Sequence record: MN176217 | DNA: 64,000 bases | Reading direction: 5' to 3' (one strand) | From: Escherichia phage vB_Eco4M-7 | In this document: in pieces, positions 1 to 64,000 of the stretch | Layout: the number at the start of each line of letters is the position of its first letter | Position numbering within the stretch: position 1 is the first letter of the stretch | Position numbers and translations under genes: made by a program | Notes under the pieces: model-generated | Seen by the model: only the letters and a program-made list of their open reading frames with translations | Databases searched by the model: none | Told to the model about the DNA's origin: nothing

Positions 1-34
1 GACGCTGATCAGACTTTAATTCAATGGGTAAGGT

Positions 35-460
35 TTGATAACACTGGCGGCGGCAAATATCGCTACTATGGCGACGAGCGATTCACCACTAAATTCTATA
101 AGGTACTCGACCATGGCTCATGTTAAAGACGAAGTGTTGTATGGCGCAGAAATTAAGAAGCGCGTGCGTGAGATGGCTTCCGGTGGCACGCTGCTGCCGC
201 CGCGCGTTCGATGCGACCATGTGATTGGCGTATCCGGCACGAAGGAGATGGGCGTGTTGGTAAAAGACATTCGCATTGGCGATGTCATGGTCATCGACCG
301 ACAAGCGCGCGTCGTTATCCAGGTACAGCCGAACGATGATGAAGGTTGTGTCCTATTGAAGCTGAAGAAGCTTTCATCAAGCCCAGCGAAGGCCGTCATC
401 AAGAAGGTTTGGCCCGAAGGATTACGCAAACTCATCCGTCGACCCGTGGAGAATGTTTAA
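35..460 (+). CDS. hypothetical early protein
   Basis: ORF track, 141 aa; first gene of a long plus-strand run of small coupled ORFs; no recognisable motif. Confidence 0.45.
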   Translation: MITLAAANIATMATSDSPLNSIRYSTMAHVKDEVLYGAEIKKRVREMASGGTLLPPRVRCDHVIGVSGTKEMGVLVKDIRIGDVMVIDRQARVVIQVQPNDDEGCVLLKLKKLSSSPAKAVIKKVWPEGLRKLIRRPVENV

Positions 461-696
461 TGGAAGATTATATTAACGCCATGTATATGGCATTCTATGT
501 CGTGCAACTTCCCAATGGCGCGGTATTCTATGGCGAGTATACCTTTGACGTTCAATATGACGTTTCAGAGCGTACAGTGTTAACAAGGGAGTTGATTGCG
601 GACCTTAAGGACGACATAAAACGCGTCGCGCGGCAGCAGTTCAATTTGGATGACACAGTCATCGTTCGAATTACCGGAATAACAGAGGTGCAGTGA
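460..696 (+). CDS. hypothetical early protein
   Basis: Internal ATG at 460 (MEDYINAMY...) overlaps upstream stop (TAATGG); ORF track frame 346..696. Confidence 0.45.
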   Translation: MEDYINAMYMAFYVVQLPNGAVFYGEYTFDVQYDVSERTVLTRELIADLKDDIKRVARQQFNLDDTVIVRITGITEVQ

Positions 697-1025
697 TGAC
701 CCGTGATCAGATACTCGCCGCGCACAGACGCGGATCAGTAAAAGACATCTGGAAAAGACACAACTCATTTGCCGAAGCCTATTACTTCTTAAAGAAGTGC
801 ATAAAAGAGAATGTGAGGATGGGCGATACCGTTTTGACATTCAACCTTTTGTCTTATGGCAATAAGCTTAATGCAATATATGCTTGTCGCCTTGCAAGCA
901 TGAGGTTTGATGCAGGCAGCGACGGAGAGTTAACCATCTATCGATTCTCTCACCGGACGGGTGATACAAAGATAACAAGGACAAGGCACGAGATAGAGAT
1001 TGACCTACTCCACTATGTAAAATGA
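693..1025 (+). CDS. hypothetical early protein
   Basis: ORF track 110 aa; start overlaps upstream stop (ATGA). Confidence 0.5.
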   Translation: MMTRDQILAAHRRGSVKDIWKRHNSFAEAYYFLKKCIKENVRMGDTVLTFNLLSYGNKLNAIYACRLASMRFDAGSDGELTIYRFSHRTGDTKITRTRHEIEIDLLHYVK

Positions 1026-1030
1026 ATATC

Positions 1031-1063
1031 AAAAAGGTGAGCTAAATGCTTGCCTTTTCTTTT
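1031..1063 (+). terminator. rho-independent terminator-like hairpin (copy 1 of repeated cassette)
   Basis: AAGGTGAGC / GCTTGCCTT stem with G-U wobbles (1034-1056) followed by T-rich run; same 25-mer repeated at 2285. Confidence 0.5.
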
Positions 1064-1078
1064 ATCAATACTTATACT
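1050..1078 (+). promoter_or_regulatory. sigma70-like promoter TTGCCT-N17-TATACT
   Basis: -35 TTGCCT 1050-1055 (inside 3' arm of the hairpin), -10 TATACT 1073-1078, upstream of ORF 1111. Confidence 0.45.
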
Positions 1079-1110
1079 CTTTTCATCAAGACGAACAAGT
1101 GAGGTGAATT

Positions 1111-1428
1111 ATGATTTACTTAGGCATCGACAAGGAACAAGACGAGCGGTTAGGAAGCGTGTTAAACGTAGACTTGAACACAGCTGTACACATTAAGCCT
1201 TGGCCAGAGGCGCACCCCGACGTAGTTGTACCCGTTGCGCCTTGGACGCGTTACGTGGCCATTGACGATGACGGTCTTGTTCATTGTTATTCAGAAAAAC
1301 CGACATACTTCGAAAAGTATCGCCAATGGCTCATGACTGGATGGGCAAAGGTGCGCTGTTGCGGCGAAGTCGGTCTGGAAGGCTGGAGCTTCGAGGCTAG
1401 TGAATCGTTTGTCGAGGTGCAATTATGA
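1111..1428 (+). CDS. hypothetical early protein
   Basis: ORF track 105 aa; RBS GTGAGGTG upstream. Confidence 0.55.
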   Translation: MIYLGIDKEQDERLGSVLNVDLNTAVHIKPWPEAHPDVVVPVAPWTRYVAIDDDGLVHCYSEKPTYFEKYRQWLMTGWAKVRCCGEVGLEGWSFEASESFVEVQL

Positions 1429-1643
1429 ATGCCGCGCTGGGTAAGTTGTCATTCAACAAGCGTAACGAGCTGCGCATGGTGTCGCGCTTCCAGTTTGTAT
1501 TGAACTCGATGTCGAATCTTGCCATCACGATGCTTCGCGCTGATTGCCCTGCTGAAAAGCGTGAGACTTTATTTGAACGTCACAACCAATTACGAAAGGC
1601 TGCTTATAAGCTGCAGCAATATGCTATGGAGTATGCAAAATGA
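1425..1643 (+). CDS. hypothetical early protein
   Basis: ORF track 72 aa; ATGA overlap with upstream gene. Confidence 0.5.
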   Translation: MNAALGKLSFNKRNELRMVSRFQFVLNSMSNLAITMLRADCPAEKRETLFERHNQLRKAAYKLQQYAMEYAK

Positions 1644-2023
1644 GAATGAAGCGTTGCCCTTACTGCCACGATGTAATGCACCTTCCACACAAAGAGTTTG
1701 TGCAGCACATGACTAACTGTGATAAGAATCCTAAGAGCGAAAGCCAACTTGAAGAAAGAATGTTCTTGGTGTCATTCAAAGCTTCTGCTTATGAAGTGCA
1801 ACGTTCTTACGGCGCACCAAGTACGATTTACTGCCCAACAACATTGAGAAGTGACATTGACTCAATTCAGCTTGCGGCCTGGATTAACGTTAAGGAAGGA
1901 ATCACGCCGCACTTTATTGCACGCATCCAATCTCAGATTCTACAAATCAAGCGCGAATACAACCGTGACATCACTGAAGTGAAGGTGTTGTCTATCACAC
2001 CGATGAATAAGGAGTTGCCGTGA
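1640..2023 (+). CDS. hypothetical protein with N-terminal CxxC...H...C zinc-ribbon-like motif
   Basis: ORF track 127 aa; MRMKRCPYCHDVMHLPHKEFVQHMTNCD. Confidence 0.5.
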   Translation: MRMKRCPYCHDVMHLPHKEFVQHMTNCDKNPKSESQLEERMFLVSFKASAYEVQRSYGAPSTIYCPTTLRSDIDSIQLAAWINVKEGITPHFIARIQSQILQIKREYNRDITEVKVLSITPMNKELP

Positions 2024-2280
2024 ACAAGGGTCCGATGACTAAGTTAGCCGTTGCCGCGCGGAAGCTTCGACAAGCCGTTAATGGGTCGCGGCCCGTGGTG
2101 TTAACACTCGACGACGCAAAGGCACTGGTAGAGCTACTCGACGAGCACAACCGACGCAAGAATCTGGAGAACACATTACGCTGGCGCGTTACTCCGAAAG
2201 GGCGGGAGAGCGAAAAGAAAGCTTACTTGCGGCGTAAACTAAGGTCGGTCGGCCTTCACGAAGAGGCGAAGAATATTTAA
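2020..2280 (+). CDS. hypothetical basic protein
   Basis: GTG start 6 nt after AGGAG; overlaps upstream stop; 86 aa. Confidence 0.45.
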   Translation: MNKGPMTKLAVAARKLRQAVNGSRPVVLTLDDAKALVELLDEHNRRKNLENTLRWRVTPKGRESEKKAYLRRKLRSVGLHEEAKNI

Positions 2281-2286
2281 TTCAAA

Positions 2287-2316
2287 AAGGTGAGCTAAAT
2301 GCTTGCCTTTTTATTT
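2287..2316 (+). terminator. rho-independent terminator-like hairpin (copy 2)
   Basis: Exact repeat of the 1031-1058 hairpin, followed by T run. Confidence 0.5.
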
Positions 2317-2330
2317 GCCTGTATTATACT
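2303..2330 (+). promoter_or_regulatory. sigma70-like promoter TTGCCT-N16-TATACT
   Basis: -35 TTGCCT 2303-2308, -10 TATACT 2325-2330; RBS AAGGAG at 2344. Confidence 0.45.
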
Positions 2331-2352
2331 TAGTTCATCAAGCAAAGGAGAA

Positions 2353-2661
2353 ATGAGTATGAGTTACGACGAAAGGTTTGGCAGAAGCGGATTATTTCAT
2401 GACGCTGTACACAAAGACAGCAAAGATGTTGTCTGCGCATTCAAGGTTGATTCTTACGGTACACTGAAACCTTTTAAGGTCGGCGAAACATACAAGCTGT
2501 TTCACGGCTGGTTGACGCGTCGCAACAACTTGCCTGACATGGAAGTCTGGTGGATAGAATACAAGGGTCAGGCTCATCGTTGCAAGGTTGTAGAGGTGCG
2601 CGGCGTGGAATACTATCAATCTGTTATCAGCGGCTTTGTTTTTAAAGAGGGTGAGCTATGA
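2353..2661 (+). CDS. hypothetical protein (FKVG-x-TY paralog family)
   Basis: ORF track frame 2299..2661 trimmed to ATG after AAGGAG; shares FKVGETYKLF motif with ORF 3646..3987. Confidence 0.5.
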   Translation: MSMSYDERFGRSGLFHDAVHKDSKDVVCAFKVDSYGTLKPFKVGETYKLFHGWLTRRNNLPDMEVWWIEYKGQAHRCKVVEVRGVEYYQSVISGFVFKEGEL

Positions 2662-2978
2662 GTACCGAAGCGATGAAGAAAAAGATTTTGAACGCTTTGC
2701 AAGAAGCCGTGAACTGTGGTGCAATTAAAGAGTTCAAGGAGACGCAAGAAGGCGGTGAGCCAGTATTCTTCTTTAAGAATAAAAAGGACGGTGTTGCAGC
2801 AATCATGCTATTAAAGAATAGCGATGACACATTTGTTCTTTGCGTCGGCGGGTATGACCTTGTTGCAGACGATATATTCATAACCTGTGCTGGCAGCCTT
2901 GACACTGTTCTGACTTTTTCGCGTCGCGACATCCGTGTTGCAACGTTCGGAGGGAAATATTATGACATCCAACCTTAA
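2658..2978 (+). CDS. hypothetical protein
   Basis: ORF track 106 aa; ATGA overlap. Confidence 0.5.
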   Translation: MSTEAMKKKILNALQEAVNCGAIKEFKETQEGGEPVFFFKNKKDGVAAIMLLKNSDDTFVLCVGGYDLVADDIFITCAGSLDTVLTFSRRDIRVATFGGKYYDIQP

Positions 2979-3126
2979 AGCCCGTTTGTTATTCATCAAG
3001 CTGCATGTGCCATATAAGATTAGTAAGCGCACCTGGCTTAACATTTACAACCGCGGCGGCGACCGTTGTTTGTACAAGGCAAAGCGGCGCAAGAAGGTAT
3101 ATTCTTACACAACATCAATCAAATAA
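2962..3126 (+). CDS. small basic hypothetical protein
   Basis: ATG at 2962 after GGAGGG; in frame with ORF track 2935..3126. Confidence 0.3.
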   Translation: MTSNLKARLLFIKLHVPYKISKRTWLNIYNRGGDRCLYKAKRRKKVYSYTTSIK

Positions 3127-3142
3127 ATAGGATAAGACAACA

Positions 3143-3646
3143 ATGAAAATCGAACAACTCGAAGCAGTATTGGAAATGGCTGTGAAGGCAGGCGCAATCA
3201 GAAGCTATAGCCGCGAGAAGTCGGATGACGCTGCGCACTTTTGTCGCAACTTCTATATTGTCGGCAACCTTAACGACCACTACACCATCGAGTGGTATAC
3301 TAATATGATGACGCTTAAGTCGCGCACCATGGAGCTTTGGTGCGATGACATCTGCTTATCCAACACCCATCCATCCTACGACGTTGCGTTGGCATTCTAT
3401 TACGGAAGCCGTCAACCTGTCGCCCACATCGGTGAGAAGCATGAGCATCTTAAGGCGCGACCAGAGGAATCAATGGAAGGTTGGATTGAATGGGCTGGCG
3501 GCAAGAATCCGGTGCCTGGTAAGAAGGTCATGTTGATGTGGAGGAATGAAGAGAAGTCTTCTTATTCATCCAATTCAGAAGGATGGCTATGGCAGCACAA
3601 CGGAAGCGTTTATGACATCATTGCTTATCGCGTCGTGGAGGAATAA
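3143..3646 (+). CDS. hypothetical protein (shares C-terminal NPVPG...AYRVV domain with 4790..5221)
   Basis: ORF track 167 aa; C-terminus GGKNPVPGKKVMLMWRN...YDIIAYRVVEE. Confidence 0.55.
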   Translation: MKIEQLEAVLEMAVKAGAIRSYSREKSDDAAHFCRNFYIVGNLNDHYTIEWYTNMMTLKSRTMELWCDDICLSNTHPSYDVALAFYYGSRQPVAHIGEKHEHLKARPEESMEGWIEWAGGKNPVPGKKVMLMWRNEEKSSYSSNSEGWLWQHNGSVYDIIAYRVVEE

Positions 3647-3987
3647 TGGAAGAGCAAGAAGGCCGTGAGCTCACGTTCGACGAGCAGATGCAAGAGCTTC
3701 AGCGCACATCGCCGCTGCGCGGTAAGGTTGTTGACATCGAGGCGAGCGAATCCAATCTCACCCAGTGGCGACTCAAGTGCACCAGCACAAGCAAGGATAT
3801 GTTAAGCTTCAAAGTCGGTCAAACCTATTTGCTTTATGAGGCAAAAGGACTTATTATTGATGGAAGGCAAATTGTCTTCACAGTAGTCAGCGGAATGCGT
3901 TGGTTCGTGAAGCGTGATGTCGAGGGCCGTGACATGTTTGTCGCAGGCTTTCCAGAAGCAAGATTCCAATTGGAGAAGGTTAAATGA
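3646..3987 (+). CDS. hypothetical protein (FKVG-x-TY paralog family)
   Basis: ORF track 113 aa; SFKVGQTYLLYEAKG. Confidence 0.5.
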   Translation: MEEQEGRELTFDEQMQELQRTSPLRGKVVDIEASESNLTQWRLKCTSTSKDMLSFKVGQTYLLYEAKGLIIDGRQIVFTVVSGMRWFVKRDVEGRDMFVAGFPEARFQLEKVK

Positions 3988-4316
3988 AATTGAAATGGTA
4001 TGTGGACCCTGAGCCGACAGGCTCATACAGGTCATTCCAACGTCGCGGCTGGCCGATTTGTTACAGCGGCAATCCCGATAAAGAAGACTGCGAGATGATC
4101 GCCGCGATAGTAAGTCTTAACCATGACGGCTATGAAGGCCACTATGCGAGAGCAACCAACCTTCGGCTCAAGGTGCGCATCCATTTCAAGGTCGCAGGCG
4201 AGGACCGCACCGGACTCTCTAAGGAAGAGTTCAGCAGCATTGCCGAAGCAAAGGCATGGCTCAAGGCATTCTATAAGAACAACCCTAAATTCTATCCAAC
4301 TAAGGACGCATCATGA
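3984..4316 (+). CDS. hypothetical protein
   Basis: ORF track 110 aa; ATGA overlap. Confidence 0.5.
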   Translation: MKLKWYVDPEPTGSYRSFQRRGWPICYSGNPDKEDCEMIAAIVSLNHDGYEGHYARATNLRLKVRIHFKVAGEDRTGLSKEEFSSIAEAKAWLKAFYKNNPKFYPTKDAS

Positions 4317-4501
4317 CTAATAAAACACAGCTCATCAATTTTGAAGGCAAAGAATACGAAATAGACGCTCGTGCGCGATTCGTTGCGCGCGATTCTAACG
4401 GAACCATCTGGGCGTATGAGGGTAAACCTGCATGGAACGATTGGCGCGGCCAGTGGGGGATATGCAATTGGCGATTCACTTTGGTGCAAGCAAATTGGTG
4501 A
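4313..4501 (+). CDS. hypothetical protein
   Basis: ORF track 62 aa; Trp-rich. Confidence 0.4.
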   Translation: MTNKTQLINFEGKEYEIDARARFVARDSNGTIWAYEGKPAWNDWRGQWGICNWRFTLVQANW

Positions 4502-4508
4502 TGGAAAG

Positions 4509-4805
4509 ATGTTCGAAGAGAACAGACCAGCATCACGTGATTCATTAAAGGAAGTGGCAGAAATCAAAATCCAAGACCAAGCGCCATCGACCGATAACCA
4601 ATATGCAGTCGGGCAACGTGACATCGAGCAACTCGACGAGGGCGGCTATTATACGCGCCACATCTATGCCATGACGCATGAAGGACTTTACAGCAAGTCA
4701 GACATCGCCGCTGAACTGGCCCATCGTGACTTGCAAATTGACCTTCTCAAGATAGAAGTGCAAAACTTACGCAACACCCTTTTGAATACTTGGAGCTTAA
4801 AATGA
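4509..4805 (+). CDS. hypothetical protein
   Basis: ATG at 4509 just after upstream stop at 4501, in frame with ORF track 4371..4805. Confidence 0.45.
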   Translation: MFEENRPASRDSLKEVAEIKIQDQAPSTDNQYAVGQRDIEQLDEGGYYTRHIYAMTHEGLYSKSDIAAELAHRDLQIDLLKIEVQNLRNTLLNTWSLK

Positions 4806-5221
4806 CGCAACGTTATGATGTTGATTATTGCACGCAGCACGCTTGCACCTGCGAAGTTGTAAAGGATGATGAAGGCGGCTACGTTGAATATGAGGACTAC
4901 GCCGCGCTGGAAGCGAAATACAGTGAAGCGCAACGCGAGTTGGTTGCATTACGCTCACAGGTCCGTGATGCGTCGGTGCTCGTTAAGCAGTTGCATGACG
5001 TTGTTGCTACTATAGGCGTGGATGATGCGCCGAAGGAGGAAGCGTGGACCGTTTGGGAATCCAACGCAACCAATCCCGTCCCAGGACGTATGGTGATGTA
5101 TATGTTGCGCGACGGCTATGAATCTAAATCACCTGTGCTTTCCGATGGGTTGCGTTGGGAGATGATGGGACTGCCACACGGAACGGACATCGTCGCTTAT
5201 CGGGTTGTTAAGGAGGGGTGA
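4790..5221 (+). CDS. hypothetical protein (paralogous C-terminal domain to 3143..3646)
   Basis: ORF track 143 aa; alternative ATG at 4802; C-terminus NPVPGRMVMYMLRD...DIVAYRVVKEG. Confidence 0.55.
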   Translation: MELKMTQRYDVDYCTQHACTCEVVKDDEGGYVEYEDYAALEAKYSEAQRELVALRSQVRDASVLVKQLHDVVATIGVDDAPKEEAWTVWESNATNPVPGRMVMYMLRDGYESKSPVLSDGLRWEMMGLPHGTDIVAYRVVKEG

Positions 5222-5754
5222 TGGGTAACGATGCAGGATGGGGCAAGCCGCGATACTCAAAACTTGCCCACTACTTTGACGACGGCGAGCAAATCAGCTT
5301 GTGCGGTAAATTCAGCAAAGGCAATACAGAGTTGACCGACGCTCAAGAAATGGAATCAAGTTTAACAATTGGTGATTGTTCTAAATGTCGCAAGGCATTA
5401 TATGAGTTATTAACTCTAAGGGGATTGGAAGCGGCAAAATCAAGGGATGAATGGGTCATTAACGTCTGTGAAGGGAATCCAGAATTAATGGATGAATGGC
5501 TAAAGACGGATGCTGTTAATGCCATTTTCAAAAGGCATTATAAAACTTGTATGCGTTACAAGATGAATGATGATATTATTTTTATGGTATTATCTTATTC
5601 AAGGAGCACAATGGACGTCAAAAAGCTTCGACAATATCGCCACAAGGTAATGTGTGAATTACGCCGTTTAGGAGTGATTGTGGATAATAATGTTATTAAA
5701 ACGGAGTTAAAGAAGCGTGATAAAAGGAATGGTGACTGGAAGGTCAGCGGATAA
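5218..5754 (+). CDS. hypothetical Cys-containing protein; last gene of early operon
   Basis: ORF track 178 aa; 3' third is AT-rich with an internal AAGGAG-ATG at 5612. Confidence 0.4.
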   Translation: MMGNDAGWGKPRYSKLAHYFDDGEQISLCGKFSKGNTELTDAQEMESSLTIGDCSKCRKALYELLTLRGLEAAKSRDEWVINVCEGNPELMDEWLKTDAVNAIFKRHYKTCMRYKMNDDIIFMVLSYSRSTMDVKKLRQYRHKVMCELRRLGVIVDNNVIKTELKKRDKRNGDWKVSG

Positions 5755-6180
5755 AGAACATTGATTCGTGTGTTTTGAAGAATGGAATGTGTACAATTGG
5801 TCGCTTTACGCGGCCTTTTTGTCGTTTGGGTCGTGTTTTGTGATAGAATAATTATGACGAGGTGTTTTATTTATTAATTGTGCGGAAATATTTAGAAATA
5901 TATACAAACAGGATTGTTAATATTTTAATAGTGTATGGCTATTGGTCCGTGGTGTTTGTTAGATTCTATCTATGGATTGGATTTTCTTGGGTCGTGGAAC
6001 GTGGTTTTGAACACATTTGATACGCCTAAAATACGGTTAAAAATTAAGCGTATCATGGCTGCAGGCCGCGCCGTTCCTGGATTCCTATTTTCAAAAGTGG
6101 TACACCCTTACGTCATGATACGTCATGGTTTTCTATCCGTAAGAGTGTACAGCCCTTGCCGCGCCTGGCTTGTACATTAA

Positions 6181-6326
6181 TCTTACGGATGATACGGATA
6201 AAACTGAGCATCGTTATATATAGAATTCGAAAAATTAATTAACTCCATTTTAAAAACATTTATATTAATTTTTTTCATATCCTCATACTTATGTTAATTT
6301 ATATATTTAACGTATCATCCGTAAGA
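6181..6326. repeat. inverted-repeat element A: TCTTACGGATGATACG arms flanking ~110 bp AT-rich core
   Basis: 6181-6199 TCTTACGGATGATACGGAT; 6311-6326 is its reverse complement; extra ATACG boxes at 6018, 6112, 6355-6378. Confidence 0.8.
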
Positions 6327-6606
6327 TATAAGTAAAAACAAAGACTTGCGGCAATACGGATGATACGTCATGATACGCTTCAACCAGCCAGCAGCGGCTA
6401 AGTCATTGATTTGCATAACAAGCGGCGAAAGGGATGGATTTCTTTTATACGTATCAAACAGTACACCACGCACCACGGTCCGCAATCCTATTTGCACTAT
6501 GATTTGTGTACGTTTATAGCCATAATGAACATCAATCTGCACTTGAATATAATGTCCATCCATTGTATAATTCACACTATTAATTTGCACTATGGGATTT
6601 TGCACT

Positions 6607-7080
6607 ATGAGTCAAGATTATGTAGCGATGCCTGAAGACTTTGAAGACCCGCGATTCGCAGAGCACAATCAGGCTTTATTCGATGAGTTCATTGACCTTG
6701 TTATTCAGGGCCATGACATGCGCGCAGCTTTTGCACTAGTATTTGGAATGGAAGTTGCAACGGATAACTACACTGGCCAGCGAATCCTTTGCACGCAACG
6801 CAATCCATACTACAAGATGCGCTTCAAAAAGCGTATGGAAGAGATGCCACTCAAGGATTTGTGGAGCGTAAAAGGTGCAATTCACAATTTGGTCAAGCTT
6901 GTGCGTGATCCAGAAGTCGCAGCGTCAGCCAAGCTTAATGCTATTCGTGAACTGAATATCATCTACGACATCACGATGATTGATGAAAACGGCAACAGCA
7001 AGATGGGCCGTTCCATGGACGATTTCTACAAGGATTTTGGAGAGGCGGCCAAAGAAGGCGAGCAATTCTCCCGCCACTAG
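6607..7080 (+). CDS. putative HTH DNA-binding protein, possibly terminase small subunit-like
   Basis: ATG at 6607 overlaps the third TTTGCACTAT motif; N-terminal FDEFIDLVIQGHDMRAAFALVFG resembles small-terminase HTH (recalled pattern, not searched). Confidence 0.35.
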   Translation: MSQDYVAMPEDFEDPRFAEHNQALFDEFIDLVIQGHDMRAAFALVFGMEVATDNYTGQRILCTQRNPYYKMRFKKRMEEMPLKDLWSVKGAIHNLVKLVRDPEVAASAKLNAIRELNIIYDITMIDENGNSKMGRSMDDFYKDFGEAAKEGEQFSRH

Positions 7081-7099
7081 CCAATTTGCACTATAAAAC

Positions 7100-7133
7100 G
7101 GCCCTAGAACACATTGTCTCCAATTCTAGGGCC
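7100..7133. other. 10-bp perfect stem-loop GGCCCTAGAA/TTCTAGGGCC
   Basis: Inverted repeat just after the stop of 6607..7080; no obvious U-tract. Confidence 0.5.
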
Positions 7134-7508
7134 ATCGGTAATACGACGGGGAAGGTTGCAACCGTAAACGCGTTAGAAAGTGTATTATTATAAGTCATCT
7201 TTTAGTCACCTTACGTAACAATTTACGACCTTCAACCGTCCAATCGAACGACTCCACCAGCAGATTCGCACTATAACCTAAGACCACTCGACCCTTCTCG
7301 TTATCGACCCGCCAGCAAGTCTCGAATAGCATTCGATTTGCACTATTAACTATTGCTGCGACTCGCGTAGGATAAGCGCAATTTGCACTATGGTCGTAAA
7401 GGGATAAGGTGCGACCACTTCCGATGGACAACGTAGCGATGAGAATGAGCGTATTCATAAGCCACCAATTTGCACTATGAAAAGCGACCCCGAAGGGCCG
7501 CCATTCGA

Positions 7509-8135
7509 TTAGATAATCTGGAAGGTGTAGGACTTGTTGCCGAACTCGAAGTTCAAGCGTCCAGCTTCTTTAAGCTTCATGCGGAAGCGAATATGCTTGC
7601 TATCCGGCAAGCCCAGCGCGGCGAACGCTACGCGGACCGATTTGAACTCGCCTACACCCTCGACCATAACGCCGTTACGGGTGAGACGCTTTTGCGCCAC
7701 TTCTTTATTATCCCAACTTTTTGCAATACCTTTGCTATTCGAACGGCGATGGGAAGGAATTGCAATTTTATTCGCTCCAACCGGAGCATCATTAAGGCCG
7801 CTTTTAACGAAGGCTTCATATTCTTCGTCGGTCATCGCGTCGAGTTCTTCCTGGGTCGGCTCGGCCTTTTTAACGACCGCGCGCGCCTTATGCGTTTTTA
7901 CATCACTGGACACTTCCTCGCGAGACTTTGCGTCTGGGATGGGCGATTCGTTGGACGGATCATCGAGCGCGTTTAAGGATTCGATTAACGCGATTACGCG
8001 AGTCTCAGCGGTGCGACGGTCCGCGAATTTTTTAATCGGCTTTGAGCCTGAATTTTCGTTATAGAATGCAACGAGGTCGGCGGTCTTGGTTGCGATTACG
8101 TCGCCGCTGGTGGAGAAACGATTCAAACTGGCCAT
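7509..8135 (-). CDS. hypothetical protein
   Basis: ORF track 208 aa; strong RBS AGGAG 8 nt upstream of ATG; protein-like composition unlike the overlapping plus-strand ORF. Confidence 0.6.
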   Translation of the reverse strand: MASLNRFSTSGDVIATKTADLVAFYNENSGSKPIKKFADRRTAETRVIALIESLNALDDPSNESPIPDAKSREEVSSDVKTHKARAVVKKAEPTQEELDAMTDEEYEAFVKSGLNDAPVGANKIAIPSHRRSNSKGIAKSWDNKEVAQKRLTRNGVMVEGVGEFKSVRVAFAALGLPDSKHIRFRMKLKEAGRLNFEFGNKSYTFQII

Positions 8136-8180
8136 AATAAACTCCTAGTTTGGGAGCGGTGTCAACGACCTATTCGTTAA

Positions 8181-8243
8181 CTCATCCGTCCCGATATGAG
8201 TACATTATAATATAGTGTAGAAAAAAAGTAAAGCACTTTTTCG
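8181..8243 (-). promoter_or_regulatory. promoter-like element (minus-strand copy)
   Basis: Reverse complement reads CGAAAAAGTGCTTTAC...TACACT...TATAAT, near-identical to the 8664 element. Confidence 0.5.
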
Positions 8244-8275
8244 ATAAAAATGAGATAAATTATTTTATCTTTTTT

Positions 8276-8318
8276 CTTTACTTCTTCGTACACTCGCGTA
8301 TACTTGTTTATATCGAGA
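8276..8318 (+). promoter_or_regulatory. promoter-like element (copy 2)
   Basis: CTTTACTTCTTCGTACACT (exact 19-mer shared with 8674) + TATACT 8299-8304 + GTTTATATCGAGA. Confidence 0.5.
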
Positions 8319-8360
8319 CGGGCGATGGCCCTTCCTTCTAATAGCATCGGGAGTTTTATT

Positions 8361-8663
8361 ATGACCACTTTAATCTCTTCTATCCTTACTTACGACGAAG
8401 ACCGTTTAACCGTTCGCTCTCTTATCGCCGCCGTTAACGCGGAACTAGAATCCACCATTATTAAGGTCCGCGCGGTCGCTTTCGTCGGCCTTTCCTTCGA
8501 CGATATTAAGTACGCCGAACGTAGCGTCATCCGCTTCGCGAAGACCGATGACGAAGCCGTTACCCTTATCGAGACGGTTACGCCGCGCGGCGAAGCGTTA
8601 ATTATCGTCGAGTATATCGACGTAGAAGGCGATAAGGCTTATAAATATTTTATCGCAAAATAA
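8361..8663 (+). CDS. hypothetical protein
   Basis: ORF track frame 8304..8663, start moved to ATG 8361 after GGGAG; CpG-rich codon choice. Confidence 0.5.
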   Translation: MTTLISSILTYDEDRLTVRSLIAAVNAELESTIIKVRAVAFVGLSFDDIKYAERSVIRFAKTDDEAVTLIETVTPRGEALIIVEYIDVEGDKAYKYFIAK

Positions 8664-8717
8664 CGAAAAAGTGCTTTACTTCTTCGTACACTAAGACTAT
8701 AATGTTTTATATCGAGA
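8664..8717 (+). promoter_or_regulatory. promoter-like element (copy 3)
   Basis: CGAAAAAGTGCTTTACTTCTTCGTACACT, TATAAT 8698-8703, GTTTTATATCGAGA. Confidence 0.5.
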
Positions 8718-8770
8718 GGGGATGAGGTAGCGAATAGGTCGCTACCCTCCCGACTAACTAGGAGAATATT

Positions 8771-9061
8771 ATGATTACTTTAGCCGCTATCCGCGACGCT
8801 CGCGTCGAGACTTCCGAAAATTCCAACGTATTTGGCGAAAAGCTTAAAAACGTCTATCTTTTTAACGTAGACGCAACTATCGAGCCTATTTATGAGCCGA
8901 TCAACTTCCTCGACCTTTACAAGTATCGCGACGAGGACATCGTATCATCCCGCGTAACGATCAACGGCTTCGTCTATACGATTACCGAAATCGGCGGCGA
9001 ATATCTCGCGGTCCCGCAACTCGGCGGCGAAGTAACTTTCTTTAAAATCGTAAGCCTGTAA
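8771..9061 (+). CDS. hypothetical protein
   Basis: ORF track 96 aa; RBS AGGAGAA upstream. Confidence 0.55.
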   Translation: MITLAAIRDARVETSENSNVFGEKLKNVYLFNVDATIEPIYEPINFLDLYKYRDEDIVSSRVTINGFVYTITEIGGEYLAVPQLGGEVTFFKIVSL

Positions 9062-9072
9062 GGAGAAGGAAG

Positions 9073-9282
9073 ATGACTAATATGAATAATTCTCTTAACG
9101 CGCGCGCCCATCGCACCGCCGTAATCGATATGTTCCGCGAGCTTAAGGAATTATGCGATAATATGAACGCGATGTTATCCATCGGCGGCTGGGGATACGA
9201 AGAAGAGGTTAAATACGCGGTTATGCGTCGCCGTCGCGATAACGTCCTTGGACAAATTAAACGCGCCGGATTATTCCTTTAA
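9073..9282 (+). CDS. hypothetical protein
   Basis: ORF track 69 aa; RBS GGAGAAGGAAG upstream. Confidence 0.5.
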   Translation: MTNMNNSLNARAHRTAVIDMFRELKELCDNMNAMLSIGGWGYEEEVKYAVMRRRRDNVLGQIKRAGLFL

Positions 9283-9307
9283 TTATAATTACCCACCGTT
9301 ACTAATA

Positions 9308-9333
9308 GGCCGCGCTTAGTCGCGGCTTTTCTT
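9308..9333 (+). terminator. rho-independent terminator
   Basis: GCCGCG-CTTAGT-CGCGGC hairpin followed by TTTTCTT. Confidence 0.6.
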
Positions 9334-9453
9334 CGTCCCTATCTCGATGCGCTTCTCCGCGAAAACTCCTTTATCCTTCCCTTCGTCGTCGCATAATCTT
9401 CGTCGAGATGCGCCTTAGTTCGCATAACAGGTATTACGTTAAATGGAGAACAT

Positions 9454-9526
9454 CGCGTAAGTCGTTGTTTTATATAGACACATATATCGGACCGTTAGGG
9501 CGGGTCGCGTAAGTCGTTGTTTTATA
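9454..9526 (+). repeat. direct repeat of 21-mer CGCGTAAGTCGTTGTTTTATA (two copies)
   Basis: Copies at 9454-9474 and 9506-9526. Confidence 0.8.
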
Positions 9527-9987
9527 AAGGCGCAAAACTTTCCCTTCGTTCCGAACTAAAACGAGAAATATGCCGACCCTTCGCCCGAAAATAGTACGCA
9601 TGCGAAATTACATGCATCTCGAATAATCCCCACCGATACTATCCTACACGCAATCATTCGCTTTCGAATCATTATGCTTCATATTATCATGCGTCGAATC
9701 ATTCGCTTTCGAATTGTAACGCTGGAAACTGTAACGGCGATTGATTATTGCGTTCGTGTGGTTTTTATGGCATGGGTCTTTTGGTGCGTTTTGCTACTTG
9801 ATGGAATTTGCGGTACACTAATCAAAATACGACACATTTGGTCCACTAACTTTTCAAAGAAAAAGTCCTAGACAGTACCGTACTATTTTGTACCCACAGG
9901 AAATTTGCAGTACACTCCTGCGCAGCAGGCAAAATAAAGGGCCGCACTAAGCGACCCACGATTCACGGTTAAAGCAACATCCACCCA

Positions 9988-10389
9988 CTATTCAATCTTA
10001 TGGGCATCACCAAAACCATCAGCAATCTGGCTGATCAACGACTCAATGGACACAGTTTTACCAATTGATCGAGCGGTAATAGCAAGCATATTATCAATCA
10101 AGCCACGATTGACTTCACATGTTCCAGGCTTTAACTCATCTTCAGAACAACCAAAAAGCTGGTCGCGCAGACTTTCAAGAGAACGCTCAATATTTTCCAA
10201 CTTCTCTTCTAAATCGGATTGGCGACGTAAAACCCATGTCAAGTCACGGTTGCCGACTTCCAATCCATCAGAATAGCAAGGTGGAGCGTCAATTTTGATG
10301 CTGGAACTAAAAGCAGTGCCGCTGCCTTTAGTATAAGTATGGCTCATAGAATCATTTTGGCTCATAGAATCATTTTTATTTGACATATC
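9988..10389 (-). CDS. hypothetical protein with tandem N-terminal SMSQNDSMS repeat
   Basis: ORF track frame 9988..10452, start trimmed to ATG with AAGG RBS; tandem 17-nt repeat at 10340-10380. Confidence 0.5.
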   Translation of the reverse strand, partial: DMSNKNDSMSQNDSMSHTYTKGSGTAFSSSIKIDAPPCYSDGLEVGNRDLTWVLRRQSDLEEKLENIERSLESLRDQLFGCSEDELKPGTCEVNRGLIDNMLAITARSIGKTVSIESLISQIADGFGDAHKIE

Positions 10390-10483
10390 ATTACCTTTAA
10401 TATTTGGGTGATTAACAATAACTATAATAAAGCCGCATAGCGCGCCATTCAAATCGATTTATTAATTGTGACGATTGGATTCA

Positions 10484-10711
10484 TCAATCGATACAAATTG
10501 TGCAGGGTCGCCGGATACAGTTGCGCCGATGATACCCATCTGAGAGAAAAAATTCTGAATAAACTTCCTTCCAGTACTTACGCGCTGCTTTCTGGGCTTG
10601 ACCTTTGCGCTTGAAGCTTTTACCTTGAAATATGAAGCGGTCTTTTGGTGCGTAATACTCCACCACACCTTCCAGCCATTGTAAGAACGCTACTGATTCA
10701 TTTTTATTCAT
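10484..10711 (-). CDS. hypothetical protein; possible +1 frameshift or homopolymer error at T6 run
   Basis: Two overlapping ORFs (10484..10711 and 10462..10668) join at a T6 run near 10545-10552. Confidence 0.35.
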   Translation of the reverse strand: MNKNESVAFLQWLEGVVEYYAPKDRFIFQGKSFKRKGQAQKAARKYWKEVYSEFFLSDGYHRRNCIRRPCTICID

Positions 10712-10718
10712 ATTAACC

Positions 10719-11114
10719 TCAATATTTTAATAAGAAAGCACCCAACCAACTTTCCTCAACCTCACGGCCAGTAGCCACACGGTCGGTCTTGGCTATGGGT
10801 CTGTATTCGCCACAGGGCAATCCGTCTTGTAGTTGTGTACTATTGCCAATTCTCACCAGAACCTTTCCATCAGGGTCGATATAAGCGCGACAACCCATGA
10901 TTTCGAGTCGTTGTAGACACTGGCGAATCGTTTTCAGCTTCTCACCGGACCGGATAGAGCGCGGTCGCGACCGCTGACCGTTTTTATTCACTGTACGCTT
11001 GGCGACCGGAATATCATTGGTGCGTTGCGGCTTGGGTCGGTAATAAGCCTCTTCGCCAGGAGTCGCACCTGGCGTCAGTTCGCGCTTGAGCGCCTTTTCA
11101 ATATCAATGATCAT
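10719..11114 (-). CDS. hypothetical basic protein
   Basis: ORF track 131 aa. Confidence 0.5.
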   Translation of the reverse strand: MIIDIEKALKRELTPGATPGEEAYYRPKPQRTNDIPVAKRTVNKNGQRSRPRSIRSGEKLKTIRQCLQRLEIMGCRAYIDPDGKVLVRIGNSTQLQDGLPCGEYRPIAKTDRVATGREVEESWLGAFLLKY

Positions 11115-11117
11115 GAT

Positions 11118-11216
11118 TTATGCCGCAGCAGCGTGGATGATTGCGTAAACGATTCCAAACAGGGCGACAACACAAACCGTGCCCCAAAATGCAAAGCGTC
11201 GTGCCTCTTTATCCAT
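11118..11216 (-). CDS. small hydrophobic protein (32 aa, single predicted TM helix)
   Basis: Hand-translated MDKEARRFAFWGTVCVVALFGIVYAIIHAAAA; RBS GGAGAAGGG 6 nt upstream; below ORF-track size cutoff. Confidence 0.4.
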   Translation of the reverse strand: MDKEARRFAFWGTVCVVALFGIVYAIIHAAAA

Positions 11217-11496
11217 TAGACCCTTCTCCGCTGTTAATGTTGTCTAGAATCAAGGTTGGAATTTCATCTTGAGTTCTGACTTTGTAATGCGAAGGCATTT
11301 TGCTTTCTAACAATGCCTGTTCGGCTTCTCCCTTTGTCTCAAAGAGCGGGATGCACCAATCAACTGCATCGCCATGTTCATCGCCTGTAACGGCTTTCAA
11401 AAAGACAAGGCGTTTGTCTGCAGGGTCGATTCCGCAAATTAAGTATTTTGGAAGAGCCTTTGCTTTCTGAGCCTTATCAATATCTTCAAATTTCAT
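11209..11496 (-). CDS. hypothetical protein
   Basis: ORF track frame 11209..11508, start at ATG 11496 (MKFEDID) with GAGGTG RBS. Confidence 0.5.
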   Translation of the reverse strand: MKFEDIDKAQKAKALPKYLICGIDPADKRLVFLKAVTGDEHGDAVDWCIPLFETKGEAEQALLESKMPSHYKVRTQDEIPTLILDNINSGEGSNG

Positions 11497-11577
11497 AAAA
11501 CACCTCACTTGTTAACGTATAATGAGTATAACTTAATTGCGCATAAAGTAAAGGCGCTTTTCAGCGCCTTGAGTGAA

Positions 11578-13917
11578 TTATTTTGCTGCTTTCAGCGCGG
11601 CTATCTCTGCCTCGAGAACCTCGATGCGGTCCATCAATGCAAGAATAGCCTCGTGGTGCAGTGCTGCTGCTACGCCTGGTGTGTTGACAGATTTTATGTT
11701 ATCCAACGTCGAACCGTCGCGCAGAGTAACAGGCGATGACTGTGTTTCAGATACTGCTTCAGGAAAGTCTTTCTCTACATCCTGGGCGATGAAGCCAAAA
11801 CCGACGGAGCCATTAGTTTCCAGAGTCCATGCCACGCCTCTAATATTGCGCATCTTGACGAGTGGATCAGTGATCCGCTCAATGTTACTTTTAATACGTT
11901 CATCAGATATACTCCGCCACTCCTGACACCTTGCTATTCCATCGGAGCCAAAAAGATAAGAGGCCGCGCCGCCTGTCCCGCTGTAAACGTTCAATTGAGC
12001 GCGGTCCAGCGCGGTCGTGCTACTCCTTATGCCTCCGAGAATCCAGCTTCCGCTGTACCAGTCACCGCTGATTGAGTTTACAAAATTTCCTTCTGGAACG
12101 TTGGCATAGTTTTGAATCCTTATGGCGTTGTTTTCTGCAGCAGCAACGCCTACTGAATTAACTGGGGATGCAACAAGGTCTTTAGACCGGATATATGCAT
12201 CAACAAATATTGTTCCATCAGGGCGCAGAGTTCCAATCTGGGATGTGGAATTTGGCAACACCAATTTGCCATCTTGGTTAAATGCCCACTCTTGCACCCC
12301 ATTAGATATCACCGCACCTTGTTCAGATGTTAATCCATCAATCTTGCCGTATGCCTGCAAGAATGCTTGATACGCGATGTTCGTGCCAATCTTATATTCA
12401 GATTTTACACTACCGCCTCTGACAAGCGTTCCGGTTGCAGGTTTTACTGCGTCACCATTAATGACGCTCCAAGTCGTATTCGCGGCAACAAATCCACCAG
12501 ATGCACGAATCACCCAAACACCTTCAAAGGCATTAGGTCGAATTTCATTCGCATCATCACGTCCATAAGCGCCATTTGACAGCGATGCATCAAAGTTCAC
12601 GTCTACATAATAACCATCAGAAGTCCCGCGCATACTTCCAGCAGTTTTTACTATTTTTGGCTCAAATGCGCCATATCCTCGCGTCACGCCAGAGGTGCCG
12701 AATGCAGTAAGCATAGACACATTAGGTGAACCAGAAATATTTGGTGCAGCACTCTGCCTGACACGACCGTCGTTTGAAGATACACCTCCATCACCACGCC
12801 CGAATAAACCTGGGATTGAGCCTGCTTGAACGCCGTTGCGGTCTGGAACTCGAAATGTAGTTGTGCCGTTGCCTAATGAATACTTGCCGCGTTTCGCTGG
12901 GTCCGCTAACCAATCTGCATCAGCAATAGGCGAAAGCATTTGCGCATATGCCCAAAGTTCAGGCCAATCTGCACGATTGAGTAATTGGCCGTCAGAAACG
13001 ACTTCGTAAGGCTGGATGTAAGCACGACTGTCTCGCAAGTGGAAGTCGCCGACGCCATAGTTCATAACACCGTTCATGCTTGGGCCAACGGTGCCTGTGT
13101 TCACTAAGTTCTCAACCCAACGCTTGGTTGCAGCATCATAATCGTTTACCGGATCACCAGCAAGCGGAGTCGGCCCTTGTGGACGAATATTCAACCAAGC
13201 TTGAGCATTGTCTGCTGATCCTGTGCCGCCCATTGAAGTTGGAACGATGCTTTGATCAGCGACTTGTCCGAATCCAAAAGCAGACTTCATCCCCTGTATG
13301 GTAGTTTGACCTGTGCCGCCATTTGCGACTGGTATAACGCTTTGCGTGTTATAAACTTGAACCCAATCAGACCAGGATGATATATCGACGCTATACAACC
13401 TTTGGTATACTGTGTTTATCCAGTAAGGCGTGTATCTCTGCACACAGCTGTTCGTTGAAACTCCCGTTTGTAAAACTTCAAGTATTCCAGCTTGTTCTAC
13501 AGGATAGTTGAGTGCTGTTGACGCCCCAGCATTAGTCGGTTGGTAATATTGACCGAACCAGCTTCCGTTCAGCGCGTTAAGGTTTATGCCATTAGGAATT
13601 ACGCCAAAGTTTCGGACAGTACCCGTCAAAGTCGCGGCAGTAGTTCGAATGGAAAGCATATCACCAGCCGCCCAAGCACGCGCTGCAGTACCTTCCTGTG
13701 CACGCTGCACGGTCAGGACGTTTCCAACAACGGCTGTTACTGTGACGATTTCGAATTGGAGGCCTGTTGCGGCGTCAACGATTGTCGCCACTACACGCTC
13801 GTTTGCGCCCAAGGTCGGAAAGCCCGACCCTGAGCGAATTGTGATTGTGGTGTCTGAAGTCGTCGTTGGCTGAGCGAGCGCGACCTCAAAGTTGTTTTTG
13901 AATATTAGCCTTGGCAT
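11578..13917 (-). CDS. tail fibre/spike protein with C-terminal intramolecular chaperone (peptidase S74-like) domain
   Basis: 779 aa; Gly/Thr/Asn-rich fibre-like body; C-terminal SDERIKSNIERI...ALMDRIEVLEAEIAALKAAK resembles the autoproteolytic chaperone domain of phage fibres. Confidence 0.7.
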   Translation of the reverse strand: MPRLIFKNNFEVALAQPTTTSDTTITIRSGSGFPTLGANERVVATIVDAATGLQFEIVTVTAVVGNVLTVQRAQEGTAARAWAAGDMLSIRTTAATLTGTVRNFGVIPNGINLNALNGSWFGQYYQPTNAGASTALNYPVEQAGILEVLQTGVSTNSCVQRYTPYWINTVYQRLYSVDISSWSDWVQVYNTQSVIPVANGGTGQTTIQGMKSAFGFGQVADQSIVPTSMGGTGSADNAQAWLNIRPQGPTPLAGDPVNDYDAATKRWVENLVNTGTVGPSMNGVMNYGVGDFHLRDSRAYIQPYEVVSDGQLLNRADWPELWAYAQMLSPIADADWLADPAKRGKYSLGNGTTTFRVPDRNGVQAGSIPGLFGRGDGGVSSNDGRVRQSAAPNISGSPNVSMLTAFGTSGVTRGYGAFEPKIVKTAGSMRGTSDGYYVDVNFDASLSNGAYGRDDANEIRPNAFEGVWVIRASGGFVAANTTWSVINGDAVKPATGTLVRGGSVKSEYKIGTNIAYQAFLQAYGKIDGLTSEQGAVISNGVQEWAFNQDGKLVLPNSTSQIGTLRPDGTIFVDAYIRSKDLVASPVNSVGVAAAENNAIRIQNYANVPEGNFVNSISGDWYSGSWILGGIRSSTTALDRAQLNVYSGTGGAASYLFGSDGIARCQEWRSISDERIKSNIERITDPLVKMRNIRGVAWTLETNGSVGFGFIAQDVEKDFPEAVSETQSSPVTLRDGSTLDNIKSVNTPGVAAALHHEAILALMDRIEVLEAEIAALKAAK

Positions 13918-13955
13918 TTTACGGTCCTCGTTTTGTCGACAACCGTATTATAACC

Positions 13956-14297
13956 TTAATTTCTTTTGAGAGGAATATGACGGTTGCTGTCATTATTTGG
14001 TTTAATAATGAGCATAAAAACGATTAGAAAGATGATGGCTGATATACTTAATTCAATCAGCGCGGCTTGAGATATGGATTGATCTTCATGATACTGCTTT
14101 TGCATTTCCGCTTTCTTTTGAGCGCAAACTTCAGGTGATATATAATCGCCTTTTGAGTTGCCATAATAAATCTCGCCATTCTCAGAAATAAGCCTGCCGC
14201 AAATATCCGTTTCAGCCTTTGCACTTGACATCATAATAACGGTGCCAATGATAGCAGCGATTGTCCAGATTAGCAGTTGTGATAAAGTGTTGTTCAT
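13956..14297 (-). CDS. membrane protein (N-terminal signal/TM and C-terminal TM)
   Basis: ORF track 113 aa; hydrophobic segments at both ends. Confidence 0.5.
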   Translation of the reverse strand: MNNTLSQLLIWTIAAIIGTVIMMSSAKAETDICGRLISENGEIYYGNSKGDYISPEVCAQKKAEMQKQYHEDQSISQAALIELSISAIIFLIVFMLIIKPNNDSNRHIPLKRN

Positions 14298-14492
14298 GAT
14301 AACCTCTTTAATTCCCTTCCCGATGTGGGAAGGGTGAATATTATTTTACGCGAAAGAATAGGCGCGTGCCACACAGCGAGTCCCAACGGCCCTCACCATC
14401 CCATATCGACCCAACACCAGCAGCGATTGGTCCAGCAGAATTGGCGGCATTGGCCCAGGCGAGTCGTTTAAGCTTCCAACTGCACCAACGAT

Positions 14493-14744
14493 TCACAGTT
14501 CGCCTCCAGACTTCAAAATTAATCCCGCATAGATTATTGCCAGAGCTAAAGGCTCACCGTCGCCAGCCTCTCTATTCTCTTTGATTTGAAGAGTATCCTT
14601 AAGGAATTGCAACTGAACGTTAAATTCATTTTCAATCCCAAGCGTCACAGCCAATTCTTTTACAGAATCTGCATATGCCTTGTCTAGCACTTCTTTTGGT
14701 ACTTTTAAAGTTAATTCACTTGCCATTTTCTTTCCACTCCACAA
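14493..14744 (-). CDS. hypothetical protein
   Basis: ORF track 83 aa; alternative start at 14726. Confidence 0.45.
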   Translation of the reverse strand: MWSGKKMASELTLKVPKEVLDKAYADSVKELAVTLGIENEFNVQLQFLKDTLQIKENREAGDGEPLALAIIYAGLILKSGGEL

Positions 14745-14937
14745 ATGTGCTGCCGCTTGTTTCTCTGTTTAGCAGGTATCTGCCGCGCATCCCATGAAGG
14801 CTGAACTCAACCGTCGATGGATTAGATTTTGAAAGCCATATAGGTTGCCCGTCGAATGGACCGCCTACGCATGTATATTTCGCTTTTGGCTCACTCCTTT
14901 TGGGCCGTTTTGCCCGCTCTTTGATTGATAGTCTCAT
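14716..14937 (-). CDS. hypothetical basic protein
   Basis: ORF track 73 aa. Confidence 0.4.
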   Translation of the reverse strand: MRLSIKERAKRPKRSEPKAKYTCVGGPFDGQPIWLSKSNPSTVEFSLHGMRGRYLLNRETSGSTFVEWKENGK

Positions 14938-15152
14938 CAGTCTTCACCTTGAGATTCCAGACAAGTAAGGACAAGCCACGTCATCGGAAGAATCAAAACC
15001 AGAGAAATGAGGGACCAGATAGACCAGCACAAGATGACAGACTTGAATGTGTGAACGTCGCCAAACACAGCAGTAAAACAGAATCCCATTACAAACGCAA
15101 TAGCTGTGGAATGGTTGTCTATGGCTTTGATGGCACGGTCGATGAGTTTCAT
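14937..15152 (-). CDS. small membrane protein (two hydrophobic helices)
   Basis: ORF track 71 aa; AIAFVMGFCFTAVF and LISLVLILPMTWLVL. Confidence 0.45.
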   Translation of the reverse strand: MKLIDRAIKAIDNHSTAIAFVMGFCFTAVFGDVHTFKSVILCWSIWSLISLVLILPMTWLVLTCLESQGED

Positions 15153-15240
15153 ATTACCTCCGGTTTTGAGTTAATATGATTATAACGCAGACTTTCAGAA
15201 AGGCAAACTTTTTGTGAATTATGCCGTCCATGGCATTGTA

Positions 15241-15471
15241 TCAGTGTGAAGACACAATTAGTGTGCCACTTCCCTTTGCGAAAATTTCAACTCCTGGCGG
15301 GATTTCGATTGTGCCGTTAACAGCAATGCCGATCAGCTTGTCATCGGCCTTTTCCTCAAAACAAATTTCAGCAGCGCCGCCGCGAACTTGAATGAGTGCG
15401 CCGGATACGTTTTCGGCAACGGAAATAACGGAAGTATAAGAGGGAGTGAGTTGAATGTTGACTAGGGCCAT
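15241..15471 (-). CDS. small hypothetical protein, possibly cupin-like beta-barrel
   Basis: ORF track 76 aa; Gly-rich pattern loosely reminiscent of small cupins. Confidence 0.35.
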   Translation of the reverse strand: MALVNIQLTPSYTSVISVAENVSGALIQVRGGAAEICFEEKADDKLIGIAVNGTIEIPPGVEIFAKGSGTLIVSSH

Positions 15472-15485
15472 GGTTTACTCCTGAT

Positions 15486-15512
15486 AAAAAAATGGCCAGA
15501 AAGAATCTGGCC
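15486..15512 (-). terminator. terminator-like hairpin with U-tract on minus strand
   Basis: GGCCAG/CTGGCC stem; A7 run at 15486-15492 on plus strand. Confidence 0.4.
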
Positions 15513-15588
15513 GAAAGATCACCCTTTATCCACTACTAAGCTGGAATCATAATTTTACTTGATATAGCTTGTACAAGCAAACTATAAT

Positions 15589-17049
15589 ATGAATAAAATA
15601 TTAACACATAATTGGAAATTCATGTACCAGTTGAATCCTGCTTTAAAAGAAGTCTGGAAGACAAAAGCGCGATACAAAGTAATATACGGCGGTCGTGCAT
15701 CTTCCAAATCGCACGATGCCGCTGGTTTTGCTATTTATTTGGCGGCAAACTTCAAATTAAAATTCCTTTGCGTTCGACAATTCCAGAACAAGATTTCTGA
15801 ATCTGTATATACTCTATTAAAAGACAAAATAGAGATTTCTGATTTCAAAGATGAGTTCAATTTATTAAAGAACTCTATTGAACATAAAAGAACTAAATCT
15901 GAATTTCTATTTTACGGTATCGCACGTAACGTTGATGAAATTAAATCAACAGAAGGTGTTGACGTCCTTTGGTTGGAAGAAGCGCACGCGCTTACTGAAG
16001 AACAGTGGGACATTATTGAGCCGACAATCCGTAAAGAAGGGTCCGAAATATGGATCATCTTTAACCCTGATGAAGAGGCCGATTTCGTCTACCAAAACTT
16101 TGTTATGCGACCGCCGAAGAATGCCATTGTTAAAAAGATAAACTGGCAAGATAATCCATTCTTGTCGCAAACAATGCTGGACGTTATCGCAGGTATGTAC
16201 GAGCGTGACCCGAAAAAGGCAGAGCACGTTTATGGCGGTGTGCCGAAGACTGGCGGCGACAAATCTGTAATCAACCGCGCATTCGTTAAGGCCGCGCTAA
16301 ATCTCCACAAACACCCTATGCTGGGGTGGAGTTTGTCAGGGTCTAACCGTATAGGCTTTGACGTAGCGGACGATGGCGACGACCTTAACGCCACTGCATT
16401 CGTCACAGGAAACGTATTGCGCGGCATCAAGACGTGGGAAGGTCTGGAAGATGAATTGTTGAAATCGGCAAGCGGAGTTTGGAAAGATGCGCTTACATTT
16501 GGCGCTTCTATAACTTATGACGCCATCGGTGTCGGCGCTTTTGCTGGTTCAAAATTTGATGAACTGAACGAGTATGCAATACATGAAAATCCATCATTTC
16601 CAAGAATCGAATTTAATGCGTTCAATGCGCAAGGGTCTGTTGATGATCCTGATGACGTTTTTCTTGAATTACCACACGTTGAAATACTCAATAAAGACCA
16701 TTTCGCAAACATAAAAGCGCAAAAGTGGACTGAAATTGCAGAGAGATTCAGAAAGACATACGAATATGCAACTGGGCAAGCCGTATATCCGACTGATGAA
16801 TTGATTTCAATCGACACCGATGGTATACCGGAACTTGGGATTCCAGCTTGGACCACTGAAGAGATTGAGACGTTTCTTTTTGAGATGTCAGCGCCGCGCA
16901 AAGATACGTCTGTTCTTGGCAAGTTCAAAGTTGAATCCAAAAAGGATATGGCAAAGCGTGGAGTTAAATCACCTAACAAAGCGGACGCAGCAATCATGGC
17001 ATTGATGAAACCAATCGTTGCAGCATCCGGCTTCTTCTCTAACCTTTAA
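15589..17049 (+). CDS. terL: terminase large subunit
   Basis: 486 aa; Walker A YGGRASSKSH near N-terminus; start may be ATG 15622 because a TATAAT box abuts 15589. Confidence 0.8.
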   Translation: MNKILTHNWKFMYQLNPALKEVWKTKARYKVIYGGRASSKSHDAAGFAIYLAANFKLKFLCVRQFQNKISESVYTLLKDKIEISDFKDEFNLLKNSIEHKRTKSEFLFYGIARNVDEIKSTEGVDVLWLEEAHALTEEQWDIIEPTIRKEGSEIWIIFNPDEEADFVYQNFVMRPPKNAIVKKINWQDNPFLSQTMLDVIAGMYERDPKKAEHVYGGVPKTGGDKSVINRAFVKAALNLHKHPMLGWSLSGSNRIGFDVADDGDDLNATAFVTGNVLRGIKTWEGLEDELLKSASGVWKDALTFGASITYDAIGVGAFAGSKFDELNEYAIHENPSFPRIEFNAFNAQGSVDDPDDVFLELPHVEILNKDHFANIKAQKWTEIAERFRKTYEYATGQAVYPTDELISIDTDGIPELGIPAWTTEEIETFLFEMSAPRKDTSVLGKFKVESKKDMAKRGVKSPNKADAAIMALMKPIVAASGFFSNL

Positions 17050-17052
17050 CAA

Positions 17053-17292
17053 TCAAAGCATTCCGTGCTGAAGGTCGAGTTTTCTTGCAGCAAATGACCT
17101 GGCACGGAATCGCTTACCAGCTCTTACTGCTTGCCGAATCTTCTTTTGCATACACTTACGGTCAAAATCGTTGCGGTCAACGGCTTCGAGTAAATCCCGA
17201 CGCAAAGCACCTAGTGTCGACTTTTCGGATACTTCTATGCCCAGCGCGGCTGCAACATCTTTCAAAACATCGAGTTCGGTTAACGTTCTCAT
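17053..17292 (-). CDS. hypothetical protein
   Basis: ORF track 79 aa; opposite strand between terminase and portal. Confidence 0.45.
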   Translation of the reverse strand: MRTLTELDVLKDVAAALGIEVSEKSTLGALRRDLLEAVDRNDFDRKCMQKKIRQAVRAGKRFRARSFAARKLDLQHGML

Positions 17293-17705
17293 TTGATAAT
17301 CCCCTTGATGTCTGATTCTGCCATAAAGATTGGAGTGCCGCTGCCAGGAACAATAGAGCGCGTTACTTTGTCGAACATATCGTTCTCTTCAACTTGAATA
17401 CGATAAAATTTATTTTTGGATGAAGATGGGCACAATCCAATAAATTTACCAATGCCGCGAACGCATTCATCTTCAAAGTATACTGTTTCACCTTGAATGG
17501 ATTCGATGTTTTCAACCGGATACACCTTGCGACCTAAAAGCCATTCATCCATGGTCGCCTGCAACACGTTTCGCGCATCCAAAATCCAAGGGTCAACTGT
17601 GGCACCTTCATATCGCGCAGCAGTGGCTTTTGCCAGCTCTTCATATTCGCACACATTTACTACTTCGCCTTGATGAAGGACGACAAATACAATTGTTGTG
17701 CTCAT
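17289..17705 (-). CDS. hypothetical protein
   Basis: ORF track 138 aa; 4-nt overlap with downstream gene. Confidence 0.5.
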   Translation of the reverse strand: MSTTIVFVVLHQGEVVNVCEYEELAKATAARYEGATVDPWILDARNVLQATMDEWLLGRKVYPVENIESIQGETVYFEDECVRGIGKFIGLCPSSSKNKFYRIQVEENDMFDKVTRSIVPGSGTPIFMAESDIKGIIK

Positions 17706-17800
17706 TTCAATCTCCTTTCGTTTGGTTAACTAAAATATAACTCAAAATGATACAAAAGCAAAATATTTTATGAACTATTTATGATTACTATACATATCAT

Positions 17801-17829
17801 TTGCTTACAAACACATGAATATTTATAAT
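17801..17829 (+). promoter_or_regulatory. sigma70-like promoter TTGCTT-N17-TATAAT
   Basis: -35 17801-17806, -10 17824-17829, upstream of portal RBS AGGTGG. Confidence 0.5.
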
Positions 17830-17867
17830 ATAGATTGATTCCCTTTCACTGTCAGGTGGCGTTAACA

Positions 17868-20243
17868 ATGAAAATTCTTGGCATAAAACTCTGGGAGAAG
17901 ACGCAACCAGAAGCCGAACCAGCGGAGATGCCGCCAGGCGACCCATTGGCACCGTTTGAACGCCTTGAAAGGCGCGGCAGCGGTCAACGCTGGGAAAAGA
18001 CTGAAAGCAATCGACCGACCTTTAAAACGGTTGATGACTTCCCTTTATATGAGCCTGATATCAACGGGGACGGTGTTGCAATCATCAAAGGTCGCTCAGT
18101 AGATTCAGCAACCGTATCCAAAAAAGTTATGGATAATGCCTTAAAGAACATCAGTTCAGAAGGGCAGGTGAATCCATACACAGTGCCTATTCAGCTGCAA
18201 AACTGGTACTTATCGCAATCATTTATCGGATATCAAGCTTGCGCCATCATCGCGCAGCACTGGCTGGTGAACAAGGCTTGTTCCATGGTAGGTCGCGATG
18301 CGGTCCGTAAAGGCTGGGAAGTAAAATCCAGCTCTGAGTCGGAATTGTCAGTACAGGCCAGCGAACGCCTAAAGCAAATTGATAAAGAATTTAATATCAA
18401 AGAGCACTTAGTTGAAGCCGAACGATTCAAGAATATTTTTGGCATTCGCGTCATCATATTTGACGTGCGCAGCGATGACCCAGAATATTATAGCAAACCT
18501 TTTAACATCGATGGTGTGACAAAAGGGTCTTATAAGGGAATCATTCAGGTTGACCCTTATTGGATGATGCCATTCTTGACGTCTGAAAACACTGCGGACC
18601 CTGCATCACAGCATTTCTATGATCCAGAATATTGGGTGATCAGCGGACAACGTTATCACCGCAGCCACCTCATCATCTTGCGCAACGATGAGCCAGCTGA
18701 TATTCTCAAGCCGACTTATATCTATGGCGGCATTCCTCTGACTCAGCAGATTTATGAACGTATCTATGCCGCTGAACGTACCGCTAACGAAGCGCCATTG
18801 CTGGCGATGTCTAAGCGTACAACCACGCTGCGGACCGACGTTGACAAGGCGATTGCCAATGAGCGGTCGTTTGCCGAACGTTTGATGATGTGGATTAAGT
18901 ACCGCGACAACTATGCGGTAAAAGTGCTTGGTCAGAAAGAAGAGATGGACCAGTTTGACATCAACTTGTCAGACTTCGACAGCATCATCATGAACCAGTA
19001 CCAGCTGGTGGCCGCAATCGCAAAAGTTCCGTCGACAAAACTGTTAGGGACGTCACCTAAAGGCTTTAACGCCACTGGTGAGTTCGAAATGGTCAGCTAT
19101 CACGAAGAATTGGAGACTTGTCAGCAGCACGATTTGACGAAGATTCTTGACCGTCACTATAAAATCCTTTTGAAATCTGAAGGTGTTGAAGTCGACGTTA
19201 AAGTGGCATGGGAGCCAGTTGGTTCACTTACTGCTACTCAGCTTGCAGAGATTAACGACAAACGAGCGAATACTGGTAAGACTCTCATTGATGCTGGCGT
19301 CATCTCCCCTGATGAAGAGCGCGACCGCATCAAGGACGACAAAAACAGCGGCTACAACCGTTTGCCAGAAGATACAGCAGAAGAAACCCCAGGGATGTCT
19401 CCAGAGAATATGGCATTGCTTGGCAAGTCTGCTGGTGAAGTTCTGCAAGGCAAAGCCGATATTGAACAGGCCAAAGCTGATGTCGTCAAGATGAGCGGCC
19501 AGTTCTATAGTAAGACTGGTATCATGCCGGAAGGTGCCGCGCGCGGTGAGTTGGCAGAAAACCCTGACAGGGCACCAGTTGAGATTAACATGGATGATAC
19601 CGATGACGAATCAAGCCATCAGGTTGATGTCCTAACGCAACTGAAAGAAGGTCTGGAGGGTATTGCTGACTATTACCTTAAAGAAGGTCAGGATGTGGAT
19701 TTTGACCCTCAAAAAGACGCAAGGTCTGTGCAGCCGTCTACCCTTCCAAGCGTAAAAGGAAATGTGGTGAATTTACGCCACAACGTAGGGAAGATGGATG
19801 CCGCATCGCTGCCTAAGATGAAGTTGCATGGAATGATTCTTGGAATCGAGAATCCTCGCAACAGCATTCGCAGGGGTAACAGCCTTGATGGTGAATGGGC
19901 AGTTAAGATGCCGCACCATTACGGATTCATCAAAGGAACCAAGGGCGCTGATGGTGATGAAGTCGACTGCTTTGTTGGACCAAATATGAAGTCGCCTAAA
20001 GTATTCATCATTAACCAAAATGATAATTATTCTGGCGAATTTGATGAACACAAGTGTATGCTTGGATTCGATTCAGCAGAAGAAGCGAAAGAAGCATATC
20101 AGGCATCATTTGGTAACGGTTGGAATGGATTCGACTCAATCCACGAATTGGATGTAGACTCATTCAAGGAGTGGTTGAAGGGTGATTGCTCTCAAGCATA
20201 TGGAGCACTCAATAATCCTACTAATTCACCGAAGCAAGGTTGA
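17868..20243 (+). CDS. portal protein with acidic linker and C-terminal inorganic pyrophosphatase-like domain
   Basis: Position after terminase, ~790 aa; C-terminal YGFIKGTKGADGDEVDCFVG ... DSAEEAKEAYQASF parallels family I PPase YGYI..T...DGDPVDVLV ... ENAEAAKAEIVASF. Confidence 0.6.
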   Translation: MKILGIKLWEKTQPEAEPAEMPPGDPLAPFERLERRGSGQRWEKTESNRPTFKTVDDFPLYEPDINGDGVAIIKGRSVDSATVSKKVMDNALKNISSEGQVNPYTVPIQLQNWYLSQSFIGYQACAIIAQHWLVNKACSMVGRDAVRKGWEVKSSSESELSVQASERLKQIDKEFNIKEHLVEAERFKNIFGIRVIIFDVRSDDPEYYSKPFNIDGVTKGSYKGIIQVDPYWMMPFLTSENTADPASQHFYDPEYWVISGQRYHRSHLIILRNDEPADILKPTYIYGGIPLTQQIYERIYAAERTANEAPLLAMSKRTTTLRTDVDKAIANERSFAERLMMWIKYRDNYAVKVLGQKEEMDQFDINLSDFDSIIMNQYQLVAAIAKVPSTKLLGTSPKGFNATGEFEMVSYHEELETCQQHDLTKILDRHYKILLKSEGVEVDVKVAWEPVGSLTATQLAEINDKRANTGKTLIDAGVISPDEERDRIKDDKNSGYNRLPEDTAEETPGMSPENMALLGKSAGEVLQGKADIEQAKADVVKMSGQFYSKTGIMPEGAARGELAENPDRAPVEINMDDTDDESSHQVDVLTQLKEGLEGIADYYLKEGQDVDFDPQKDARSVQPSTLPSVKGNVVNLRHNVGKMDAASLPKMKLHGMILGIENPRNSIRRGNSLDGEWAVKMPHHYGFIKGTKGADGDEVDCFVGPNMKSPKVFIINQNDNYSGEFDEHKCMLGFDSAEEAKEAYQASFGNGWNGFDSIHELDVDSFKEWLKGDCSQAYGALNNPTNSPKQG

Positions 20244-20244
20244 T

Positions 20245-21096
20245 ATGGCTTTTAAAGCTTCGAAAAAACGTGAACGCCGCTCACCCGATAGAATCGGGCG
20301 CGGCAGTCCGATAATCCCATCCAACGCTATTGCGATGGCCTATCGTCGTGAGATGAAAGGTCTTTGCTATACGATGATTGACGACTATCAAGCAGGAATT
20401 GCTGAGTGGCTTGAAAAGAAGCAGGTGAAAAAGTTCTTTGCGCAAGACTCTGCTGATTCAACTTTTCAAACCTTGATGAAGCGACTGCAACTGAAATGGG
20501 CAAAAGCCTTCGCCCGTGTCGGGTCAAAGATTGCCGCAGATTTCATCAAGTCAGTTGAAAAGGGCGCCACTTCTGCTACATTTGCAAGTCTTAAATCTGC
20601 AGGAATAGAAGCGCCAAAAGCCACATATAATAAATTCGTTGAGAACACTCTTAAAACAAGCGAGACGTTCAACACGACTTTAGTGACTAAGGTTGGCGAA
20701 GATATTCACAACAGGGTGTACGAAGCGGTGATGCTTTCGCTGACTTCGCCAGACCCAGCACAACAAGGCACGTCAGGCATTCAGGCGGCATTAAGAAATG
20801 TAAAACACTTCTCTGCAAAACGCGTAGACCTTATCGCTAAAGACCAAACAAGCAAACTTTATTGCGTATTAAGTGATGAAAGGATGCGACAGAATGGCGT
20901 TGAGGAATTTGAGTGGGCGCATTCAGGAGCAGGCAAAGAGCCGCGAATATCACATGAGCACGTCGACGGCATGAGATTCAAGCTTGATGACAAACGCTTA
21001 TGGGAAGTAGGTGGAGAACTTAAGTTCAAAAAGGGTGACATCGGTCCTCCTGGATGGGCGATACACTGCAAGTGCAGAAAAATACCAATTATCTGA
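20245..21096 (+). CDS. head morphogenesis protein (Mu F / SPP1 gp7-like)
   Basis: Position after portal; C-terminal HVDGMRF...HCKCRK motif typical of the family. Confidence 0.6.
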   Translation: MAFKASKKRERRSPDRIGRGSPIIPSNAIAMAYRREMKGLCYTMIDDYQAGIAEWLEKKQVKKFFAQDSADSTFQTLMKRLQLKWAKAFARVGSKIAADFIKSVEKGATSATFASLKSAGIEAPKATYNKFVENTLKTSETFNTTLVTKVGEDIHNRVYEAVMLSLTSPDPAQQGTSGIQAALRNVKHFSAKRVDLIAKDQTSKLYCVLSDERMRQNGVEEFEWAHSGAGKEPRISHEHVDGMRFKLDDKRLWEVGGELKFKKGDIGPPGWAIHCKCRKIPII

Positions 21097-21103
21097 GGTC
21101 ATT

Positions 21104-22024
21104 ATGACGATACCAATCAACACATTCCCTCTATCTGGACAAACTCCAGTCTTGCCTGCGGTGTATGCTAATGGCTTGGCGATTGTCTCAGAATTCACAT
21201 CAGATAAAAACCTGATTGTTCCATTGAGTCCGCCGCTTGCATCAGGGTATAACTCAGTAGGTCAATTCTTTATGATTGGCAATGATGGCGATTCGACCAG
21301 TAAGCCTAATCTGACATTGTCTGTACCTAAGATGGACATCACAGACGTTCAAACTGGCTTGACTGCATCAACAATCACCATTGCTTTTGGAGAAGCGGTG
21401 ATTATAGGAATGGAGTCTGGAGGGTCCAAGAATGCTGTCGCCGTTAAGGTAGTCAAATCCAGCGACAACCAATACACGTTACCAGCTGCGACGGATTCCG
21501 TTCTCGGCGGCGTCAAAATAGGAAGCGGAATAAGCGTCGCAGGTGATGGTACAATTAGCGTCACTCAATACTCATTGCCGATTGCGTCAGCATCTACTTT
21601 AGGCGGCGTAAAGGTCGGTACAACTCTATCAATTGATGGTTCCGGTGTGCTTAACGCAGCGGAAAGCACCGTCCAGAATGCCACGAACAGTGTTAGCAAT
21701 CCTCCAACCACTTTGGTTAATCTGGCAACCTTAAACCTTCCTGCAGGAAAGTGGCTTGTGACGGCAAGTCAGTTGACTGTCGCGACAGCAGGAATTCAAG
21801 CGAACACCGGAATTACAGCCAAATTGTCAACAAGCGATTCAGATATTACGGATGATGCATTTACGATGTCAGCGGGCATTCGGGCTGCAGGTCGTTTTGG
21901 CGGCAACATCCCGACAAAAATAATCACTCTTGCCGCGCCTGGTGATGTATATCTAAACTATCAGTGCACCGATGCATTGACATCTACCGTTCACGGACAG
22001 ATCACCGCAATTAAGCTGAACTAA
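21104..22024 (+). CDS. virion fibre-like protein with repeated ...LGGVK(I/V)G...S(I/V).G(D/S)G... motifs
   Basis: ORF track frame 21011..22024 trimmed to ATG after GAGGT; tandem fibre-repeat-like motifs. Confidence 0.45.
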   Translation: MTIPINTFPLSGQTPVLPAVYANGLAIVSEFTSDKNLIVPLSPPLASGYNSVGQFFMIGNDGDSTSKPNLTLSVPKMDITDVQTGLTASTITIAFGEAVIIGMESGGSKNAVAVKVVKSSDNQYTLPAATDSVLGGVKIGSGISVAGDGTISVTQYSLPIASASTLGGVKVGTTLSIDGSGVLNAAESTVQNATNSVSNPPTTLVNLATLNLPAGKWLVTASQLTVATAGIQANTGITAKLSTSDSDITDDAFTMSAGIRAAGRFGGNIPTKIITLAAPGDVYLNYQCTDALTSTVHGQITAIKLN

Positions 22025-22255
22025 AGAGGAAGTTATGCAAAAGATCATTCAGTCACGTTATGTTAAAGTGCGAAATATTAATTGCAACTCTTTGCTTTCT
22101 TGGAAATGGGCTGTTTATGACTCAATGTTGATTGGCGTTTTAGTTGCAGGAGTGCTATTTAATATTCACTGAATTCATCGGCAAAGGATTGCCGCGAGTT
22201 TTATACGTATAATGACGTATCATACGTATCAAGTAAGTTATTGTTTTCAAAAGAA

Positions 22256-22402
22256 TCTTACGGATGATACGGATGATACGCATCGCCGCCGTACTATATA
22301 GGAATTCAAATAAATTAATTTAAAATTATATATCTAATTTAATTTTATTTTTTTATAAACTCTTATATATGAAAAGTATCCGTATCATCCGTATCATCCG
22401 TA
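22256..22402. repeat. inverted-repeat element B: TACGGATGATACGGATGATACG arms flanking ~95 bp AT-rich core
   Basis: 22256-22280 and reverse complement at 22378-22402; further arm at 22461-22477; shares AATCTTACGGATGATACGGAT with element A. Confidence 0.8.
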
Positions 22403-22535
22403 GCACACCAGTGATAGCGCGGCTTATACACCGATACGGATAAAAATACGCCTCATTTTATCCGTATCATCCGTATCACACTAATAAAGGCGCGGCTATA
22501 TCGGTTGTTATACATATTCAAACCATAATTATTGT

Positions 22536-22564
22536 TTGCCTAAGTTTTTTTCATTAGATATAAT
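22536..22564 (+). promoter_or_regulatory. sigma70-like promoter TTGCCT-N17-TATAAT
   Basis: -35 22536-22541, -10 22559-22564, upstream of scaffold-like gene. Confidence 0.5.
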
Positions 22565-22587
22565 ACACAATACTTATTTGAGGGTGG

Positions 22588-24006
22588 ATGCGAATGCAAA
22601 CGGCACGCGAAATTGACAAAAATGGATTCTTGACGATTATGGGTTGTCCAATTTCGTCATTTGGCATTTTTGATTATTCTGCTGGTCAAGTTGGTCTTGA
22701 TGGTGATCCGAATCGCATCGTAAAAGTCTATCGCCCTGAGTCAGCGGTGAAAGACCCCGAAGCGATAGATTCATTCAAAAATATCCCTTTCATCGACAAT
22801 CACGAAATGCTTTCTGGATTTGAAGGTGATGAGGATAACACAGCACCCGAAGAGTATGGAGTTGATGGCGTTCTGACTGGCAATGTTTATTATGACAAGC
22901 CATGGATGCGCGGCGACCTTAAAGTGTTTAGCCGTCGTCTGAAGAAGGCCATTGATTCTGGAAAGGTTGACTTGTCTTTGGGCTATGACTGTGAATTCAT
23001 CATACAGTCTGGAGAGTTTGACGGGCAGCCGTATGAAGTGGTGCAGACAACTCTTCGCGGCAACCACATTGCTCTCGTGGACGTTGGTCGAGTACCAGGT
23101 GCACGGGTGCTGGATGGTCGTTGCTTTGACCATCTTTGTTTGACGACTGTAACACCATCCAACGAGGATTTAGACATGCCAAAACCGTTAAAAGGTAAAG
23201 CGCGTGATAATGCTGTTGAACAGCTGAAATCACTGATCCCTGCGCTCGAACAATTTCTGAATGAAGAGAGTACTGAAGCTGCTCATCAGGACGAAGTTGA
23301 AGTGAAAGCAGAAGAGAAGGACTCAACCGAAAATCGTGAAGAAGTAATGGTTGATCCAGAAGTCAAGGCAGAAGCAGAAGAAACCCCAGAAGGTGAAGAG
23401 AAGTTTGAAGTTGAAACTGAATCTAACGCTGGCGGCGAACTTCCGCAATTGATCAGCCAAATCGAAGCACTTATTGCAAAACTGAAAGGTGGCGCGGTAG
23501 GTGATGAAGAAGAAGTTGAAGCCGAAGTCAAAGACGAAGAAGTTGAAGTCAAGGCTGAAGATGTATCACCTTGCGACAAAGCTGAAGATGTGGTTAGCGG
23601 CCTGCAAAACAGCAACGTAAAGGGGGCTTCGGTCGAAAAAGATGACAAACCGACAAAAGCGGCGAAAGCGTCGCCAGGTCCAGCAAAAGGGGAACACTCA
23701 ATGGCATCTGATTCAGCAGTTGCTGCTTTCTACGCTGATTCTGCTCGTAAGAATAGCCTCTACCAGCGCCTGTCTAAAGTTGTTGGTGCCTTTGATCATG
23801 CAACTATGGACTCCAAGTCCGTAGCGAAATATGGCGCTAAAAAGTTAGGCTTGAAGTGCGTTGATGGTGCTGAGTTTGACGTGGTGGATAATTATCTACG
23901 CGGCGTTGAGCACGGTCAAAAACAGCGTGTAGTCGCAAAACAAAAGGCCGCTGCGGATTCTGCAGCAACTGACGAAGCATTTGAAGCTTGGTTGAAAGGG
24001 GAATAA
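22588..24006 (+). CDS. putative prohead scaffolding protein (possibly with N-terminal protease-like domain)
   Basis: 472 aa; long acidic E/K/V-rich central region; position between MuF-like and capsid genes. Confidence 0.45.
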   Translation: MRMQTAREIDKNGFLTIMGCPISSFGIFDYSAGQVGLDGDPNRIVKVYRPESAVKDPEAIDSFKNIPFIDNHEMLSGFEGDEDNTAPEEYGVDGVLTGNVYYDKPWMRGDLKVFSRRLKKAIDSGKVDLSLGYDCEFIIQSGEFDGQPYEVVQTTLRGNHIALVDVGRVPGARVLDGRCFDHLCLTTVTPSNEDLDMPKPLKGKARDNAVEQLKSLIPALEQFLNEESTEAAHQDEVEVKAEEKDSTENREEVMVDPEVKAEAEETPEGEEKFEVETESNAGGELPQLISQIEALIAKLKGGAVGDEEEVEAEVKDEEVEVKAEDVSPCDKAEDVVSGLQNSNVKGASVEKDDKPTKAAKASPGPAKGEHSMASDSAVAAFYADSARKNSLYQRLSKVVGAFDHATMDSKSVAKYGAKKLGLKCVDGAEFDVVDNYLRGVEHGQKQRVVAKQKAAADSAATDEAFEAWLKGE

Positions 24007-24008
24007 AC

Positions 24009-24626
24009 ATGACTTTCCAAACTAGTGTAGGCCGTCAATATACAACTGGCTTTCCTGGCGACATCGTTCGCGACGGCCCACAGCGTGGGAAGCCAGGCCG
24101 AATCGTTAGTGCCAACGACGGTGCAAACGTAAACGCCATCAGCCGTGTGTTTGGTTTTAAGGCTGACGTGTCATTAATGGGTACTGGCCAGACCAAAACC
24201 TTGGGCGCGCAGGACTTTGAAGTTGAACTGGGCGGCACCAATTACTATGGCATCCTTGGCAACAGCAAGCGTTACGCTCTGTATGGCAACTCTACTGGTC
24301 CTTTGGGTGCCAGCATGGTTCTGCCTCAATATAGCGAAGGCGAGTTCTACGATATGTGCACGGGCCTCGTAGTTGAAGTATTCAACCCAAGCACCAGTCC
24401 GCAGACGCTGAACTACGGCGACCTGCTCGCTTATGTACCTAAAGGCATTTCCAGCGGTAACAACCCGAACAACTTGCCTATCGGTGCAATTATCGCCTAT
24501 ACTGGCTCACTGCCAACTGGCATGGTTGCCATTCCAGGCGGTATCGTGATTGACCCGACTGCTATTGCCCTTTCCGGCCCAAGCGTCCAGTCTTCCACTT
24601 ATACCATTGTACAATTGACTCGTTAA
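24009..24626 (+). CDS. hypothetical head protein
   Basis: ATG 24009 after AAGGGG; in frame with ORF track 23988..24626; sits between scaffold and capsid. Confidence 0.4.
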   Translation: MTFQTSVGRQYTTGFPGDIVRDGPQRGKPGRIVSANDGANVNAISRVFGFKADVSLMGTGQTKTLGAQDFEVELGGTNYYGILGNSKRYALYGNSTGPLGASMVLPQYSEGEFYDMCTGLVVEVFNPSTSPQTLNYGDLLAYVPKGISSGNNPNNLPIGAIIAYTGSLPTGMVAIPGGIVIDPTAIALSGPSVQSSTYTIVQLTR

Positions 24627-24640
24627 TAGGCAGGTGAATA

Positions 24641-25780
24641 ATGACTCGCATTAGCCAAACACACTCTCGCCTCCCAGCGAGCAAGGTGCGCCCTTTTGAT
24701 ATGCAATCCGTTACTGATGCGGCTGTTTCCCAGCTTGCTCGTATCGGTATTGTGTTTGATTCCGCGATTGTGCGTGATCAGATTGAGCACTTAAACCGTG
24801 CAGGCGCTTTTCGCGTAGGTGACGCCGCGTTTACTGCGCCGCAGACTACTCCGTCAATCCCGACCCCGTTGCAATTCCTGCAGCAGTGGTTGCCTGGCTT
24901 CGTCAAAATCATGACCGCTGCTCGTAAAATCGACGAACTGGTTGGTATTGATACCGTTGGTCAGTGGGAAGATGCAGAAATCGTTCAGGGTATCGTTGAA
25001 CCAGCTGGCACCGCAGTTGAATATGGTGATTTCACCTCTATTCCTCTGGCAAGCTGGAACGTAAACTTTGAACGTCGTTCTATCGTTCGTGGCGAAATGG
25101 GCATGGCAGTTGGTATGCTGGAAGAAGGCCGCGCGTCTGCGATGCGTCTGAACTCCGCAGAAACCAAGCGCCAGCAGGCTGCTGTATCTCTGGAAATCAT
25201 GCGTAACGCAATCGGCTTCTATGGCTGGTACAACGGGAACAACCGTACATTCGGCTTCCTGAATGATCCAAACCTGCCAGCGGCGATGACTTCCAACACC
25301 ACTTCCGGCTGGGCTACTGCGACCTTCCAACAGGTGACTGCAGACATCCGTTTGATGGTTCGTCAAATTCGTGTGAACTCTCAGGACCAGATTGATCCAG
25401 AGAAGGTTGACATGACTCTGGCACTGCCGACCAACTCTATCGATTGGCTGTCCAACACCACTGACTTCGGTATTTCTGTACGTGACTGGATCACCCAGAC
25501 TTATCCGAAGATGAAGATCAAGTCTGCACCGGAACTCAACGGCGCACTTGGCAGCAACCCGACTTTCTTGAACGTGGCATACCTGTACGCTGATCACATT
25601 GATTCCTCAATCGATGGTTCAAGCGATGATGGTTCCGTATTCAGTCAGCTGGTTCAAACCAAGTTCATGACTCTGGGCGTTGAAAAGCGTGCTAAGAGCT
25701 ACGTCGAAGACTACGCAAACGCAACAGCAGGCGTTCTGCTCAAGCGTCCTTTCGCAGTCGTCCGTATGACTGGTATTTAA
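24641..25780 (+). CDS. major capsid protein
   Basis: 379 aa; gene order; strongly optimised codon usage (CTG, CGT, GGT, GAA). Confidence 0.6.
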
Positions 25781-25805
25781 TTGCTGTGATTACACAGTAA
25801 AACAC

Positions 25806-25835
25806 ATGGGGCGTGGTCGAAAGGCTTCGCCCCAT
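25806..25835 (+). terminator. stem-loop after capsid gene (possible terminator/attenuator)
   Basis: ATGGGGCG / CGCCCCAT 8-bp stem with 14-nt loop; weak U tract. Confidence 0.35.
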
Positions 25836-25895
25836 ATCAATAGACCTCAAGGGCTGTAGGGGCTTATTTGAGGCTTATATAAATAGGACTACAAA

Positions 25896-26360
25896 ATGTC
25901 AAAATACATCGTTTCAACTATGTCTATGTCAGTAAACTACACCTTCTATACGGAAGTGAAAGAAAACCCGAATGCAAAAGCTGGTTCAGGCGCTCTTCCA
26001 AATATTCGCAAACAGATTCTAATCAAGGGCGGCGCTGGTCTTACTTCAGAAACTTCCGGCTTTGGTGAAATGGCAAAAGGCGCTGACGGTGCACCTTTGT
26101 GGACTCCTGAAGGAATCGTCACCGTTGTAAGCGATGCAGATTTTGAGCATCTGAAAGATCACCACGTGTTTAAGCAGCATCTTGAAAAAGGTTTGGTGAA
26201 AGTCGTAAATCACGACATTGTTGGCAATCACAAAGCCGTCGCTAAAGAAGTTCGCAGCATGTCAGACGACCCGTTTGCGCCTATGACGCGCGAAACTGCT
26301 GACAAGCGCATCAAGGTGAAATTGAGCGGCGACCAAGAAGATGATTTATTCCGCGTTTAA
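25896..26360 (+). CDS. hypothetical virion protein
   Basis: ORF track 154 aa. Confidence 0.5.
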   Translation: MSKYIVSTMSMSVNYTFYTEVKENPNAKAGSGALPNIRKQILIKGGAGLTSETSGFGEMAKGADGAPLWTPEGIVTVVSDADFEHLKDHHVFKQHLEKGLVKVVNHDIVGNHKAVAKEVRSMSDDPFAPMTRETADKRIKVKLSGDQEDDLFRV

Positions 26361-26374
26361 ATAAGGTGAATGCC

Positions 26375-26830
26375 ATGTCATTAGATTACGAAAAGTTCAG
26401 AATTAAATTTCCACAGTTTGCTGATCAGGTTAAATTCCCTGACACAACACTTCAAGTATTCTATGACATGGCATGTGAATTTATTGAATCACAAGACAGT
26501 CCTTGTCGTGTTTTAAATGGCAGTAAATTGGAGCTGGCATTGGAATATATGACGGCTCATCTTTTATGCATAGCCGCAGACCAACAAGTGTCTGTGTCTT
26601 CTGGTGACGGAGTTGAACAAGGCGGCTTCGTGACTGGCGCAACAATTGGTGACATCACAGTGAACAAAGTCGCGCCGCCTGCGAGTGATGGCTGGGAATA
26701 CTGGCTATCAAGCACTCCATATGGCATGGCGCTGTGGGCGCTTCTTCAAGCACTGGCCGTTGGCGGCTTGTCATTCGGCGGTCTTCCAGAGCGTGAAGGA
26801 TTCCGTAAAATTGGTGGGGTATTCTGGTGA
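26375..26830 (+). CDS. putative head-tail connector/adaptor protein
   Basis: ATG 26375 after AAGGTG; position downstream of capsid. Confidence 0.35.
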   Translation: MSLDYEKFRIKFPQFADQVKFPDTTLQVFYDMACEFIESQDSPCRVLNGSKLELALEYMTAHLLCIAADQQVSVSSGDGVEQGGFVTGATIGDITVNKVAPPASDGWEYWLSSTPYGMALWALLQALAVGGLSFGGLPEREGFRKIGGVFW

Positions 26831-27213
26831 GGATTCCTGGCGTAAACTTATATCGAGTTGCGACAAAGGTTATCGGTCGCCAACCGATTCAATATTACAT
26901 GTACAAGGGGCGCACCCTTGATAAGATGCGCAACTATGTCACTACATATGAAAAACCAATCACCTTGCTTGCTTCGGTGCAGGCTGTACTTCGAAACCAA
27001 TACGTTGAGCTTGGTTTAGAGCTTCAAAAGAACTATGTTAAAATCTGGGTGGACAAAGACATTGTTGACCTTGACCGCGACGCTTCCGGCGACTATTTTG
27101 TGTTTGGTGGCAAAACGTACAAGATGGAAGATGAAACGACATGGTTTGACCAAGATGGTTGGACGACTTGCCTTGCCGTGGAAGTAAAACAAAGCTTTCC
27201 AGTGTCTACTTGA
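26827..27213 (+). CDS. hypothetical virion protein
   Basis: ORF track 128 aa; ATGA overlap. Confidence 0.45.
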   Translation: MRIPGVNLYRVATKVIGRQPIQYYMYKGRTLDKMRNYVTTYEKPITLLASVQAVLRNQYVELGLELQKNYVKIWVDKDIVDLDRDASGDYFVFGGKTYKMEDETTWFDQDGWTTCLAVEVKQSFPVST

Positions 27214-27214
27214 G

Positions 27215-27796
27215 GTGTATATGACAGATGTCGACCTGATTGACATGCTGGCAACGCGAATTGAAGAAGGTCTGGCGGCGTATAGTCGTGCAGACCTTTC
27301 TGCTGTTCCGGTCCAGAAAAAATACCAACCGACTCAACAGGGCATTCCGACTGGTGATCAGATTTGGTTTAACCTTTTATTCTCAGTCCCATTCGGTTGG
27401 TCAATGAGAAAGAATGAATTTGTCAATGATGAATCTCAATTCGTTAATGGCAAATTTAAAGACATTGAAGATCAGATATACGCAACACGTTTTCAAATTA
27501 GCGGCTTATTTCCAGAAGTGCCTGGCAATCCAGAAAAGCCTACGGCTAATGACGTTTTGACTTATTTAGCAAGATTCATAACCCACAAGGCTAATTTGAG
27601 GGATTGGTTTAAAAGGCATCAAGCTTCAGTATATAGAGTCGACATGAACAACAATGAAAAGTTCTATGACGACATGTCTCAGTTTGAATCGTTTCCTTCT
27701 TTTGATTTGGTAATCCTTCACAGAAACGCAATTTCAATTGACACGCCTGCTGTTGCAAGAGCTGTTAATAACGATTTAGGCGATATTCCGGTGTGA
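27215..27796 (+). CDS. hypothetical virion protein
   Basis: ORF track 193 aa; alternative ATG 27221. Confidence 0.45.
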   Translation: MYMTDVDLIDMLATRIEEGLAAYSRADLSAVPVQKKYQPTQQGIPTGDQIWFNLLFSVPFGWSMRKNEFVNDESQFVNGKFKDIEDQIYATRFQISGLFPEVPGNPEKPTANDVLTYLARFITHKANLRDWFKRHQASVYRVDMNNNEKFYDDMSQFESFPSFDLVILHRNAISIDTPAVARAVNNDLGDIPV

Positions 27797-27797
27797 T

Positions 27798-28283
27798 ATG
27801 ACAAAATCAAAAATGATAGAAAAACAGATAAAGGCGCTTCAATCGATGAAGGGTCTTACTGTTGAGGCAGGATGGTTTGATTCTACCAGATACCCTTCAG
27901 AAACTGGTGGAGAAGGAGTGTTGGTGTCAGAAGTCGCGCGGCTTAATGAATTTGGTCACATAGCCGTTTTGAACTTTGGACAAGGGCCAGTCAGGGTAGA
28001 AGTTCCACCCAGACCATTCATGAGATATGCCTATGAATTATTCGTTAGTGAGCGCAGTGAAATAGAGAATAAAATTGCTAAAAAGATTTTTTCCGGTAAA
28101 ATAGACGCTAGACAGGCATTAGGTCAAATTGGGCTTGCGATGGAAGCAAAGATTGTCGAATCAATTAAAAACGGACCTTGGCAAAGAAACGCCAGATATA
28201 CCGTGCGTGTGAAAGGATTCGACAAACCTTTAATTCACAGCAGCCTTATGTGGCAATCTGTCAACAGCCAAGTCATTAAATAA
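27798..28283 (+). CDS. hypothetical virion protein
   Basis: ORF track 161 aa. Confidence 0.45.
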   Translation: MTKSKMIEKQIKALQSMKGLTVEAGWFDSTRYPSETGGEGVLVSEVARLNEFGHIAVLNFGQGPVRVEVPPRPFMRYAYELFVSERSEIENKIAKKIFSGKIDARQALGQIGLAMEAKIVESIKNGPWQRNARYTVRVKGFDKPLIHSSLMWQSVNSQVIK

Positions 28284-28295
28284 GAGGACACCGAC

Positions 28296-29834
28296 GTGAT
28301 CAGTCAATCTCGTTATATTAAAATTGTATCAGGGGTCGGAGCAGGCGCGGCTGTTGCAGTTCGCAAACTGTCGCTTCGCATCATGACTTCCAATACAGTC
28401 CTGCCGCCTGGCATTGTAGCAGAATTTTCAACTGCTGATGCCGTTGGATCATATTTCGGTTTTTCTTCCGAAGAATACAAGCGTGCAGCATTGTATTTTG
28501 GATTCATCAGCAAGCAAATCAACTCGCCTGATTCAATCAGCTTTTCTCGCGTTGTATCCACGGCGATTCCTGCAATGGTTATCGGCGATACTGAGCCTAA
28601 AACGCTTGCTACTTTTCAGGCATTCACTGGCGCTATCTTAAGCATCACTTATGACGGCACAGACTACCTGACTGACGCCATCAACCTTTCAGCGGCAACA
28701 AGCCTTGCCAACGTAGCGGAACTTTTGGAAACGGCAATCAACACCAAGTTTGCAGCCGAAGGTGGCACGTCGGTGCCTGCACTTGCTGATGCAGAAGTGT
28801 ATTGGAATGCCAACACCCAGCAGTTCACTTTGGAAGCCGCTACGTCGACCGCTGGTGCTGGAAACCTTTCGATTAACGTCACAGGTCAACCGACAGACCC
28901 ATCTCAGGCGCTTGGTTGGACGACTACTGGCACCGTTACGGTTGCTGGCCAGGGTGTAGCAAGTCCGGTAGAAGCCATCGCGGCATCTGTGGAGATTTCC
29001 AACAACTTTGGCTCATTCCTTTTCGCTGGAGCAAACCGAACGCTGGAAGAAATCACAGCCGTTGCAGCTTGGACTCACTCGCAGAACAATATGTACATGT
29101 ATCTGTTCTCGACTGCATTCGCCAACATTGGCTCATACTATACCGCACTGAAAGGTTACTCAGGCGTTGGTATGATGATCCGTGCAACCAACCTTGCGAA
29201 TGATTACATCGACCAGGCACCTGCTGAAATTCTCGCGGCGACAAACTATAATACTGTAAATGCAACTCAAAACTACATGTACTATCAGTTTGACACGCGA
29301 AATGTTACTGTATCGACTGATTCACGCGCAGATACTGCTGATCAAAACCGTGCAAACTATATCGGCGCTACTCAGCAAGCTGGTCAAACGCTCGCATTTT
29401 TCCAGCGTGGCGTTCTGATGGGCGGGTCTACCGCAGCAGTTGACATGAACACTTATGCCAACGAGATGTGGCTTAAATCTGCTATCACTTCTCAGCTGTT
29501 CAGCATGTTCTTGGATCTTGGTCGCGTGCCTGCAAACGAAGAAGGCAAAGCGACTGTCCAAGCAATGATTCAAGTTGCTGTTGACAATGCGAAGGTTAAC
29601 GGCACCATCTCTGTCGGTAAGGCGCTGACGGAAATCCAGAAACAGTACATCACGCAAACTTCCGGTGATAACACTGCTTGGCGGCAGGTTGAGACTATCG
29701 GTTATTGGTTGACTGTCGATTTTGACACTGAAACCACTTCCGATAACCGCACCGAATACTATGCAACATACACGCTAATCTACTCTAAAGATGATGCTGT
29801 GCGTCGCGTTGAAGGTCGTGACGTTCTTATTTAA
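28296..29834 (+). CDS. putative tail sheath protein
   Basis: 512 aa, immediately upstream of tube-like gene; positional inference only. Confidence 0.5.
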   Translation: MISQSRYIKIVSGVGAGAAVAVRKLSLRIMTSNTVLPPGIVAEFSTADAVGSYFGFSSEEYKRAALYFGFISKQINSPDSISFSRVVSTAIPAMVIGDTEPKTLATFQAFTGAILSITYDGTDYLTDAINLSAATSLANVAELLETAINTKFAAEGGTSVPALADAEVYWNANTQQFTLEAATSTAGAGNLSINVTGQPTDPSQALGWTTTGTVTVAGQGVASPVEAIAASVEISNNFGSFLFAGANRTLEEITAVAAWTHSQNNMYMYLFSTAFANIGSYYTALKGYSGVGMMIRATNLANDYIDQAPAEILAATNYNTVNATQNYMYYQFDTRNVTVSTDSRADTADQNRANYIGATQQAGQTLAFFQRGVLMGGSTAAVDMNTYANEMWLKSAITSQLFSMFLDLGRVPANEEGKATVQAMIQVAVDNAKVNGTISVGKALTEIQKQYITQTSGDNTAWRQVETIGYWLTVDFDTETTSDNRTEYYATYTLIYSKDDAVRRVEGRDVLI

Positions 29835-29881
29835 ATAATTGCCGCCGTAACTGGCGGCCATCTCTCTGAGAGGAATCTGTA

Positions 29882-30349
29882 ATGATTAACGTTTCCGGTT
29901 TTGGCGCTTCGATTCGTTTGGTAGCATCAAACACTTTTCCGAATGGTGTGACTCTTTCTGATTTTGCAGATGATGCTGATCCGATTGACGCGCCGGACCT
30001 GCAAATCTCTGAGGCCGCAATGGGCCTTAACGGTGACTTAGTAGTATGGAACCGTGCAAACCCGCTTGAAGTTGGCGTGAACATCATCCCTACTTCTGAA
30101 AGTGATGTCAACTTGGACGTTCTTGCAGCTGCAAACCGCGTAGGCAAGCGTAAGAACTCCGCAAAAGACGTGATCACACTTGTGCTGACTTATCCTTCTG
30201 GAATGGTTATCACGCTAAACAAAGGCACCTTGACAACTGGTTCAGTAATTCCTGGCATCCAGTCTCAAGGTCGTGTGAAAACACGCCAATATCGCTTCAA
30301 GTTTGAGAACGTAGTCAAAACTGGCGTGAGCAACCAAGAGATTTTATAA
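29882..30349 (+). CDS. putative tail tube protein
   Basis: 155 aa after sheath; paralogous to 31300..31797. Confidence 0.5.
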   Translation: MINVSGFGASIRLVASNTFPNGVTLSDFADDADPIDAPDLQISEAAMGLNGDLVVWNRANPLEVGVNIIPTSESDVNLDVLAAANRVGKRKNSAKDVITLVLTYPSGMVITLNKGTLTTGSVIPGIQSQGRVKTRQYRFKFENVVKTGVSNQEIL

Positions 30350-30678
30350 TGTATCAAATACCACTTGACAGCGTACCTAACCAGAATATCAGCTTTAACG
30401 TTGACGGTGCATATTGGCAGTTGCACATTTTTGCCGCTATCGAGCATATGTGTGCCGACGTATATCGCAATGGTGAACTTTTGATTCAAGGGGTGCGCTG
30501 TTTTGATGGTATCCCAATGGTGCCTTATAAGTATCTCATGATTGGGTACGGTAATTTCATTTTCGACAGCGTACCTGATTATGAAAGTTTTAACTCTGGC
30601 GGCTGTAATCTATATTACATGTCAGAATCTGAGTTGGCTGAATTCCAGGCCACTGCTGAAGCGGAGTTTGCAATTTGA
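30349..30678 (+). CDS. hypothetical tail protein
   Basis: ORF track 109 aa. Confidence 0.45.
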   Translation: MYQIPLDSVPNQNISFNVDGAYWQLHIFAAIEHMCADVYRNGELLIQGVRCFDGIPMVPYKYLMIGYGNFIFDSVPDYESFNSGGCNLYYMSESELAEFQATAEAEFAI

Positions 30679-31031
30679 CAACTCTAACCATTGAAGTGAA
30701 CGAAAATAATGACCTTTTTCTACCTGATGGAAGAAACTTAAATATTCTTTCAGGAGAAAAAGCGATGGTGCAAGTAATCAAGGCCGCGCATCAGATGCGA
30801 CTTGGTGAAGACTTGTACGATATAGAAAACGGGGTCGATTATTTGGGGACCGTTTTCAAGTCGCCCGTTGACGAAGACGGTGCGCGAAAGTCGATTGCAG
30901 ATGCTATTCTGAAGAAAGCAGACGTTGCCGGAATCGACTCATTGACTGTCACCATCCAAAACGGTATCCTTGGATTCACTGCAGAAGTGGTGACTATTTA
31001 TGGCGAACGTATAAAGGTGAGTAATCAATAA
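30675..31031 (+). CDS. hypothetical tail protein
   Basis: ORF track 118 aa; TTG start. Confidence 0.4.
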   Translation: MTTLTIEVNENNDLFLPDGRNLNILSGEKAMVQVIKAAHQMRLGEDLYDIENGVDYLGTVFKSPVDEDGARKSIADAILKKADVAGIDSLTVTIQNGILGFTAEVVTIYGERIKVSNQ

Positions 31032-31297
31032 TGGCACAAGTAATTCATTTTGCAAATGGCGTCATGAAATTTGGCGAAAAATTTGAAGACGCATCAGAGC
31101 TGTTTAATAAGAAGGTTGAGCCTGTTACAGAAATCAAAGAGCAGGTCGAAGAAAAGTCCGTTGAACAAAAACTCGATTTTGATTCCATGAGTGTTTCAGA
31201 ATTGAAGTCTTATGCCAAAGAAAATGGCATCGACATCAAGGGTCTTTCTTATAAGGATGAAATTCTTGCTGCAGTTAAATCTGCATCTGCGGAGTAA
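31031..31297 (+). CDS. hypothetical acidic protein
   Basis: ORF track 88 aa. Confidence 0.45.
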   Translation: MAQVIHFANGVMKFGEKFEDASELFNKKVEPVTEIKEQVEEKSVEQKLDFDSMSVSELKSYAKENGIDIKGLSYKDEILAAVKSASAE

Positions 31298-31299
31298 AA

Positions 31300-31797
31300 A
31301 TGGTCAATATTAGTGGATTTGGCACAAGCATTAGAATTGTCGCTCTTCAATCTTTTCCTGTTGGGCTGAATATCAGTTCTTTGTCTGATGACCAGGATTC
31401 GCTAATTATTGAGGAAGTTGAATCAGTAGGTTATCAACTTACTTACGACGGCGGCATTTGCATATACGACAAAGCCGCCGTCGTTCGCGTATCCATTGCG
31501 GTCATTCCAAACACTGAAGATGACATAAATCTTAAGCTTTTATTATCTGCCCGTAAAGGTGGATTCAAGTGGTTGCCAATTCAGGATGTGACATCAATGC
31601 TTATTACATATCCTGACGGTGGAAGGGTGGCATTCTCTAACGGAACAATAATCAGCGGTCCGCTTGGTGACTCCATAGAGCAATCAGGCCGTCGCAAGAC
31701 AAACCGATACACATTTGTGTTTGCCAGCTACGGCGGCGCGCAGAGCACGTCTCAAATTGCCAAGGGCGTGGTGCAGAGCATATTGGGGTCCATTTAA
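31300..31797 (+). CDS. tail tube-like paralog
   Basis: MVNISGFGTSIRIVALQSFP... aligns with 29882 product along its length (SGFG.SIR.VA, ITYP.G, QSGR.KT.Y.F). Confidence 0.5.
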   Translation: MVNISGFGTSIRIVALQSFPVGLNISSLSDDQDSLIIEEVESVGYQLTYDGGICIYDKAAVVRVSIAVIPNTEDDINLKLLLSARKGGFKWLPIQDVTSMLITYPDGGRVAFSNGTIISGPLGDSIEQSGRRKTNRYTFVFASYGGAQSTSQIAKGVVQSILGSI

Positions 31798-32330
31798 TGG
31801 CTATCGATTTACTGTCATATAGTCTATCAAACAGAAGCTTCACGATAAAGAGCTTCAACCTTGGAGAAGTATCCACGCTTGGATGGGCCATAGTCAACGT
31901 CAAAATAAGACTCCAAGCGAAGATATTCAAAAACCAAAGGGAAGACGGCAGCTATATTGTCGATGGCAGAGTAAAGATGCCGCGAATACTCACTGTCACC
32001 GTGATAGCGCAAACGAAAAGTGCATCAGATGCAATAGCTAAAATGCTGCAAAACAGGTCGACTATATACACAATTAATTCCCGTGGTCTAATATTCGAAC
32101 GTATGGTGCTGCAAAATAACAACTTCAGCCAGGACGCTGACAATATAACGTCTCAGCCCATACAATTGGTCTTCCATGAGATATTAACACAGCAGGATGT
32201 GTCTATTCAAACAGCGCAGGCAGGCGACTCAACAGTAATAGAGCGCGGCATTGCATACATAAAAGAAACTTCTGCCAGCGTCACTGGCGTCGCTACAAAG
32301 GTGATGAATGGTATCAAGGGGATGTTCTGA
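31797..32330 (+). CDS. hypothetical tail protein
   Basis: ORF track 177 aa. Confidence 0.45.
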   Translation: MAIDLLSYSLSNRSFTIKSFNLGEVSTLGWAIVNVKIRLQAKIFKNQREDGSYIVDGRVKMPRILTVTVIAQTKSASDAIAKMLQNRSTIYTINSRGLIFERMVLQNNNFSQDADNITSQPIQLVFHEILTQQDVSIQTAQAGDSTVIERGIAYIKETSASVTGVATKVMNGIKGMF

Positions 32331-32890
32331 TGGACTTCGTTTCGATTCTGCTTTCTGGTCAATCTTTGACCATAACGAATGAGTCAACAGGTCTTCCTGT
32401 CTGGACAAGGCTTTCACCTGTTTCTGCAGAAATAACATCCCCAGCAGAAACAACTCAATTCCCTCTTGCCGGTACAGCCATGCAGGTTGTCGAAGTATCA
32501 AGCACGTCATCAGTAAGCAATTTACAGGCGGCAAAGGTTGTAATGCCAGCCCATATGGCGTTAAACGTAATTTGCAATGACCAGTCTACAATTGAAAATA
32601 TCATAAATTCATTTGATGATGACGAAGTCACATTTTCAATAACTTCTCGAAGCATCATTGCCAGTAAAATGTCGATGTCCGACGTTGAAATAACCCAGTC
32701 AGAAGAAAACTTGAATGGAGTCTCAATAGTAATAACTTTCGAGCAAACGTCATTTAGCATTCAAGGAAGCTTCGACCCTAAACAATCTGCAGACGAATCA
32801 TCAAATGGTGTTGCTATTAAAGAACCAGTCAGTTTGACTACAACTGTGAGTTCGTTATATAATAAAATAAAATCAACAGTAGGAATATAA
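32330..32890 (+). CDS. hypothetical tail protein
   Basis: ORF track 186 aa; Ser/Thr-rich. Confidence 0.45.
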   Translation: MDFVSILLSGQSLTITNESTGLPVWTRLSPVSAEITSPAETTQFPLAGTAMQVVEVSSTSSVSNLQAAKVVMPAHMALNVICNDQSTIENIINSFDDDEVTFSITSRSIIASKMSMSDVEITQSEENLNGVSIVITFEQTSFSIQGSFDPKQSADESSNGVAIKEPVSLTTTVSSLYNKIKSTVGI

Positions 32891-32891
32891 A

Positions 32892-33308
32892 ATGAAGATC
32901 ACCAACAAACAAACTGGTCGTACAGTAGAAATTAAAATCAGCAAAATGACTGCGATGGAAGGCTGGAATATTCAACGTCGCTTTGTCGAATTTGCAATGT
33001 CGAAGGACCCTGCGTTTCGTTCAGAGTATACGATGGAAGTGTTGAGCTTCGCAAAAGTCGAGCTTGATGTGGGCCAAGAAATCCCATTAAGTACTGGTGC
33101 ACTAATTGACAACCATCTTGGTGACTGGGAAAACCTTAAAGAAGTCTTCGAAGCAGTCCTCATGGAGAACGGTATAAACCCAGATACTCACGCCGAGCGT
33201 GAAGGCTACTGGGAACAAGCTGGCGGCGAAATGGCTGCAGCATTCATCGGCGAATCGATGCGATTAATCGCGCCATTCCTCAGCGGCGAGACTCCAAACA
33301 AGGGGTAA
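32892..33308 (+). CDS. putative tail assembly chaperone
   Basis: 138 aa directly upstream of tape measure gene. Confidence 0.4.
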   Translation: MKITNKQTGRTVEIKISKMTAMEGWNIQRRFVEFAMSKDPAFRSEYTMEVLSFAKVELDVGQEIPLSTGALIDNHLGDWENLKEVFEAVLMENGINPDTHAEREGYWEQAGGEMAAAFIGESMRLIAPFLSGETPNKG

Positions 33309-33311
33309 ACT

Positions 33312-35492
33312 GTGTCTGACTCATTAGAAAAATTTGTGCTTCAATATACGGTGGACTTGAAAGAGTCCATCAATCGTCTTGAGCAATTGCAAGATAAGGT
33401 TGATCAGACAAACAAAAAGGCAAAATCCGCTGGCAAAGATTTCTCTGGAGCATTCAAAGATGTTTTTGGCGAGCTAAAGCCGCTTACTGGTGAGCTAGGG
33501 TCAATTGACGGAATACTTGCGCGGCTGACATATCGTTTTGCCGCGCTCGTCCCTGTTGTCGCAGGATTGGCCGTCGTCGTCAAATCCATCGTTGATGTTC
33601 GAAAAGAATACGAAGCGCAAAGAAAGCTTGGTTTTGAAGCCGGACTCTCTCCAATGGGTGTCGAACAACTACAACGACAGTTGAATGAAAGTTCAGGGGG
33701 CATCCTTGGCGCACAGGGGTCGCGCGATTTAATCAGCAAAGCTTCTAATTTGGCATTCAACGCATACACCAACCCTGATGTGATGAACAAGGACAACTTG
33801 TTGCTGAACAAGATGGGGACAAGTCCTTTCAACAGTAACGGCGGCATCAAAGACACGAATCAGCTGCTTGATGAAATTGGAACAAAGCTGAGAAGTGTTA
33901 ATGAGCAAACCGCGCGTGCCATTGGTGCTCTGGCAGGATTCACGGCTGATGAAGTCCGCGCCCTTCGTGAGCGCAACCAGTCTGTGAAAGAAAGCACGCG
34001 CATAAGTGACGAAGAAACCGCGAAGCTGCAAAGACAGCAAGCTGCTCTTGAGACTATACGAAATAGTATGGGGCAAATTCAAGAAGATTGGCGGCGTATT
34101 GAACTGGTCATCGGTGAAAACGTTATGCCTGCATTCTCGACGCTTGTCAGCAAAACCGCCGATACAGTCGAAGGATTCCAGATGATGTTCCAAAGAATGT
34201 CTGACGGATGGAGCGAATTTGTCGACAATTTCATTGCTGACTTGAAACATCCGTTCGACAAGCAGGCCGCTGTCAACGAGCGTCACGAGCGTGCCGTTGA
34301 TAGATGGATCACGCAGATGGCAGACGGCGATGTGAAACGCCAGAGGAATCAAGAGCAGAACGCTGCTGAACAACGTTCTGCACAGGCGCTTTTCACTCGT
34401 GATATAAATCTTTTTTCAAGCGCCGTGTCAACTTTTGCTGGCGTGATTGATGAGCGTCAAGCTTGGGCGGCATGGGCAGGTGAAATTGGGCGCAGCGCAG
34501 GGCAATCCGCGATGCCTGGAACGCCTGCATTGAATACTGGCGCGACCATAGGGAATAATCTTGGGTCAGGAAACCCGACAGTGTATGACTCAATATATGA
34601 GGAAGCTTCAAAACGCTATGGCATACCTGTGGCGATGATGAAGGCCGTGACTGAAGTTGAATCTGGATTCAATCCAAATGCTGTGAGCGGAGCAGGCGCG
34701 ACTGGTTTGATGCAAATAATGCCTTCTAACTTCAAGGGTCTTGGAATAACCGATGGCAATGATCCTCGACAAAACATTATGGGCGGCGCTCAACTGTTGA
34801 AAGAGTATTTAAACGCTGCCAACGGCGATTGGAATCTTGCGCTGACGATGTATCACGGTGGCTACGACCGCAGCGGCTGGGGCAAGAATACACGCGCTTA
34901 TCCTGGAAAGGTCATGGCCGCTCTCGACCGACAATCCAATGGTGAGTATGCCACGGCAGCGCCGCAAGGTGCACCAGTTACTCCAGTACTTAGCGGTAGC
35001 GGAGCGGAAGCGCCAAAGGGCAGCTATGCACCAGTACAAGGCCAATCGCGCCAAACGGTGCAATACAGGCAATTGCAAGAAGCCATTGCAGGATACCTGA
35101 ACGTACCAGTTGAGCAGTTGATGCAGGGACAAGTCAACAAAGGTGATATTGACTTTGCTCAAACTTACCTTAAGCTTGGCACGCAAAGGGATTATATTAA
35201 AAACATGCAACTGGCTTCAACTCCAGGTGTAAGACCGAACATTCAAGCCGAAGCGATGAAAAACGCTCGTCTTGCTGCATTCCAGCTTGAAGCATTCCAG
35301 AAATATGGCGGCGACCTTTCCGCGAATAGTCGACCTGGTGGGCGTGATATTACTATGGGTCAGAAAAACGTTGTCATCAACGTCAACGGCGCTCAAGACC
35401 CACGCAGCACGGCATTCGAAACGAAACGGGTGCTTGAACAAGATGATATCAACGACATAAACAACCTTACTGCTACACCTTTGAAGTGGTGA
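33312..35492 (+). CDS. tail tape measure protein with lytic transglycosylase (SLT) domain
   Basis: 726 aa, GTG start; coiled-coil-like body; VTEVESGFNPNAVSGAGATGLMQIMPSNF. Confidence 0.7.
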   Translation: MSDSLEKFVLQYTVDLKESINRLEQLQDKVDQTNKKAKSAGKDFSGAFKDVFGELKPLTGELGSIDGILARLTYRFAALVPVVAGLAVVVKSIVDVRKEYEAQRKLGFEAGLSPMGVEQLQRQLNESSGGILGAQGSRDLISKASNLAFNAYTNPDVMNKDNLLLNKMGTSPFNSNGGIKDTNQLLDEIGTKLRSVNEQTARAIGALAGFTADEVRALRERNQSVKESTRISDEETAKLQRQQAALETIRNSMGQIQEDWRRIELVIGENVMPAFSTLVSKTADTVEGFQMMFQRMSDGWSEFVDNFIADLKHPFDKQAAVNERHERAVDRWITQMADGDVKRQRNQEQNAAEQRSAQALFTRDINLFSSAVSTFAGVIDERQAWAAWAGEIGRSAGQSAMPGTPALNTGATIGNNLGSGNPTVYDSIYEEASKRYGIPVAMMKAVTEVESGFNPNAVSGAGATGLMQIMPSNFKGLGITDGNDPRQNIMGGAQLLKEYLNAANGDWNLALTMYHGGYDRSGWGKNTRAYPGKVMAALDRQSNGEYATAAPQGAPVTPVLSGSGAEAPKGSYAPVQGQSRQTVQYRQLQEAIAGYLNVPVEQLMQGQVNKGDIDFAQTYLKLGTQRDYIKNMQLASTPGVRPNIQAEAMKNARLAAFQLEAFQKYGGDLSANSRPGGRDITMGQKNVVINVNGAQDPRSTAFETKRVLEQDDINDINNLTATPLKW

Positions 35493-35496
35493 TAAT

Positions 35497-36369
35497 TTGA
35501 AAAAGAGAATCCTTAAAGTCACCTTATCTATGCCGGATGGCACAAGCCAAGTGCTTGATGAAGGATTGATGCTCAGATGCCGAATCAAAAAGGCAGCACT
35601 TTCCGTGCAGAATAAGGCCACAATCGAAGTTGCAGGATTGACAGGGTACTTGAGAGAGTACCTGCTTTCCAACTTCACCGCATTCAACAAACGTCTGCGT
35701 GATCAAGGCCAATTGGCGGCGAATTATGTCAACGTAACAATTGAAGCTGGATATAGAGAAGGCAACGTTGTTAGTAGCAACTTAGTCTACAAGGGGCAAG
35801 TCACAACGGTCGAGATAACAGCGCCGCCGCCGAACATCGTCATACGCATCACTTGCTACACCAACCAGATAAACAGGACTAAGTTTATCACTCAAGCTGC
35901 ACCGTCAAACCCAACATTCAAAGAGTTTGTGGAGTGGTCGGCAAAGCAAATGGACATTGATACTGTTATATGCGATACTTCGATTAACAATCAGCGCCTT
36001 GTTAACCCAGGCCGCACAACATATGTTGCAGCCGCCTTGTTGCTTGAGATTCAGAACTATCAAAGGAACTCTATTGCGGCATATATCGATGATGATACGC
36101 TCATCGTCAAGGATAAAGACAAAATTCTGAATCCAGAACAGATAACGGTGATTGAGGAATTTGTCGGAATACCGATGTGGAACGAGTGGGGTGCTGACTT
36201 CACTTGCATGTATAACGCGGATTTGAAGCTTGCCCAAGGTGTGAAATTCAAATCAGTCTTAAACCCAAGCTTGAACGACACCACATTTGTCATCATGCAA
36301 CTTGAATATGATTTAGCAAGTCGTGATGATATATTTACGGTGACGGGCGGCGTTGCACCATCGGCCTAA
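35497..36369 (+). CDS. putative baseplate/distal tail protein
   Basis: ORF track 290 aa downstream of tape measure. Confidence 0.4.
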   Translation: MKKRILKVTLSMPDGTSQVLDEGLMLRCRIKKAALSVQNKATIEVAGLTGYLREYLLSNFTAFNKRLRDQGQLAANYVNVTIEAGYREGNVVSSNLVYKGQVTTVEITAPPPNIVIRITCYTNQINRTKFITQAAPSNPTFKEFVEWSAKQMDIDTVICDTSINNQRLVNPGRTTYVAAALLLEIQNYQRNSIAAYIDDDTLIVKDKDKILNPEQITVIEEFVGIPMWNEWGADFTCMYNADLKLAQGVKFKSVLNPSLNDTTFVIMQLEYDLASRDDIFTVTGGVAPSA

Positions 36370-36371
36370 AT

Positions 36372-36893
36372 ATGAGAAAGAATAAAGTAATTGAGCTGTT
36401 TGGAGTTACTTATGAAATACATCAATTCAGCGCAATAGACGCGTTTGAAATGGTTGATGCGATAAGCATATTAACTCCACTTGAATTATTAAGTGAATGT
36501 TATGTTATTAAATATGACGGAACTAAAGTCAGATTAAACTCTGAGAAGGCCATAAGTGAAGAAGTGAAAAGTGTGCCAAATCACTTGCCGCCCAACCTTG
36601 TATTGAAAGTTCTAATGGAAGCGGTGAAGAAGCACAATTTTGGATTCCTCAGTGATTGGAAAGGCACTAAGATCCCAAATAGATTCTTGGCTGACGTCCC
36701 GACCGTAGAGCCTAATTATCTTGAGCCGATGGTTGCAAGCCTAATAAACAATGGTCTTGCTTCGTTAAAAGAATTGGAAGAATATTATTCATTGCGTGAT
36801 GCATTCGCTATGTTTGATGGACTAATAGCAAAATCACTTAATGAAGCCTACTCAAACGAAGCTGCCATTAAAGAATCAAAGTCAAATCGCTAA
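36372..36893 (+). CDS. hypothetical protein (AT-rich insertion in baseplate cluster)
   Basis: ORF track 173 aa; visibly AT-richer codon usage than flanking genes. Confidence 0.5.
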   Translation: MRKNKVIELFGVTYEIHQFSAIDAFEMVDAISILTPLELLSECYVIKYDGTKVRLNSEKAISEEVKSVPNHLPPNLVLKVLMEAVKKHNFGFLSDWKGTKIPNRFLADVPTVEPNYLEPMVASLINNGLASLKELEEYYSLRDAFAMFDGLIAKSLNEAYSNEAAIKESKSNR

Positions 36894-36903
36894 AATATTG
36901 CTT

Positions 36904-36952
36904 ATAGACTCCTTATAGATTATAATTTGTTGATCAGATCTAAGGAGTCTAT
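36904..36952 (+). promoter_or_regulatory. RBS-sequestering hairpin with embedded TATAAT
   Basis: 12-bp perfect inverted repeat 36904-36915 / 36941-36952 pairing the AAGGAG RBS and ATG 36951; TATAAT at 36919-36924 in the loop. Confidence 0.5.
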
Positions 36953-37679
36953 GATGGCAGAAAAGTTAACCCAACTTACAAGCCCCAACCAAACTGACAA
37001 ATCAAGTATGTTTGCCGCGCTGCAGGGAATGCTGGACCGTGGCAAGTATACCACTGACGGCATGATTCCTGCACAAGTAATATCTTATGACCGCAAACAA
37101 AATTTAGCAGTCATAAAGCCTGTTATTCATTTCGTAAGTCTTGATGATAAACCAGTGGAGCGTCAACCTTTGGTGTCAATTCCTGTATTGGCAATTGGCG
37201 GCGGCGGCTTCGTGATCAACTTTCCTTTGAAAGAGGGCGATTTGGGCTGGATATTCGCTGGCGACCGCGAGTTGTCGACATTCCTTGAAGAATTGAAGCC
37301 GACCGCGCCTACCAATGGCCGCGCGAAAACTTTCGCTGATGGACTGTTCATACCGGATGTATTCCGAAAATACACCATAAGCGGAGAGGATGCAGGCTCA
37401 ATGGTAATTCAGTCACTCAGCGGCGCTGTACGAATCGCATTAAGTGATGACTCGATAAACATAACTGCATCGGCTGGAGTAAATGTGAAAACACCAATAA
37501 CCACTATCGACCAACAATTGATAGTTAATGGAAAGGCAACGTTCAATGGTGGTATAGAAGGGAAAGAAGGAACGACGGCAACGCTTCCGACTGGCACAAC
37601 AATCGGCGGCACAAATGTATCCACTCACGGTCACATAGGTAACGGACCTGGAAACAGAACTGGGGATATGATAGAATGA
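36951..37679 (+). CDS. putative baseplate spike/hub protein
   Basis: ATG 36951 after AAGGAG; in frame with ORF track 36927..37679; Gly/Thr-rich C-terminus. Confidence 0.4.
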   Translation: MMAEKLTQLTSPNQTDKSSMFAALQGMLDRGKYTTDGMIPAQVISYDRKQNLAVIKPVIHFVSLDDKPVERQPLVSIPVLAIGGGGFVINFPLKEGDLGWIFAGDRELSTFLEELKPTAPTNGRAKTFADGLFIPDVFRKYTISGEDAGSMVIQSLSGAVRIALSDDSINITASAGVNVKTPITTIDQQLIVNGKATFNGGIEGKEGTTATLPTGTTIGGTNVSTHGHIGNGPGNRTGDMIE

Positions 37680-38947
37680 GTGCACAATATTCTTACATAG
37701 TAAGCACTGGTGTAATAACCATCGACACAGCCGATTTGCTGGCTGACGTTCAAAGTGAATGGATTGAGTCATTAGGGGTCGGGCTTGACGTTGATGCCTC
37801 GACACCGCAAGGCACCCTAATCGCAACGGAGACTTTGGCAAGAACTTCAGTGATGAAGAACAACGCCGAGCTGGGAAGTCTCATCAACCCAAATTATTCG
37901 TATGGCGTATACCTTGATGCCATCGCGGCATTGCTTGGGATTGAGCGAACTAAAAACATCAGCACGATGCTAAAAGGAATTACCGCAGAAGGAATGCCGC
38001 TGTTGGAGATTCCTGCTGGAAGTTTGCTGACGGATTCAAACGGTACATACTGGTATGTTCTGGAAGACGTTCAAATCGCTTCGACTGGCAAGACAAGCAA
38101 TATGACTCTTGCATCAAAAGAGTACGGCTCATTCACTGTTGCGCCTGATGAAGAGTTTACCGTGGTGCAAGGATATGACGTCATCGGATGGTCAAGAACG
38201 TATTCAACATCAGCAACGACGACCGTACCAGGTACGCAATACATGGGCGACGGAGCGTTAAAGGCCGCTCGCGTTAAGCGCCTTTACCAGCAGGGAATTG
38301 CATCGCTTGGTGCTATTCGCGCTCGCGCCATGTCGGTCGACGGCGTGGAATCGGTTATGGTCGTGGAGAACGACACGGGATTGCCTGGAACGGTGCGCGG
38401 CATCACCTTTTCAACGCCTAACGGTGTCTGGGTGTGCGCAAGCGGAACGTTCGATAAGCAAGTTTTTGCTGAGACTATTTTCAAGGCAAAGATGGGCGGC
38501 CAGCCGTGGGACTTTGGTGCTACCAACCAGGGTGATCCAGTCAACTCGCCTGATGGAATAGAAGTTGTCGACGAAGAATCGCAACTGTCTTATTTCGTAA
38601 AGTTCAACACTGCTGTCATATATGACTTGTATGTCGATATTACTGTTGTAAGAGGCACCGCAACCGCCGATGCCGAATCTATTATTGCCGCTGTGTTGAA
38701 TTACGGTAATGGAAATTTTAACGGCGAGCAAGGATATGCAGTGGGCCAATCTCAATCTTCTTTTGAGATTGCTTCAGCAGTGTCTTGCGAGTATCCAGGT
38801 CTGTACATTAAAGATTGCAAAATTGCAGCAGTAAAAAGCGGACAGGCAGCGCCAAATTATCCATCCGATTACGGCAGCGAGTGGATTGCCAACCCTTGGG
38901 ATAAGGCGAATACTATGCGCGGCTTCATCAACGTTAAATTTGTGTGA
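37676..38947 (+). CDS. putative baseplate wedge protein (baseplate J-like)
   Basis: 423 aa; position and size; family call by inspection only. Confidence 0.45.
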   Translation: MSAQYSYIVSTGVITIDTADLLADVQSEWIESLGVGLDVDASTPQGTLIATETLARTSVMKNNAELGSLINPNYSYGVYLDAIAALLGIERTKNISTMLKGITAEGMPLLEIPAGSLLTDSNGTYWYVLEDVQIASTGKTSNMTLASKEYGSFTVAPDEEFTVVQGYDVIGWSRTYSTSATTTVPGTQYMGDGALKAARVKRLYQQGIASLGAIRARAMSVDGVESVMVVENDTGLPGTVRGITFSTPNGVWVCASGTFDKQVFAETIFKAKMGGQPWDFGATNQGDPVNSPDGIEVVDEESQLSYFVKFNTAVIYDLYVDITVVRGTATADAESIIAAVLNYGNGNFNGEQGYAVGQSQSSFEIASAVSCEYPGLYIKDCKIAAVKSGQAAPNYPSDYGSEWIANPWDKANTMRGFINVKFV

Positions 38948-38953
38948 GGAACT

Positions 38954-41692
38954 ATGCAAAAGTTTGACACAAACCTGTTGCAAAACCTTAAGTGGATGCA
39001 GAACAACGCGCCAAACATCACATCTTTGGTTCAGAAGAAGAGTGACTGGTATGAGCGATATCAAGATCAGTTTTGGATTGACTGGTACAAGAACATATTC
39101 AACATTGATACTTGTGATGCAATGGGCATCTATATTTGGTGTGACATACTATGCATACCAAGGGATTTTGTTGACTTAAGCAACTATGAGCACAACTGGG
39201 CATTTGGACCCACACGCGACAACTTCGAAGGGCCGGACAATATCGGCGGCAACTTCTTTGGTGCTGGCGGAAAGGTTGTGAAAAACATCGAAGAAGCCCG
39301 CATCCTTCTGAAGCTTCGTTATCTGACGCTTACAAGTGATGGCCGCATAGAAAGCATCAACCGTATGCTTAAGTGGATTTTCAACCGTGGAGAAGATTGG
39401 GATTACTCTTCATCGCGCTACGCATATGTGACAGATAATACTCAAGGCGCGGTGTCTTCTTCTGAAGCAACAAACGGCTCATTCCTTCTGTACGACTGGC
39501 AGGGGTCAACTGAGATTCAGCACGATTATAAACAAGTTCTTTTGAGCCACGGCAACAACGCAGGACTTACCATAAGTGGGGTGGCAGGGACCGTTTCGCG
39601 AATGGCACACCCAGACTGGTATTCATGGGGTAATGGTTCCGGCGCTGGTATTGTCGGCGGTGATACACGACAATATGGCGGCCCTGACTATTACGGCCAA
39701 CTGTGCGGTGACTACCCAGGAGAGGCCATAGAGAATTTCGCCAACGCAGTACGGGTCATCAAGACCGCTTCCAGCGGCGAGCCTGTGTATTCTTTGGCCA
39801 ATAATCCAAGCGCCAAATCTATTGCTCTTCCTTCTCAGGCTGGTGTAAACGTTTGCTATAGCTTCTACATAAAAGTGCTTTCTGAAAACGTGGCTTCTGT
39901 TTCCGTAACAGAGAACAGTGATGCATCGAGTAATGGAAAACTTTTCGACCCAGTGACTGGGCAGTTCAACCTTGACTCTTCTTTGAGTTATTTCATCACA
40001 GGCAAGTTCGACGGTGTGAGAAGGGAATCAAACCGTGGTGGCATCAAGGCAATCGGCGGCGATTGGTACAGAATCTGGATTGTAGAGCAAACTGCAAACG
40101 CGACGGCTGGGGTGAAAACAAGCTTTTCAATTGAGTTGAAAGCAACTGCCGCTGGATCAACCCAGACTCGCGAATTGCCTGAAGGGTCTGATGCGCTTCT
40201 TTTTGGATACTCCATTTGTGTTTGCGACCCTGTTCAAAATCCTAATGGACCTGAGCCTTATTTCTATGGGACTCAAAATCCTCCTGCAGATGGAACGGCA
40301 ATCCTGTCTGTTACGGCAGGAACGCTCAACAACATATCTTGCGCAAACGGTCCGTTGACAACAAGGGATGGCGTGGTAGGTGAATCATTCATGCAGCCTG
40401 GTTCATCGCTTGCATACTCTGGTTCAATCGACGGCTACCCGTACCCAGGAAACGCAACATTGATTGCAGAGACTGACGGCATCAGACGCTCATGGAACGT
40501 TAGCCGATTGGACGGCGTACCGCCGCCGCCGACCGCTGACTATTACATGGAATATGTCATCGGGCCTTATTTCGCCAACAACTTATCCGACAACTTTAAG
40601 ACGCTAGTTGGCGACAGGAATGAAGGATTCTTGCCAGCAAATGCCGGAATACGTTGGCAGCTTTACCAAGAAGTCGCAGACTTATCTGATATTGATTTGA
40701 CTGTCAGCAACATAACAGACACGCGAGTAGGATTCGAAACGGAAGGTGTCGCATGGATTAACACTGACGGCATCATCAGAGTTGGCGGCATAAACGAGTG
40801 GCCGTTGAACAACTTCAAAGGTGTTATACGACAGCTTGAATCTTTGAAAGGTGTGAACCAAGTTATCGACGGCGCACTTGTCAACGACTATTCAATCTCA
40901 AAAGCATCAAGAGATGACTTTGGTCGTGAAATCCCACGTGCCGCGATCACAAACTACTGGCGATACACACAACCCAATGACGGCACATCTTTTGGCAATA
41001 TCGTCAAGGACGGAGATAACACGGTAACGGCGACGCCAATCAGCGGTGTGCCCAACCAGTTCCCATCATTCAAGCTTTCCGCTACAATAGGGACTGTGCC
41101 AGCATCCGGCTATGCACGTGCTGTACTTGCTACTAAATACACTGGCAACCTGACTGGTCCTTTGTCATTTATCGCAATAGTTAAAAACAACACGGTAAAC
41201 GGTCAAAAACTTTTCGTAACCGTACCGGATGGTATGGGCGGCTATATCCCTAAATTCTACAGCATAGGCGCAGGTGATTTGCAACGTATCGAAATTGACC
41301 TTGCCGCTGAGATTGTTGCAGGAACGACTTGGGATGGTTCGACAGGTGGAATCAGCATTGGTTTGATATCAGGGAAAGACTTGCCGACCGAAGTTGGTAC
41401 GACTCTTGAACTTGATATTTTAAGCTTGATGCTTGTTTCTGGTAATACGATGAATGCGCTTGCGATTTCAACAAGCGAAGACTTTGCAAAGAAAACTGCA
41501 ACTTCTATATACATCAAAAACCCAGGGTCACTGGCGACTGGAGTTCAATTGATAGCTTCGAATGGGGATGTTGTAGCGACAGTAAACTTTCCAAGAAGTG
41601 CTGCTGGCGGTTATGTTTCAAGCATGAATATAACTGACTTAACTGGTGATTGGGCATCAACCCTTTTATCAAAAATTAAATACATCGTGTAG
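38954..41692 (+). CDS. large baseplate/tail fibre-associated structural protein
   Basis: 912 aa; Gly/Ser/Thr/Asn-rich; upstream of tail fibre gene. Confidence 0.45.
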   Translation: MQKFDTNLLQNLKWMQNNAPNITSLVQKKSDWYERYQDQFWIDWYKNIFNIDTCDAMGIYIWCDILCIPRDFVDLSNYEHNWAFGPTRDNFEGPDNIGGNFFGAGGKVVKNIEEARILLKLRYLTLTSDGRIESINRMLKWIFNRGEDWDYSSSRYAYVTDNTQGAVSSSEATNGSFLLYDWQGSTEIQHDYKQVLLSHGNNAGLTISGVAGTVSRMAHPDWYSWGNGSGAGIVGGDTRQYGGPDYYGQLCGDYPGEAIENFANAVRVIKTASSGEPVYSLANNPSAKSIALPSQAGVNVCYSFYIKVLSENVASVSVTENSDASSNGKLFDPVTGQFNLDSSLSYFITGKFDGVRRESNRGGIKAIGGDWYRIWIVEQTANATAGVKTSFSIELKATAAGSTQTRELPEGSDALLFGYSICVCDPVQNPNGPEPYFYGTQNPPADGTAILSVTAGTLNNISCANGPLTTRDGVVGESFMQPGSSLAYSGSIDGYPYPGNATLIAETDGIRRSWNVSRLDGVPPPPTADYYMEYVIGPYFANNLSDNFKTLVGDRNEGFLPANAGIRWQLYQEVADLSDIDLTVSNITDTRVGFETEGVAWINTDGIIRVGGINEWPLNNFKGVIRQLESLKGVNQVIDGALVNDYSISKASRDDFGREIPRAAITNYWRYTQPNDGTSFGNIVKDGDNTVTATPISGVPNQFPSFKLSATIGTVPASGYARAVLATKYTGNLTGPLSFIAIVKNNTVNGQKLFVTVPDGMGGYIPKFYSIGAGDLQRIEIDLAAEIVAGTTWDGSTGGISIGLISGKDLPTEVGTTLELDILSLMLVSGNTMNALAISTSEDFAKKTATSIYIKNPGSLATGVQLIASNGDVVATVNFPRSAAGGYVSSMNITDLTGDWASTLLSKIKYIV

Positions 41693-41702
41693 AGGAACGG
41701 CA

Positions 41703-43490
41703 ATGCCAACACTTATTAACAGACCTTTCGCGCAAAGCGGTGATGTATCCGTGGTGCCGGATGCAAGTCCAAGCGGTTATGTGAACTTCCAGCGCGGCTA
41801 CACCCCTGACTATGCACTTGCGCTGGAAGCCGGAAACGTCGCCGCGAAAGCAGTTGAACGTGAGTCGATGAACTGGTTGCTGAATCTGATCACCGACAAC
41901 CTTATGTTCATCCAGGACCACGGCGCTCAACAGTATTTCTCGTCTGACTTGAAGCCAGATGGATACCCGAAAAATGCCATCGTTGTCAGCAACTCTGGCA
42001 CCCCTTCAGCGCCTGAATGGCGCATTTTCCAGAGTGCGGTAGACGGCAACACCAGCGCAGTCCCAGCTAACGGCGAAACGGAATCTTGGCAGGAATTGAC
42101 GCTGCCTAGCGAAGCGAGAAAATATATTCCTATGCCTGCTGGCGGCGATGCGCAAAACCCGTATTTTGTTCGCGGACTGATTTCAAACTTTGTGGACTTT
42201 GATAATATCACGACTTCCACAACTATTGTCATTCAATCTGATGCCGTTGCCGCTCTCTGCTCTAATATCCCGAACGCGGTTGGTGCGACGAAGGTTGCAG
42301 GTCGTCTCCAGGTTTGCGCTTGGCAGGTTAATGCGCAGACTTTCGCCCTGCAGCAATACACGTCAATGAACGGATATGTTTTCACCCGCTCTTATACTTC
42401 TGGTGCTTGGAGTACCTGGATTCAAAATGCTACTGTTCAAGACGTGCAAATTGGAACGCCGAATCTTGCATCAGGTAAAGGCGCACAAGATATAATCCTT
42501 ACCGTTCCAGCAGGTTATTCATGGCCTCCGTCAGCAGGTAGTCGCCTGACCATCGTTAATGATGTCACGACCACCGGACCTGTCACCGTGACCATTGGTG
42601 CAAACAAAGTTGCAGTCCTTGGATTCGACGGCGGCGAGCTGCCAGCAGGGTCCATCGTCGGTCTTCTTCCTTTTACTATTATTTATGACGGCACCGTTTG
42701 GCGTCTTCTTCAAGCATTCGGCGCGGCGCAAATCGGTGTCGATGCTAGTGAGCCGCAACAGTTTGTCACAAAGCGCCAACTCGATGCTTTGGCCGCGAAG
42801 TTGATAACTATGGGTGATGTATTCGAAGTCGGTGAGACTCGATTCTTGACTAATGGCACAAACCCAAATACTAAACTGGGCGCTTACGGTCAGGTGTGGA
42901 CCAGATTGCCTGACAACATGGTCATCAGGACGTCTGGCACGGCAAGAAACGGTCTTGACACTGGAGGTGCAGACTCTGTTACTCTTACCGCCGCCATGCT
43001 TCCTCTGCACAATCACAGCGTTAACATAACTACGCGACAGAGTGGTCCATGGTCCAATACCACTGGAGACGCAGGCAACCATAACCACACAGGCGATACC
43101 AGTCAAAACGGTGCTCACGTGCACGGAATGGATTCAGCAGGCAACCACCACCATGACAGTAGCTGGGGTGAATCGAATACGAATGATGCGCGGTATGGCG
43201 TGTATGATGGGACGCACAACAACTTCGGAAGTCGAAAGGGCGGCGACTGGGACAACTATAAATACAACACCTCAACTAACGGCAACCACGTTCACAATAT
43301 TCAATCTTCTGGGTCACACACTCATGGGTTGAATATAAATTACGCTGGCAATCACAGCCATGGATATACCCTCCCCGCTCACACTCACGATGTGGTCGGT
43401 AACACTGGCAATGCAGGGCAGTCCGTCCCAACGGCTGTTTCAACTCTGCCGCGATATGTCGTCTTGAACGGCTGGTACAGAAGCGCATAA
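41703..43490 (+). CDS. tail fibre protein with C-terminal His-box repeats
   Basis: ATG 41703 after AGAGGAACGG; GNHNHTGD, AHVHG, GNHHHD, GNHVHN, GSHTHG, GNHSHG, AHTHD repeats. Confidence 0.7.
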   Translation: MPTLINRPFAQSGDVSVVPDASPSGYVNFQRGYTPDYALALEAGNVAAKAVERESMNWLLNLITDNLMFIQDHGAQQYFSSDLKPDGYPKNAIVVSNSGTPSAPEWRIFQSAVDGNTSAVPANGETESWQELTLPSEARKYIPMPAGGDAQNPYFVRGLISNFVDFDNITTSTTIVIQSDAVAALCSNIPNAVGATKVAGRLQVCAWQVNAQTFALQQYTSMNGYVFTRSYTSGAWSTWIQNATVQDVQIGTPNLASGKGAQDIILTVPAGYSWPPSAGSRLTIVNDVTTTGPVTVTIGANKVAVLGFDGGELPAGSIVGLLPFTIIYDGTVWRLLQAFGAAQIGVDASEPQQFVTKRQLDALAAKLITMGDVFEVGETRFLTNGTNPNTKLGAYGQVWTRLPDNMVIRTSGTARNGLDTGGADSVTLTAAMLPLHNHSVNITTRQSGPWSNTTGDAGNHNHTGDTSQNGAHVHGMDSAGNHHHDSSWGESNTNDARYGVYDGTHNNFGSRKGGDWDNYKYNTSTNGNHVHNIQSSGSHTHGLNINYAGNHSHGYTLPAHTHDVVGNTGNAGQSVPTAVSTLPRYVVLNGWYRSA

Positions 43491-43498
43491 GGTGATTT

Positions 43499-44143
43499 AT
43501 GATTAATGCAAACGTAATATCTAAAGGGACCGGATGCAGCATGGATGTCGCAGAGGAGTGGGTGGACCCTTTCAAGCAGGCTTGTGAGCACTACGGAATC
43601 AAAAGCAAGAATGCCATCGCGGCGCTGCTTGCAAACGTAGGAGTGGAAACAGGCAGTCTGAAGACCTTTGTGGAAAACTTGAACTACTCCGCTCAAGGTC
43701 TTGCGAATACATGGCCTAGCCGTTACAGCGCCAGCGGTCGTTTCGGCGGCGCACCAAACTCCTTGGCACTGTCGATTGCCCGTAAACCAATGGAAATCGC
43801 CAATAATACATATGCAAACCGAATGGGCAATGGTTCGGTAGCATCTGGCGACGGTTGGAAGTACCGTGGCCGTGGTGCCATTCAGCTGACTGGAAAGGCC
43901 AACTATGCAGAGTATTCAAAGCAATCAGGGTATGACGCATTGAATAACCCTGACATTTTGACTGAGCCGAAATACATCGCTGACAGCGCGGCATGGTTTT
44001 TCAAGAACAGCGGTTGCATTCCACTTGCTGATGCTGGCGCATTTGATTCGACTGTGAAGCGGATTAACGGGGCCGCGCCAAATACGGCTAACCATGGGGA
44101 TTTGCGACGGAAGCGTTACAAGGATGCACTAGCAGTTGTGTAA
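43499..44143 (+). CDS. endolysin, glycoside hydrolase family 19-like
   Basis: 214 aa; WKYRGRGAIQLTGKANY and SAAWFF motifs. Confidence 0.65.
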   Translation: MINANVISKGTGCSMDVAEEWVDPFKQACEHYGIKSKNAIAALLANVGVETGSLKTFVENLNYSAQGLANTWPSRYSASGRFGGAPNSLALSIARKPMEIANNTYANRMGNGSVASGDGWKYRGRGAIQLTGKANYAEYSKQSGYDALNNPDILTEPKYIADSAAWFFKNSGCIPLADAGAFDSTVKRINGAAPNTANHGDLRRKRYKDALAVV

Positions 44144-44145
44144 GA

Positions 44146-44175
44146 AAAAGGCCCATATGGGCCTTTGTTTATTTT
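44146..44175. terminator. bidirectional rho-independent terminator
   Basis: GGCCCATATGGGCC hairpin flanked by A5 and TTTGTTTATTTT between convergent genes. Confidence 0.65.
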
Positions 44176-44399
44176 ACGGCTTCAACCTGGACGGGCGGCG
44201 CGGAACTTGTATCAATGTCTGGCAAGTCGAAGTAATACCCCGCCATGCCAATTACGCCAACAATCGCAGCCCGTGCCACCTTGTTGCTGATTGACTCCCC
44301 AATAAGCTTTACCAACAGGGACAAGATTTGAGACGTCAAAGCCTTTTTCAGCCTTTTGTTTTCTTCCAAATCTTTCTGCATAACTACCACCCATGTCAA
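44169..44399 (-). CDS. small protein with one hydrophobic helix (possible lysis-associated)
   Basis: ORF track 76 aa; AAIVGVIGMAGYYF; convergent with endolysin. Confidence 0.4.
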   Translation of the reverse strand: MTWVVVMQKDLEENKRLKKALTSQILSLLVKLIGESISNKVARAAIVGVIGMAGYYFDLPDIDTSSAPPVQVEAVK

Positions 44400-44938
44400 C
44401 GCACTTCCTGTGTCTTAACATTACCTGAAGCATCTCTTAAGGGCAGTGGATAGTAGGCCATTTGGTAGTCTGATACGCCTTCAACATGATAAAACACGAT
44501 TACGTCTTTGCTGTTGATGAGCATGTTAACGACATCTGATTTATCTTCTGGAGTGAGTATGAGTGCGCCGCCTGTCCTGCTGTCTACTGCAACAGGGTAT
44601 GTCTTGTCGACAAGGCCGCTGTCCAATGTATTATACCTGACAACGATTTCAGCGGCATCAACTTTTGCAATTGACATTCCGAACACAAACGAAACGACTT
44701 GGCGACCGCGATCATTCATTACGCACATCTTTTCCTTATCAAACCTTTCCTTTATCACATCATATTTGTTCCAGCAAAATTCGAACGATTGGCCGTTGTT
44801 AAAATATCTCGTTAACACTTTGGCATTACTATTTGGCGGTGTAAACATACTTTCAGCCGCTGCACTTTTGGTGAAGAACAAGACTGTCAGCATAGCCATG
44901 ATGGTGATCAAAACAATCTTTAAAGTTTTCGATTTCAT
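44396..44938 (-). CDS. secreted/periplasmic hypothetical protein
   Basis: ORF track 180 aa; N-terminal signal-peptide-like MKSKTLKIVLITIMAMLTVLFFTKSAAA. Confidence 0.5.
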   Translation of the reverse strand: MKSKTLKIVLITIMAMLTVLFFTKSAAAESMFTPPNSNAKVLTRYFNNGQSFEFCWNKYDVIKERFDKEKMCVMNDRGRQVVSFVFGMSIAKVDAAEIVVRYNTLDSGLVDKTYPVAVDSRTGGALILTPEDKSDVVNMLINSKDVIVFYHVEGVSDYQMAYYPLPLRDASGNVKTQEVR

Positions 44939-45010
44939 TATAATTCACCTTTTGATTACGAATATTAATAGTATAGGCCGAAGGTTTTGAAAGTAAATAA
45001 GGCGAAAGGT

Positions 45011-45040
45011 AAATAAAAGAAAAGCCGGAGATTTCCGGCT
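45011..45040 (-). terminator. rho-independent terminator (minus strand)
   Basis: AGCCGGA/TCCGGCT hairpin preceded on plus strand by A-rich run. Confidence 0.55.
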
Positions 45041-45114
45041 TTATGTATACACTGTATATTAAATTCTATAAAACAACGCGATAGATTATCCGCACCAATT
45101 ACTTATCTAGTGTC

Positions 45115-46077
45115 TTAAAAATACTCCATATCGGTAATATCACGGAAGCATTTATACAAAGCAGAGCGCGGCACGTCGACGATGCCAAAGTTAAAGAATT
45201 TATACGTTAGGTATTTATCGCGATAGTTCTCGCGATTCTCCCAAAGCATTTTACGCTCTGCCATAGGCATTGAACCAGCGGAGACGCGGAAAGGAATCAT
45301 TTCACCTTTCTCATCCACATATTTTGGATTGACGACTATGAATGAGCCAAGGTATGCTTTCGCAACTAAACCTTCAGCCTCTTTTGAACGCTTGGTGCGA
45401 CCCAATTCGTCAATGAATGCTTCGTTGTTGTTCTCCATCATCTCAACGAAGTCTATGATCAACCCTTCTTCATCGGTCCACGGCTTGTCCTTCCACACAT
45501 CACGTGACTTCGGCGTCGCGCGCCCATGCTTATATTTGCCCGTCCAAGACTTGCCATACAAGCCTTCATATCCAAGCTGGTCTGCTTCGATTTGCATCGC
45601 CGCGTACTGTTCCATATTTTCGATGTTTCGATATTCGAGAGCGCGAAGGAATGGGCGTCGACCATGGTTGATGAGATGTTGATTAACTTCAGCAACTCTA
45701 GCTCGATAGTTTGCATAACGCTTTTCAAAAGGCAGATCAGGGTCGCTGAAGTCATCAAACACCCACCATGTAAAGTTAGTGATTGCATCAGTATTCATGC
45801 ATGCAGTATAGGCCTGTTGCATGACGTTCTTATCATTTGGATTGCCGTCGATTAGCTCTCCATCAAGTCCGTGAATTAGCTCACCCAAAAAGAGGAACTC
45901 TTTTTTGATTTGAACGTTGCGCAACGGCATGCCGGAAGTGCCCATTGGCAAGTTGTCATACGCCATTGCACGTATGCCATCGACCTTGAATGACAGTCCG
46001 CAAGGCAGCGGCACGTCCTCGCCGCGCTCGATAATCTGCTTACGTTGGCAACCCTTCATTGGTTTTAATGCTGTCAT
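45115..46077 (-). CDS. ATP-dependent DNA ligase
   Basis: 320 aa; motif I KVDGIRAM, DGELIDG, EGLYGK and EGLVAK. Confidence 0.75.
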   Translation of the reverse strand: MTALKPMKGCQRKQIIERGEDVPLPCGLSFKVDGIRAMAYDNLPMGTSGMPLRNVQIKKEFLFLGELIHGLDGELIDGNPNDKNVMQQAYTACMNTDAITNFTWWVFDDFSDPDLPFEKRYANYRARVAEVNQHLINHGRRPFLRALEYRNIENMEQYAAMQIEADQLGYEGLYGKSWTGKYKHGRATPKSRDVWKDKPWTDEEGLIIDFVEMMENNNEAFIDELGRTKRSKEAEGLVAKAYLGSFIVVNPKYVDEKGEMIPFRVSAGSMPMAERKMLWENRENYRDKYLTYKFFNFGIVDVPRSALYKCFRDITDMEYF

Positions 46078-46079
46078 AA

Positions 46080-46703
46080 TTATTGTCCTGTAACTTCTCT
46101 GATCACACGGTCTTCAAGTTCCAGCTTCTTTACCATTTTGCAGGAGTGCTCATAAGCTGGATCAGTAGATTTGATGAACGTTCCGTTGTACATGACACCT
46201 TTGCGGTCCTTGATGTCTTCGTAGGCCGCTTGCGCACAGTCGGATAAGCGAAGGCCATAATCATGAGCTACGCCGGAAAGGTAATCGACTGCGGCCATGA
46301 TGGTGACGTCAATATCCATGGTCTGATTCTTAGCAATAGCATCACCAAGCCGTCCAAGGGTCTTTGCCAGGCGAAGGATGAATGAATGAGGGTGAGCGCC
46401 TTTATCAGCACAACCGCCGCCATTAATGTTTTCGATTTCAGTACCGTTTTGCGCCGCCAGGATGGTCAACACAACAAGACAATCGCCAATGTCGTCCTTG
46501 ATTGCAGCTTGCAAGTCACAGATGGCCTGCTCTGTATATCCAATTTCAGGGTCGAAGAACACAAGGTCATGGAGTTGATCAACGTGGTCGGTTAACTCCC
46601 CAAACTCGCTGATAAGCTTCGGGTATTGGTCCTTAAGGTCGCAACCTTGGATGATGTTACGGTCAGAAGCCCACTGGCGAATGTTTGCATAAATCTGTTT
46701 CAT
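46080..46703 (-). CDS. MazG-like nucleotide pyrophosphohydrolase (all-alpha NTP-PPase)
   Basis: 207 aa; EFGELTDHVD and acidic helices. Confidence 0.45.
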   Translation of the reverse strand: MKQIYANIRQWASDRNIIQGCDLKDQYPKLISEFGELTDHVDQLHDLVFFDPEIGYTEQAICDLQAAIKDDIGDCLVVLTILAAQNGTEIENINGGGCADKGAHPHSFILRLAKTLGRLGDAIAKNQTMDIDVTIMAAVDYLSGVAHDYGLRLSDCAQAAYEDIKDRKGVMYNGTFIKSTDPAYEHSCKMVKKLELEDRVIREVTGQ

Positions 46704-47219
46704 TTATTTTTCCTTTGATGCATTGAATTGATCGATTTTTATTTTAGCCTGATTATAAGTATCAATCAAGCTATTAACTTTCTCTTTTAATCGATTTGTT
46801 TCTGCGGCGAACTGAACAAGAAATCTGACATCCTCTTCTGATAGTCCACAGTTTCCTTCTGGGATAGAGAGGCGTCCAGTGGTCGCAGAGTCGGGCACAC
46901 TCCTGAGTAACTCACGGGAACAGCTGAGTTGCTCGCGCAACTTGACATTCCCAGACTTGTAACGAGCAATAGTGTCATCAGCAACCAGTTGCGCTTCCTG
47001 GCGACCCTTCTCATATGCCGATGCCGATTCAACCTGTAAAGTTGCAATTTGCTCTTCGAGTGCATTTATCTTGTCCTTACGCTCATTAAGCGATGTCAGA
47101 TATTGATTATCCTTGGCCAGTGATGCGTTGGTTTGCTGCAGGTCTTCAACGTATGATCCAGCGGCAAATGCGCCAACAAGGGCCAGAATCTTCAGGAGCG
47201 GTACAATTCTTTCTATCAT
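46704..47219 (-). CDS. i-spanin (Rz-like)
   Basis: 171 aa; N-terminal TM IVPLLKILALVGAFAAGSYV then coiled-coil; o-spanin-like ORF embedded in +1 frame. Confidence 0.55.
   Translation of the reverse strand: MIERIVPLLKILALVGAFAAGSYVEDLQQTNASLAKDNQYLTSLNERKDKINALEEQIATLQVESASAYEKGRQEAQLVADDTIARYKSGNVKLREQLSCSRELLRSVPDSATTGRLSIPEGNCGLSEEDVRFLVQFAAETNRLKEKVNSLIDTYNQAKIKIDQFNASKEK
46787..47014 (-). CDS. o-spanin (Rz1-like) embedded in i-spanin gene
   Basis: MRRVARKRNWLLMTLLLVTSLGMSSC lipoprotein-like signal (non-canonical lipobox), Pro-containing tail. Confidence 0.4.
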   Translation of the reverse strand: MRRVARKRNWLLMTLLLVTSLGMSSCASNSAVPVSYSGVCPTLRPLDASLSQKETVDYQKRMSDFLFSSPQKQID

Positions 47220-47276
47220 GATGCACCAGATAAATAAAAGGCCGCCAAACGGCAGCCTTGTTGATTTGATTGTCGA

Positions 47277-48137
47277 TTAAAACTCTTCTGCGTCGGTCGG
47301 AGTTTCATTGACAGGACCAGCGGCACCGCTTGCTTCTTCCTGCTTGCTGCGGTCGATGTTAACGTTACCGCCAACTACGTCGTTGTGGAATGCCTTGGCG
47401 ACTTCGTACAGGCCTTTGTCCTGCACCAGACCTTCTAGCTCAAACTTCAGAACAGACCAGGTGTTGCCGTCTTTGGACTGGGATGCAGTACCCATGCGAA
47501 CGATGTTCATAAAGGTCGGCGGCGTTTTCAGACCCTGCGGAGTCTGAACTTTCTTCTGCTGCAGAGCGGTCATCAGCATGCGAGACGGCTTGATCATGGA
47601 AGAAGTCAGAGACAGCATTGCGCTACCAAATTCACCAGTTTCTTCGTTCAACAGAATTACGAAGTGGTTGCGTGTATCTGCGTAGTAAGGAGATTTCTTC
47701 TCGTGCACCTTGCCGTTTTCGTCCGGCACGAATACCTTACCGTTGATCTCAACAGCGCGGCCTGCCGCGACTTCTGCATCAACGTGCTCTTTGGTGAATT
47801 CACCTTTAAAGCCTTTATCGTCGGACTCGCGACCGCCCCAAAGAATGAAGGTGCGTTTGAATGCGCAAGGGATGATCTGCACGCCTTTCTTACCGTCATA
47901 CAACTCACCAGTAACGGTGTTGTAAAGCATGCCAGCTTTTGCACCAGGAACGTGTTTTGGATCATCTTCGTCGACCATAGGAGACATCTTCTGCAGGACG
48001 ACGATAAAAGGAATGGCATACGCATCGGCATCGGCACCTTCAAAACCAGCGCCAAAATCGGTCATGTCGACAAAATCAGCCATAGCGGACATCTGGGTGT
48101 TTTTCACTGCAACTTCGGTAGTTTCTTTCTTAGACAT
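47277..48137 (-). CDS. putative ssDNA-binding protein (acidic C-terminal tail ending in Phe)
   Basis: 286 aa; C-terminus ...PVNETPTDAEEF; position in replication module. Confidence 0.4.
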   Translation of the reverse strand: MSKKETTEVAVKNTQMSAMADFVDMTDFGAGFEGADADAYAIPFIVVLQKMSPMVDEDDPKHVPGAKAGMLYNTVTGELYDGKKGVQIIPCAFKRTFILWGGRESDDKGFKGEFTKEHVDAEVAAGRAVEINGKVFVPDENGKVHEKKSPYYADTRNHFVILLNEETGEFGSAMLSLTSSMIKPSRMLMTALQQKKVQTPQGLKTPPTFMNIVRMGTASQSKDGNTWSVLKFELEGLVQDKGLYEVAKAFHNDVVGGNVNIDRSKQEEASGAAGPVNETPTDAEEF

Positions 48138-48196
48138 TTGATATTTTCCTATAGTATCAAGTTTCGTGGCAACCTGATTTCAAGATAAAGGTTAAA

Positions 48197-48754
48197 TTAC
48201 TTTTTGCTTTTAGGCAAGGTTATTTTAGCTTCTTTGTATTCAAAAACGCTAATATCTTCACTAACTGGGTTGCCCGCTTCCAGCTGTTCTTTTACAAATG
48301 ACTTCAGTGTAGCAGAATGAACGCCTTGTTTCAATGTGGCTTCAACACCATCTTCACGCAGCGCGGCAACAATCTCTTGCGCCTGTTCGATTTCTTCGCG
48401 ACCGAACTCAGCCGTGACGCTGGACTTGATCAAGCCGCCGTAACCGTTGTTTACAAGCCAATCGAAAACTTTTAATTCGTTTTCTTTCTTGATTGAAGCG
48501 TTCACCTTGGACTCGACCTTGATTTTGGTCTTGTCCTCAAGCTTGATTTCGGACACACCAAGCTCATCCATAACGCCAGGAAGCAGAACAGTTTTGATTT
48601 CACTGATGCGCTGCTTTTGCATATCAGCTTCATCTTCAAGCTCTGTCAAAGCTTCTTGGCGTTCTGCCAGTTCAGATACTAAGCGCGCAAGGCGCTCTTG
48701 AATGCCCTCAGGAGCAACCTGCGGCAAATCATCTTCCCAATTAATATTGCTCAT
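48197..48754 (-). CDS. hypothetical acidic coiled-coil protein
   Basis: ORF track 185 aa. Confidence 0.5.
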   Translation of the reverse strand: MSNINWEDDLPQVAPEGIQERLARLVSELAERQEALTELEDEADMQKQRISEIKTVLLPGVMDELGVSEIKLEDKTKIKVESKVNASIKKENELKVFDWLVNNGYGGLIKSSVTAEFGREEIEQAQEIVAALREDGVEATLKQGVHSATLKSFVKEQLEAGNPVSEDISVFEYKEAKITLPKSKK

Positions 48755-49014
48755 ATTTTACCTTCTTGCATTAGCCCTTCAACACGGGTCATTTGATAAC
48801 GTTCAGGTTTCCAAGCCGCCAAAGCCTTCTCAGCGCCTTTTAAGGTTTTATATGCCTTGATGCCAGGCACAATAACGGTATTCACCCCAGCACCGTTGCC
48901 ATAATCAAACTCTTTCACAACGCGGAACATCCCGTCAATTTCTTTGACCAAAAGACGTTTGAAAGCGATTGCGCCAGTAGCTTCATTTTTGTAACGTTCA
49001 AGGATGCGTACCAT
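48751..49014 (-). CDS. hypothetical protein
   Basis: ORF track 87 aa. Confidence 0.45.
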   Translation of the reverse strand: MVRILERYKNEATGAIAFKRLLVKEIDGMFRVVKEFDYGNGAGVNTVIVPGIKAYKTLKGAEKALAAWKPERYQMTRVEGLMQEGKI

Positions 49015-49088
49015 TTTGTATTCCTCTGTTTCGTTTCGATGAAGTAATTATGACTCATCTTCCGTGACAAGTCAAATTATTTTTGATA

Positions 49089-50612
49089 TTAATTCATCTT
49101 TTTGCCGTCGAGGATGTGATCAGCAAGCATAGACTTCATACTCAATGAACGCTGAATTTCTTCGTCGATGGTATCAACCCCAATAAAATCAACATACAAC
49201 ACGCTTGATTTGGTGCCGATGCGGTGATTTCGGTCTTCGGATTGCTTGCGCAACTCGTTGTCATAGTTGCAAGAATAATAGATTGCCAAGTCGGCGGCGG
49301 TAAGCGTGATTCCGATGCCTGCCGCTGCAGCGTGACAAACTAAGACTTGCGTTCCACCGTTCTCAACTGTGTTCTTTTGGAAGTCATCAATCAAGAACTC
49401 GCGCTGCTCTTTTGATGTTTCACCGTTGTACACACCAGTGACCACGCCTTCAGACTCAAGCCAATCCTTAATCTGGTTCATCTCTTCCTTAAAGATGGCC
49501 CAAACAATGAATTTGCGCTCTGGGTCATCTTCCAACACCCCTTCCACATAGTCCTTAAAGGCCGTGAATCGTGGGTTGTCTTCCATGTACACCATCTCAT
49601 CATACACCTTAACAAAGCCTGATGTCACCTGCTTCATCTTAGTGCGAGATGCGATCATCTCAAACTTAACGTTTTCTTCTTCGCCTTTATACTCCATCAG
49701 ATAGTTGTACTCATTCTTGAGTTCATCATAGACATCGCGCTGCTTAGGCGACAACTCGAAGTCGATAAACTTGTACACCTTCTCTGGAAGGTCCGGCAGG
49801 TATTCCGCTTTTGTCGCGCGGAAATAGTGCGGCTCCATCAGCCGGATAAGCTTGTCAAGGTTTTTGTACATCGGTCGGCCAAACTGGTCTTTGCGCGGCA
49901 CTTGCGGAATGCCATAACCGTTGCCGCCGATTTTCTTGAGAATGGCCTGCATCTCTGGGTCGTGCGCTTCAAGTAGTACTGTGAATTCAGAGTTAAATGC
50001 GCGGAACGATTTGGTGCCAAGCAAACCTGCTTCAAGGAAGTGATACTGCATGTAAATATCAGCAGGCGAGCGCGGCAGCGGCGTACCGGAAAGGATTCGA
50101 CGGGCCTTTGCCAGCCGTCCCAATTCCACAACCTTGATGGAGCGTTTGGCTGTGTTATTTTTGATACGCGTCGATTCATCAATGATCATCAAACAGCGGT
50201 ATTTCTTCAAGACCGACTCAATGTGTTGATAACCGACTGGTGTGTTGACGGTGTCAATGTTGAATGAGAAGATGCGCGCAGGCACTTCGCCTTCAGGGTA
50301 GTGATCAGCAAACATCTTCTCCCAAAGCGCCTTGCCCTTTTTAGTCTTCATCTTGTCATTGCCGCGCCAGTAATGCCCAATCCACTTGATGGAAAGGTGT
50401 TCTGGTGCTTCACGACGAATCCAGTTTGAGTGTACACCGTTAGGAGCGATGACAACCATGGCATCAAATGCGCCAGCGGCGAAGTGTTTTTCAAACTCTG
50501 CCAAAGCGGTCCAGGTTTTGCCAAGACCCTGCTCCATAAAATAAGCAAAGTATTTTCTGCGGCCTGCTTTATCAAGCGCCAATAATTGGTGGCGCATTCC
50601 TTGTGTTTTCAT
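49089..50612 (-). CDS. SNF2-family helicase
   Basis: 507 aa; EQGLGKTW (Walker A), IIDESTRIKN (DExx box). Confidence 0.75.
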   Translation of the reverse strand: MKTQGMRHQLLALDKAGRRKYFAYFMEQGLGKTWTALAEFEKHFAAGAFDAMVVIAPNGVHSNWIRREAPEHLSIKWIGHYWRGNDKMKTKKGKALWEKMFADHYPEGEVPARIFSFNIDTVNTPVGYQHIESVLKKYRCLMIIDESTRIKNNTAKRSIKVVELGRLAKARRILSGTPLPRSPADIYMQYHFLEAGLLGTKSFRAFNSEFTVLLEAHDPEMQAILKKIGGNGYGIPQVPRKDQFGRPMYKNLDKLIRLMEPHYFRATKAEYLPDLPEKVYKFIDFELSPKQRDVYDELKNEYNYLMEYKGEEENVKFEMIASRTKMKQVTSGFVKVYDEMVYMEDNPRFTAFKDYVEGVLEDDPERKFIVWAIFKEEMNQIKDWLESEGVVTGVYNGETSKEQREFLIDDFQKNTVENGGTQVLVCHAAAAGIGITLTAADLAIYYSCNYDNELRKQSEDRNHRIGTKSSVLYVDFIGVDTIDEEIQRSLSMKSMLADHILDGKKMN

Positions 50613-51031
50613 GACAATTCCTCTAAATACTTGATGATGTGATGAATAGTTCCCTTCACGATTATCTCACGTTGAACGTCTGCAGTATTATAACGCTTTA
50701 ATTCAATCGAAGGGTGGACTAAATAAAACATCTTCTCAGAATCAACCTTAAGCAAAACGAATGATGGGTATCTCCAATCATTCCAAGAAGAAAGAAAGCT
50801 GCATTGACCTTTCTCAAATGCATTTCTGAAAGGTGCAGTGGTGGCCCTTGCAGGCCACGATTCAAAGAACTTCATTTCAAGCCAAAAGCCGCGCCCTTTC
50901 CGGTTGGTGCCGATTACGTCCGGCACGCCGTCACCCGTCATCGACTCGATTCGTTGAAGCTTCAATACTGATTCTGAGTGCTTCTTCAGGGGCACGAAAA
51001 TGTATTTTTGTTCACGGTTATTTGTTGCCAT
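50609..51031 (-). CDS. VRR-NUC domain nuclease
   Basis: ATG 51031 with AGGTG RBS; GDGVPDVIG...WLEMKF PD-ExK motif. Confidence 0.6.
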   Translation of the reverse strand: MATNNREQKYIFVPLKKHSESVLKLQRIESMTGDGVPDVIGTNRKGRGFWLEMKFFESWPARATTAPFRNAFEKGQCSFLSSWNDWRYPSFVLLKVDSEKMFYLVHPSIELKRYNTADVQREIIVKGTIHHIIKYLEELS

Positions 51032-53915
51032 CTGGATACACCTGTTTGATAACGTCGACGATGAACATGTCAATTCCTTCAAGCTTGCGACCTTTCATCA
51101 GGAAGAATGCGCCGTTCCCGACGTTTTCAGCAATGTATTTCCCGTACTTCTGGAACTTCTCTGGACGAATCCTGAAGCGCATTGGCGAGTCTGTCGAGTC
51201 GTCTTTGCACATAAGGTCGATGAACTGAGTCTCAAGCTTGTTCCCGTACTGGTCAAACTCTGCGTAGCGGCCATCAGCTTGAAGACCCTTTTTAAGCTTG
51301 CCGTGCTTTGTATAGATGCCGCGCTCAAGTCGTTTACGGATGCGTGTTGCTTCGTTCTCGTCCGCAAGCACTTTCTTTGTCAACTTGCCGATTACTATTG
51401 CACGCTCGTCATCGCCGACTTCCTTCATCTGGCGTATTGAAGCGCCGGACGTCACGCCAATCAGATAAGGGTCATTATATGCCCATCCGAACTTTGTGTG
51501 CATCTCTGTAAGGTCGCCATATTTTACTTCAGCAGCGGCCAATGCATCCTTCTGTTTTTGCGTTAATGTTCCGGCTTCGCGCGCTTCGATATACTTCATC
51601 GCCTTCACCATGCCGTACCCTTTCGCGTTCATAATGCCGCCGATTAGCTTTCCGTTCGCGATTGTCCAGTTCATTGAAGAGTGATCAGGGTCGATTGGAA
51701 CGTAATCCACGCCTTCCTTCGCAAGTTCACGTAATATCGCAATCGTCTGGTCTTCGTCCTTAGCAGCGCGTAAGCAGGCAGCGGCAAATTCCAACGGGTA
51801 GTGTCGCTTAAGCCACAATGTCCAGTAGGTCACGACCGCGTATGACACGGAGTGCGACTTGTTAAAGCCCCATGACCCGAACGTGGCCATCGCTTGCCAA
51901 AGCTTTCTTGCATCCGCTTCCGGTACGCCGTTATTTATTGCGCCTGCAACGAAGTCTTCGCCAAGCTTGTTAAAGTATTCTTCACCCTTACGGCCTGACA
52001 TTGCCTTACGTACAGCGGATGTTTTCGCCCAGTCAAATGAACCAATCTCTTTGACCACGGCCATGATTTGCTCTTGGTAAAGAAACACTCCGTAAGTCTC
52101 TTTTAAGTACGGCTCAAGCTGCGGCACGTCGTATTCAATCGGCGCACGCCCTGCCGCGCGTTCAATGTATTTCTGGGCCATACCGGACGACAACGGTCCA
52201 GGTCGACCAAGGGCTGTCAGGTTATCGATTTTGTTGAAGTTGTCAACGTGCACAAAGTTTGTCACTGAGCGTACAGCATCGCCTTCGAACTGGAAGATGC
52301 CTGACATCTTGTTTTCGTTAAGGATGTCAAGGACGCTTTGATCATCAAGCTTGATTCCGTAGAGCGTTTCAGCATCAATAACGCCTGTATCAGAAATAAT
52401 GCCGAGAGTACGAAGGCCCAGCGCATCAAGCTTCAAAAGGTTGAGGTATTCGCTGTCAGGCTTATCGATTTGCGCAATCCCTTCTGCAGTTACAGTACAG
52501 TAATCAGAGATTGGGTCATTACAAACAATGATTCCCGCTGCGTGCACCCCTGTGTGGGACGGGTGAATCTCAAGGTCACCCATGCAACGCGCGGCGTCAG
52601 GATATTTCGCCACGAACTCTTGGCCCGTGGTCGTTGTTGCAAAGGTATCCTCCAGGCCGTGACCATAACGGGCGTCACCGGATGAGTATTCAAGCAGTGC
52701 GTTTTTAATGTTGGCCGTTTCGTGGTATCCAATGTTGAACTTCTTACCAACCTGCGCCATTACTGAGTTGGCCTTAAGCGTGTTGATGTTGCCAAGCTTT
52801 GCAACGTTCATTTCGCCGTATTTCTCTTTAAGATAATCAAACACCATATAGCGTTTGGTATCTTCAAAGTCGATGTCGATGTCAGGAAGGTCGGCGCGGC
52901 TTACGTCGATGAATCGGGCAAACAGCAGCTTATACGGGATTGGGTCCACTTCCGTGATGCCGAGGCAATAGCAAACAAGTGAACCAGCCGATGAGCCGCG
53001 TGCAGGACCGACGAGCATTTTTGTTTTTGCGAATCGTACAAGGTCCGCTACCACCAGAAAGTATGAGTCGAAATCTTTCAGCTGAATCTGGTGAATTTCT
53101 TCGTTGAAGCGGTCCTCATATTCCTGAGTCCATTCTTTGATGTGACCTGCTTTTAGACGGTACTCCATCCCCTCGCGAGCAAGCTTTACCATGTCACCAG
53201 CAAGGTGAATAATCGGTGCCTTACGCAATTTCAAGTCAAGTCCGACTATGCCGTTTGCTATGTCAACAGCATTGGCCGTTGCCTGATCAAGTTCATCTTC
53301 AGTCAAGATGCCTTTAAGCTGTTTGCGCAAGTCTTCCACGCCAACGATGCAATGCGGCTTAACCGTATCGCGAACTTCCCAAGCATAAGCGAAGTCAACG
53401 TGCTCAGGAGAAGGCATGTGATTGTATCCGGTTAAAACCAGCGGCCTTCCACCGCTACAATGAGCCAATGCCTGGCGCTTTGCCAAAAGGAACGATGATG
53501 GGTTGACGTCTATATAGTCGTAGTCCTCTGGCCGCAGCAGCTCCACGGCACCGCCACAGAATTTAACGACGCCATCAAGCGCACCGAACTCTGCACGGGT
53601 AAGGCCGCCGCGCTGCGTTGCAAGTGTCGTAGCGTTGTAAAAAGATTTTAAGTCAAGGGCCAATATCCAAGCCTTCGGTTTGAATCCCTTTTTCGGGTCC
53701 GCATCAGGGTCGATGATTGGAATCTCCATTCCAAACATAGGCTTAATATCATTTTTCTGGCATTCCTTTTCCCAGCGAACGTGACCCCATGTGTTGTTAT
53801 CAACTAATGCCGCGACTTCGCAGCCCAACTCTTTGAGCCGTGCTATAATTTCAGGATGCCGTCCATAAACTTCTTTGAACGTGTAACCGCTGCGAACTCT
53901 CAATTGTGGAAACAT
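51018..53915 (-). CDS. DNA polymerase III alpha subunit (DnaE-like)
   Basis: 965 aa; N-terminal PHP-like LRVRSGYTF; continuous ORF. Confidence 0.75.
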   Translation of the reverse strand: MFPQLRVRSGYTFKEVYGRHPEIIARLKELGCEVAALVDNNTWGHVRWEKECQKNDIKPMFGMEIPIIDPDADPKKGFKPKAWILALDLKSFYNATTLATQRGGLTRAEFGALDGVVKFCGGAVELLRPEDYDYIDVNPSSFLLAKRQALAHCSGGRPLVLTGYNHMPSPEHVDFAYAWEVRDTVKPHCIVGVEDLRKQLKGILTEDELDQATANAVDIANGIVGLDLKLRKAPIIHLAGDMVKLAREGMEYRLKAGHIKEWTQEYEDRFNEEIHQIQLKDFDSYFLVVADLVRFAKTKMLVGPARGSSAGSLVCYCLGITEVDPIPYKLLFARFIDVSRADLPDIDIDFEDTKRYMVFDYLKEKYGEMNVAKLGNINTLKANSVMAQVGKKFNIGYHETANIKNALLEYSSGDARYGHGLEDTFATTTTGQEFVAKYPDAARCMGDLEIHPSHTGVHAAGIIVCNDPISDYCTVTAEGIAQIDKPDSEYLNLLKLDALGLRTLGIISDTGVIDAETLYGIKLDDQSVLDILNENKMSGIFQFEGDAVRSVTNFVHVDNFNKIDNLTALGRPGPLSSGMAQKYIERAAGRAPIEYDVPQLEPYLKETYGVFLYQEQIMAVVKEIGSFDWAKTSAVRKAMSGRKGEEYFNKLGEDFVAGAINNGVPEADARKLWQAMATFGSWGFNKSHSVSYAVVTYWTLWLKRHYPLEFAAACLRAAKDEDQTIAILRELAKEGVDYVPIDPDHSSMNWTIANGKLIGGIMNAKGYGMVKAMKYIEAREAGTLTQKQKDALAAAEVKYGDLTEMHTKFGWAYNDPYLIGVTSGASIRQMKEVGDDERAIVIGKLTKKVLADENEATRIRKRLERGIYTKHGKLKKGLQADGRYAEFDQYGNKLETQFIDLMCKDDSTDSPMRFRIRPEKFQKYGKYIAENVGNGAFFLMKGRKLEGIDMFIVDVIKQVYPDGNK

Positions 53916-54457
53916 TATTTACTCCAGATGTCATATACGCCAATTTGTTGGCAGACTTTGTGCAGTAATATTACGTCGTCTAATGCACGGTGTTTCTGTT
54001 CATATTTTCCGAAATATAATTCATACAGCTCTTGAAGCTTAACTCTTCGGCCAAAAATAGGCAAGGTTTGCTCAACTGTACAAATGTTTATTTCTGGAAA
54101 ATTAACATCATCAAGCGTAAGTCCTTCGCGCTGTAGTGCATAATCAAGAATGTTTTTATCGAACGCATGGTTGTGCGCGATAGTGGCATCCGTCTTCTTG
54201 AAGATTTCTTTTAGCTGCGGGACAAAATTGATGAATGGTGGATTGCACTCAAGGTCTTCATTTGTTAATCCGGTAATCTTTGTGATAATTTCTTCAATCA
54301 CGATTTCAGGATTAATTATGAATTCAAACGTTTCAAGAATCTCTTTGCCGTCTGTCAACAGACCTGCAAATTCAATAGGGCGCGGCTGCATCCCAAGCGG
54401 CGCTTTCGGGTGCACGGTCAATCCGGTTGTTTCGAAGTCATAAGGGAGAAATAACAC
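53915..54457 (-). CDS. DnaQ-like 3'-5' exonuclease
   Basis: 180 aa; Exo I motif YDFETTGL. Confidence 0.75.
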   Translation of the reverse strand: MLFLPYDFETTGLTVHPKAPLGMQPRPIEFAGLLTDGKEILETFEFIINPEIVIEEIITKITGLTNEDLECNPPFINFVPQLKEIFKKTDATIAHNHAFDKNILDYALQREGLTLDDVNFPEINICTVEQTLPIFGRRVKLQELYELYFGKYEQKHRALDDVILLHKVCQQIGVYDIWSK

Positions 54458-54511
54458 ATTAGCCTCCTACAAAAAGGCCGCCCATTAGGACGGCCACAGA
54501 TTCACGATTCG

Positions 54512-55063
54512 TTATACAGTGTACGGAGTACCGTCTTGATTCAAGCGCACGATAAACTTCAAATCAACGCCGATGATTTCACGCGTATCAAAGATCACAT
54601 AGTTGTAACGACGTTGACCAGCAATGTTCGGGTTGGTATGAGAGTCAGTTACAACTTCCTGTGCAACCTGAATGCCTTCTTCGCTAAAGAACTTACGCCA
54701 TTCAGCAAGTTCAGCGGCAGTTACGTGCATACCAAGATGGCTAACCTGATTGTCATGCGCATCGATATATTCGATGTTTTCGTTAATCCAGTTGCAACCC
54801 ATTGTGTAGTCAAGGATTTCAAGCTCAAGAGGCTTACCAGCGCCCCCATCAGTACCGTTGCCAGCCTGATAGTTGAAGCGCAAGTCAGCTTCATTGGTGC
54901 AATCGTCGCGACGACCTTTAAAGTCATCAGCTTCAAATACGCGACCAGTAGCAACAACATGATCATGGAACCATTCTGTCAGGCCGATTTTAGCCAAGAA
55001 ATCCTGTGCGCGCTGAGCATCTGGAATTGACAGGGCGATTTGTTCAATTTTAAAATGTGGCAT
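54512..55063 (-). CDS. hypothetical protein, possible VOC (glyoxalase-like) fold
   Basis: 183 aa; His/Glu pattern only; weak. Confidence 0.3.
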   Translation of the reverse strand: MPHFKIEQIALSIPDAQRAQDFLAKIGLTEWFHDHVVATGRVFEADDFKGRRDDCTNEADLRFNYQAGNGTDGGAGKPLELEILDYTMGCNWINENIEYIDAHDNQVSHLGMHVTAAELAEWRKFFSEEGIQVAQEVVTDSHTNPNIAGQRRYNYVIFDTREIIGVDLKFIVRLNQDGTPYTV

Positions 55064-55159
55064 TTTGTTTCCTTAATTAAATATTATTGATTAATTACTG
55101 TGTTGTCTTCGTCCTGTTTCTTTTCAGGAGCGGGTGTGACAACTTCAAATGTTCGTGAT

Positions 55160-55843
55160 TTATTTACCAAATGGAATATCAGTACCAGACATAAAGCGCC
55201 ATGCGCCCGTAATTAAGATATGGCGAATGAAGTCAGCAATTACTTGCGGCTCAGTCTCCAATCCATTCATCAATGCCTTTTTCTGGTATTCAGCGGCGTA
55301 TTCAGGAGTCCAGCCGCGAGTCGCGCAAACGGCATCTTCAATCTGTTTAGACATGCCAGTGCCGCGCAACTTGTTAGGACTAATAGAGAATACCGTGATG
55401 CCGTACTTAGGCGTAAGTTCGTGAGCCATCTGCTTGCTGATCATAAGCGCAGCAGCCTTGGATGCATTATAACATAAGCTGGACGTCATAGGAATATGCG
55501 CAGCGTTGGAAACAATGTTGATCACAAAGCCTTTGTTGTCGATAAGACTTTTCAGCGCAGCCTGAGTCGTGTTAACGAAAGAGAATGCGTTGGTGTGCAT
55601 AACGCGGTTAAACTCTTCATAGTTTACATCTTCAAACCAATTGTTAGAGTTGACACCAGCACAGTTGATCAAGCCTTCAACATCATATGGGCTTAAAATT
55701 TCTTTCATCTGTTTAGCATCGCGGACGTCATATCCGTATGCTGAATCGATGCCAAGCACGTTATGACCGTAAGCGCCAAGGGTGTCAAAAATAGATTTAC
55801 CAAGACCGGAATTGGAACCTGTTACAACAATTACTTTTTTCAT
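55160..55843 (-). CDS. short-chain dehydrogenase/reductase
   Basis: 227 aa; VVTGSNSGLGKS and YNASKAA (YxxxK). Confidence 0.7.
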   Translation of the reverse strand: MKKVIVVTGSNSGLGKSIFDTLGAYGHNVLGIDSAYGYDVRDAKQMKEILSPYDVEGLINCAGVNSNNWFEDVNYEEFNRVMHTNAFSFVNTTQAALKSLIDNKGFVINIVSNAAHIPMTSSLCYNASKAAALMISKQMAHELTPKYGITVFSISPNKLRGTGMSKQIEDAVCATRGWTPEYAAEYQKKALMNGLETEPQVIADFIRHILITGAWRFMSGTDIPFGK

Positions 55844-55910
55844 TTATTTATCCTTTTTTTGGACTTCGTTTCGATGAGGTAAATATAACTCATCGAAACG
55901 CACAAGTAAA

Positions 55911-56786
55911 CTATTTATTGAAATTAATATTATGGGTGTTGACAAGACGTTCACACATGGCGCTATAAACACCATCGTCGTGTATCGAGTCTTCATGCTT
56001 CAGGCCGCTGATTGCGAAGCGTGTAAGCTTGACAATCTTAAGCTCGAACAGGTGCCACATGTGGTAGTCTTCCGGTGTCTTCAACGTTACGCCATTAGGG
56101 AACAACACCTGCATAACCTGACCTACCATCACAGCGTTATCGCCATAAACGGCATTGCGCTCACGGAAGGTCGCTGCCATCGCATCAAGAATATCAGCAG
56201 CGGTTGCTGGGGCTTGTTGTTCAACTTCAACAAGTTTAGTCTCTTCTTTTCCTGTTGCACTTGGATCAACTGCTAATTGTTGCACCACTTCACCTGCCTT
56301 GCAAAGATTAAATGTAAAGGCGATTTTATTTTGCGCCATGGAATTATAATGCAAAGCTTCTTCTTGCATCCGCGCGAGTACGTCTTGTCTATCTTCAAAT
56401 ACGTTGATTATTCGATAATCGCCGTGTCGCAATACATACGATAACCATGCAGATTTCATAACAGTTGATGGACGCTTGTCGCCATGTTCTCTCATCTTGA
56501 TTGTGAATTCATCAAAAGGGAAAACGTTGTCCAGACGTTCAAAAGTGACTTGTCTGTATTTTTCTGGTCTTGCAGTCCAATATTCAACCGCCTCACCGCG
56601 AAGTGATGCCGTCTCTACTGCTGACGCAATGTTAGGATAGAACTGATCATAACCAATGCCGCTGTGGTAATCATCATAGTCGGACAACGGGCCTGCCACC
56701 CTGATACGGTCTAAGCGCCAACGGTCATCAAACAGAGTTCCGTCAAGGTCGAATACGTTTAAGATTTGGTTATTTTTGATACTCAT
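55911..56786 (-). CDS. HAD-superfamily hydrolase with C-terminal extra domain
   Basis: 291 aa; motif I VFDLDGTLF; C-terminal ~130 aa of unknown type. Confidence 0.55.
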   Translation of the reverse strand: MSIKNNQILNVFDLDGTLFDDRWRLDRIRVAGPLSDYDDYHSGIGYDQFYPNIASAVETASLRGEAVEYWTARPEKYRQVTFERLDNVFPFDEFTIKMREHGDKRPSTVMKSAWLSYVLRHGDYRIINVFEDRQDVLARMQEEALHYNSMAQNKIAFTFNLCKAGEVVQQLAVDPSATGKEETKLVEVEQQAPATAADILDAMAATFRERNAVYGDNAVMVGQVMQVLFPNGVTLKTPEDYHMWHLFELKIVKLTRFAISGLKHEDSIHDDGVYSAMCERLVNTHNINFNK

Positions 56787-57586
56787 CCTTTTGATACTCC
56801 ATCTTTGGCAACTGGATTATTGGTGATTGGCATCGCATCCCAAAACTGGATGCGCAACTCTTCTTGCTGTGCAGTGGTATCCATCCAATCACGATACCAT
56901 GGGCAATGGGCCTTACCGTGACGAGGAAATGCGCACTTACCCATACCGATGCACTGCGGCTGTAGTAAAGGATTGGCCCACGGGTGCACCTTAAGGACTT
57001 CCGCAACCATTGCACGGAATACTTCTTGATACTCGCCTTGAGTACGCGTGCACAAGCGGTTAGAGGCCATTTGTTGTAGAGTGCGCAAGTTGAACTTTGC
57101 CATGATATGCGTTTGCATATTAGAAGGCAACACGGCACGTGCATCTTGAATCTCTGCGCCAGCCGCGCGAAGTTCTTGGTATAGGGCGTCAATGGTTGCC
57201 ATTGCATCATCCCATTTCTCTGCCAGTTCAGCAGCCTTCTCGTCATGACGAGTCCATCCCTTTGGATCATCCTCTGGGTAAGTAAATTTGGCAGGACGAA
57301 TCGCATCAAACGCTGATGACTCTTGAGCGCGGCTTGTGCGTTCTTGATATGCACCTGTTCGTGTGCGCACCATCTGATGAGTCATATTCTTTGATACATC
57401 AGTGATGTCAAAGATATAGTCAACAAAGTCGAAAGGTGACTTGATGGTGTCAAGCATGTAGCGCCAGTGCTCTTGCTTCTCTGATTCTGTCATCTCAGAG
57501 ACGGGCTTGCCAGTCATGCGCGTGTTCTTTGTTTCCAGCAAAAGGTCAAGTGCATCTTGGGTGTATCGAATTAATTCAACTTTCAT
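56783..57586 (-). CDS. ThyX-like protein with divergent active-site motif
   Basis: 267 aa; SPFDFVDYIFDITDVSKNMTHQMVRTRTGAYQERTSR parallels ThyX ...[35 protein letters not shown], with RHR replaced by RTR. Confidence 0.5.
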   Translation of the reverse strand: MKVELIRYTQDALDLLLETKNTRMTGKPVSEMTESEKQEHWRYMLDTIKSPFDFVDYIFDITDVSKNMTHQMVRTRTGAYQERTSRAQESSAFDAIRPAKFTYPEDDPKGWTRHDEKAAELAEKWDDAMATIDALYQELRAAGAEIQDARAVLPSNMQTHIMAKFNLRTLQQMASNRLCTRTQGEYQEVFRAMVAEVLKVHPWANPLLQPQCIGMGKCAFPRHGKAHCPWYRDWMDTTAQQEELRIQFWDAMPITNNPVAKDGVSKG

Positions 57587-57599
57587 TTTAATTATCCTA

Positions 57600-58046
57600 T
57601 TAACGGTAGTTAACTAGTTGCTGATCACCAGAGAAGGTGCAATGATAAACGAATTGTGCGTTATAAAGCAACTGAAAACTTTTCTTTGGTTCATTATTAG
57701 AACTCATTGATGTAAAGATTTCTGCACCAGAACGGTTTTCACCAATAAGGTTTATAAAGCCGCCAGTTGAACGAGGTTGGACGAAAGTGAAACGTTGCAT
57801 CCACGGAGTGCGGTTGGCACCTTTCCCTGTGAATCCCTGAATCTGAATATTCAGACCTTCTTGCTCGTTCACACCGATGTAAGTGGTAATTGTTGCGCCA
57901 GTCGTCGCTGCAGTCTTGCCGTCCATCGCTTCGCAATCGTAAACAGCGATTGAATCGGAAGTACGGACAGCGGCTTCAGTCGCTTCCATATACATGGTTC
58001 CGAGAATAGCAGTTGCGGCAAGCGCGATTCCAGTGATGCGTTTCAT
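57600..58046 (-). CDS. secreted hypothetical protein
   Basis: 148 aa; signal-peptide-like MKRITGIALAATAILGTMYMEATEAA; two Cys. Confidence 0.5.
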   Translation of the reverse strand: MKRITGIALAATAILGTMYMEATEAAVRTSDSIAVYDCEAMDGKTAATTGATITTYIGVNEQEGLNIQIQGFTGKGANRTPWMQRFTFVQPRSTGGFINLIGENRSGAEIFTSMSSNNEPKKSFQLLYNAQFVYHCTFSGDQQLVNYR

Positions 58047-58111
58047 TTTCGTTTCCTCTATGAGTTCTGCTTCAATGATTAAAGTATACGCCCATTGAAG
58101 CAGAAAGCAAA

Positions 58112-59107
58112 TTATTTATTAGCAATATAAGCAAATTTTTGATAGTTATTTGCTTTGATGAGTTTTTCAACTTCAGCAAGGTCATGGGCGACGTCATCAA
58201 GCAAAATGTTTCGCCAAGTAGCGAATCGACCGACACTAAATACGTTCAAATCCATGGTCAGTTGCAGGAGTAGGGCGTGTCGTAAGTCTTTCGGAATGTC
58301 GACAATCTTGCCATACTTCTGGTCGACCTTTTCAACTTCTTCAAGAGCGATGTCACTCCATGAGAGGCCAAAAGCCGTCAACACTTCGTCAACTTCTGCA
58401 CGCAACTTAATGTCACGGTAACGAGTAATGCCGCCAGCGGCTTCAACTGCGGCTTCACTTACGCTAACCAAAGGAATTGTTTCAATGATCAGCGTGTCAC
58501 CAGTGATTGATGCGCGGTAAGTTCTGACGGAGTAGTCAGGAAAGTAAATGGTTTGATACAGTTCACACTTGCGTTTAATCTTAAAGCGGTAAACACGAAT
58601 GTTTGCCTTATCGAATGAGAAATCAATCTTTTGATCAATCCCAGCAAGCTTCATCATGACTGGCAGCGGCGATGTGTTGATGATTGGCGTCTCGCTATAG
58701 CCGCAAAGCGTGTCGACCGGAGTATTAAAGAATATACGGTCACCCAGTTTATCGACAAGCTGATCATAAAAGTCATCAGGCGCAATATAACGCGTTGCAG
58801 TTTTAAGCTTCATGATTGAACGGCTGCCAAACTGATTGGTGACCTTCATGGAATACATATTGGCAAGGTTGATTGGGCAATGGTCGTGATAGTAGTTACC
58901 GCGAAAATACACAGCCTTGTCAACTGTCACGGCCTTAAAAGGGATTCCGGTAATACGGCTTACTTCTTCGCCGCGAAAGCGTAGCAGGGCCTTGTGCTGT
59001 GGCGCTCGCTCCCCTGCTTCGTACACAATAGAGTTCGGGAAGTGACACGCGGTAATAAGTCCTGCCAAACCGCCGCCGATAATCATTACAGGTTGTTTCA
59101 TGTTCAT
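58112..59107 (-). CDS. FAD/NAD(P)-binding oxidoreductase-like protein
   Basis: 331 aa; N-terminal Rossmann motif VMIIGGGLAGL. Confidence 0.55.
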   Translation of the reverse strand: MNMKQPVMIIGGGLAGLITACHFPNSIVYEAGERAPQHKALLRFRGEEVSRITGIPFKAVTVDKAVYFRGNYYHDHCPINLANMYSMKVTNQFGSRSIMKLKTATRYIAPDDFYDQLVDKLGDRIFFNTPVDTLCGYSETPIINTSPLPVMMKLAGIDQKIDFSFDKANIRVYRFKIKRKCELYQTIYFPDYSVRTYRASITGDTLIIETIPLVSVSEAAVEAAGGITRYRDIKLRAEVDEVLTAFGLSWSDIALEEVEKVDQKYGKIVDIPKDLRHALLLQLTMDLNVFSVGRFATWRNILLDDVAHDLAEVEKLIKANNYQKFAYIANK

Positions 59108-59186
59108 TTGTCCTTTGTGGGTGATATGAGAAGTATAATAGCTAAATTATTTTACAGCAACAAGTCATTTCTATTTAGTACAGACG

Positions 59187-59213
59187 AAAAAAGACCCACA
59201 ACAAGTGTGGGTC
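59187..59213 (-). terminator. rho-independent terminator (minus strand)
   Basis: GACCCACA/TGTGGGTC stem preceded on plus strand by A6. Confidence 0.6.
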
Positions 59214-59241
59214 AATTACCGCTATATAACCGTCCTACAGG

Positions 59242-60087
59242 TTATTCCGCTTGATCACCGTCTTCAGCATCGTCGTTGGATTCAACATCGACAAACTCGA
59301 TGTGGCCCATCTCTTCCAGCTTGCTCAGGTAGGAGCGAACAGAAGCGCCAAACAGTTGATCTTTAACTTTTTCGCCCAGCTCATCGATAGACTGTGCCAC
59401 ACCAACTTCGCCTTCTTTGATCGCCGCCAGAACGCGTCCACGGGTGGAATGCTCTTGCGGCTGGCTCAGGCCATTGCCAGTGTAGATGAAGTGAGTGGCT
59501 TTTGCACGACGCTGACCGTTTGCCTTTTTAGCAGCCTTACGTTCTGCGATGGCTTTGCGACGTTCTTCAGCTTCTTTCTTACGCTGTTCTTTCTGCTGTT
59601 CTGCAGCTTCTTTCGCCGCAATCTTAGCAGCTTCACGCTCTGCCTTGCGTTTCGCTTTAGCTTCTTCTTTGGCCTTCTCTTTTTCGGCCTTCGCTGCAGC
59701 ACGGGCTTGATCACGCTCTGCTTTCTTGGCCGCAGCCTGCTCAGCTTTCAGGCGCTTGGCTTCTTCTTTAGCCTTTGCCTTTTCGATTTCTTTTGCTGCT
59801 TTAGCGGCTTCACGCTCTGCTTTCTTGGCAGCAGCCTTTTCTGCACGCTCTTTAGCTTTCTTAGCTGCTTCTTCAGCACGCTTCTGAGCCTTCTCATCAG
59901 CAGCCTGCTTGCGTTTCAGCGCAGCTTCTTCACGCTTGGCTTGTTTTTCCTGCTCACGCTTCTGGCGTTTTTCTTCGGCTTCTTTCTTTTTAGCCAGGCG
60001 TTTTTCTTCAGCCACGCGACGACGTTCTGCTGCGGCTGCTTGTTTTTCTTCTTTAGATAATACTTTGATTGCTTCGGCCATATTCAC
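59242..60087 (-). CDS. Lys/Ala/Glu-rich low-complexity protein with globular C-terminal domain
   Basis: 281 aa; ~200 aa of KAEREAAKAAKE-type repeats. Confidence 0.55.
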   Translation of the reverse strand: MNMAEAIKVLSKEEKQAAAAERRRVAEEKRLAKKKEAEEKRQKREQEKQAKREEAALKRKQAADEKAQKRAEEAAKKAKERAEKAAAKKAEREAAKAAKEIEKAKAKEEAKRLKAEQAAAKKAERDQARAAAKAEKEKAKEEAKAKRKAEREAAKIAAKEAAEQQKEQRKKEAEERRKAIAERKAAKKANGQRRAKATHFIYTGNGLSQPQEHSTRGRVLAAIKEGEVGVAQSIDELGEKVKDQLFGASVRSYLSKLEEMGHIEFVDVESNDDAEDGDQAE

Positions 60088-60240
60088 AGTCCTTAAATAA
60101 ATTAGTTTATTTTATATTCCCCGTTTGGGATAACTTAATTATGCCTTCAGTCGTCGCCAGTAGCAACTAAAAACTATGGCGGCAATGCCACTTTAATTAA
60201 ACTGATTTTCAGTTTTATTTTTCGTAAATTTACGTCAACA

Positions 60241-61425
60241 TTAACGCGCTTTCAAATCACGGTACACGGTCAGATTCTTCTTAGCGCGGGTGATTGCGGT
60301 GTACATCATCTTGGAGTACGGGACGCCGCGCAAGATTTCTTCCAGCACGCACACGTTATCCCACTCGCTGCCTTGCGATTTGTGCACCGTGATTACATAG
60401 CCATAGTCCATCCCGCCAACAGCGCGTTGCGCTTCTTTGCGCACTTCCTGATCAGTAGAGAAGGAAAGAGGATTGATCTTCACCTTTATATCTTTACCAT
60501 CAGTTAATGAACGCAAGTTGACATACATTATTTCATTCGACTCGTCTTCATCCCTTTCAAAGTCCGGCACTGGTTCATAGCTAATAACAATCCCCTGCTC
60601 GCCATTACAGAATCCTGGCCCGTGCTGGTTGAAGGTGCAAATAACTTTCTCGCCGATTCCTGGCATTGGCGTTATACGTCCGCTCACTTGCCGTAATAAT
60701 GAATTCCATTTATCTTTGGTGCTATTATAGGAGCAAATAATTTGATCATCTTCGCCCATGAATTTCTTCAATGCAGTAACGCGCGGCGATTCTGCCAATA
60801 CTTTGACGTCATCGTATTCACGCGGAGGAAGGCGGTTGCCTTGGCGCACGAAGAAGGAGGCGCGGATTATATTGGACTCTTTCCCTTGCCGCATGATTTC
60901 GGTTAACAGCACGTCAACGGCATCTTCAGTAAAGTAGGCGGCGGCTTTTACCGGAGGGACTTGTCCAATGTCGCCTAATGCCAGGACAGGGATGCGGTGA
61001 TCAAGAAGGCGCTCTGTGTCCCACTCGCCAACCATCGACGCTTCATCGAGTACAACAAGGTGCGGCCTTTCATCCAGCTTTGACTTTCTCGAAAAGATTG
61101 GCTCATTGTCGTCATTTACGCCGCGCACGTTATAGATGAACTGGTGAAGGGTCTTAGCGCCACGACAGCCTTTTTGCTTTAATCGGCTTGCAGCCTTTCC
61201 GGTCGGCGCAATATAGATAGCGCCGTACTCACCGACACAGCGGCGCACAATCTCACGAGCAATAGAGGTTTTACCAGTCCCTGCATAGCCAGCAATGAAA
61301 AACACACGCTTCGTCGTTTTACCGTCCTGCAATCGCTTGTACCATGCAACGGCCTTCTCGATGGCATCGATTTGTTGCGCGTTAAACTGAATAACTGGCT
61401 CATCATTAAATTCTGGAATGTTCAT
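60241..61425 (-). CDS. Dda/RecD-like SF1B DNA helicase
   Basis: 394 aa; Walker A GYAGTGKTS, Walker B VVLDEASMV, VHKSQGSEWDNV. Confidence 0.75.
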   Translation of the reverse strand: MNIPEFNDEPVIQFNAQQIDAIEKAVAWYKRLQDGKTTKRVFFIAGYAGTGKTSIAREIVRRCVGEYGAIYIAPTGKAASRLKQKGCRGAKTLHQFIYNVRGVNDDNEPIFSRKSKLDERPHLVVLDEASMVGEWDTERLLDHRIPVLALGDIGQVPPVKAAAYFTEDAVDVLLTEIMRQGKESNIIRASFFVRQGNRLPPREYDDVKVLAESPRVTALKKFMGEDDQIICSYNSTKDKWNSLLRQVSGRITPMPGIGEKVICTFNQHGPGFCNGEQGIVISYEPVPDFERDEDESNEIMYVNLRSLTDGKDIKVKINPLSFSTDQEVRKEAQRAVGGMDYGYVITVHKSQGSEWDNVCVLEEILRGVPYSKMMYTAITRAKKNLTVYRDLKAR

Positions 61426-61751
61426 TATAACTCCACTACGCTGTCAAGGTCCAGATATACTGGAATAAAATGGCAATCTTCTTTTCGTTCAAACATCTCA
61501 CCATCAACATGGCTGAAGAAAACAGTTGTGTTTGGTATCTTCCATCCTTTCTCGTCGCGCACTAAGTACGCCATGGATTCAACAGGGATGTACAGCGATA
61601 CCGGATTTGCGGCAAAAATAAATTTGATTCTGTCTGGTTGACCCAGGAATCGCATGATTGTTAGGCTTGAATTCAATCTTGTATTAAGGAAGGACTCAAC
61701 GATTCCGACGTGTGTTGCACGTTCGCGTTGCTTCGTCTCTTTTTCGTTCAT
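61425..61751 (-). CDS. hypothetical protein
   Basis: ORF track frame 61425..61760; ATG 61751 with AAAGG RBS. Confidence 0.45.
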   Translation of the reverse strand: MNEKETKQRERATHVGIVESFLNTRLNSSLTIMRFLGQPDRIKFIFAANPVSLYIPVESMAYLVRDEKGWKIPNTTVFFSHVDGEMFERKEDCHFIPVYLDLDSVVEL

Positions 61752-61854
61752 TTCAGGCAACCTTTGTTAGTGCGGAAATATTTTTTGATAGTATAATTGC
61801 AGATATAGTATAAAGCAAAGTAAATCGAAATTGTGAACTAAATGGTAAATATTG

Positions 61855-61882
61855 TTGACTTTGTATCACTCAATATTATACT
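61855..61882 (+). promoter_or_regulatory. sigma70-like promoter TTGACT-N16-TATACT
   Basis: -35 61855-61860, -10 61877-61882, in divergent intergenic region. Confidence 0.5.
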
Positions 61883-61911
61883 GCAGGTATTGATCACCGA
61901 AGGAAAGAAAG

Positions 61912-62994
61912 ATGGCTAGTTTAAGAGAAGAAGCAAAAATAATTGAAGAGTTTTTAACAGAACTCCAAAGAGGCATTCCAGAAGATGAGCGCGTCATGAC
62001 GGTGTTTGCTCCTGAAGCAACGGTACAGACCGACGAGCGCGGCAAGAAGATTAACAGCAGCTTCTGGCCTAAGCCTTGGAAGTTGGGCAAGCCGCTCATG
62101 CAGCACCAAAACGGCTATGCTTGCATCAGTTCAATGCGTAAGTCTCCCAACCCAAAGACGGGTGAGATGCGATACTGGCGTACAGAGTCTGCCTTTGGTC
62201 ACGGCATGGCGATGATGGTTGATGACATCGGTCACGGTAAAGGGTCCAAAGGCGATTTAGATTTGGAATTCTTTTTCGAGCGACTGAAGCCGACTGTCAT
62301 CGTCGAGACTTCACCGAACAACCACCAGCTTTGGTACTTCTTTAAAGAACCGATTGGCCATCTTATTCAGTTCAAAGCGTTCCTTGGGTCTTTCGTTAAC
62401 ATGGTACTCAAGAAGGGCGGCGACAACACGATTAAAGACGTAACGCGCGTGGGTCGTGTTCCTGGGTGCATCAATAACAAGCGTGTGACTCACGACGGCC
62501 CCTATAAATATGTCGATGAGAACGGCGACCCGTTCCGCTGCCGACTTGTCCATGCAGACTACTCCTTGCGCTACACCATCGAAGACATTTGTCAGGCATT
62601 TGGCTTTCACGTCGTCATGCCGCAAAAGCGTGAGATTCAAATTGACGTCGATGAATACAAGTATGATGCTGTTTGGTATAAAATAGCCCAGCAGATTCTA
62701 GCGCGCAACAAGATGGGTGAAGGGTCTGATGGCGACGTCATCGAGAATATGTCAGGCAAGTGTCGCATAATCTGTCCTTGGGGTGAAGAGCACACCAACG
62801 GCGACCCGTATGGCGCTTACTTTCGCGGCCCTATCCCTGGTGCAGAACATGAATTTGTGTTCGGTTGCGCCCACGACTGCCACCGGAAAGGGGAAGGCAA
62901 GAAAGGTTGGACTGCTTTTGTTGAAGCAATCGTCATGCCTTATATTGAGAATCAACTTGACATGATAAATCGTCGTGCAGGTGGCATAAAATAG
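61912..62994 (+). CDS. AEP-family primase-polymerase-like protein with Cys/His-rich C-terminus
   Basis: 360 aa; MMVDDIG (DxD), ETSPNNHQLWYFF (S..H), TRVGRVPGCINNKR (R..PG.N.K); CPWGEEH...FGCAHDCH. Confidence 0.5.
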   Translation: MASLREEAKIIEEFLTELQRGIPEDERVMTVFAPEATVQTDERGKKINSSFWPKPWKLGKPLMQHQNGYACISSMRKSPNPKTGEMRYWRTESAFGHGMAMMVDDIGHGKGSKGDLDLEFFFERLKPTVIVETSPNNHQLWYFFKEPIGHLIQFKAFLGSFVNMVLKKGGDNTIKDVTRVGRVPGCINNKRVTHDGPYKYVDENGDPFRCRLVHADYSLRYTIEDICQAFGFHVVMPQKREIQIDVDEYKYDAVWYKIAQQILARNKMGEGSDGDVIENMSGKCRIICPWGEEHTNGDPYGAYFRGPIPGAEHEFVFGCAHDCHRKGEGKKGWTAFVEAIVMPYIENQLDMINRRAGGIK

Positions 62995-62995
62995 T

Positions 62996-63023
62996 TTGCT
63001 TTTATTTTCATAGCAACTATAAT
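62996..63023 (+). promoter_or_regulatory. sigma70-like promoter TTGCTT-N16-TATAAT
   Basis: -35 62996-63001, -10 63018-63023, upstream of small ORF 63053. Confidence 0.45.
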
Positions 63024-63052
63024 CATTTTATGAACTGAAGCAGAGGTGATTC

Positions 63053-63199
63053 ATGCAAAGCGAAGAATTGAACATCGAGGTTGAATGTCTGTTAAAGTCG
63101 TTAGAACCTAAACCAGCAGAGCTTCCGACCCTTCAAGGAGTCATGGCTCACCATCAAGCGGCTGCGGCCAAACAATACTCTGAATTTGTTAAGGAATAA
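63053..63199 (+). CDS. small hypothetical protein (48 aa)
   Basis: Hand-translated MQSEELNIEVECLLKSLEPKPAELPTLQGVMAHHQAAAAKQYSEFVKE; RBS GAGGTG. Confidence 0.4.
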   Translation: MQSEELNIEVECLLKSLEPKPAELPTLQGVMAHHQAAAAKQYSEFVKE

Positions 63200-63201
63200 A
63201 A

Positions 63202-63492
63202 ATGAACGAACCAAAAATGATGACCGTTGAAGAAGCACAAAAGCTTCGTGTTGAAAACGAGCTTAAGCTTGTCAACCAGATTCTCCCCTTGTTTGCAGGC
63301 TACGCAGTGGAGGAAGTTGTTGGGGCAATCCTTAACGTATCCACGCATGTCGCTATGAATCTTCAGGCAGAGCGATTCAACACGCTGCTGACTATTAAAG
63401 ACCTTACCGTCAGCGCAACGTTCACTGTTGAGCCAGTCAATTTTGACGAAGCTTCAGCCGCGATTCAACAACAAAGAGATCAAGAGGTGTAG
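63202..63492 (+). CDS. hypothetical protein
   Basis: ORF track 96 aa. Confidence 0.5.
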   Translation: MNEPKMMTVEEAQKLRVENELKLVNQILPLFAGYAVEEVVGAILNVSTHVAMNLQAERFNTLLTIKDLTVSATFTVEPVNFDEASAAIQQQRDQEV

Positions 63493-63493
63493 C

Positions 63494-63757
63494 ATGGGCG
63501 CTTTCCGTAACGAGTTCATCTGGAACGTCACCAGCAATCTCTCGACTTGTCCTAACTGTGCGAGCGATGTTATCAAGGTGCGGCAGCATCGCAACGCGGA
63601 GGAAGGTGCCTGGGAAGATGGCGACCTTGTAGAGTGCCAGTGCTGCTCTCATGAAGGTGTTGTGGAACTTCACGCTGGCAAAGGTTGTCCACCAGCAGAA
63701 CGTACAGCACGCGTTGAATGGGATGCAACAGACTCCATTGGTGATCCTCAACAGTAA
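63494..63757 (+). CDS. zinc-ribbon-like hypothetical protein
   Basis: ATG 63494 after AGAGGTG; CPNC...CQCCSH; ORF track frame 63428..63757. Confidence 0.45.
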   Translation: MGAFRNEFIWNVTSNLSTCPNCASDVIKVRQHRNAEEGAWEDGDLVECQCCSHEGVVELHAGKGCPPAERTARVEWDATDSIGDPQQ

Positions 63758-63775
63758 ATTTAGGTATAGATACTT

Positions 63776-63880
63776 ATGAAAGCCGTAAAGAAATACACAT
63801 TAATCATTTCCCTTGTCATCATCCTGGGGCTATTATATGTATTGGATATGGCATATTATTTGGCAGGGGTGAGTGGATGA
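63776..63880 (+). CDS. small hydrophobic protein (34 aa)
   Basis: Hand-translated MKAVKKYTLIISLVIILGLLYVLDMAYYLAGVSG; weak RBS. Confidence 0.3.
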   Translation: MKAVKKYTLIISLVIILGLLYVLDMAYYLAGVSG

Positions 63881-64000
63881 ATATTGTAATTCTTTATGGT
63901 GAAAATATCAGCGATGACGACATCGAAGTTGCCGTTGATGTTTACGGTATCGATGAGGTGAAACGTGTTGAAGAAATTAGTGGCGCAAATCTCAATGAGA
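63877..64000 (+). CDS. hypothetical protein (3' truncated by window end)
   Basis: ATG overlapping upstream stop (ATGA); MNIVILYGENISDDDIEVAVD... runs off window. Confidence 0.35.
   Translation, partial: MNIVILYGENISDDDIEVAVDVYGIDEVKRVEEISGANLNE

Follow-up and report, generated by a model that had tools for sequence, protein, structure and literature searches.

The small genes encoded between positions 7509 and 9333 in the genome of Escherichia phage vB_Eco4M-7 raise two questions, namely what they are for, and why the DNA that carries them avoids CA and TG. The window, i.e., the whole stretch of 64,000 nucleotides analysed here (MN176217), comes from a phage of the genus Wifcevirus and is 100% identical to vB_Eco4M-7n. 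The reading favored here, which appears reasonably probable, is that the locus constitutes a pre-early module for host takeover or anti-defence, and that its avoidance of CA/TG is tied to its position.

Location in the Terminal Repeat

Exact 25-mers from both ends of the terminal repeat of phage WFC, which is 3784 bp long and identical in its two copies, map to positions 6247 and 9862 of the window and put the cassette inside a putative direct terminal repeat of ~3.6 kb (6247..9862), a location that an earlier sequence-only reading had missed. PhageTerm-based repeat annotations are on record for phages Mansfield and MyoSmar, that of Mansfield also serving to place the repeat in the window. The island of deviant composition that covers the cassette ends ~210 bp short of the right boundary of the repeat; since the module lies within the repeat and so near to this boundary, the island-side repeat DNA would be among the first to reach the cytoplasm.

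Genes and Encoded Proteins

The ORF coordinates bear out all four open reading frames proposed earlier (208, ~100, 96, and 69 aa). The leftward gene (7509..8135, minus strand) encodes p208, a basic protein of 208 aa whose N-domain is predicted to be Rho-N/SAP-like and whose C-domain, beyond a disordered linker, is predicted to be winged-helix-like; these two folds are suggestive of nucleic-acid binding and weakly point to a DNA-binding protein, and the comparison of the p208-family profile with PDB sequences returned only coiled-coil noise. On the plus strand, p100 (8361..8663; 100 aa, pI 4.7) is an orphan, for which an exhaustive search among 1.8 billion representatives returned two clusters and one genuine relative, P0163 (42% identical); two other matches, of 335 and 984 aa, were judged spurious, as they contain repeats taken as MucBP-like. 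The third protein, p96 (8771..9061, plus strand; 96 aa, pI 4.45), is weakly related to Mansfield_005, and the homology search retrieved Wifcevirus proteins only. The last gene of the cassette encodes p69 (9073..9282, plus strand; 69 aa), with homologs in Klebsiella Webervirus phages, whose label as a transcriptional regulator is an annotation only.

The earlier statement that these proteins carry no recognisable motifs holds for Pfam, where nothing significant was found, but not for PHROG, which places p208 in phrog_4730, a family with no assigned function, and p69 in phrog_10377. Searches of Pfam, PHROG, and profiles gave no match of the island proteins to known anti-restriction, nuclease, or takeover families. 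The isoelectric points are 4.45–4.67 for p96 and p100 and 4.05–4.36 for their relatives in other isolates, so that p96 and p100 are small and strongly acidic, as are DNA-mimic anti-restriction proteins of the Ocr and ArdA type; no Pfam match to a known DNA mimic was obtained, and the structure model of p96 (pLDDT 60.5) is unreliable and too poor for a fold search.

Promoters, 5′UTR Hairpins, and Terminators

Three copies of a promoter-like element had been claimed, and all of them were recovered at their places: P1 (TTTACT-17-TATAAT; 8675..8703, plus strand) precedes p96-p69, P2 (TTTACT-16-TATACT; 8277..8304, plus strand) precedes p100, and P3 (TTTACT-17-TATAAT; 8204..8232, minus strand, thus read from 8232 to 8204) serves p208. 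They are predicted, from sequence only, to be sigma-70 promoters, with 10/12 and 9/12 matches to the consensus and spacers of 16–17 nt, and in every one the −35 hexamer is TTTAC(T) and not TTGACA. The 19-mer CTTTACTTCTTCGTACACT occurs exactly twice, against 0.01 occurrences expected, and P1 and P3 are the sole matches in the 64 kb to CTTTAC-N17-19-TAYAMTNT (0.00 expected); no further copy of this promoter type was found in the rest of the window. The length of ~55 bp initially assigned to the element proved too short, because P1 and P3 remain homologous as far as the ATG, across both the ribosome-binding site and the 5′UTR hairpin (inverted repeats I6 and I11). The pattern GCTTTACT-N15-17-TATAATGT is present at all Wifcevirus loci and, in Pantoea phage Kyle, at three of four sites that were read as promoter-like, and Serratia phage SMP has a similar promoter and hairpin.

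The stem-loop in the 5′UTR of the p208 mRNA is GTTAACGA-AUAGG-UCGUUGAC (8162..8182, minus strand), and that of the p96 mRNA is GGUAGCGA-AUAGG-UCGCUACC (8726..8746, plus strand). The central CGA-AUAGG-UCG is invariant, while the stems outside it differ by compensatory changes, G.U intermediates among them, and a search of positions 6000–10500 with the Rfam covariance models gave no match up to E = 1, for this hairpin or otherwise. Two intrinsic terminators close the transcription units, p208 being read leftward, and p100 and p96-p69 rightward. That of p208, read by eye, is the hairpin GCGGCCC-TTCG-GGGTCGC followed by TTTT (7480..7501, minus strand), whose equivalent is annotated in WFC; the rightward units end at 9307..9333 (plus strand), where the terminator scan recovered the terminator previously placed at 9308–9333.

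Depletion of CA and TG Dinucleotides

A single region of the 64 kb is depleted in CA/TG and enriched in CG/TA (7500..9650), with a core at 8140–9600 and a gradient over p208 and p87. The observed/expected ratio of CA/TG in this island is 0.46 against 1.18 ± 0.06 for the window (z = −12.3), with a range of 0.19–0.46 and values of 0.2–0.3 in the core, and CG and TA rise where CA/TG fall. The strongly CpG-rich codon choice described in the sequence-only reading is real and extreme, the CpG ratio of the cassette (1.98 vs. 1.09 ± 0.09) being the maximum of the window and the excess residing mostly at codon junctions (NNC|GNN, 0.229 vs. 0.094 per codon), but it mirrors a still stronger loss of CA/TG, which affects both strands.

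The depletion falls chiefly on synonymous sites and codon junctions, and is accompanied by fewer Trp, Cys, His, and Gln residues. When compared with synonymous recodings, p100 contains 7 CA+TG in its 300 nt instead of the 35.7 ± 4.3 expected, and p96 contains 12 instead of 32.5. Optimization toward the codon usage of the host was set aside as the cause, since within the island CTG drops to 0.06 of the Leu codons while CTT and TTA increase, the reverse of the host-optimal codon preference of E. coli. Nor can a general avoidance of restriction palindromes fully account for the depletion, since CGCG and TCGA, which are palindromes free of CA/TG, show a 2- to 3.5-fold enrichment. A k-mer search of the island against a first-order Markov model for a recurring binding motif yielded nothing convincing except parts of the promoters, and no description of CA/TG depletion in the early regions of phages turned up in the literature search.

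All CA/TG-containing trinucleotides are depleted, CTG/CAG most strongly so in the E. coli phages (ratio 0.02–0.06), although CTG is no normal start codon, which speaks against the avoidance of internal starts as the cause. This preferential loss of CTG/CAG is what would be expected if both strands avoided the primase sites of E. coli DnaG (CTG), the repeat remaining single-stranded once replicated and thereby aiding the formation of concatemers; strand symmetry would also be expected then, because each strand would be the lagging-strand template at one end. Such a link to replication is nevertheless highly improbable, as the loss extends to every CA/TG trinucleotide and CTG is not the most depleted one in SMP, and as the tract leaves part of the repeat uncovered and, in its left copy, stops short of the terminus. 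The depletion is not a property of the terminal repeat as a whole, CA/TG being normal or high on the terS side of the repeat and, in MyoSmar, over its inner 1.8 kb.

The variation among Wifcevirus isolates informs on the forces involved. Variants that create CA/TG are ~22% rarer than expected (55 observed vs. 71), which favors selection against CA/TG, as weak support and not as proof, and a reduction of this size indicates that the present-day selection per site is weak. A local mutational bias, by which repair or replication at the genome end would turn CA/TG into CG or TA in the absence of selection, has in its favor that the replacement products, CG and TA, are exactly the transition neighbors of CA/TG. 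However, the differences among isolates run in the opposite direction, with 55 creating and 19 destroying CA/TG, the depleted tract is only a part of the repeat and follows the transcription units, and amino-acid usage is shifted too, so that little credence can be given to this explanation.

Related Islands in Other Phages

Islands of the same kind, with the same kind of promoter and 5′UTR hairpin, occur in Serratia Myosmarvirus and in Pantoea phage Kyle; that of MyoSmar starts ~240 bp from the left genome end, and that of Kyle lies 200–340 bp from the right genome end. The promoter and architecture are conserved across three phage genera, with the small acidic genes swapped in and out. No comparable island was found in Pbunavirus 14-1, T7, T5, or ~75 other loci, none of which has a 600-bp window with a CA/TG ratio below 0.5; neither is the signal a general trait of early regions or repeats, being absent from T7 and 14-1 and different in T5.

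Several genes can be compared inside and outside the island. SMP has two p208 paralogs, of which only the island copy is depleted; the homolog of p69 in Webervirus phage Sushi contains 30 CA+TG, against 13 in p69; and the accessory island genes of other isolates are as depleted as the rest. The genes are therefore depleted only while they reside in the island, which makes the constraint positional. These data bear directly on the possibility that the module was acquired from a donor with genome-wide poverty in CA/TG, the signature being merely retained. The orphan status of p100 and p96 and the sharp compositional borders of the module would suit such a transfer, which is nonetheless very unlikely: three unrelated families are depleted only in the island, no other locus searched outside these lineages carries the signature, and, with p208-family proteins only roughly 40–50% identical among the three genera, a signature that was only inherited passively would be expected to have faded.

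In SMP and Kyle, the depletion begins approximately at the promoter and ends within tens of bases past the terminator. This correspondence with the transcribed span, together with the 5′UTR hairpins, which indicate selection on RNA, could mean that pre-early mRNAs avoid UG and CA owing to a transcript-acting endoribonuclease or RNA sensor of host or phage, or to a need to be rid of internal start codons and structures. A eukaryotic analogue exists in the immediate-early 1 gene of HCMV, in which CpG is reportedly suppressed, allowing evasion of ZAP, a selective loss of one dinucleotide from the genes that a DNA virus expresses first; this analogue differs in that the system is eukaryotic, with a known sensor that recognizes RNA, while in vB_Eco4M-7 the depletion concerns CA/TG on both strands. 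An origin at the RNA level is on balance unlikely. CA and TG are equally depleted on the sense strand of genes of either orientation, and hence a cause acting on RNA would need two specificities; moreover, the −35 hexamers avoid TG/CA in untranscribed DNA, the most depleted trinucleotide is not a start codon, and in vB_Eco4M-7 the depletion persists for 300 bp past the rightward terminator.

Restriction Phenotypes of Wifcevirus Isolates

The Wifcevirus isolates of the BASEL collection resist EcoKI, EcoCFT_I, EcoRI, EcoRV, and EcoCFT_II, with no genome protection known, and are highly sensitive to EcoP1_I. In the repeat of Bas98 there are no sites of the EcoRI, EcoRV, EcoKI, or EcoAI type, one CACAG (the EcoCFT_II motif as deduced from site counts), and five AGACC sites in both orientations. 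In T5-like phages, restriction acts only if active sites lie in the first-exposed region (PMC10644984), and the Wifcevirus phenotypes would fit the same rule, provided that the repeat is exposed first. The rule can be tested, as Wifcevirus phages should be stopped by those restriction systems that have active sites inside the repeat, and the locus is the obvious place to seek the genes behind their resistance to most restriction systems. Wifcevirus phages also rank among the fastest-growing coliphages known.

A Putative Pre-Early Module

The proposal of an autonomous early module with host-takeover or anti-defence functions gains support from its context, i.e., its own promoters and 5′UTRs, strong ribosome-binding sites, terminators, location in the repeat, conservation, and fit with restriction. 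The anatomy of the cassette, its place in the repeat, its conservation across genera, the positional character of the depletion, and the agreement with restriction phenotypes are shown by the analysis; early timing, the order of entry, the functions of the proteins, and the agent that drives the avoidance of CA/TG are inferred. Accordingly worded as a model, the cassette would act as a pre-early (immediate-early) module whose three short units would be transcribed from near-consensus copies of one promoter by the sigma-70 RNA polymerase of the host in its unmodified form, each mRNA bearing a 5′ hairpin that probably stabilizes it and a strong ribosome-binding site. The output would comprise p208, which is basic and putatively DNA-binding, together with p69 and a variable group of small acidic proteins (p100, p96, and relatives), all of which may serve to take over the host or to neutralize restriction or other defences before the remaining genome is exposed, in a mode of action resembling that of the T5 first-step-transfer region.

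The loss of CA/TG would most likely reflect selection removing a short sequence feature on which some nuclease or sensor at work at this stage depends; this agent could be host restriction, another defence, or the host-shutoff enzyme of the phage itself, and the target of selection would be the DNA that enters first, the transcripts made from it, or both. Because the island takes up less than the full repeat, only a part of the repeat would have to be exposed. A more specific and quite tentative version is that of a low-specificity nuclease or sensor of the CA/TG step, either enterobacterial or involved in host shutoff by the phage, from which the first-entering and first-expressed genes would escape by a recoding that extends down to their amino acids. 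If such an agent exists, it would be a bacterial counterpart of the dinucleotide-based sensing of viruses in animals, and could explain how pre-early DNA survives during the attack on host DNA.

Relationship to Known Systems

The closest likeness is to the first-step-transfer region of T5 and BF23, which also consists of divergent units with host-type promoters in a direct terminal repeat, with many small genes without known function, a non-coding tract rich in repeats along the border of the terminal repeat, and a dinucleotide signature that differs from that of the remaining genome. The differences are the size of the repeat (10 kb in T5 vs. 3.6 kb), the virion of vB_Eco4M-7, which is that of a myovirus related to the PB1 group, and the signature itself, since in the T5 region, where the restriction rule holds, CA/TG is normal and AG/GA low, while CA/TG is down 3- to 10-fold in vB_Eco4M-7. 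No homologs of T5 A1, A2, or dmp were detected among the cassette proteins with Pfam and PHROG. Two-step DNA transfer is a feature of T5, and the likeness of vB_Eco4M-7 is drawn from sequence and published phenotypes.

The host-takeover module of SPO1 resembles the cassette in that its small early genes are clustered within the terminal repeat, where every unit is served by a strong host-type promoter and a ribosome-binding site of its own, and differs in its Gram-positive host, its ~24 genes in 13 kb, and the lack of any sequence relation; to our knowledge, no dinucleotide depletion has been reported for it. The class I early region of T7 (promoters A1–A3, Ocr) differs in having no compositional island and promoters in one direction only, and Pfam revealed no Ocr homolog in the cassette.

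The recoding free of CA/TG represents a clean natural experiment, confined to ~2 kb with sharp borders and present in three genera, and points to a process, so far undescribed, that reads sequence right at the onset of infection. The recoding could further be relevant to how the pre-early DNA of T5 escapes degradation (PMC10644984). Sliding-window dinucleotide scans could help to find pre-early regions in uncharacterised phages, and the unit of promoter, hairpin, and ribosome-binding site may, by its sequence, provide a compact and strong expression element.

The terminal repeat and its gene content

The tract at 7400-9400 is 100% identical to that of Escherichia phage vB_Eco4M-7n and 91-95% identical to that of 27 other Wifcevirus records. 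In the Wifcevirus phage Mansfield, PhageTerm predicts a direct terminal repeat of 3673 bp that contains the homologous genes, and the record of phage WFC contains both repeat copies, each of 3784 bp and with zero mismatches between them; the end 25-mers of the WFC repeat have exact matches in the window at 6247 and 9838-9862, which would place the direct terminal repeat of vB_Eco4M-7 at 6247-9862. Within it follow a gene at 6592-7080, named terminase small subunit (terS) by the Mansfield annotators, the neighbouring gene p87, the four-gene cassette, that is, p208 (7509-8135, minus strand), p100 (8361-8663), p96 (8771-9061) and p69 (9073-9282, the last three on the plus strand), and a repeat-rich non-coding tail. 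The tail, with two copies of a 30-nt direct repeat and four of the 15-nt tandem unit AATCATTCGCTTCG (9453-9534 and 9652-9714), is reminiscent of the T5 terminal repeat, the border of which is likewise rich in repeats; further copies of AATCATTCG occur near the genome end of Pantoea phage Kyle (locus L021, 60-160). Across the terS gene and p87, ATTTGCACTAT occurs eight times on the plus strand only (6490-7478), with no further copy in the 64 kb (1.9 expected); about seven copies of the same motif, as TAGTGCAA, adjoin terS in Kyle (L021, 2120-2530). The copies may serve as an array recognised by the terminase, as an injection-stop signal or as origin iterons. No tRNA genes were found in the 64-kb window.

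Promoters, hairpins and transcription units

The three promoter copies claimed in the sequence-only reading are all present: P1 (8675-8703, plus strand) and P3 (8232-8204, minus strand), both TTTACT-17-TATAAT, serve p96 and p69 and p208, respectively, and P2 (8277-8304, plus strand; TTTACT-16-TATACT) serves p100. The 19-mer common to P1 and P3 occurs twice against 0.01 expected, and a looser gapped pattern, with no match expected, finds only these two in 64 kb, so this promoter type is private to the cassette. The clean terminator claimed at 9308-9333 is likewise recovered, by a terminator scan, as an intrinsic terminator at 9307-9333 (plus strand), and a hairpin with a T-tract that ends p208 can be read at 7480-7501 (minus strand), the equivalent of which is annotated in WFC. 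This placement of promoters and terminators would thus divide the cassette into three transcription units, P3-p208, P2-p100 and P1-p96-p69. The upstream part of P1 makes a single EcoKI site, AACGAAAAAGTGC (8662-8674), in this O157 phage; the Bas98, WFC and Mansfield repeats lack it.

The similarity between P1 and P3 extends across the 5'UTR as far as the start codon, and each 5'UTR folds into a hairpin whose 8-bp stem is capped by an AUAGG loop (z = -2.7 and -2.1 relative to shuffled sequences), for which Rfam gave no match. Across isolates and genera, the stem shows compensatory changes (GGUAGCGA/UCGCUACC, GUUAACGA/UCGUUAAC and GGGCGA/UCGCCC) and G.U intermediates, while CGA-AUAGG-UCG is invariant.

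Encoded proteins

The basic protein p208 (pI 9.3) belongs to a family that heads an early-looking gene cluster beside the large terminase gene in Pbunavirus, Myosmarvirus and Luteibacter phage Pluto; its model predicts a Rho-N/SAP-like N-domain, a disordered linker and a confident C-domain, whose best matches, all weak, are ArsR/SmtB winged helices. The proteins p100 and p96 are small and acidic, as are those that correspond to them in other isolates (88-114 aa, pI 4.0-4.7), and all are loosely related, p96 to Mansfield_005, and WFC_005 to Kyle-94, which in turn is related to MyoSmar_003. No homologs of p96 were found outside Wifcevirus, p100 falls in only two clusters among 1.8 billion representatives, and p69 carries the label 'transcriptional regulator' in PHROGs and some records, behind which no evidence was found.

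CA/TG depletion of the cassette

The CpG richness of codon choice noted in the sequence-only reading is real: the observed/expected ratio in 7509-9333 is 1.98, higher than anywhere else in the window, and equally long stretches elsewhere average 1.09 +/- 0.09. The excess lies mainly at codon junctions. The stronger signal is a loss of CA/TG. The CA/TG ratio is 0.46 in the cassette against 1.18 +/- 0.06 (z = -12.3); it falls to 0.19-0.35 between 8200 and 9000, and TA rises from 0.66 to 1.14. In the 64-kb scan, no other 1-kb window is an outlier for CA, CG or TA. At 59-60.5 kb there are outliers for AG, GC and AT and a strong AT skew, owing to a 281-aa protein (59242-60087, minus strand) in which Lys/Ala/Glu repeats make up most of the chain and a small C-terminal part is structured.

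CA and TG are about equally depleted on the sense strand of each core gene, in either orientation. When expected CA+TG counts are conditioned on protein sequence and genome codon usage, p100 has 7 (expected 35.7 +/- 4.3), p96 12 (32.5 +/- 3.9), p69 13, ten of them forced by the protein (30.1 +/- 3.2), and p208 54 (75.6 +/- 5.7). The proteins are affected too: residues with CA- or TG-containing codons (Met, Trp, Cys, His and Gln) have half the combined frequency of the remaining proteome, the drop being confined to Trp, Cys, His and Gln, with Met unchanged. The rarest trinucleotide is CAG/CTG, at 0.02-0.06 times its genomic frequency. Codon optimisation is excluded as the cause by codon usage, start-codon avoidance by these trinucleotide data, and general palindrome avoidance because CGCG and TCGA are enriched.

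The island in other phages

The depleted island (7500-9650) fades about 210 bp short of the repeat boundary in vB_Eco4M-7, and the depletion is equally strong in the accessory genes that other isolates carry in place of, or alongside, cassette genes (Mansfield_005, F13_0024-26). In Serratia phage SMP (Myosmarvirus), an island of 1.5 kb (CA/TG 0.10-0.36, CG up to 2.66) comes with a similar promoter, an identical hairpin loop, three genes and a terminator; of the two p208 paralogs of SMP only the island copy is depleted. In MyoSmar, an island of the SMP type begins about 240 bp from the left genome end, within a 3559-bp repeat, and in Kyle the island lies 200-340 bp from the right genome end; of the four promoter-like copies in Kyle, three fit the strict pattern. 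The p69 homolog of Klebsiella phage Sushi has 30 CA+TG against 13 in p69. No 600-bp window below 0.5 was found in Pbunavirus 14-1, T7, the first 30 kb of T5 or about 75 other loci with p208 relatives. The anomaly is real, very strong, positional and conserved in three genera, a pattern not accounted for by one transfer from an unusual donor. Mutational bias does not account for it either: among eight Wifcevirus sequences 55 changes create CA/TG and 19 destroy it; the 55 are only modestly fewer than the 71 expected, which suggests many weakly selected sites.

In the terminal ~200 bp before the island in SMP (L007, 11822-12000; the left genome end in MyoSmar), one strand is strongly enriched in C and A and poor in G (CCACCACAATCCACCTCCAACACC...), a composition opposite to that of the island. 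In 14-1, gp76 (L014, 43598-44327), convergent with the adjoining p208 homolog gp77, shows a mild depletion (0.66-0.75) that stops at a bidirectional terminator; this may be a weak equivalent of the island in a phage that lacks its strong signature.

Proposed early module and possible causes of the depletion

The cassette resembles a variant of the T5/SPO1-type terminal-repeat early module, and its interpretation as an early module, proposed in the sequence-only reading, is well supported by context, short of demonstration; the observation itself is confirmed and extended. No report of CA/TG depletion in phage early regions was found in the literature. The T5 repeat also has a distinct dinucleotide signature, of which we know of no description, yet a different one (L011, 1-9200 against 10300-30000: CG 1.35 and 0.79, GC 1.56 and 1.06, AG 0.79 and 1.10, GA 0.77 and 1.00), with normal CA/TG; unusual composition may therefore be general to pre-early regions, and the choice of CA/TG not.

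Avoidance acting on DNA would be consistent with the strand symmetry of the depletion, with -35 boxes of TTTAC(T) instead of TTGACA, and with 300 bp beyond the terminator that are still depleted in vB_Eco4M-7, whereas avoidance acting on RNA would fit SMP and Kyle, where depletion begins near the promoter and stops soon past the terminator. The preferred reading is avoidance of targets in the first-entering nucleic acid. Host restriction and related defences, with many known motifs that contain CA/TG, are one candidate for the agent, and a phage host-shutoff nuclease that would have to spare island DNA is another; how T5 keeps from degrading its own genome is 'not clear' (PMC10644984). The cassette and its island merit experiments.

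Active sites in the first-step-transfer repeat are needed for restriction to act on T5-like phages (PMC10644984). [quoted passage not shown] The EcoCFT_II motif can be deduced from published site counts as CACAG: six 5-mers occur 81 times in T7, two of these are too frequent in Bas98, being already above its published total of 93, and CACAG is the sole candidate that scales to it (77 in 84% of the genome). The Bas98 repeat contains no EcoRI, EcoRV, EcoKI or EcoAI-type sites, one CACAG, and five AGACC, which lie on both strands and head to head. This sensitivity pattern is as would be expected if the repeat, or its island side, were exposed before protection is in place. Against expectations derived from the rest of the genome, the repeat in the window has no CACAG (5.6 expected), one CAGAG (5.6), two CAGCAG on the same strand (4.3) and six AGACC (4.8).

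Follow-up and report, generated by a model that had tools for sequence, protein, structure and literature searches.

A conserved gene-free block at the predicted inner boundary of the direct terminal repeat of Escherichia phage vB_Eco4M-7: a candidate end-formation module

The gene-free stretch at positions 9334-9987 of the studied window of Escherichia phage vB_Eco4M-7 (the whole 64,000-nt stretch of DNA that was analyzed, to which all positions refer) appears, by homology with relatives whose ends have been mapped, to straddle the physical genome end. A direct terminal repeat (DTR) of 3,534 bp is placed at 6248-9781, and the stretch comprises the last 448 bp of this repeat together with the first 206 bp of unique DNA. 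We regard it as somewhat probable that the stretch is a non-coding, cis-acting end-formation module, i.e., the place of terminase cleavage at the right (inner) boundary of the DTR. This reading is based on the position of the stretch, its insulation by terminators, and a peak of conservation centered on the cut. The repeats of the stretch are, as far as the sequence comparisons go, most likely protein-binding signals for the cut at the DTR end. Taken as a whole, the stretch is conserved, yet as a phage element it is of a fairly ordinary type, one to be expected in a DTR phage.

Extent of the Gene-Free Stretch and Its Terminators

A sequence-only reading of this DNA had described 9334-9987 as a non-coding stretch lying between convergent transcription units. 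The absence of genes was confirmed, whereas the boundaries have to be moved, the true intergenic interval being 9283-9987. None of the eight open reading frames of at least 30 aa is intact across all 18 genomes that were aligned, and the variable sites of these frames show no third-codon-position excess in the same genomes, in agreement with the earlier statement that no credible ORF is present. Together with its flanks, the stretch matches Escherichia phage vB_Eco4M-7n at 100% identity and 27 other records at 89-97%; all of them are Wifcevirus myoviruses with E. coli or Shigella as hosts. Searches with sensitive and distant blastn settings against 50,697 phage records gave no match of the stretch outside Wifcevirus.

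The convergent arrangement of the neighboring units holds as well. A Rho-independent terminator of the rightward early genes (9307-9334, plus strand), composed of AGGCCGCGCTTAGTCGCGGCTT and a T-run with the stem at 9307-9328, faces a Rho-independent terminator of the leftward genes (9957-9939, minus strand), composed of GGGTCGCTTAGTGCGGCCC and TTTATTTTG. Positions 9296-9335 are invariant in the 18 genomes, and 9297-9330 are identical (34/34) in L041, one of three distant relatives (L041, L042, and L043) characterized below; in L043 the stem sequence of the rightward terminator is different, although the hairpin is still formed. The leftward terminator (9939-9957) has a loop that varies among relatives, and the element is absent from L041, where the equivalent of 9851-9899 forms GCCCTGG...CCAGGGC followed by a T-run and thus provides, on the minus strand, the leftward terminator of that locus. 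The 9851-9899 block of vB_Eco4M-7 is probably the ancestral leftward terminator in a weakened form. The two convergent terminators shield the module from read-through transcription.

Transcription from within the gap is the premise of another suggestion of the sequence-only reading, that of one or more small non-coding RNAs, which we consider extremely unlikely. The Rfam 15 covariance scan covered both strands of 5000-12000 and yielded no match at E ≤ 1, and folding is not unusual (minimum z-score -2.0, mean -0.08, for 64 windows of 100 nt on both strands). Weak promoter-like sites do exist on the minus strand (9773-9744 and 9712-9683; 9/12 matches in a sigma-70 scan), as does a weak minus-strand hairpin (9617-9596). 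However, the GCATGC palindromes mentioned earlier were overstated and amount to one GCATGC (9598) and one ATGCAT (9612), and the GCATGC/ATGCAT hairpin is lost in 10 of the 18 relatives. The conserved short blocks of the stretch vary in copy number and spacing across lineages, a behavior typical of DNA sites rather than of structured RNAs.

The Direct Terminal Repeat and Its Right End

The placement of the DTR relies on four relatives with mapped ends, namely WFH, SP13, Ro157lw, and Mansfield. Comparison of the starts and ends of the records revealed identical repeat copies at both ends of WFH (3,701 bp), SP13 (3,899 bp), and Ro157lw (3,533 bp), and these repeats terminate at the same homologous bases. 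On the left, all copies start at AACTCC/ATTTT, the left end in vB_Eco4M-7 being AACTCC/ATTTTAAAAAC; on the right, the common stop GGCATGGGTCTTT/T corresponds to position 9781, so that the right end reads GGCATGGGTCTTT/TGGTGCG and falls between 9781 and 9782. The Mansfield DTR of 3,673 bp (positions 1-3673 of that genome), predicted by PhageTerm (PMC6753283), ends at the base homologous to 9781 too. A terminal repeat of approximately 3.7 kb was described for WFC and WFH (PMC6563267), and WFC alone differs, in that its deposited repeat runs 81 bp further right, to position 9862, which weighs against the end-formation reading. In close relatives, the virion DNA terminates at the counterpart of 9781, and vB_Eco4M-7 is accordingly predicted, by homology, to have a DTR with fixed ends, that is, the same sequence at both ends of the virion DNA and limited by a defined base. 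The Wifcevirus terminal repeat itself is already published; the boundary module and its conserved blocks are not described in the Wifcevirus literature searched.

The sequence-only reading, from which the DTR context was absent, had also considered a landing pad for regulators. This idea fits loosely, since the stretch is a cis-acting block of conserved DNA whose repeated motifs resemble protein-binding sites; what the idea did not include is the right DTR boundary (9781/9782) inside the stretch.

No significant sequence is common to the two DTR boundaries. Within 200 bp on either side of them, direct and inverted similarity is at chance level, and the longest common word of 9 nt is equalled in 212 of 300 shuffles. 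One rule of recognition covering both cuts is therefore not evident, which counts against the end-formation reading. The same comparison led us to reject a pair of boundary inverted repeats of the Kayvirus style. In vB_Eco4M-7, the left interior of the DTR is no more similar to the unique part of the stretch than expected by chance. A 10-nt inverted repeat centered on the right cut (9741-9750/9816-9825) was likewise discarded, approximately 0.6 such repeats being expected by chance according to our own estimate.

The DTR carries at least 6 genes, including the gene of the small terminase subunit TerS, and its small genes lie behind sigma-70-like promoters. Searches of the DTR proteins against Pfam gave no match, and in PHROG they matched a transcription regulator or families without a known function.

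Conservation of the Stretch

Within the genus, the 18-genome alignment shows long invariant runs in the stretch. Invariant columns make up a fraction of 0.82 at 9297-9966 and of 0.89 in the core 9697-9899; the corresponding values are 0.88 in the TerS gene and 0.61 and 0.53 in the two genes next to the stretch. Nucleotide diversity per site is 0.026-0.035 at 9300-9599 and 9700-9899, vs. 0.064-0.14 in the adjacent coding region on the right-hand side, and the variable patches of the stretch are confined to 9600-9699 and 9900-9999. The block is conserved about as strongly as the small-terminase gene, while both flanking genes have been swapped or have diverged. It is retained in 28 of 28 records; in 20 of these the nucleotide match starts only at 9283, so that they contain no close match to the 69-aa regulator-like gene (9073-9282). 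Only about six of the 18 aligned genomes cover 9100-9199. In ECO71P1 a different gene is found to the right of the stretch, the flanks being mosaic. The whole DTR is rather conserved in the genus, and the within-genus signal may therefore partly reflect recent common ancestry.

More distant relatives were obtained by a protein search with TerS on Logan contigs, from which three loci were fetched: L041, L042, and L043, with TerS identities of 68, 50, and 46%, respectively. Their layout is alike, with TerS, a few small genes, and a gene-free gap of 508-656 bp between convergent genes. Over 5.3 kb, the overall identity of L041 to vB_Eco4M-7 is 50%, with values of 0.62-0.74 in the TerS coding region and of 0.3-0.5 in the genes flanking the gap, which do not align. 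Identity is 0.62-0.76 across 9400-9599 and reaches 0.88 at 9700-9749, 0.84 at 9750-9799, and 0.84 at 9850-9899. The value at 9700-9749 is the highest in the 5.3 kb, and 0.84 is equalled only by one coding interval (7850-7899). In the comparison with L041, 9700-9799 is the best-conserved 100 bp of the DTR region, and the homology-placed cut lies in the middle of this core. The boundary core itself, AAACTGTAACGGCGATTGATTATTGCGTTCGTGTGGTTTTTATGGCATGGGTCTTT/TGGTGCGTTTTGCTACTT (9726-9799), contains the right DTR end, and GTTAGTGTGG...TTTTGGTACTT is retained in L042 and L043 around the position homologous to the cut. Another conserved block, CCCTTCGCCCGAAAATAGTACGC (9577-9599), is nearly invariant in the 18 genomes, and L043 has an exact CCCTTCGCCCGAAAATAGT.

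A simpler account would make the stretch a passive spacer between convergent terminators, with its repeats arising as neutral slippage duplications and its conservation due to recent ancestry only. We consider this very unlikely. An island of 0.84-0.88 identity in L041 between flanking genes that do not align (0.3-0.5), the recurrence of a motif family in four lineages down to 46% TerS identity, and an invariant fraction above that of both neighboring genes all speak against it. Several observations agree with such a spacer, namely the polymorphism of a 45-bp repeat unit present as one copy in Bas100, the lack of the second 15-mer (see below) and of the second terminator in L041, the poor conservation of the GCATGC hairpin, and the 89-97% identity of all Wifcevirus genomes here. 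Nonetheless, judged from the alignments, the cross-lineage conservation contradicts this account.

Repeated Motifs of the Stretch

The 21-mer direct repeat reported previously, CGCGTAAGTCGTTGTTTTATA, is found exactly at 9454 and 9506, and none of 100 shuffles matched, even with up to 3 mismatches allowed. It belongs to a 30-nt direct repeat of 90% identity and 52-bp spacing, copy 1 of which occupies 9453-9482 (21-mer core 9454-9474) and copy 2 of which occupies 9505-9534 (core 9506-9526). Copy 1 is present in 18/18 genomes, and position 11 of the 21-mer is C, not G, in 11 of them. The 21-mer of vB_Eco4M-7 is one mismatch off the consensus of the host bending protein IHF, and a scan of the stretch revealed no exact IHF site; copy 1 of L041 reads TAAGTCGTTGATTTATAA, which is the exact IHF consensus WATCAANNNNTTR on the minus strand, and only GTAAGT...TATAAAGG is retained of copy 2 in that locus. 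The pair of 21-mers is lineage-specific: recognizable in L041, absent from L043, and unrecognizable in L042.

The duplicated 18-mer AATCATTCGCTTTCGAAT is likewise exact at 9652 and 9697, and two or more matches with up to 3 mismatches were obtained in only 2 of 100 shuffles. Its description as a near-palindrome is accurate, as it contains the 5+4+5 palindrome ATTCG-CTTT-CGAAT. The 18-mer sits within a 43-nt unit, and the two such units, 45 bp apart, span 9636-9723 (18-mers at 9652-9669 and 9697-9714; TCGAATCATT motifs at 9664 and 9694). A single 43-nt unit in Bas100 demonstrates that the duplication is polymorphic, whereas the distal copy is retained in all four lineages. Given the lineage-specific 21-mer pair and the single 45-bp unit of Bas100, not all of the repeats noticed can be essential, a further point against the end-formation reading. 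Motifs of the TCGAATCATT type cluster upstream of the conserved core, with 4 of the 4 locus matches in L042 and 8 of the 10 in L043 located in the gap; both TCGAATCATT-type copies of L041 have the variant AACCATT. By these matches, the 18-mer belongs to a family of motifs of which each lineage has repeated copies, in differing numbers.

Two 15-mers of the AATTTGCRGTACACT type are present as reported: AATTTGCGGTACACT (9805-9819, plus strand), located 24 bp outside the DTR, and AATTTGCAGTACACT (9902-9916, plus strand). The first is partly retained in L041 (AATTGCCAGTACAC) and appears as ACACT..TCAAAA in L042 and L043. The second is absent from L041 and altered in WFC, Bas99, and ECO71P1, and is thus dispensable or lineage-specific. 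The proposed kinship of the 15-mers with an array at 6.5-7.5 kb was not borne out. When the 8 ATTTGCACTAT sites of this array are turned into a weight matrix, they themselves score 22-28 bits, and the two 15-mers obtain 8.6 (rank 17) and -2.4 (rank 620). Only AATTTGC(A) is held in common, and the AATTTGCRGTACACT motifs were rejected as members of the TerS-proximal ATTTGCACTAT array.

The block at 9851-9899 (minus strand) is conserved as TTTCAAAGAAAAAGTCCTAGACAGTACCGTACTATTTTGTACCCACAGG with the palindrome AGTACCGTACT; its identity to L041 is 0.84, and it is part of the densest GTAC cluster of the window. As a separate observation on the 21-mer repeat, the same 20-mer occurs exactly in long non-coding regions of two unrelated families of IMG/VR viral contigs. 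In one of these families, two copies in inverted orientation flank an AT-rich spacer at a distance of 2.3 kb from a primase gene. These contigs show no protein homology to the window and no match to an isolate, and approximately one database match to the 20-mer is expected by chance according to our own estimate.

Repeats of this kind could also belong to a replication origin, as had been suggested, or to a landing pad of host factors for replication, with the 21-mer pair and the other repeats binding an initiator or IHF. The repeats are direct, the spacing of the 21-mers equals about five helical turns, their sequence differs from the IHF consensus by one mismatch (by none in L041), and the 20-mer recurs in non-coding regions of two unrelated viral contig families, near a primase gene in one of them, although chance alone would give about one such match. 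Nevertheless, a role in replication seems quite unlikely. An origin of the iteron type would have three or more direct iterons beside an AT-rich element, in many cases accompanied by DnaA or IHF sites; no repeat family of the stretch exceeds two exact copies, the 21-mer has only its two and is missing from L042 and L043, and GC content is 0.38-0.51 without an AT-rich unwinding tract, such a tract (GC 0.19) being found at the left DTR boundary instead. No DnaA box occurs in the stretch, even at one mismatch, and there is no skew inflection, the extremes of cumulative skew lying near 6 kb and near 15 kb.

Packaging Context and Proposed Mechanism

The gene at 6607-7080 encodes the small terminase (E = 2e-34 to PDB 7UXE, TerS of Pseudomonas phage E217). 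Its start is 360 bp away from the left genome end, and the gene is embedded in an array of eight ATTTGCACTAT sites, all on the same strand (6490-7478). No further such site is present in the 64 kb, and in the distant relatives the sites recur as a TGCACTA array. The left cut falls in a tract of 19% GC, between perfect 16-bp inverted repeats of TCTTACGGATGATACG, and this architecture of the left boundary is retained in the distant relatives.

From the position and conservation of the module, we infer that it would form the right end of the genome. Terminase would load near the left end, where the TerS gene is embedded in the 8-copy ATTTGCACTAT array, and translocate rightward. Once the head is nearly full and the second DTR copy is reached, the enzyme would encounter the repeated motifs inside the DTR, namely the TCGAATCATT-type repeats together with the IHF-like 21-mer pair (52-bp spacing) of this lineage. 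These motifs, located in the last 330 bp of the DTR, may bind terminase, an accessory protein, or a host bending protein, and the bound proteins would direct terminase to cut or nick the conserved core within its T-run (9781/9782). In the manner of the T7 model, offset nicks at both DTR boundaries followed by strand-displacement synthesis could then duplicate the repeat. The opposite polarity is conceivable as well, with packaging starting at the right end and the repeats acting like lambda cosB. The E217 TerS shows no appreciable DNA binding in vitro (PMC9611059), which counts against the end-formation reading.

A more specific version would define the ends in two parts: on the left by the ACGGATGATACG inverted repeats and the AT-rich cut, and on the right by the TCGAATCATT repeats and the core, the latter serving as a terminase "stop and cut" signal or, alternatively, as a DnaA-independent injection stop in a myovirus. 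We regard this version as doubtful. If true, it would provide a compact and mutable model of long-DTR packaging in a phage that can be rebuilt in vitro. To our knowledge, the recognition and cutting of the two boundaries of kilobase-long DTRs by terminase are poorly understood, even for T5, and the cis signals for long-DTR packaging are poorly defined. The module described here measures approximately 650 bp, its conserved blocks are mapped over four lineages, and the essential blocks are directly testable thanks to synthetic rebooting, an in-vitro assembly and rebooting system having been published for this phage group (PMC11074155). Phages of the group are used against E. coli O157, and correct ends matter for the annotation and engineering of their genomes.

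Comparison with Known Systems

The nearest characterized relatives are the pbunaviruses (PB1/E217-like), whose homologous TerS is approximately 41% identical (tblastn) and includes the E217 protein of PDB 7UXE (E = 2e-34). Pbunavirus genomes are reported to be circularly permuted and terminally redundant, i.e., packaged by the headful mechanism without fixed ends (PMC12345254), and the fixed DTR with its boundary module is thus a trait of the Wifcevirus lineage. Pbunavirus PS44 was tried as a DTR-bearing outgroup and rejected, its gene order being unlike that of Wifcevirus, with TerL 1.3 kb past TerS; the last 6 kb of the PS44 record contain no second TerS-like gene.

The closest analogue of the stretch is the untranslated Repeat Region 3 at the terminal-repeat boundary of T5, which is repeat-rich, lies mostly inside the terminal repeat, and is conserved above the neighboring ORFs (bioRxiv 10.1101/866236). 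The stretch of vB_Eco4M-7 is likewise an untranslated, repeat-rich block across the inner DTR boundary, conserved above the adjacent ORFs, and the overrun into unique DNA is similar (270 bp in T5, 206 bp here). The T5 block, however, is 1.2 kb long and has paired DnaA boxes and a 131-bp inverted-repeat partner within the repeat, whereas the stretch has neither boxes nor partner. In addition, vB_Eco4M-7 is a myovirus with a 3.5-kb repeat, and two-step injection is not known for its group.

This likeness raises the question of an injection stop of the T5 kind, in which the DTR would enter the cell first and express early genes, while the block at its inner end would halt the transfer until released by phage proteins. 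The architecture (448 bp inside and 206 bp outside the repeat, with a similar pattern of conservation) and the small DTR genes behind sigma-70-like promoters are what such a stop would lead one to expect. We consider it unlikely, since DnaA boxes (TTWTNCACA) are missing from 9334-9987 at up to one mismatch, vs. 1.7 per kb across the window, and the best candidate for a large inverted-repeat partner elsewhere in the DTR is 28 nt long with 71% complementarity. Moreover, no A1-, A2-, or dmp-like protein was identified among the DTR proteins with Pfam and PHROG, there is no report of two-step transfer in these phages, and the conservation peak falls exactly on the cut, as is predicted for a cleavage site.

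For the end-formation reading, the models are T7/T3 and lambda, and both are functional models only. Phages T7 and T3 have fixed, sequence-defined ends on both sides of the DTR and short repeat arrays at the boundaries, and offset cuts at the two boundaries with subsequent duplication of the repeat are the presumed mechanism. The fixed DTR ends, the short repeats flanking the boundaries, and the presumed offset cuts with duplication would be paralleled in vB_Eco4M-7. The T7 repeat, on the other hand, is 160 bp long and non-coding, in contrast to 3.5 kb with at least 6 genes, including TerS, here; a comparison with the T7/T3 junction signals revealed no sequence similarity, and vB_Eco4M-7 shows no sign of a coupling to a phage RNA polymerase.

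The lambda cos site consists of cosQ, cosN, and cosB with the R sites of gpNu1 and an IHF site, and a cut at this single site produces 12-nt cohesive ends. In vB_Eco4M-7, two cuts would be made 3.5 kb apart and the ends form a 3.5-kb direct repeat, with an IHF match that is exact only in L041. The resemblance to lambda lies in the organization of the locus: the predicted cut is flanked on one side, at a distance of approximately 70-330 bp, by repeated short motifs and an IHF-like site, and the small-terminase gene is located close to the genome end.

Left end of the terminal repeat and the array around the small-terminase gene

Within the region 6170-6370, the terminal repeat has its left end (6247/6248) in a tract of 19% GC located between the perfect 16-bp inverted repeats TCTTACGGATGATACG (6181-6196 and 6311-6326). 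A third copy of TCTTACGGATGATACG, in direct orientation, is located at 6355. Farther into the terminal repeat, eight copies of ATTTGCACTAT, all on one strand, form an array at 6490-7478, both flanking and within the small-terminase (TerS) gene (6607-7080). Over the entire 64 kb, copies of ATTTGCACTAT are confined to this interval, and the array is likely a terminase recognition (pac-like) array.

Chi sites and probable early promoters inside the repeat

Two Chi sites (GCTGGTGG) are present inside the 3.5-kb repeat, one at 7254 on the minus strand, roughly 1 kb in from the left end, and one at 8106 on the plus strand, each oriented for reading by RecBCD that enters at the closer end of the genome. 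Among the relatives fetched, the site at 7254 is kept in every one; the site at 8106 was found in vB_Eco4M-7 alone. The exact 19-nt repeat CTTTACTTCTTCGTACACT (8276 and 8674) provides the -35 region of two sigma-70 promoters predicted to be strong, which probably serve as the main early promoters in the terminal repeat. The intergenic regions 8133-8305 and 8661-8773 are connected by several inverted repeats of 18-24 nt, and the longest invariant run among the genomes covering that region corresponds to 8254-8305.

Right end of the repeat and the adjacent non-coding block

The deposited terminal repeat of the related phage WFC is 3,784 bp long, and its right end is homologous to position 9862, 81 bp to the right of where the repeat ends in WFH, SP13, Ro157lw, and Mansfield, the other four relatives with mapped ends; this offset reflects either a true boundary difference or a less precise boundary call. 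Over the window as a whole, GTAC occurs less often than expected (142 sites vs. 247), and its densest cluster, with five sites in 100 bp (9813-9913) and including the palindrome AGTACCGTACT, is located a short distance outside the right boundary. A three-site cluster (6100-6175) is located immediately outside the left boundary.

The gene at 9073-9282 encodes a 69-aa protein that matches a PHROG 'transcriptional regulator' family. Of the 18 genomes in the alignment, only about six extend over this gene, and 20 of the 28 related records contain no close nucleotide match to it; the gene has the appearance of a mosaic insertion that directly precedes the conserved non-coding block. A short repeat of variable copy number, CCCACGA / CACGATT (9955-9975), is found in the interval from the leftward terminator to the next gene's stop codon; it is duplicated in F13, SP13, and Bas99 and reaches about seven copies in Mansfield (about 3860-3905 of locus L001).

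Similar elements in other viruses

Part of the 21-mer repeated at 9454 and 9506, the 20-mer GCGYAAGTCSTTGTTTTATA, is matched exactly in two unrelated families of uncultivated viral contigs from IMG/VR (L032, within 10622-10792, and L033, 5330-5349), for a chance expectation of about one match in the database. Each match falls within a long non-coding region, and protein homology between these contigs and the window was not found. In L032, a second, inverted copy with three mismatches is located 130 bp away, separated by an AT-rich spacer.

In the distant relative L041, the 21-nt element CAGTACACCACGCACAACGGT (13003-13023), about 33 nt outside the presumed right repeat boundary, is identical at 20 of 21 positions to 6459-6479 in the left part of the vB_Eco4M-7 repeat, upstream of TerS, a score reached by none of 500 shuffles; the right boundary of vB_Eco4M-7 lacks a CAGTACACCACGCACAACGGT-like copy. 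The left-end layout is retained in distant relatives, where it is built from their own ACGGAT/GATACG-type motifs, and the array surrounding TerS is seen again in relatives, as TGCACTA repeats, down to 46% TerS identity.

Follow-up and report, generated by a model that had tools for sequence, protein, structure and literature searches.

A probable non-programmed one-base insertion in a T run divides gene 24 of Escherichia phage vB_Eco4M-7 into two overlapping frames

Two overlapping open reading frames on the minus strand of Escherichia phage vB_Eco4M-7 meet at a short run of T, which raises the question of why what looks like one small gene should be divided there. A first, sequence-only reading of this DNA had pointed to the pair, proposed a +1 frameshift at the run, and offered two causes, programmed slippage or a homopolymer sequencing error. 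We compared the locus with related phages and metagenome contigs; throughout, the window means the whole stretch of 64,000 nucleotides of record MN176217 that was analysed. The answer we reach is a third one: gene 24 is very probably a conditionally dispensable accessory gene of wifceviruses whose T5 run has become T6 by a real, non-programmed insertion.

The ORF listing returns both frames where they had been reported, at 10484..10711 and 10462..10668. The T6 run is also present, although its earlier span of 10545-10552 was two bases too wide and the run occupies 10547..10552. The features of the locus are as follows:

10484..10711, minus strand: frame-A ORF, ATG start, 75 aa, MNKNESVAFLQWLEGVVEYYAPKDRF...CTICID, stop TGA at 10486-10484; a conserved N-terminal domain (residues 1-55) followed by 20 out-of-frame, Cys/Arg-rich residues (LSDGYHRRNCIRRPCTICID); annotated as O157vBn_00007 / WZK99012.1 in PP596836
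10462..10668, minus strand: frame-B ORF, GTG start, 68 aa, ending ...FFSQMGIIGATVSGDPAQFVSIDESNRHN; annotated as vBEco4M7_24 in MN176217 (Table S1, PMC7048862)
10547..10552, minus strand: T6 run, the site of a +1-nt insertion relative to T5 in relatives; frame A reads it as UUU_UUU_C
10462..10545, minus strand: C-terminal tail of the ancestral protein, 27 codons and a TAA stop at 10464-10462, SQMGIIGATVSGDPAQFVSIDESNRHN, left in the +1 frame
10505..10507, minus strand: CCC run, which is CC in the T6-bearing wild relative DAVI22 scaffold_14

On the minus strand, the run stands in the context ...TCA GAA TTT TTT CTC TCA GAT GGG.... Frame-A codons start at coordinates that are 1 mod 3 (TTT 10552-10550, TTT 10549-10547, CTC 10546-10544) and frame-B codons start one base further 3' (TTT 10551-10549, TTC 10548-10546, TCT 10545-10543); thus, passing from A to B needs a +1 shift, and the codon phases bear out the direction first proposed. 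Frame A has a GAGG Shine-Dalgarno sequence at 10720-10717, 5 bases upstream of the ATG at 10711-10709, and its 75-aa ORF is the product expected under standard decoding. In frame B, homology to the family is limited to the last 27 codons. The 41 residues before these, two of them Phe encoded by the T run, are the N-terminal domain read out of frame, and the 68-aa GTG ORF is thus a gene-caller artefact of the frameshift. Because the frame-B tail is identical to the C-termini of uninterrupted homologues at 25-26 of 27 residues, the ORF pair is not a chance overlap. Indeed, uninterrupted homologues join exactly these halves: the genuine N-terminus lies in frame A and the genuine C-terminus in frame B. 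The frame-A end after the run, which had been described as Cys/Arg-rich and junk-like, proves to be 20 residues out of the ancestral frame. The peptide EVYSEFFLSDGYHR is specific to frame A and EVYSEFFSQMGIIGATVSGDPAQFVSIDESNR to an A/B fusion. The window contains 18 homopolymer runs of at least 6 bases, and the T6 run at 10547..10552 is the only one at which a real gene is broken; the few further hits, which involved an intergenic run or antisense ORFs judged spurious, were rejected as gene breaks.

Over the 901 bases round the site, identity is 100% to vB_Eco4M-7n (PP596836.1, Wifcevirus) and 89-96% to a further 27 wifcevirus records. The site region found no match among complete E. coli genomes, and a prophage gene was rejected on that account. 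Gene 24 was translated and aligned at 21 related loci. The length of homologues had been put forward as a check, and it is informative: in 12 of the 21 relatives, the frame-A N-terminus and the frame-B tail form one uninterrupted protein of 78-82 aa. Homologues therefore do end with the frame-B C-terminus, which the sequence-only reading had named as evidence against its proposal, and they do so with no need of a shift. The alleles are distributed as follows:

82-aa uninterrupted form, nine phages: ...KEVYSEFF(S/Q)QMGI(I/V)G(A/S)TVSGDPAQLVSIDESNR(H/Y)N
78-aa form, in WFC, Bas98 and Bas99: the same protein, with the last residues altered by a downstream insertion
64-aa form with a 32-nt deletion, in SP13, ECO71P1, Ro157lw, RCIP0363 and FEC19: ends ...GID at the frame-A TGA of the window
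Frame-broken alleles: vB_Eco4M-7 (T6), Bas101 (T4, 86 aa), ECML-117 (1-nt deletion, codon 37) and WFH (7-nt duplication, giving 32 aa, plus a later TAG)
T5 at the run, seven relatives: Bas100, EC150, WFC, TH35, Bas99, AV128 and Bas98, reading GAATTTTTCTCTCA(G/A/T)
T4 at the run: Bas101
No T run, GAGTTCTTTCAG instead, 12 relatives in total: TH32, kaset, CWP003, RCIP0319, Mansfield, ECML-117, WFH, SP13, ECO71P1, Ro157lw, RCIP0363 and FEC19

The 12 run-less relatives read GAGTTCTTTCAGCA(G/C) at the site, the run being removed through synonymous codon changes. Against T5 haplotypes, such as the otherwise near-identical WFC, vB_Eco4M-7 has exactly one extra T. T4, T5 and T6 are each found, in different phages, and the tract is short. 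Among 5.8 billion protein clusters, 37 matched; all belong to this family and the 82-aa form is dominant. The same search returned the two annotated halves, as P0052 ('vBEco4M7_24', 68 aa, frame B, from the 68,084-bp MN176217) and P0001 (75 aa, frame A, from PP596836), and it also returned the 1-nt deletion at codon 37 of ECML-117 in protein P0051 (9 contigs). Taken over about 60 sampled genomes, this 82-codon gene has undergone at least six independent frame-changing events, three of them at the same T run. In WFC, Bas99, Bas98 and the UViG contig described below, an insertion of about 92 nt right after gene 24 carries a 31-aa hydrophobic mini-ORF (VDFVMFLIILAISAVFVVAMIALIDWLDK, Bas99_0103), and it is this insertion that changes the last residues of gene 24 and gives the 78-aa form.

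What does the break remove from the protein? Across the nine 82-aa alleles that remain in frame, codons 1-55 have a pN/pS of 0.11 and codons 56-82 one of 0.22, as compared with 1.3 for the tail read in a wrong frame; the tail is thus truly coding and subject to purifying selection. Most relatives have a +1 frame that stays open for about 79 codons, but its pN/pS is 1.3; an overlapping gene there was rejected, and the openness was put down to chance or composition. An AlphaFold2 model of the in-frame homologue P0018, built on a shallow alignment of 30 sequences that are 85-98% identical to the first, places elements at H3-16, E18-20, E25-28, E31-33 and H36-57, with pLDDT of 84-93 over residues 11-50 and below 50 over residues 61-79. 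The model predicts a folded N-terminal helix/three-strand/helix module at approximately residues 3-57 and a disordered tail, the part that is lost. Since the T6 break, at codons 55/56, comes where the conserved module ends, it would swap only the flexible tail. Phage proteins with a related structure, 49-52 aa long, are made up of nothing but the module, and the same is true of profile phrog_22059 with its 52 positions. The family has no Pfam hit, and its PHROG hits are only to function-unknown families. No gp24 peptides are listed in the virion mass spectrometry (PMC7048862), which fits a non-structural accessory protein.

The T6 allele is also found outside the isolate, in six metagenome-derived contigs of two other lineages. 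In the first lineage, P0002 (three contigs, including the ENA scaffold DAVI22-1...scaffold_14, 68,789 bp), the product is ...EFFLSDGYHRRNCIRRPAQLVSIDESNRHN; here, the DNA carries T6 together with CC for CCC 44 bases downstream, a second-site -1 deletion that restores the last 13 residues (AQLVSIDESNRHN). In the second, T6 is uncompensated. Pattern scans of IMG/VR and metagenome contigs found it in IMGVR_UViG_3300045988_152943, OKHM01000095.1 and OKMM01000298.1, on a different haplotype, which carries an insertion of the WFC type and encodes ...EFFLSNGYHRRNGIRRPCTIGID. When a neighbour-joining tree was built from 585 bases of flanking sequence, the three T6 lineages stood apart, each next to T5 or run-less alleles. 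As they do not cluster, T6 arose repeatedly or moved by recombination. The tree does not support a single origin of T6; with about 5% divergence and mosaicism, recurrence and recombination are inseparable.

The two records of the phage were produced in different ways: MN176217 is a CLC de novo assembly of Illumina MiSeq data at 1,130x coverage, and PP596836 is a Shovill de novo assembly of Illumina NovaSeq data, made in a different laboratory. Both derive from one isolate, and their T6 is identical (100% over the 901 bases). The ORF coordinates of the window are those of Table S1 for MN176217, through genes 82 and 83. In the gene 38 region, MN176217 is one base longer than PP596836 (1501 vs 1500 bases, 99.9% identity), and the re-sequencing paper lists this difference between the records as AC->C, Thr209fs; this 1-nt indel elsewhere establishes them as separate records. 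The published differences comprise a 111-bp terminal repeat and genes 18, 38 and 62, and gene 24 is absent from the list. As a side observation, gene 38 (approximately 21104-22024, 307 aa) lies next to the minor capsid protein gene, and the aligned span in Bas98 equals the window length; since the records differ there by 1 nt, one of the two carries a second frameshift, real or artefactual.

With these records in hand, both causes first suggested for the break are disfavoured. A homopolymer sequencing or assembly error, with a true T5 genome and an intact 82-aa gene, deserves to be considered, since a 1-nt homopolymer difference is the classic signature of such an error and the exact uncompensated protein is unique to vB_Eco4M-7 in a collection of 15 billion proteins. 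Illumina consensus is reliable at a 6-base run. Two Illumina data sets and two de novo assemblers gave the same T6, in a comparison of records that did reveal a 1-nt indel elsewhere, and six further independent contigs carry T6 as well; an error is therefore extremely unlikely and is excluded for practical purposes. The mutation itself could have arisen in early laboratory propagation; from the wild T6 contigs it follows only that alleles of this kind occur in nature. Programmed +1 ribosomal frameshifting, with T6 as an evolved recoding signal that sets the ratio of the 75-aa to the 82-aa product, is attractive at the level of the codons: UUU_UUU_C presents two consecutive UUU_Y sites where re-pairing in the +1 frame is possible, slippage at either of the UUU codons yields exactly the ancestral EFFSQMG..., and T6 is found in three wild lineages, all with the frame-0 tail intact. 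Moreover, UUU_Ynn is reported to be a particularly shift-prone motif in bacteria, in the +1 direction and with no need of a stop codon (PMC5009743). Against this, the two-frame layout is missing in 17 of 21 relatives, 12 of which read straight through, with T5 or with GAG TTC TTT CAG in place of a run, while the other 5 have the 32-nt deletion; more than half of the relatives (12/21) are without any T run. The site itself lacks a stop, the 0-frame codons after the first UUU being UUU and CUC, and 11 bases separate the run from the closest purine-rich stretch before it (GGAAGGAAG, 10572-10564). The Shine-Dalgarno-like element of prfB is spaced by about 3 bases. No stimulatory RNA structure was found downstream: over the 91 bases that start with the run, folding is no better than that of shuffled sequence (z = +0.55). 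One T6 lineage has in addition fixed a frame-restoring second-site deletion, which would be needless if shifting were efficient; this speaks against decoding having already compensated for the insertion. Programming at this run is accordingly very unlikely. Programmed transcriptional slippage was also rejected, as the run is 6 nt long and not conserved, as compared with the 7-9 or more A/T expected. At least 7 T are reported as necessary for slippage by E. coli RNA polymerase (PMC6260861), and selection against slippery runs becomes evident at approximately 9 nt (PMC1088944). No phage RNA polymerase is annotated in MN176217.

The insertion allele that we favour can be described as a short series of steps. 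The ancestral state is a small 82-aa accessory gene of wifceviruses. Its T5 run, at codons 54-55, has gained one extra T, for which replication slippage would be the simplest origin. Under standard decoding, the gene now gives a 75-aa protein in which the predicted N-terminal module is kept and the 27-residue tail is replaced by 20 out-of-frame residues, and which ends at the same TGA as the natural 64-aa deletion variants. The function of the module is presumably retained, and loss of the tail is likely tolerated: the five natural 64-aa variants indicate that phages without the tail are viable, and vB_Eco4M-7, as a vigorous isolate, evidently tolerates the T6 allele. At the same time, the tail's pN/pS of 0.22, a sign of purifying selection, and the existence of a compensated allele argue that the tail matters. 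This is hard to square with tolerance, unless full-length protein is still produced in some amount or the gene is useful only under certain conditions.

An accidental indel whose gene stays partly functional through leaky 'corrective' decoding, by +1 slippage or by loss of a U by RNA polymerase, would explain why T6 alleles persist with intact tails, and both the shift-proneness of UUU_Ynn and a class of 'corrective' frameshifting have been described (PMC5009743). Tails are undamaged in frame 0 in all three T6 lineages, but this may simply reflect recent insertions; similarly, two of the three differences between the window and UViG tails are synonymous in frame 0 and non-synonymous in +1, but three substitutions are too few to carry weight. 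The run is also below the minimum of 7 T reported for E. coli RNA polymerase (PMC6260861), and the compensated allele suggests that any leakiness is insufficient. We therefore regard leaky correction as unlikely, although low-level, unprogrammed +1 slippage at UUU_UUU_C, perhaps at the percent level and restoring some full-length protein, is plausible from the codon context. A stronger form, in which a polymorphic T4/T5/T6 UUU_Y site makes T6 alleles dual-product genes (75-aa main, 82-aa minor) in at least three wild lineages, is quite improbable; if it is true, T6 may be maintained since a lower dose of the tail is advantageous, for example, in evading a host sensor. It is also conceivable, with a shade less probability still, that tail disruption itself is selected, for instance through host defence sensing, with the T run as a weak mutational switch. 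Disruption is recurrent (T6, T4, the 32-nt deletion and the codon-37 deletion), and at least six frame-changing events, set against purifying selection on the intact tail, are typical of conditionally useful accessory genes. However, T5-T6 is short for a contingency locus, known examples of which have far longer tracts, and the pattern is equally compatible with weak constraint.

Several known systems resemble gene 24 in part. Closest in form are the homopolymer indel alleles known as 'pseudo-pseudogenes' (Baranov et al. 2005, PMC1088944), which show the same split into two ORFs with intact orthologues; the gene 24 run differs from these in being only 6 nt, under the length of about 9 nt for transcriptional correction, and restoration at the mRNA level is thus unlikely. 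Yersinia YopN-TyeA (PMC5009743; PMC4914553) shares UUU followed by a pyrimidine, the +1 direction, the lack of an adjacent stop and the C-terminal extension, but there the layout is conserved and the fusion has been shown experimentally, whereas the gene 24 layout is exceptional in its family. With prfB (RF2), gene 24 has in common the +1 direction and the potential for P-site tRNA re-pairing on a U run; it is without the in-frame stop, the Shine-Dalgarno-like element 3 nt upstream, the autoregulation and the conservation. The G7 'problem/savior' indel of herpesvirus thymidine kinase (PMC5009743) is likewise a viral homopolymer indel with possible low-level rescue, although for gene 24 both the benefit of the indel and its rescue are hypothetical. 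Finally, the tail-assembly-chaperone G/GT of phages also has two overlapping frames near tail genes, but it depends on a slippery heptamer that is conserved, works in the -1 direction and lies upstream of the tape-measure gene, whereas gene 24 involves +1 and lies downstream of a tail-fibre gene; gene 24 is unrelated to G/GT in sequence and in predicted fold.

The public records currently conflict, as MN176217 annotates the 68-aa frame B and PP596836 the 75-aa frame A, which are mutually exclusive halves. Both annotations are best read as one frameshifted allele of the 82-aa family. A frameshift allele is an ordinary event, and the main value of the present analysis lies in annotation and housekeeping: a homopolymer break can be real and yet unprogrammed. 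The combination of repeated breakage, one second-site compensation and purifying selection where the gene is intact marks gene 24 as conditionally dispensable. A synthetic-rebooting platform, with in-vitro assembly and HiBiT tagging, already exists for vB_Eco4M-7 (PMC11074155).

The neighbourhood of the locus, with coordinates from Table S1, is as follows:

9988..10386: gene 23
10462..10668: gene 24, as annotated in MN176217
10719..11114: gene 25
11578..13917: tail-fibre gene 27

A small cluster on the minus strand, made up of gene 26, a 32-aa ORF, gene 25 and gene 24, ends with gene 24. The cluster lies downstream of the tail-fibre gene and that gene's terminator-like hairpin (11570-11551), and a promoter-like site (11552-11525) belongs to it. 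A second promoter-like site (10452-10424) precedes gene 23. A hairpin follows gene 24 (10432-10446, minus strand), formed in most relatives by GCCGCGCTATGCGGC and then TTTATTAT; that of vB_Eco4M-7 reads GGCGCGCTATGCGGC, with one stem mismatch, and the scan does not call it terminator-like. Within gene 23 (10339-10374, minus strand), there is an in-frame 18-nt tandem duplication (AATGATTCTATGAGCCAA / AATGATTCTATGAGCCAT), encoding NDSMSQ-NDSMSH, which is absent from all 17 relatives whose aligned sequence reaches there.

Follow-up and report, generated by a model that had tools for sequence, protein, structure and literature searches.

The window analysed here is a stretch of 64,000 nucleotides from Escherichia phage vB_Eco4M-7 (sequence record MN176217), which belongs to the genus Wifcevirus. 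On its minus strand, an ORF of 779 aa (gp27) is present at 11578..13917, exactly as the initial annotation had stated. The features of this locus considered below are the following:

11578..13917, minus strand: gp27 ORF with ATG start, 779 aa; variable ('T-shaped') lateral tail fibre and receptor-binding protein of vB_Eco4M-7
13615..13917, minus strand: N-terminal anchor (aa 1-101), presumed to provide baseplate attachment
13222..13614, minus strand: aa 102-232, comprising a pyocin-type knob (~aa 102-190) and two GGTG linker repeats (aa 200 and 230)
12385..13221, minus strand: RBD1 (aa 233-511), according to the literature a tail-collar or T4 gp12-like receptor-binding domain
12523..12765, minus strand: hypervariable loop within RBD1 (aa 385-465), a singleton allele
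11905..12384, minus strand: RBD2 (aa 512-671), distal, similar to the T5 L-shaped-fibre tip according to the literature; allele associated with O157 hosts
11581..11904, minus strand: S74 intramolecular chaperone (IMC, aa 672-779), with predicted autocleavage after S671
11551..11570, minus strand: terminator-like hairpin 8 nt past the fibre stop, with an 8-bp G+C-rich stem followed by UUUACUUUAU
13956..14297, minus strand: gp28, predicted membrane protein of 113 aa with hydrophobic segments at aa 3-27 and 74-103
14937..15152, minus strand: predicted membrane protein of 71 aa with two hydrophobic segments
11118..11216, minus strand: predicted membrane protein of 32 aa with one hydrophobic segment
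15179..15206, minus strand: TTGCCT-16-TATAAT, which agrees with the sigma-70 consensus at 10 of 12 positions and is the best promoter-like sequence ahead of the fibre block; a consensus match only

The gp27 ORF is not a chance ORF, because it matches both PHROG 6921 ('tail fiber protein') over aa 23-779 (E = 3.4e-238) and Pfam PF13884 (Peptidase_S74) over aa 671-722 (E = 2e-11; score 44.4 bits, gathering cut-off 22). The latter match agrees with the C-terminal chaperone domain that had been predicted from the sequence. O157vBn_00011 of phage vB_Eco4M-7n (PP596836.1) has the same protein sequence (100% identity). It must be said that gp27 has already been published as a swappable, receptor-binding tail fibre governing the host range of vB_Eco4M-7, a phage of E. 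coli O157; the protein has been annotated, seen in proteomics and exploited in a HiBiT reporter phage for O157 detection, so that confirmation of this point adds little.

The initial annotation placed the gene outside the virion module. The main fibre and baseplate genes are indeed plus-strand genes, found at ~33.3-43.5 kb; they code for a lytic tail/tape-measure protein, the baseplate hub and wedge, a structural protein of 912 aa and a tail fibre of ~600 aa, and are followed by the endolysin gene. Taken literally the description holds, since gp27 is encoded ~28 kb from the baseplate genes; however, its block directly adjoins, and is divergent from, the large terminase gene that opens the structural module. 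Similarly, the small membrane proteins thought to follow the fibre do exist, three of them in the same minus-strand block, but two of the three lie upstream in the direction of transcription. One of these, gp28, ends 38 nt before the fibre start codon and is probably co-transcribed with gp27; nearly all relatives have a 342-nt ORF directly before the fibre gene (432 nt in SP13). No family match was found for gp28 in Pfam, PHROG or NCBIfam, nor any informative family for nine small neighbouring ORFs in Pfam and PHROG, and NCBIfam returned none for the fibre or its neighbours. Of the neighbours, which the initial annotation supposed to be early accessory genes, gp26 and gp32 have themselves been detected in phage preparations by published mass spectrometry (MS). 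Downstream, the hairpin at 11551..11570 (-13.6 kcal/mol, z = -3.1) matches the position of a terminator annotated in the WFC record. Upstream, the sigma-70 scans gave matches only marginally above those in shuffled sequence, from which expression timing is not assignable.

That gp27 belongs to the virion is indicated by the MS data of Necel et al., in which it was abundant and the top-scoring protein in CsCl-purified phage (34 peptides, 80% coverage), as the proteomic check proposed with the initial annotation had anticipated. The fibre scored highest for 4M-7 and for ECML-117 alike when gradient-purified phage was analysed. gp27 is therefore neither absent from phage preparations nor devoid of a chaperone-domain match, and these two observations support the earlier view of a second, separately encoded receptor-binding fibre ending in an S74 chaperone. 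In addition, vB_Eco4M-7 depends on the O157 O-antigen, according to published genetics (rfbE), and phage with a C-terminal tag on gp27 is viable.

Two different views of the protein were considered and rejected. The gene lies in an opposite-strand block of small uncharacterised ORFs, behind sigma-70-like promoter matches, and might accordingly encode an early accessory (moron) product that is non-structural, for example a decoy or a soluble adhesin. This is very improbable in view of the top score in gradient-purified 4M-7 and ECML-117 and of the genus-wide conservation of the N-terminal anchor module, and the TTGCCT/TATAAT promoter type also precedes the head protease gene. There is equally little chance that gp27 is an enzymatic tailspike (an endosialidase or another depolymerase) instead of a fibre, as might be thought because the SP13 orthologue is annotated as 'endo-N-acetylneuraminidase' and because, according to the Pfam description, endosialidases were the first proteins in which the S74 domain was recognised. 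Searches of Pfam, NCBIfam, PHROG and PDB sequences returned no glycosidase, beta-propeller (GH58) or beta-helix family, and the likeness to endosialidases is limited to the C-terminal chaperone, while the rest of gp27 matches fibre modules. With high confidence, we regard gp27 as the variable lateral tail fibre by which the host range of this Wifcevirus myophage is determined, probably acting by the mechanism proposed below.

The fibre is a five-part mosaic, composed of the N-terminal anchor, the pyocin-type knob, RBD1 with its hypervariable loop, RBD2 and the IMC, the last predicted to be self-cleaving. PDB sequence matches were obtained for the N-terminus (8jov), the knob (R2 pyocin), DT57C LtfA and the IMC structures. 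Among all Wifcevirus fibres the anchor is 94-100% identical, whereas the EP335, FFH1 and DT57C homologues lack it; by profile it matches residues 1-100 of the tail fibre of phage GP4, a virion-bound protein (8jov_1, E = 1.8e-15), and aa 1-101 presumably attach the fibre to the baseplate. No docking partner for this N-terminus was found in the literature on the GP4 fibre. The knob matches the R-type pyocin fibre knob in both sequence and fold. AlphaFold2 monomer models were confident only for the knob and the IMC, as expected of an intertwined trimer (full gp27: pLDDT 53, pTM 0.25).

In RBD1, gp27 shares 57-85% identity with the fibres of other phages, among them Wifcevirus, T5-like and phiEco32-like ones. 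In the literature, SSF88874 and an HHpred similarity to gp12 are assigned to gp27 orthologues; in our searches, 21 of the 31 relatives scanned had weak, below-threshold matches to Pfam Collar (the best with E = 0.0012), comparison of the family profile with T4 gp12 by hhalign was negative, and the PDB sequence search returned no gp12 match. The RBD1 part of the monomer model had a pLDDT below 50. For RBD2 and the IMC modelled alone, the pLDDT was 47.7, and the T5-like fold was not reproduced.

Every Wifcevirus examined has retained the fibre slot, divergent from TerL, together with the N-terminal anchor, so that this is an old genus-wide feature and not a recent gain by vB_Eco4M-7. The suggestion that the gene was horizontally acquired is consequently to be restricted: it finds support in the absence of the fibre gene from the sister genus Pbunavirus and in the behaviour of the distal cassette (~aa 378-765), which is exchanged with T5-like siphoviruses, ~60-kb siphoviruses and Gordonclarkvirinae podoviruses, but it does not extend to a recent acquisition of the whole gene. 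DNA homology breakpoints were located at ~aa 378 and ~aa 765, and it is at ~aa 378 that homology with other Wifceviruses breaks. Among 61 Wifcevirus-type fibres, 26 alleles of the RBD1 loop and 11 of RBD2 were found in 40 combinations. The gp27 loop stands alone in its allele cluster among these fibres, and it is only 21-50% identical to that of every other fibre compared.

As to the C-terminus, gp27 has the IMC fold with its long C-terminal helix, and profile matches in the PDB include 6f45 (6.8e-10) and 7dc3 (1.3e-8). PF13884 was matched by all 31 relatives scanned. The motif SDERIK starting at S671 fits the Ser-Lys dyad motif S-D-x-R-x-K, with the lysine five residues downstream; neither S671 nor K676 varies among 68 aligned homologues, and S671 aligns with Ser621 of EP335 gp13, which is cleaved experimentally. 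The fate of the chaperone is less straightforward, because the published MS peptides cover the supposedly discarded domain, whereas the tag data argue for its release. The CsCl-gradient preparation contains each of the six IMC tryptic peptides that are detectable; peptide coverage of the IMC is 83%, it accounts for 25% of the gp27 spectral counts (500 of 2012) with 14% of the length, and its median peptide area is similar to that of the mature part. A fibre that remains full length (82.7 kDa), or a cleaved IMC that stays bound on the virion, would account for these values. We nevertheless regard either as unlikely. The junction peptide SISDER is undetected in the published MS tables, though other 6-residue peptides were found, which is suggestive, not decisive; moreover, the preparation did not consist of pure mature virions, considering that the prohead protease ranked second and that traces of helicase and endolysin were present. 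The C-terminally HiBiT-tagged phage gave ~2e3 RLU as phage only and 7.6e7 RLU with host, the former being within the range of carry-over and below the value for a tagged DNA polymerase subunit. Retention also sits poorly with the invariance of S671 and K676 and with the cleavage of the EP335 gp13 IMC, 77% identical to that of gp27 (PMC8217332). With release of the IMC as the preferred reading, the HiBiT tag would sit on a chaperone predicted to be cut off, which would account for the low background of phage alone as well as for the strength of the signal, and suggests as a general design rule that a reporter tag be put on the IMC.

Which of the two receptor-binding domains recognises O157 is a matter on which the evidence points in two directions. 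Among 17 fibres compared, the gp27-type RBD2 is detectable only in ECML-117, Ro157lw, FEC19, RCIP0363, EC150, EP335 gp13 and FFH1, and it is common to O157 phages of four virion architectures. All six O157-host fibres compared (4M-7, ECML-117, Ro157lw, FEC19, EP335 gp13 and FFH1) share this type with 56-87% identity, whereas their RBD1 loops are only 18-48% identical. FEC19, an O157 phage, shares RBD1 with Bas99, which depends on O16 (loop 96% identical), but their RBD2 domains are unrelated (18%). The RBD2 allele therefore appears the better candidate for the O157-binding part of gp27, a preference that we hold with roughly balanced confidence, and its link to O157 is tentatively proposed as a correlation with isolation hosts only.

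Indeed, the authors of the BASEL study found the RBD2 phylogeny to be uncorrelated with host recognition and favoured RBD1 (PMC11990801). It is conceivable, if on balance rather doubtful, that RBD1 with its hypervariable loop binds O157, and that RBD2 serves, for example, as a binder of a second glycan or as a folding nucleus for the chaperone. In the Gordonclarkvirinae, RBD1 clusters correlate with host recognition and RBD2 phylogeny does not (PMC11990801); all four O16-dependent Wifceviruses have one RBD1-loop allele (at least 96% identity) and two unrelated RBD2 types, so that RBD1 can track the O-antigen; and the gp27-type RBD2 is also found in Bas89 (a K-12 isolate, O16) and SA126VB (O108:H2). 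Against this, four O157 Wifceviruses possess four RBD1-loop alleles (23-43% identity) and a single RBD2 type, the RBD1 of FEC19 is the same as in O16 phages, and the O157-binding EP335 gp13 is 67% identical to gp27 in RBD2 and only 23% in the RBD1 loop. The fact that the RBD2 allele tracks O157 hosts while the RBD1-loop allele tracks O16 dependence tentatively suggests two independent specificities per fibre. Each domain might then have its own, independently assorting glycan specificity, with RBD2 as the O157 module and the RBD1 loop providing a second, separate one; we put this forward as a possibility with the chances somewhat against it. If it were true, FEC19, which combines an O16-associated RBD1 loop with an O157-associated RBD2, would be a dual O16/O157 phage, and Wifcevirus fibres would offer a natural two-slot chassis for phage retargeting. 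As a smaller addition to the same idea, the 'discarded' chaperone may stay associated with the particles.

The mechanism that we propose for the lateral fibre is as follows. Three gp27 chains would trimerise, and the genus-conserved N-terminal ~100 residues would dock the fibre on the baseplate, for which a C-terminal extension of gp62 that is specific to Wifcevirus (~340 aa) is a candidate site. The pyocin-type knob and the short linkers would carry RBD1 and the distal RBD2 on one polypeptide. The IMC would template folding of the distal trimer and then cut itself off after Ser671 by means of the Ser671/Lys676 dyad, leaving a mature fibre of ~71 kDa. Binding to the O157 O-antigen chain would represent the first, specific attachment, and the conserved baseplate fibre encoded at ~41.7-43.5 kb of the window may act in later, invariant steps. 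Recombination among unrelated phage groups would swap the distal cassette and thereby change the host range.

According to Humolli et al. (PLoS Biol 2025, PMC11990801), the orthologues of gp27 are 'T-shaped' fibres that each bear two receptor-binding domains. The ManiWeber/Bas99 fibre is a direct orthologue and occupies the same slot, with a 113-aa ORF on one side, small downstream ORFs on the other, and divergent orientation from TerL. The two fibres have the same order of anchor, RBD1, RBD2 and IMC and are 97% identical in the anchor and 95% in the RBD1 core (aa 233-384), but they differ in the RBD1 loop (30%), in RBD2 (unrelated, 16%) and in the IMC (29%), as well as in the host O-antigen, which is O157 for vB_Eco4M-7 and O16 for Bas99. 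The knob of gp27 resembles those of R2-type pyocin fibres (PDB 6cl6 and 6ct8, by PDB sequence match). In pyocin fibres, however, the knobs are followed by a C-terminal foot, which binds LPS with the aid of a separate chaperone, whereas the far longer gp27 fibre has a single knob, close to its N-terminus. Related chaperone domains are those of the T5 pb1 L-shaped fibre tip with IMC, K1F endosialidase, GA-1 gp12 and MYRF ICA (PDB 4uw8, 3gw6, 3gud and 7dc3).

Fibres from other phage groups also resemble gp27. Besides RBD2 and the IMC, gp13 of the Gordonclarkvirinae podovirus EP335 resembles gp27 in RBD1 (57% as a whole, 60% in the core, aa 233-384), and both its binding to O157 cells and its self-cleavage after the serine equivalent to S671 are experimental (Witte et al. 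2021, PMC8217332); it is, however, without the Wifcevirus anchor or knob and is attached to the podovirus tail via the proximal fibre gp12. The T5-like branched L-shaped fibres DT57C LtfA/LtfB and FFH1 ORF131 are 66-67% identical to gp27 in RBD1, and FFH1 ORF131 also in RBD2 (70%) and IMC (88%), whereas the RBD2 of DT57C is unrelated. PDB 8hqz resolves only the N-terminus of LtfA, so that the part homologous to gp27 is without a structure there. The DT57C and FFH1 fibres attach by a T5-type N-terminus or to another fibre, but like gp27 they possess an S74 IMC, and they recognise the O-antigen with a host range that can be switched by distal recombination.

The 779-aa ORF at 11578..13917 on the minus strand was found exactly where the initial annotation had placed it. 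It is O157vBn_00011, that is, gp27 of vB_Eco4M-7 (4M-7): the 8 kb around it are matched at 100% identity by vB_Eco4M-7n (PP596836.1, genus Wifcevirus), whose record coordinates plus 7125 give window coordinates. The window is circularly permuted with respect to the GenBank record. The predicted protein matched PHROG 6921 'tail fiber protein' (E = 3.4e-238), and a domain search placed Pfam Peptidase_S74 at aa 671-722 (E = 2e-11, 44.4 bits against a cut-off of 22), so that the observation of a fibre carrying an S74-type intramolecular chaperone (IMC) is confirmed far above chance.

The initial reading was thus correct and the finding is real, although the fibre has already been described in three papers. 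It was named a tail fibre, variable between related phages, by Necel and colleagues (Necel et al., 2020; PMC7048862), in whose mass spectrometry of CsCl-purified phage gp27 was the top-scoring protein (34 peptides, 80% coverage), its ECML-117 orthologue being likewise found. Resistance to 4M-7 maps to LPS synthesis genes, and an rfbE mutant without the O157 antigen is not lysed; in the same study, a C-terminal HiBiT tag on gp27 was tolerated and gave the strongest reporter signal among 13 tagged phages from 20 attempted tag sites (Communications Biology 2024; PMC11074155). Finally, the paper completing the BASEL collection (PMC11990801) assigned two fibres to Wifcevirus phages, i.e. a conserved, T4 gp37-like one in the tail locus and a variable, 'T-shaped' one composed of an N-terminal anchor, a gp12-like receptor-binding domain (RBD1), a T5-like RBD2 and an intramolecular chaperone. 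What is added here is modest, namely a tentative allele-to-host pattern and a question about the fate of the chaperone.

As initially annotated, the tail and baseplate genes lie on the plus strand, here placed at about 33-43.5 kb, and gp27 sits on the minus strand in a block of genes (about 9.9-15.5 kb) that diverges from the large terminase (15622..17049). The following features belong to this block and its surroundings:

15241-15471, minus strand: gp32, 76 aa, divergent from the large terminase, no known family
11209-11496, minus strand: gp26, 95 aa, soluble and family-less, directly downstream of the fibre terminator, detected by mass spectrometry (62% coverage)
15494-15512, minus strand: terminator-like hairpin with a run of seven U (-15.9 kcal/mol, z = -3.3)
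9307-9328, plus strand, and 9939-9957, minus strand: convergent terminator-like hairpins

The order large terminase (divergent), small ORFs, ORF of about 113 aa, fibre, further small ORFs is common to 14/14 Wifcevirus relatives examined. The ORF preceding the fibre (143 aa in SP13) is a predicted membrane protein in 4M-7, where three small predicted membrane proteins are encoded. 3' of the fibre stop codon, a stable hairpin runs into a U-rich stretch, and a terminator is annotated there in the WFC record. The WFC record also has a terminator annotated where 4M-7 carries the hairpin at 15494-15512, which lies between a promoter-like site (15546-15575) and the gp32 start codon (15471), i.e. within the leader at the 5' end of the block's first gene. 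In Mansfield, the fibre block ends beside a predicted 3.7-kb direct terminal repeat; this repeat (PhageTerm-predicted, Mansfield 1-3673) aligns to about 5880-9555 of the window, its aligned end being about 430 bp from the end of the fibre block (9988).

The description of the neighbours as early accessory genes is unproven, because none has a known family, gp26 and gp32 are present in phage preparations by mass spectrometry, and the TTGCCT/TATAAT-type promoter match found 5' of both the fibre block and the head protease gene is a consensus match, not informative on timing. In CsCl preparations, gp32 was strong for 4M-7 (score 1002) and had a lower score for ECML-117, so that it may belong to the virion without having been recognised as such. 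The ORF 3' of the ECML-117 fibre was also detected by mass spectrometry, and gp26 could be a fibre-associated factor.

In PDB sequence and profile searches, the anchor (aa 1-101) resembled residues 1-100 of the virion-bound tail fibre of GP4 (8jov, E = 1.8e-15), the knob (aa 102-193) the R2-pyocin fibre knob (E about 1e-7), the part from aa 232 onwards LtfA of the T5-like phage DT57C (8hqz, where only the LtfA N-terminus is resolved), and the IMC those of S16 gp37 (6f45), the MYRF ICA domain (7dc3) and GA-1 (3gud). The comparison of T4 gp12 with the gp27 family profile by hhalign was negative, a Pfam Collar match was weak and sub-threshold in 21/31 relatives, and matches of the T5 tip to gp27 were marginal; neither the gp12-like nor the T5-like fold was reproduced here, and both therefore rest on the literature. 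S671, which begins an SDERIK motif, and K676 are invariant across 68 aligned homologues. S671 aligns with Ser621 of the podovirus fibre EP335 gp13, at which self-cleavage has been demonstrated by ESI-MS; a cut at S671 would be predicted to split gp27 into the mature fibre (about 71 kDa) and a piece of about 11.7 kDa. The orthologous fibre of SP13 (positions 3299-5608 of its record, L012) is labelled 'endo-N-acetylneuraminidase', probably a mis-annotation inherited via the common S74 chaperone domain.

Classical S74 chaperones are released once cleaved. For gp27 the published data conflict, IMC peptides being found in the phage preparation as against a low HiBiT signal on phage alone. In Supplementary Table S2 of the 2020 study (PMC7048862), every one of the six detectable tryptic peptides from aa 672-779 is listed; IMC coverage there is 83%, its 500 of 2012 spectral counts make up 25% of the counts for 14% of the gp27 length, and the median area of its peptides is close to that seen for the mature part. 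Table S2 does not contain the junction peptide SISDER, though other 6-residue peptides were recorded, and the CsCl preparation was not pure mature virions, since the prohead protease is its second-ranked protein. The HiBiT-tagged phage alone gave about 2e3 RLU over untagged phage, versus 7.6e7 RLU with host cells, and this phage-only signal was below that of a tagged non-structural DNA polymerase subunit (PMC11074155), which argues that the gp27 C-terminus is mostly absent from virions. Cleavage and release of the IMC appear the more likely outcome. Cleavage was not considered by the HiBiT authors, who assumed the tag to be on the exposed mature fibre (PMC11074155); a tag at the gp27 C-terminus is, however, on the IMC (11581-11904, minus strand), whose removal by cleavage is predicted. 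Release, if true, would explain both tag tolerance and low phage-only background.

The suggestion of horizontal acquisition holds at two levels, the whole fibre being missing in the sister genus Pbunavirus and its distal cassette being exchanged; however, the gene is old in the Wifcevirus lineage, its N-terminal module being 94-100% identical within Wifcevirus and not detectable in Pbunavirus. The first 32 kb of the pbunavirus PB1 contained no fibre homologue and only three small ORFs divergent from the terminase. Between Wifceviruses, DNA homology covers fibre aa 1 to about 378; in phages from other hosts it then disappears and resumes only at about aa 765. RBD1 is 57-85% identical across Wifcevirus, T5-like, phiEco32-like and other phages, and this RBD2 type occurs in myoviruses, T5-like siphoviruses, siphoviruses of about 60 kb and Gordonclarkvirinae podoviruses. 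The 61 Wifcevirus-type fibres combine 26 alleles of the RBD1 loop with 11 of RBD2 in 40 different ways. Module conservation, absence from Pbunavirus, DNA breakpoints and allele combinations together point to an old lineage addition with a distal cassette that is an exchange hot spot.

One baseplate protein also differs from its Pbunavirus counterpart:

38954-41692, plus strand: gp62, baseplate protein, 912 aa, N-terminal DUF2612

It aligns with PB1 gp45 (504 aa) over aa 1-573 only. Its C-terminal extension (about 340 aa, 40673-41689), which had no match in Pfam or PDB, is a Wifcevirus-specific addition; that it serves as docking site of the extra fibre is speculative.

Seventeen fibres were compared segment by segment, a small sample in which host labels are isolation hosts only. 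One RBD2 type (56-87% identity) was present in all the fibres from phages with a documented O157 host (4M-7, ECML-117, Ro157lw, FEC19, FFH1 and EP335 gp13, the last demonstrated to bind O157), while their RBD1 loops (aa 385-465) were only 18-48% identical. The four O16-dependent BASEL Wifceviruses (4/4) share a single RBD1-loop allele (at least 96% identity), whereas their RBD2 domains fall into two types that are unrelated to each other (12% identity). Outside this group, the loop allele has its nearest relative (63-65% identity) in the T5-like phage Bas32, whose fibres target O16. FEC19, isolated on O157:H7, joins the O16-associated loop to the O157-associated RBD2: its RBD1 (fibre at 2974-5310 of its record, L008), hypervariable loop included, is 96-99% identical to those of Bas99 (L009, 1448-3781) and Bas100 (L003, 5289-7622), whereas no relationship is seen between its RBD2 and those of Bas99 and Bas100 (12-18% identity). 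Judged from these alignments, the FEC19 fibre represents a domain swap made in nature, from which FEC19 is predicted to recognise both O16 and O157. Against a clean link with O157, the O157-associated RBD2 type is also carried by SA126VB (O108:H2) and by Bas89, whose isolation host was K-12 with O16. The allele pattern would tentatively fit two independent specificities per fibre. The BASEL authors left the roles of the two RBDs open, leaning to RBD1 (PMC11990801); the pattern described here, new and still tentative, goes further than their position.
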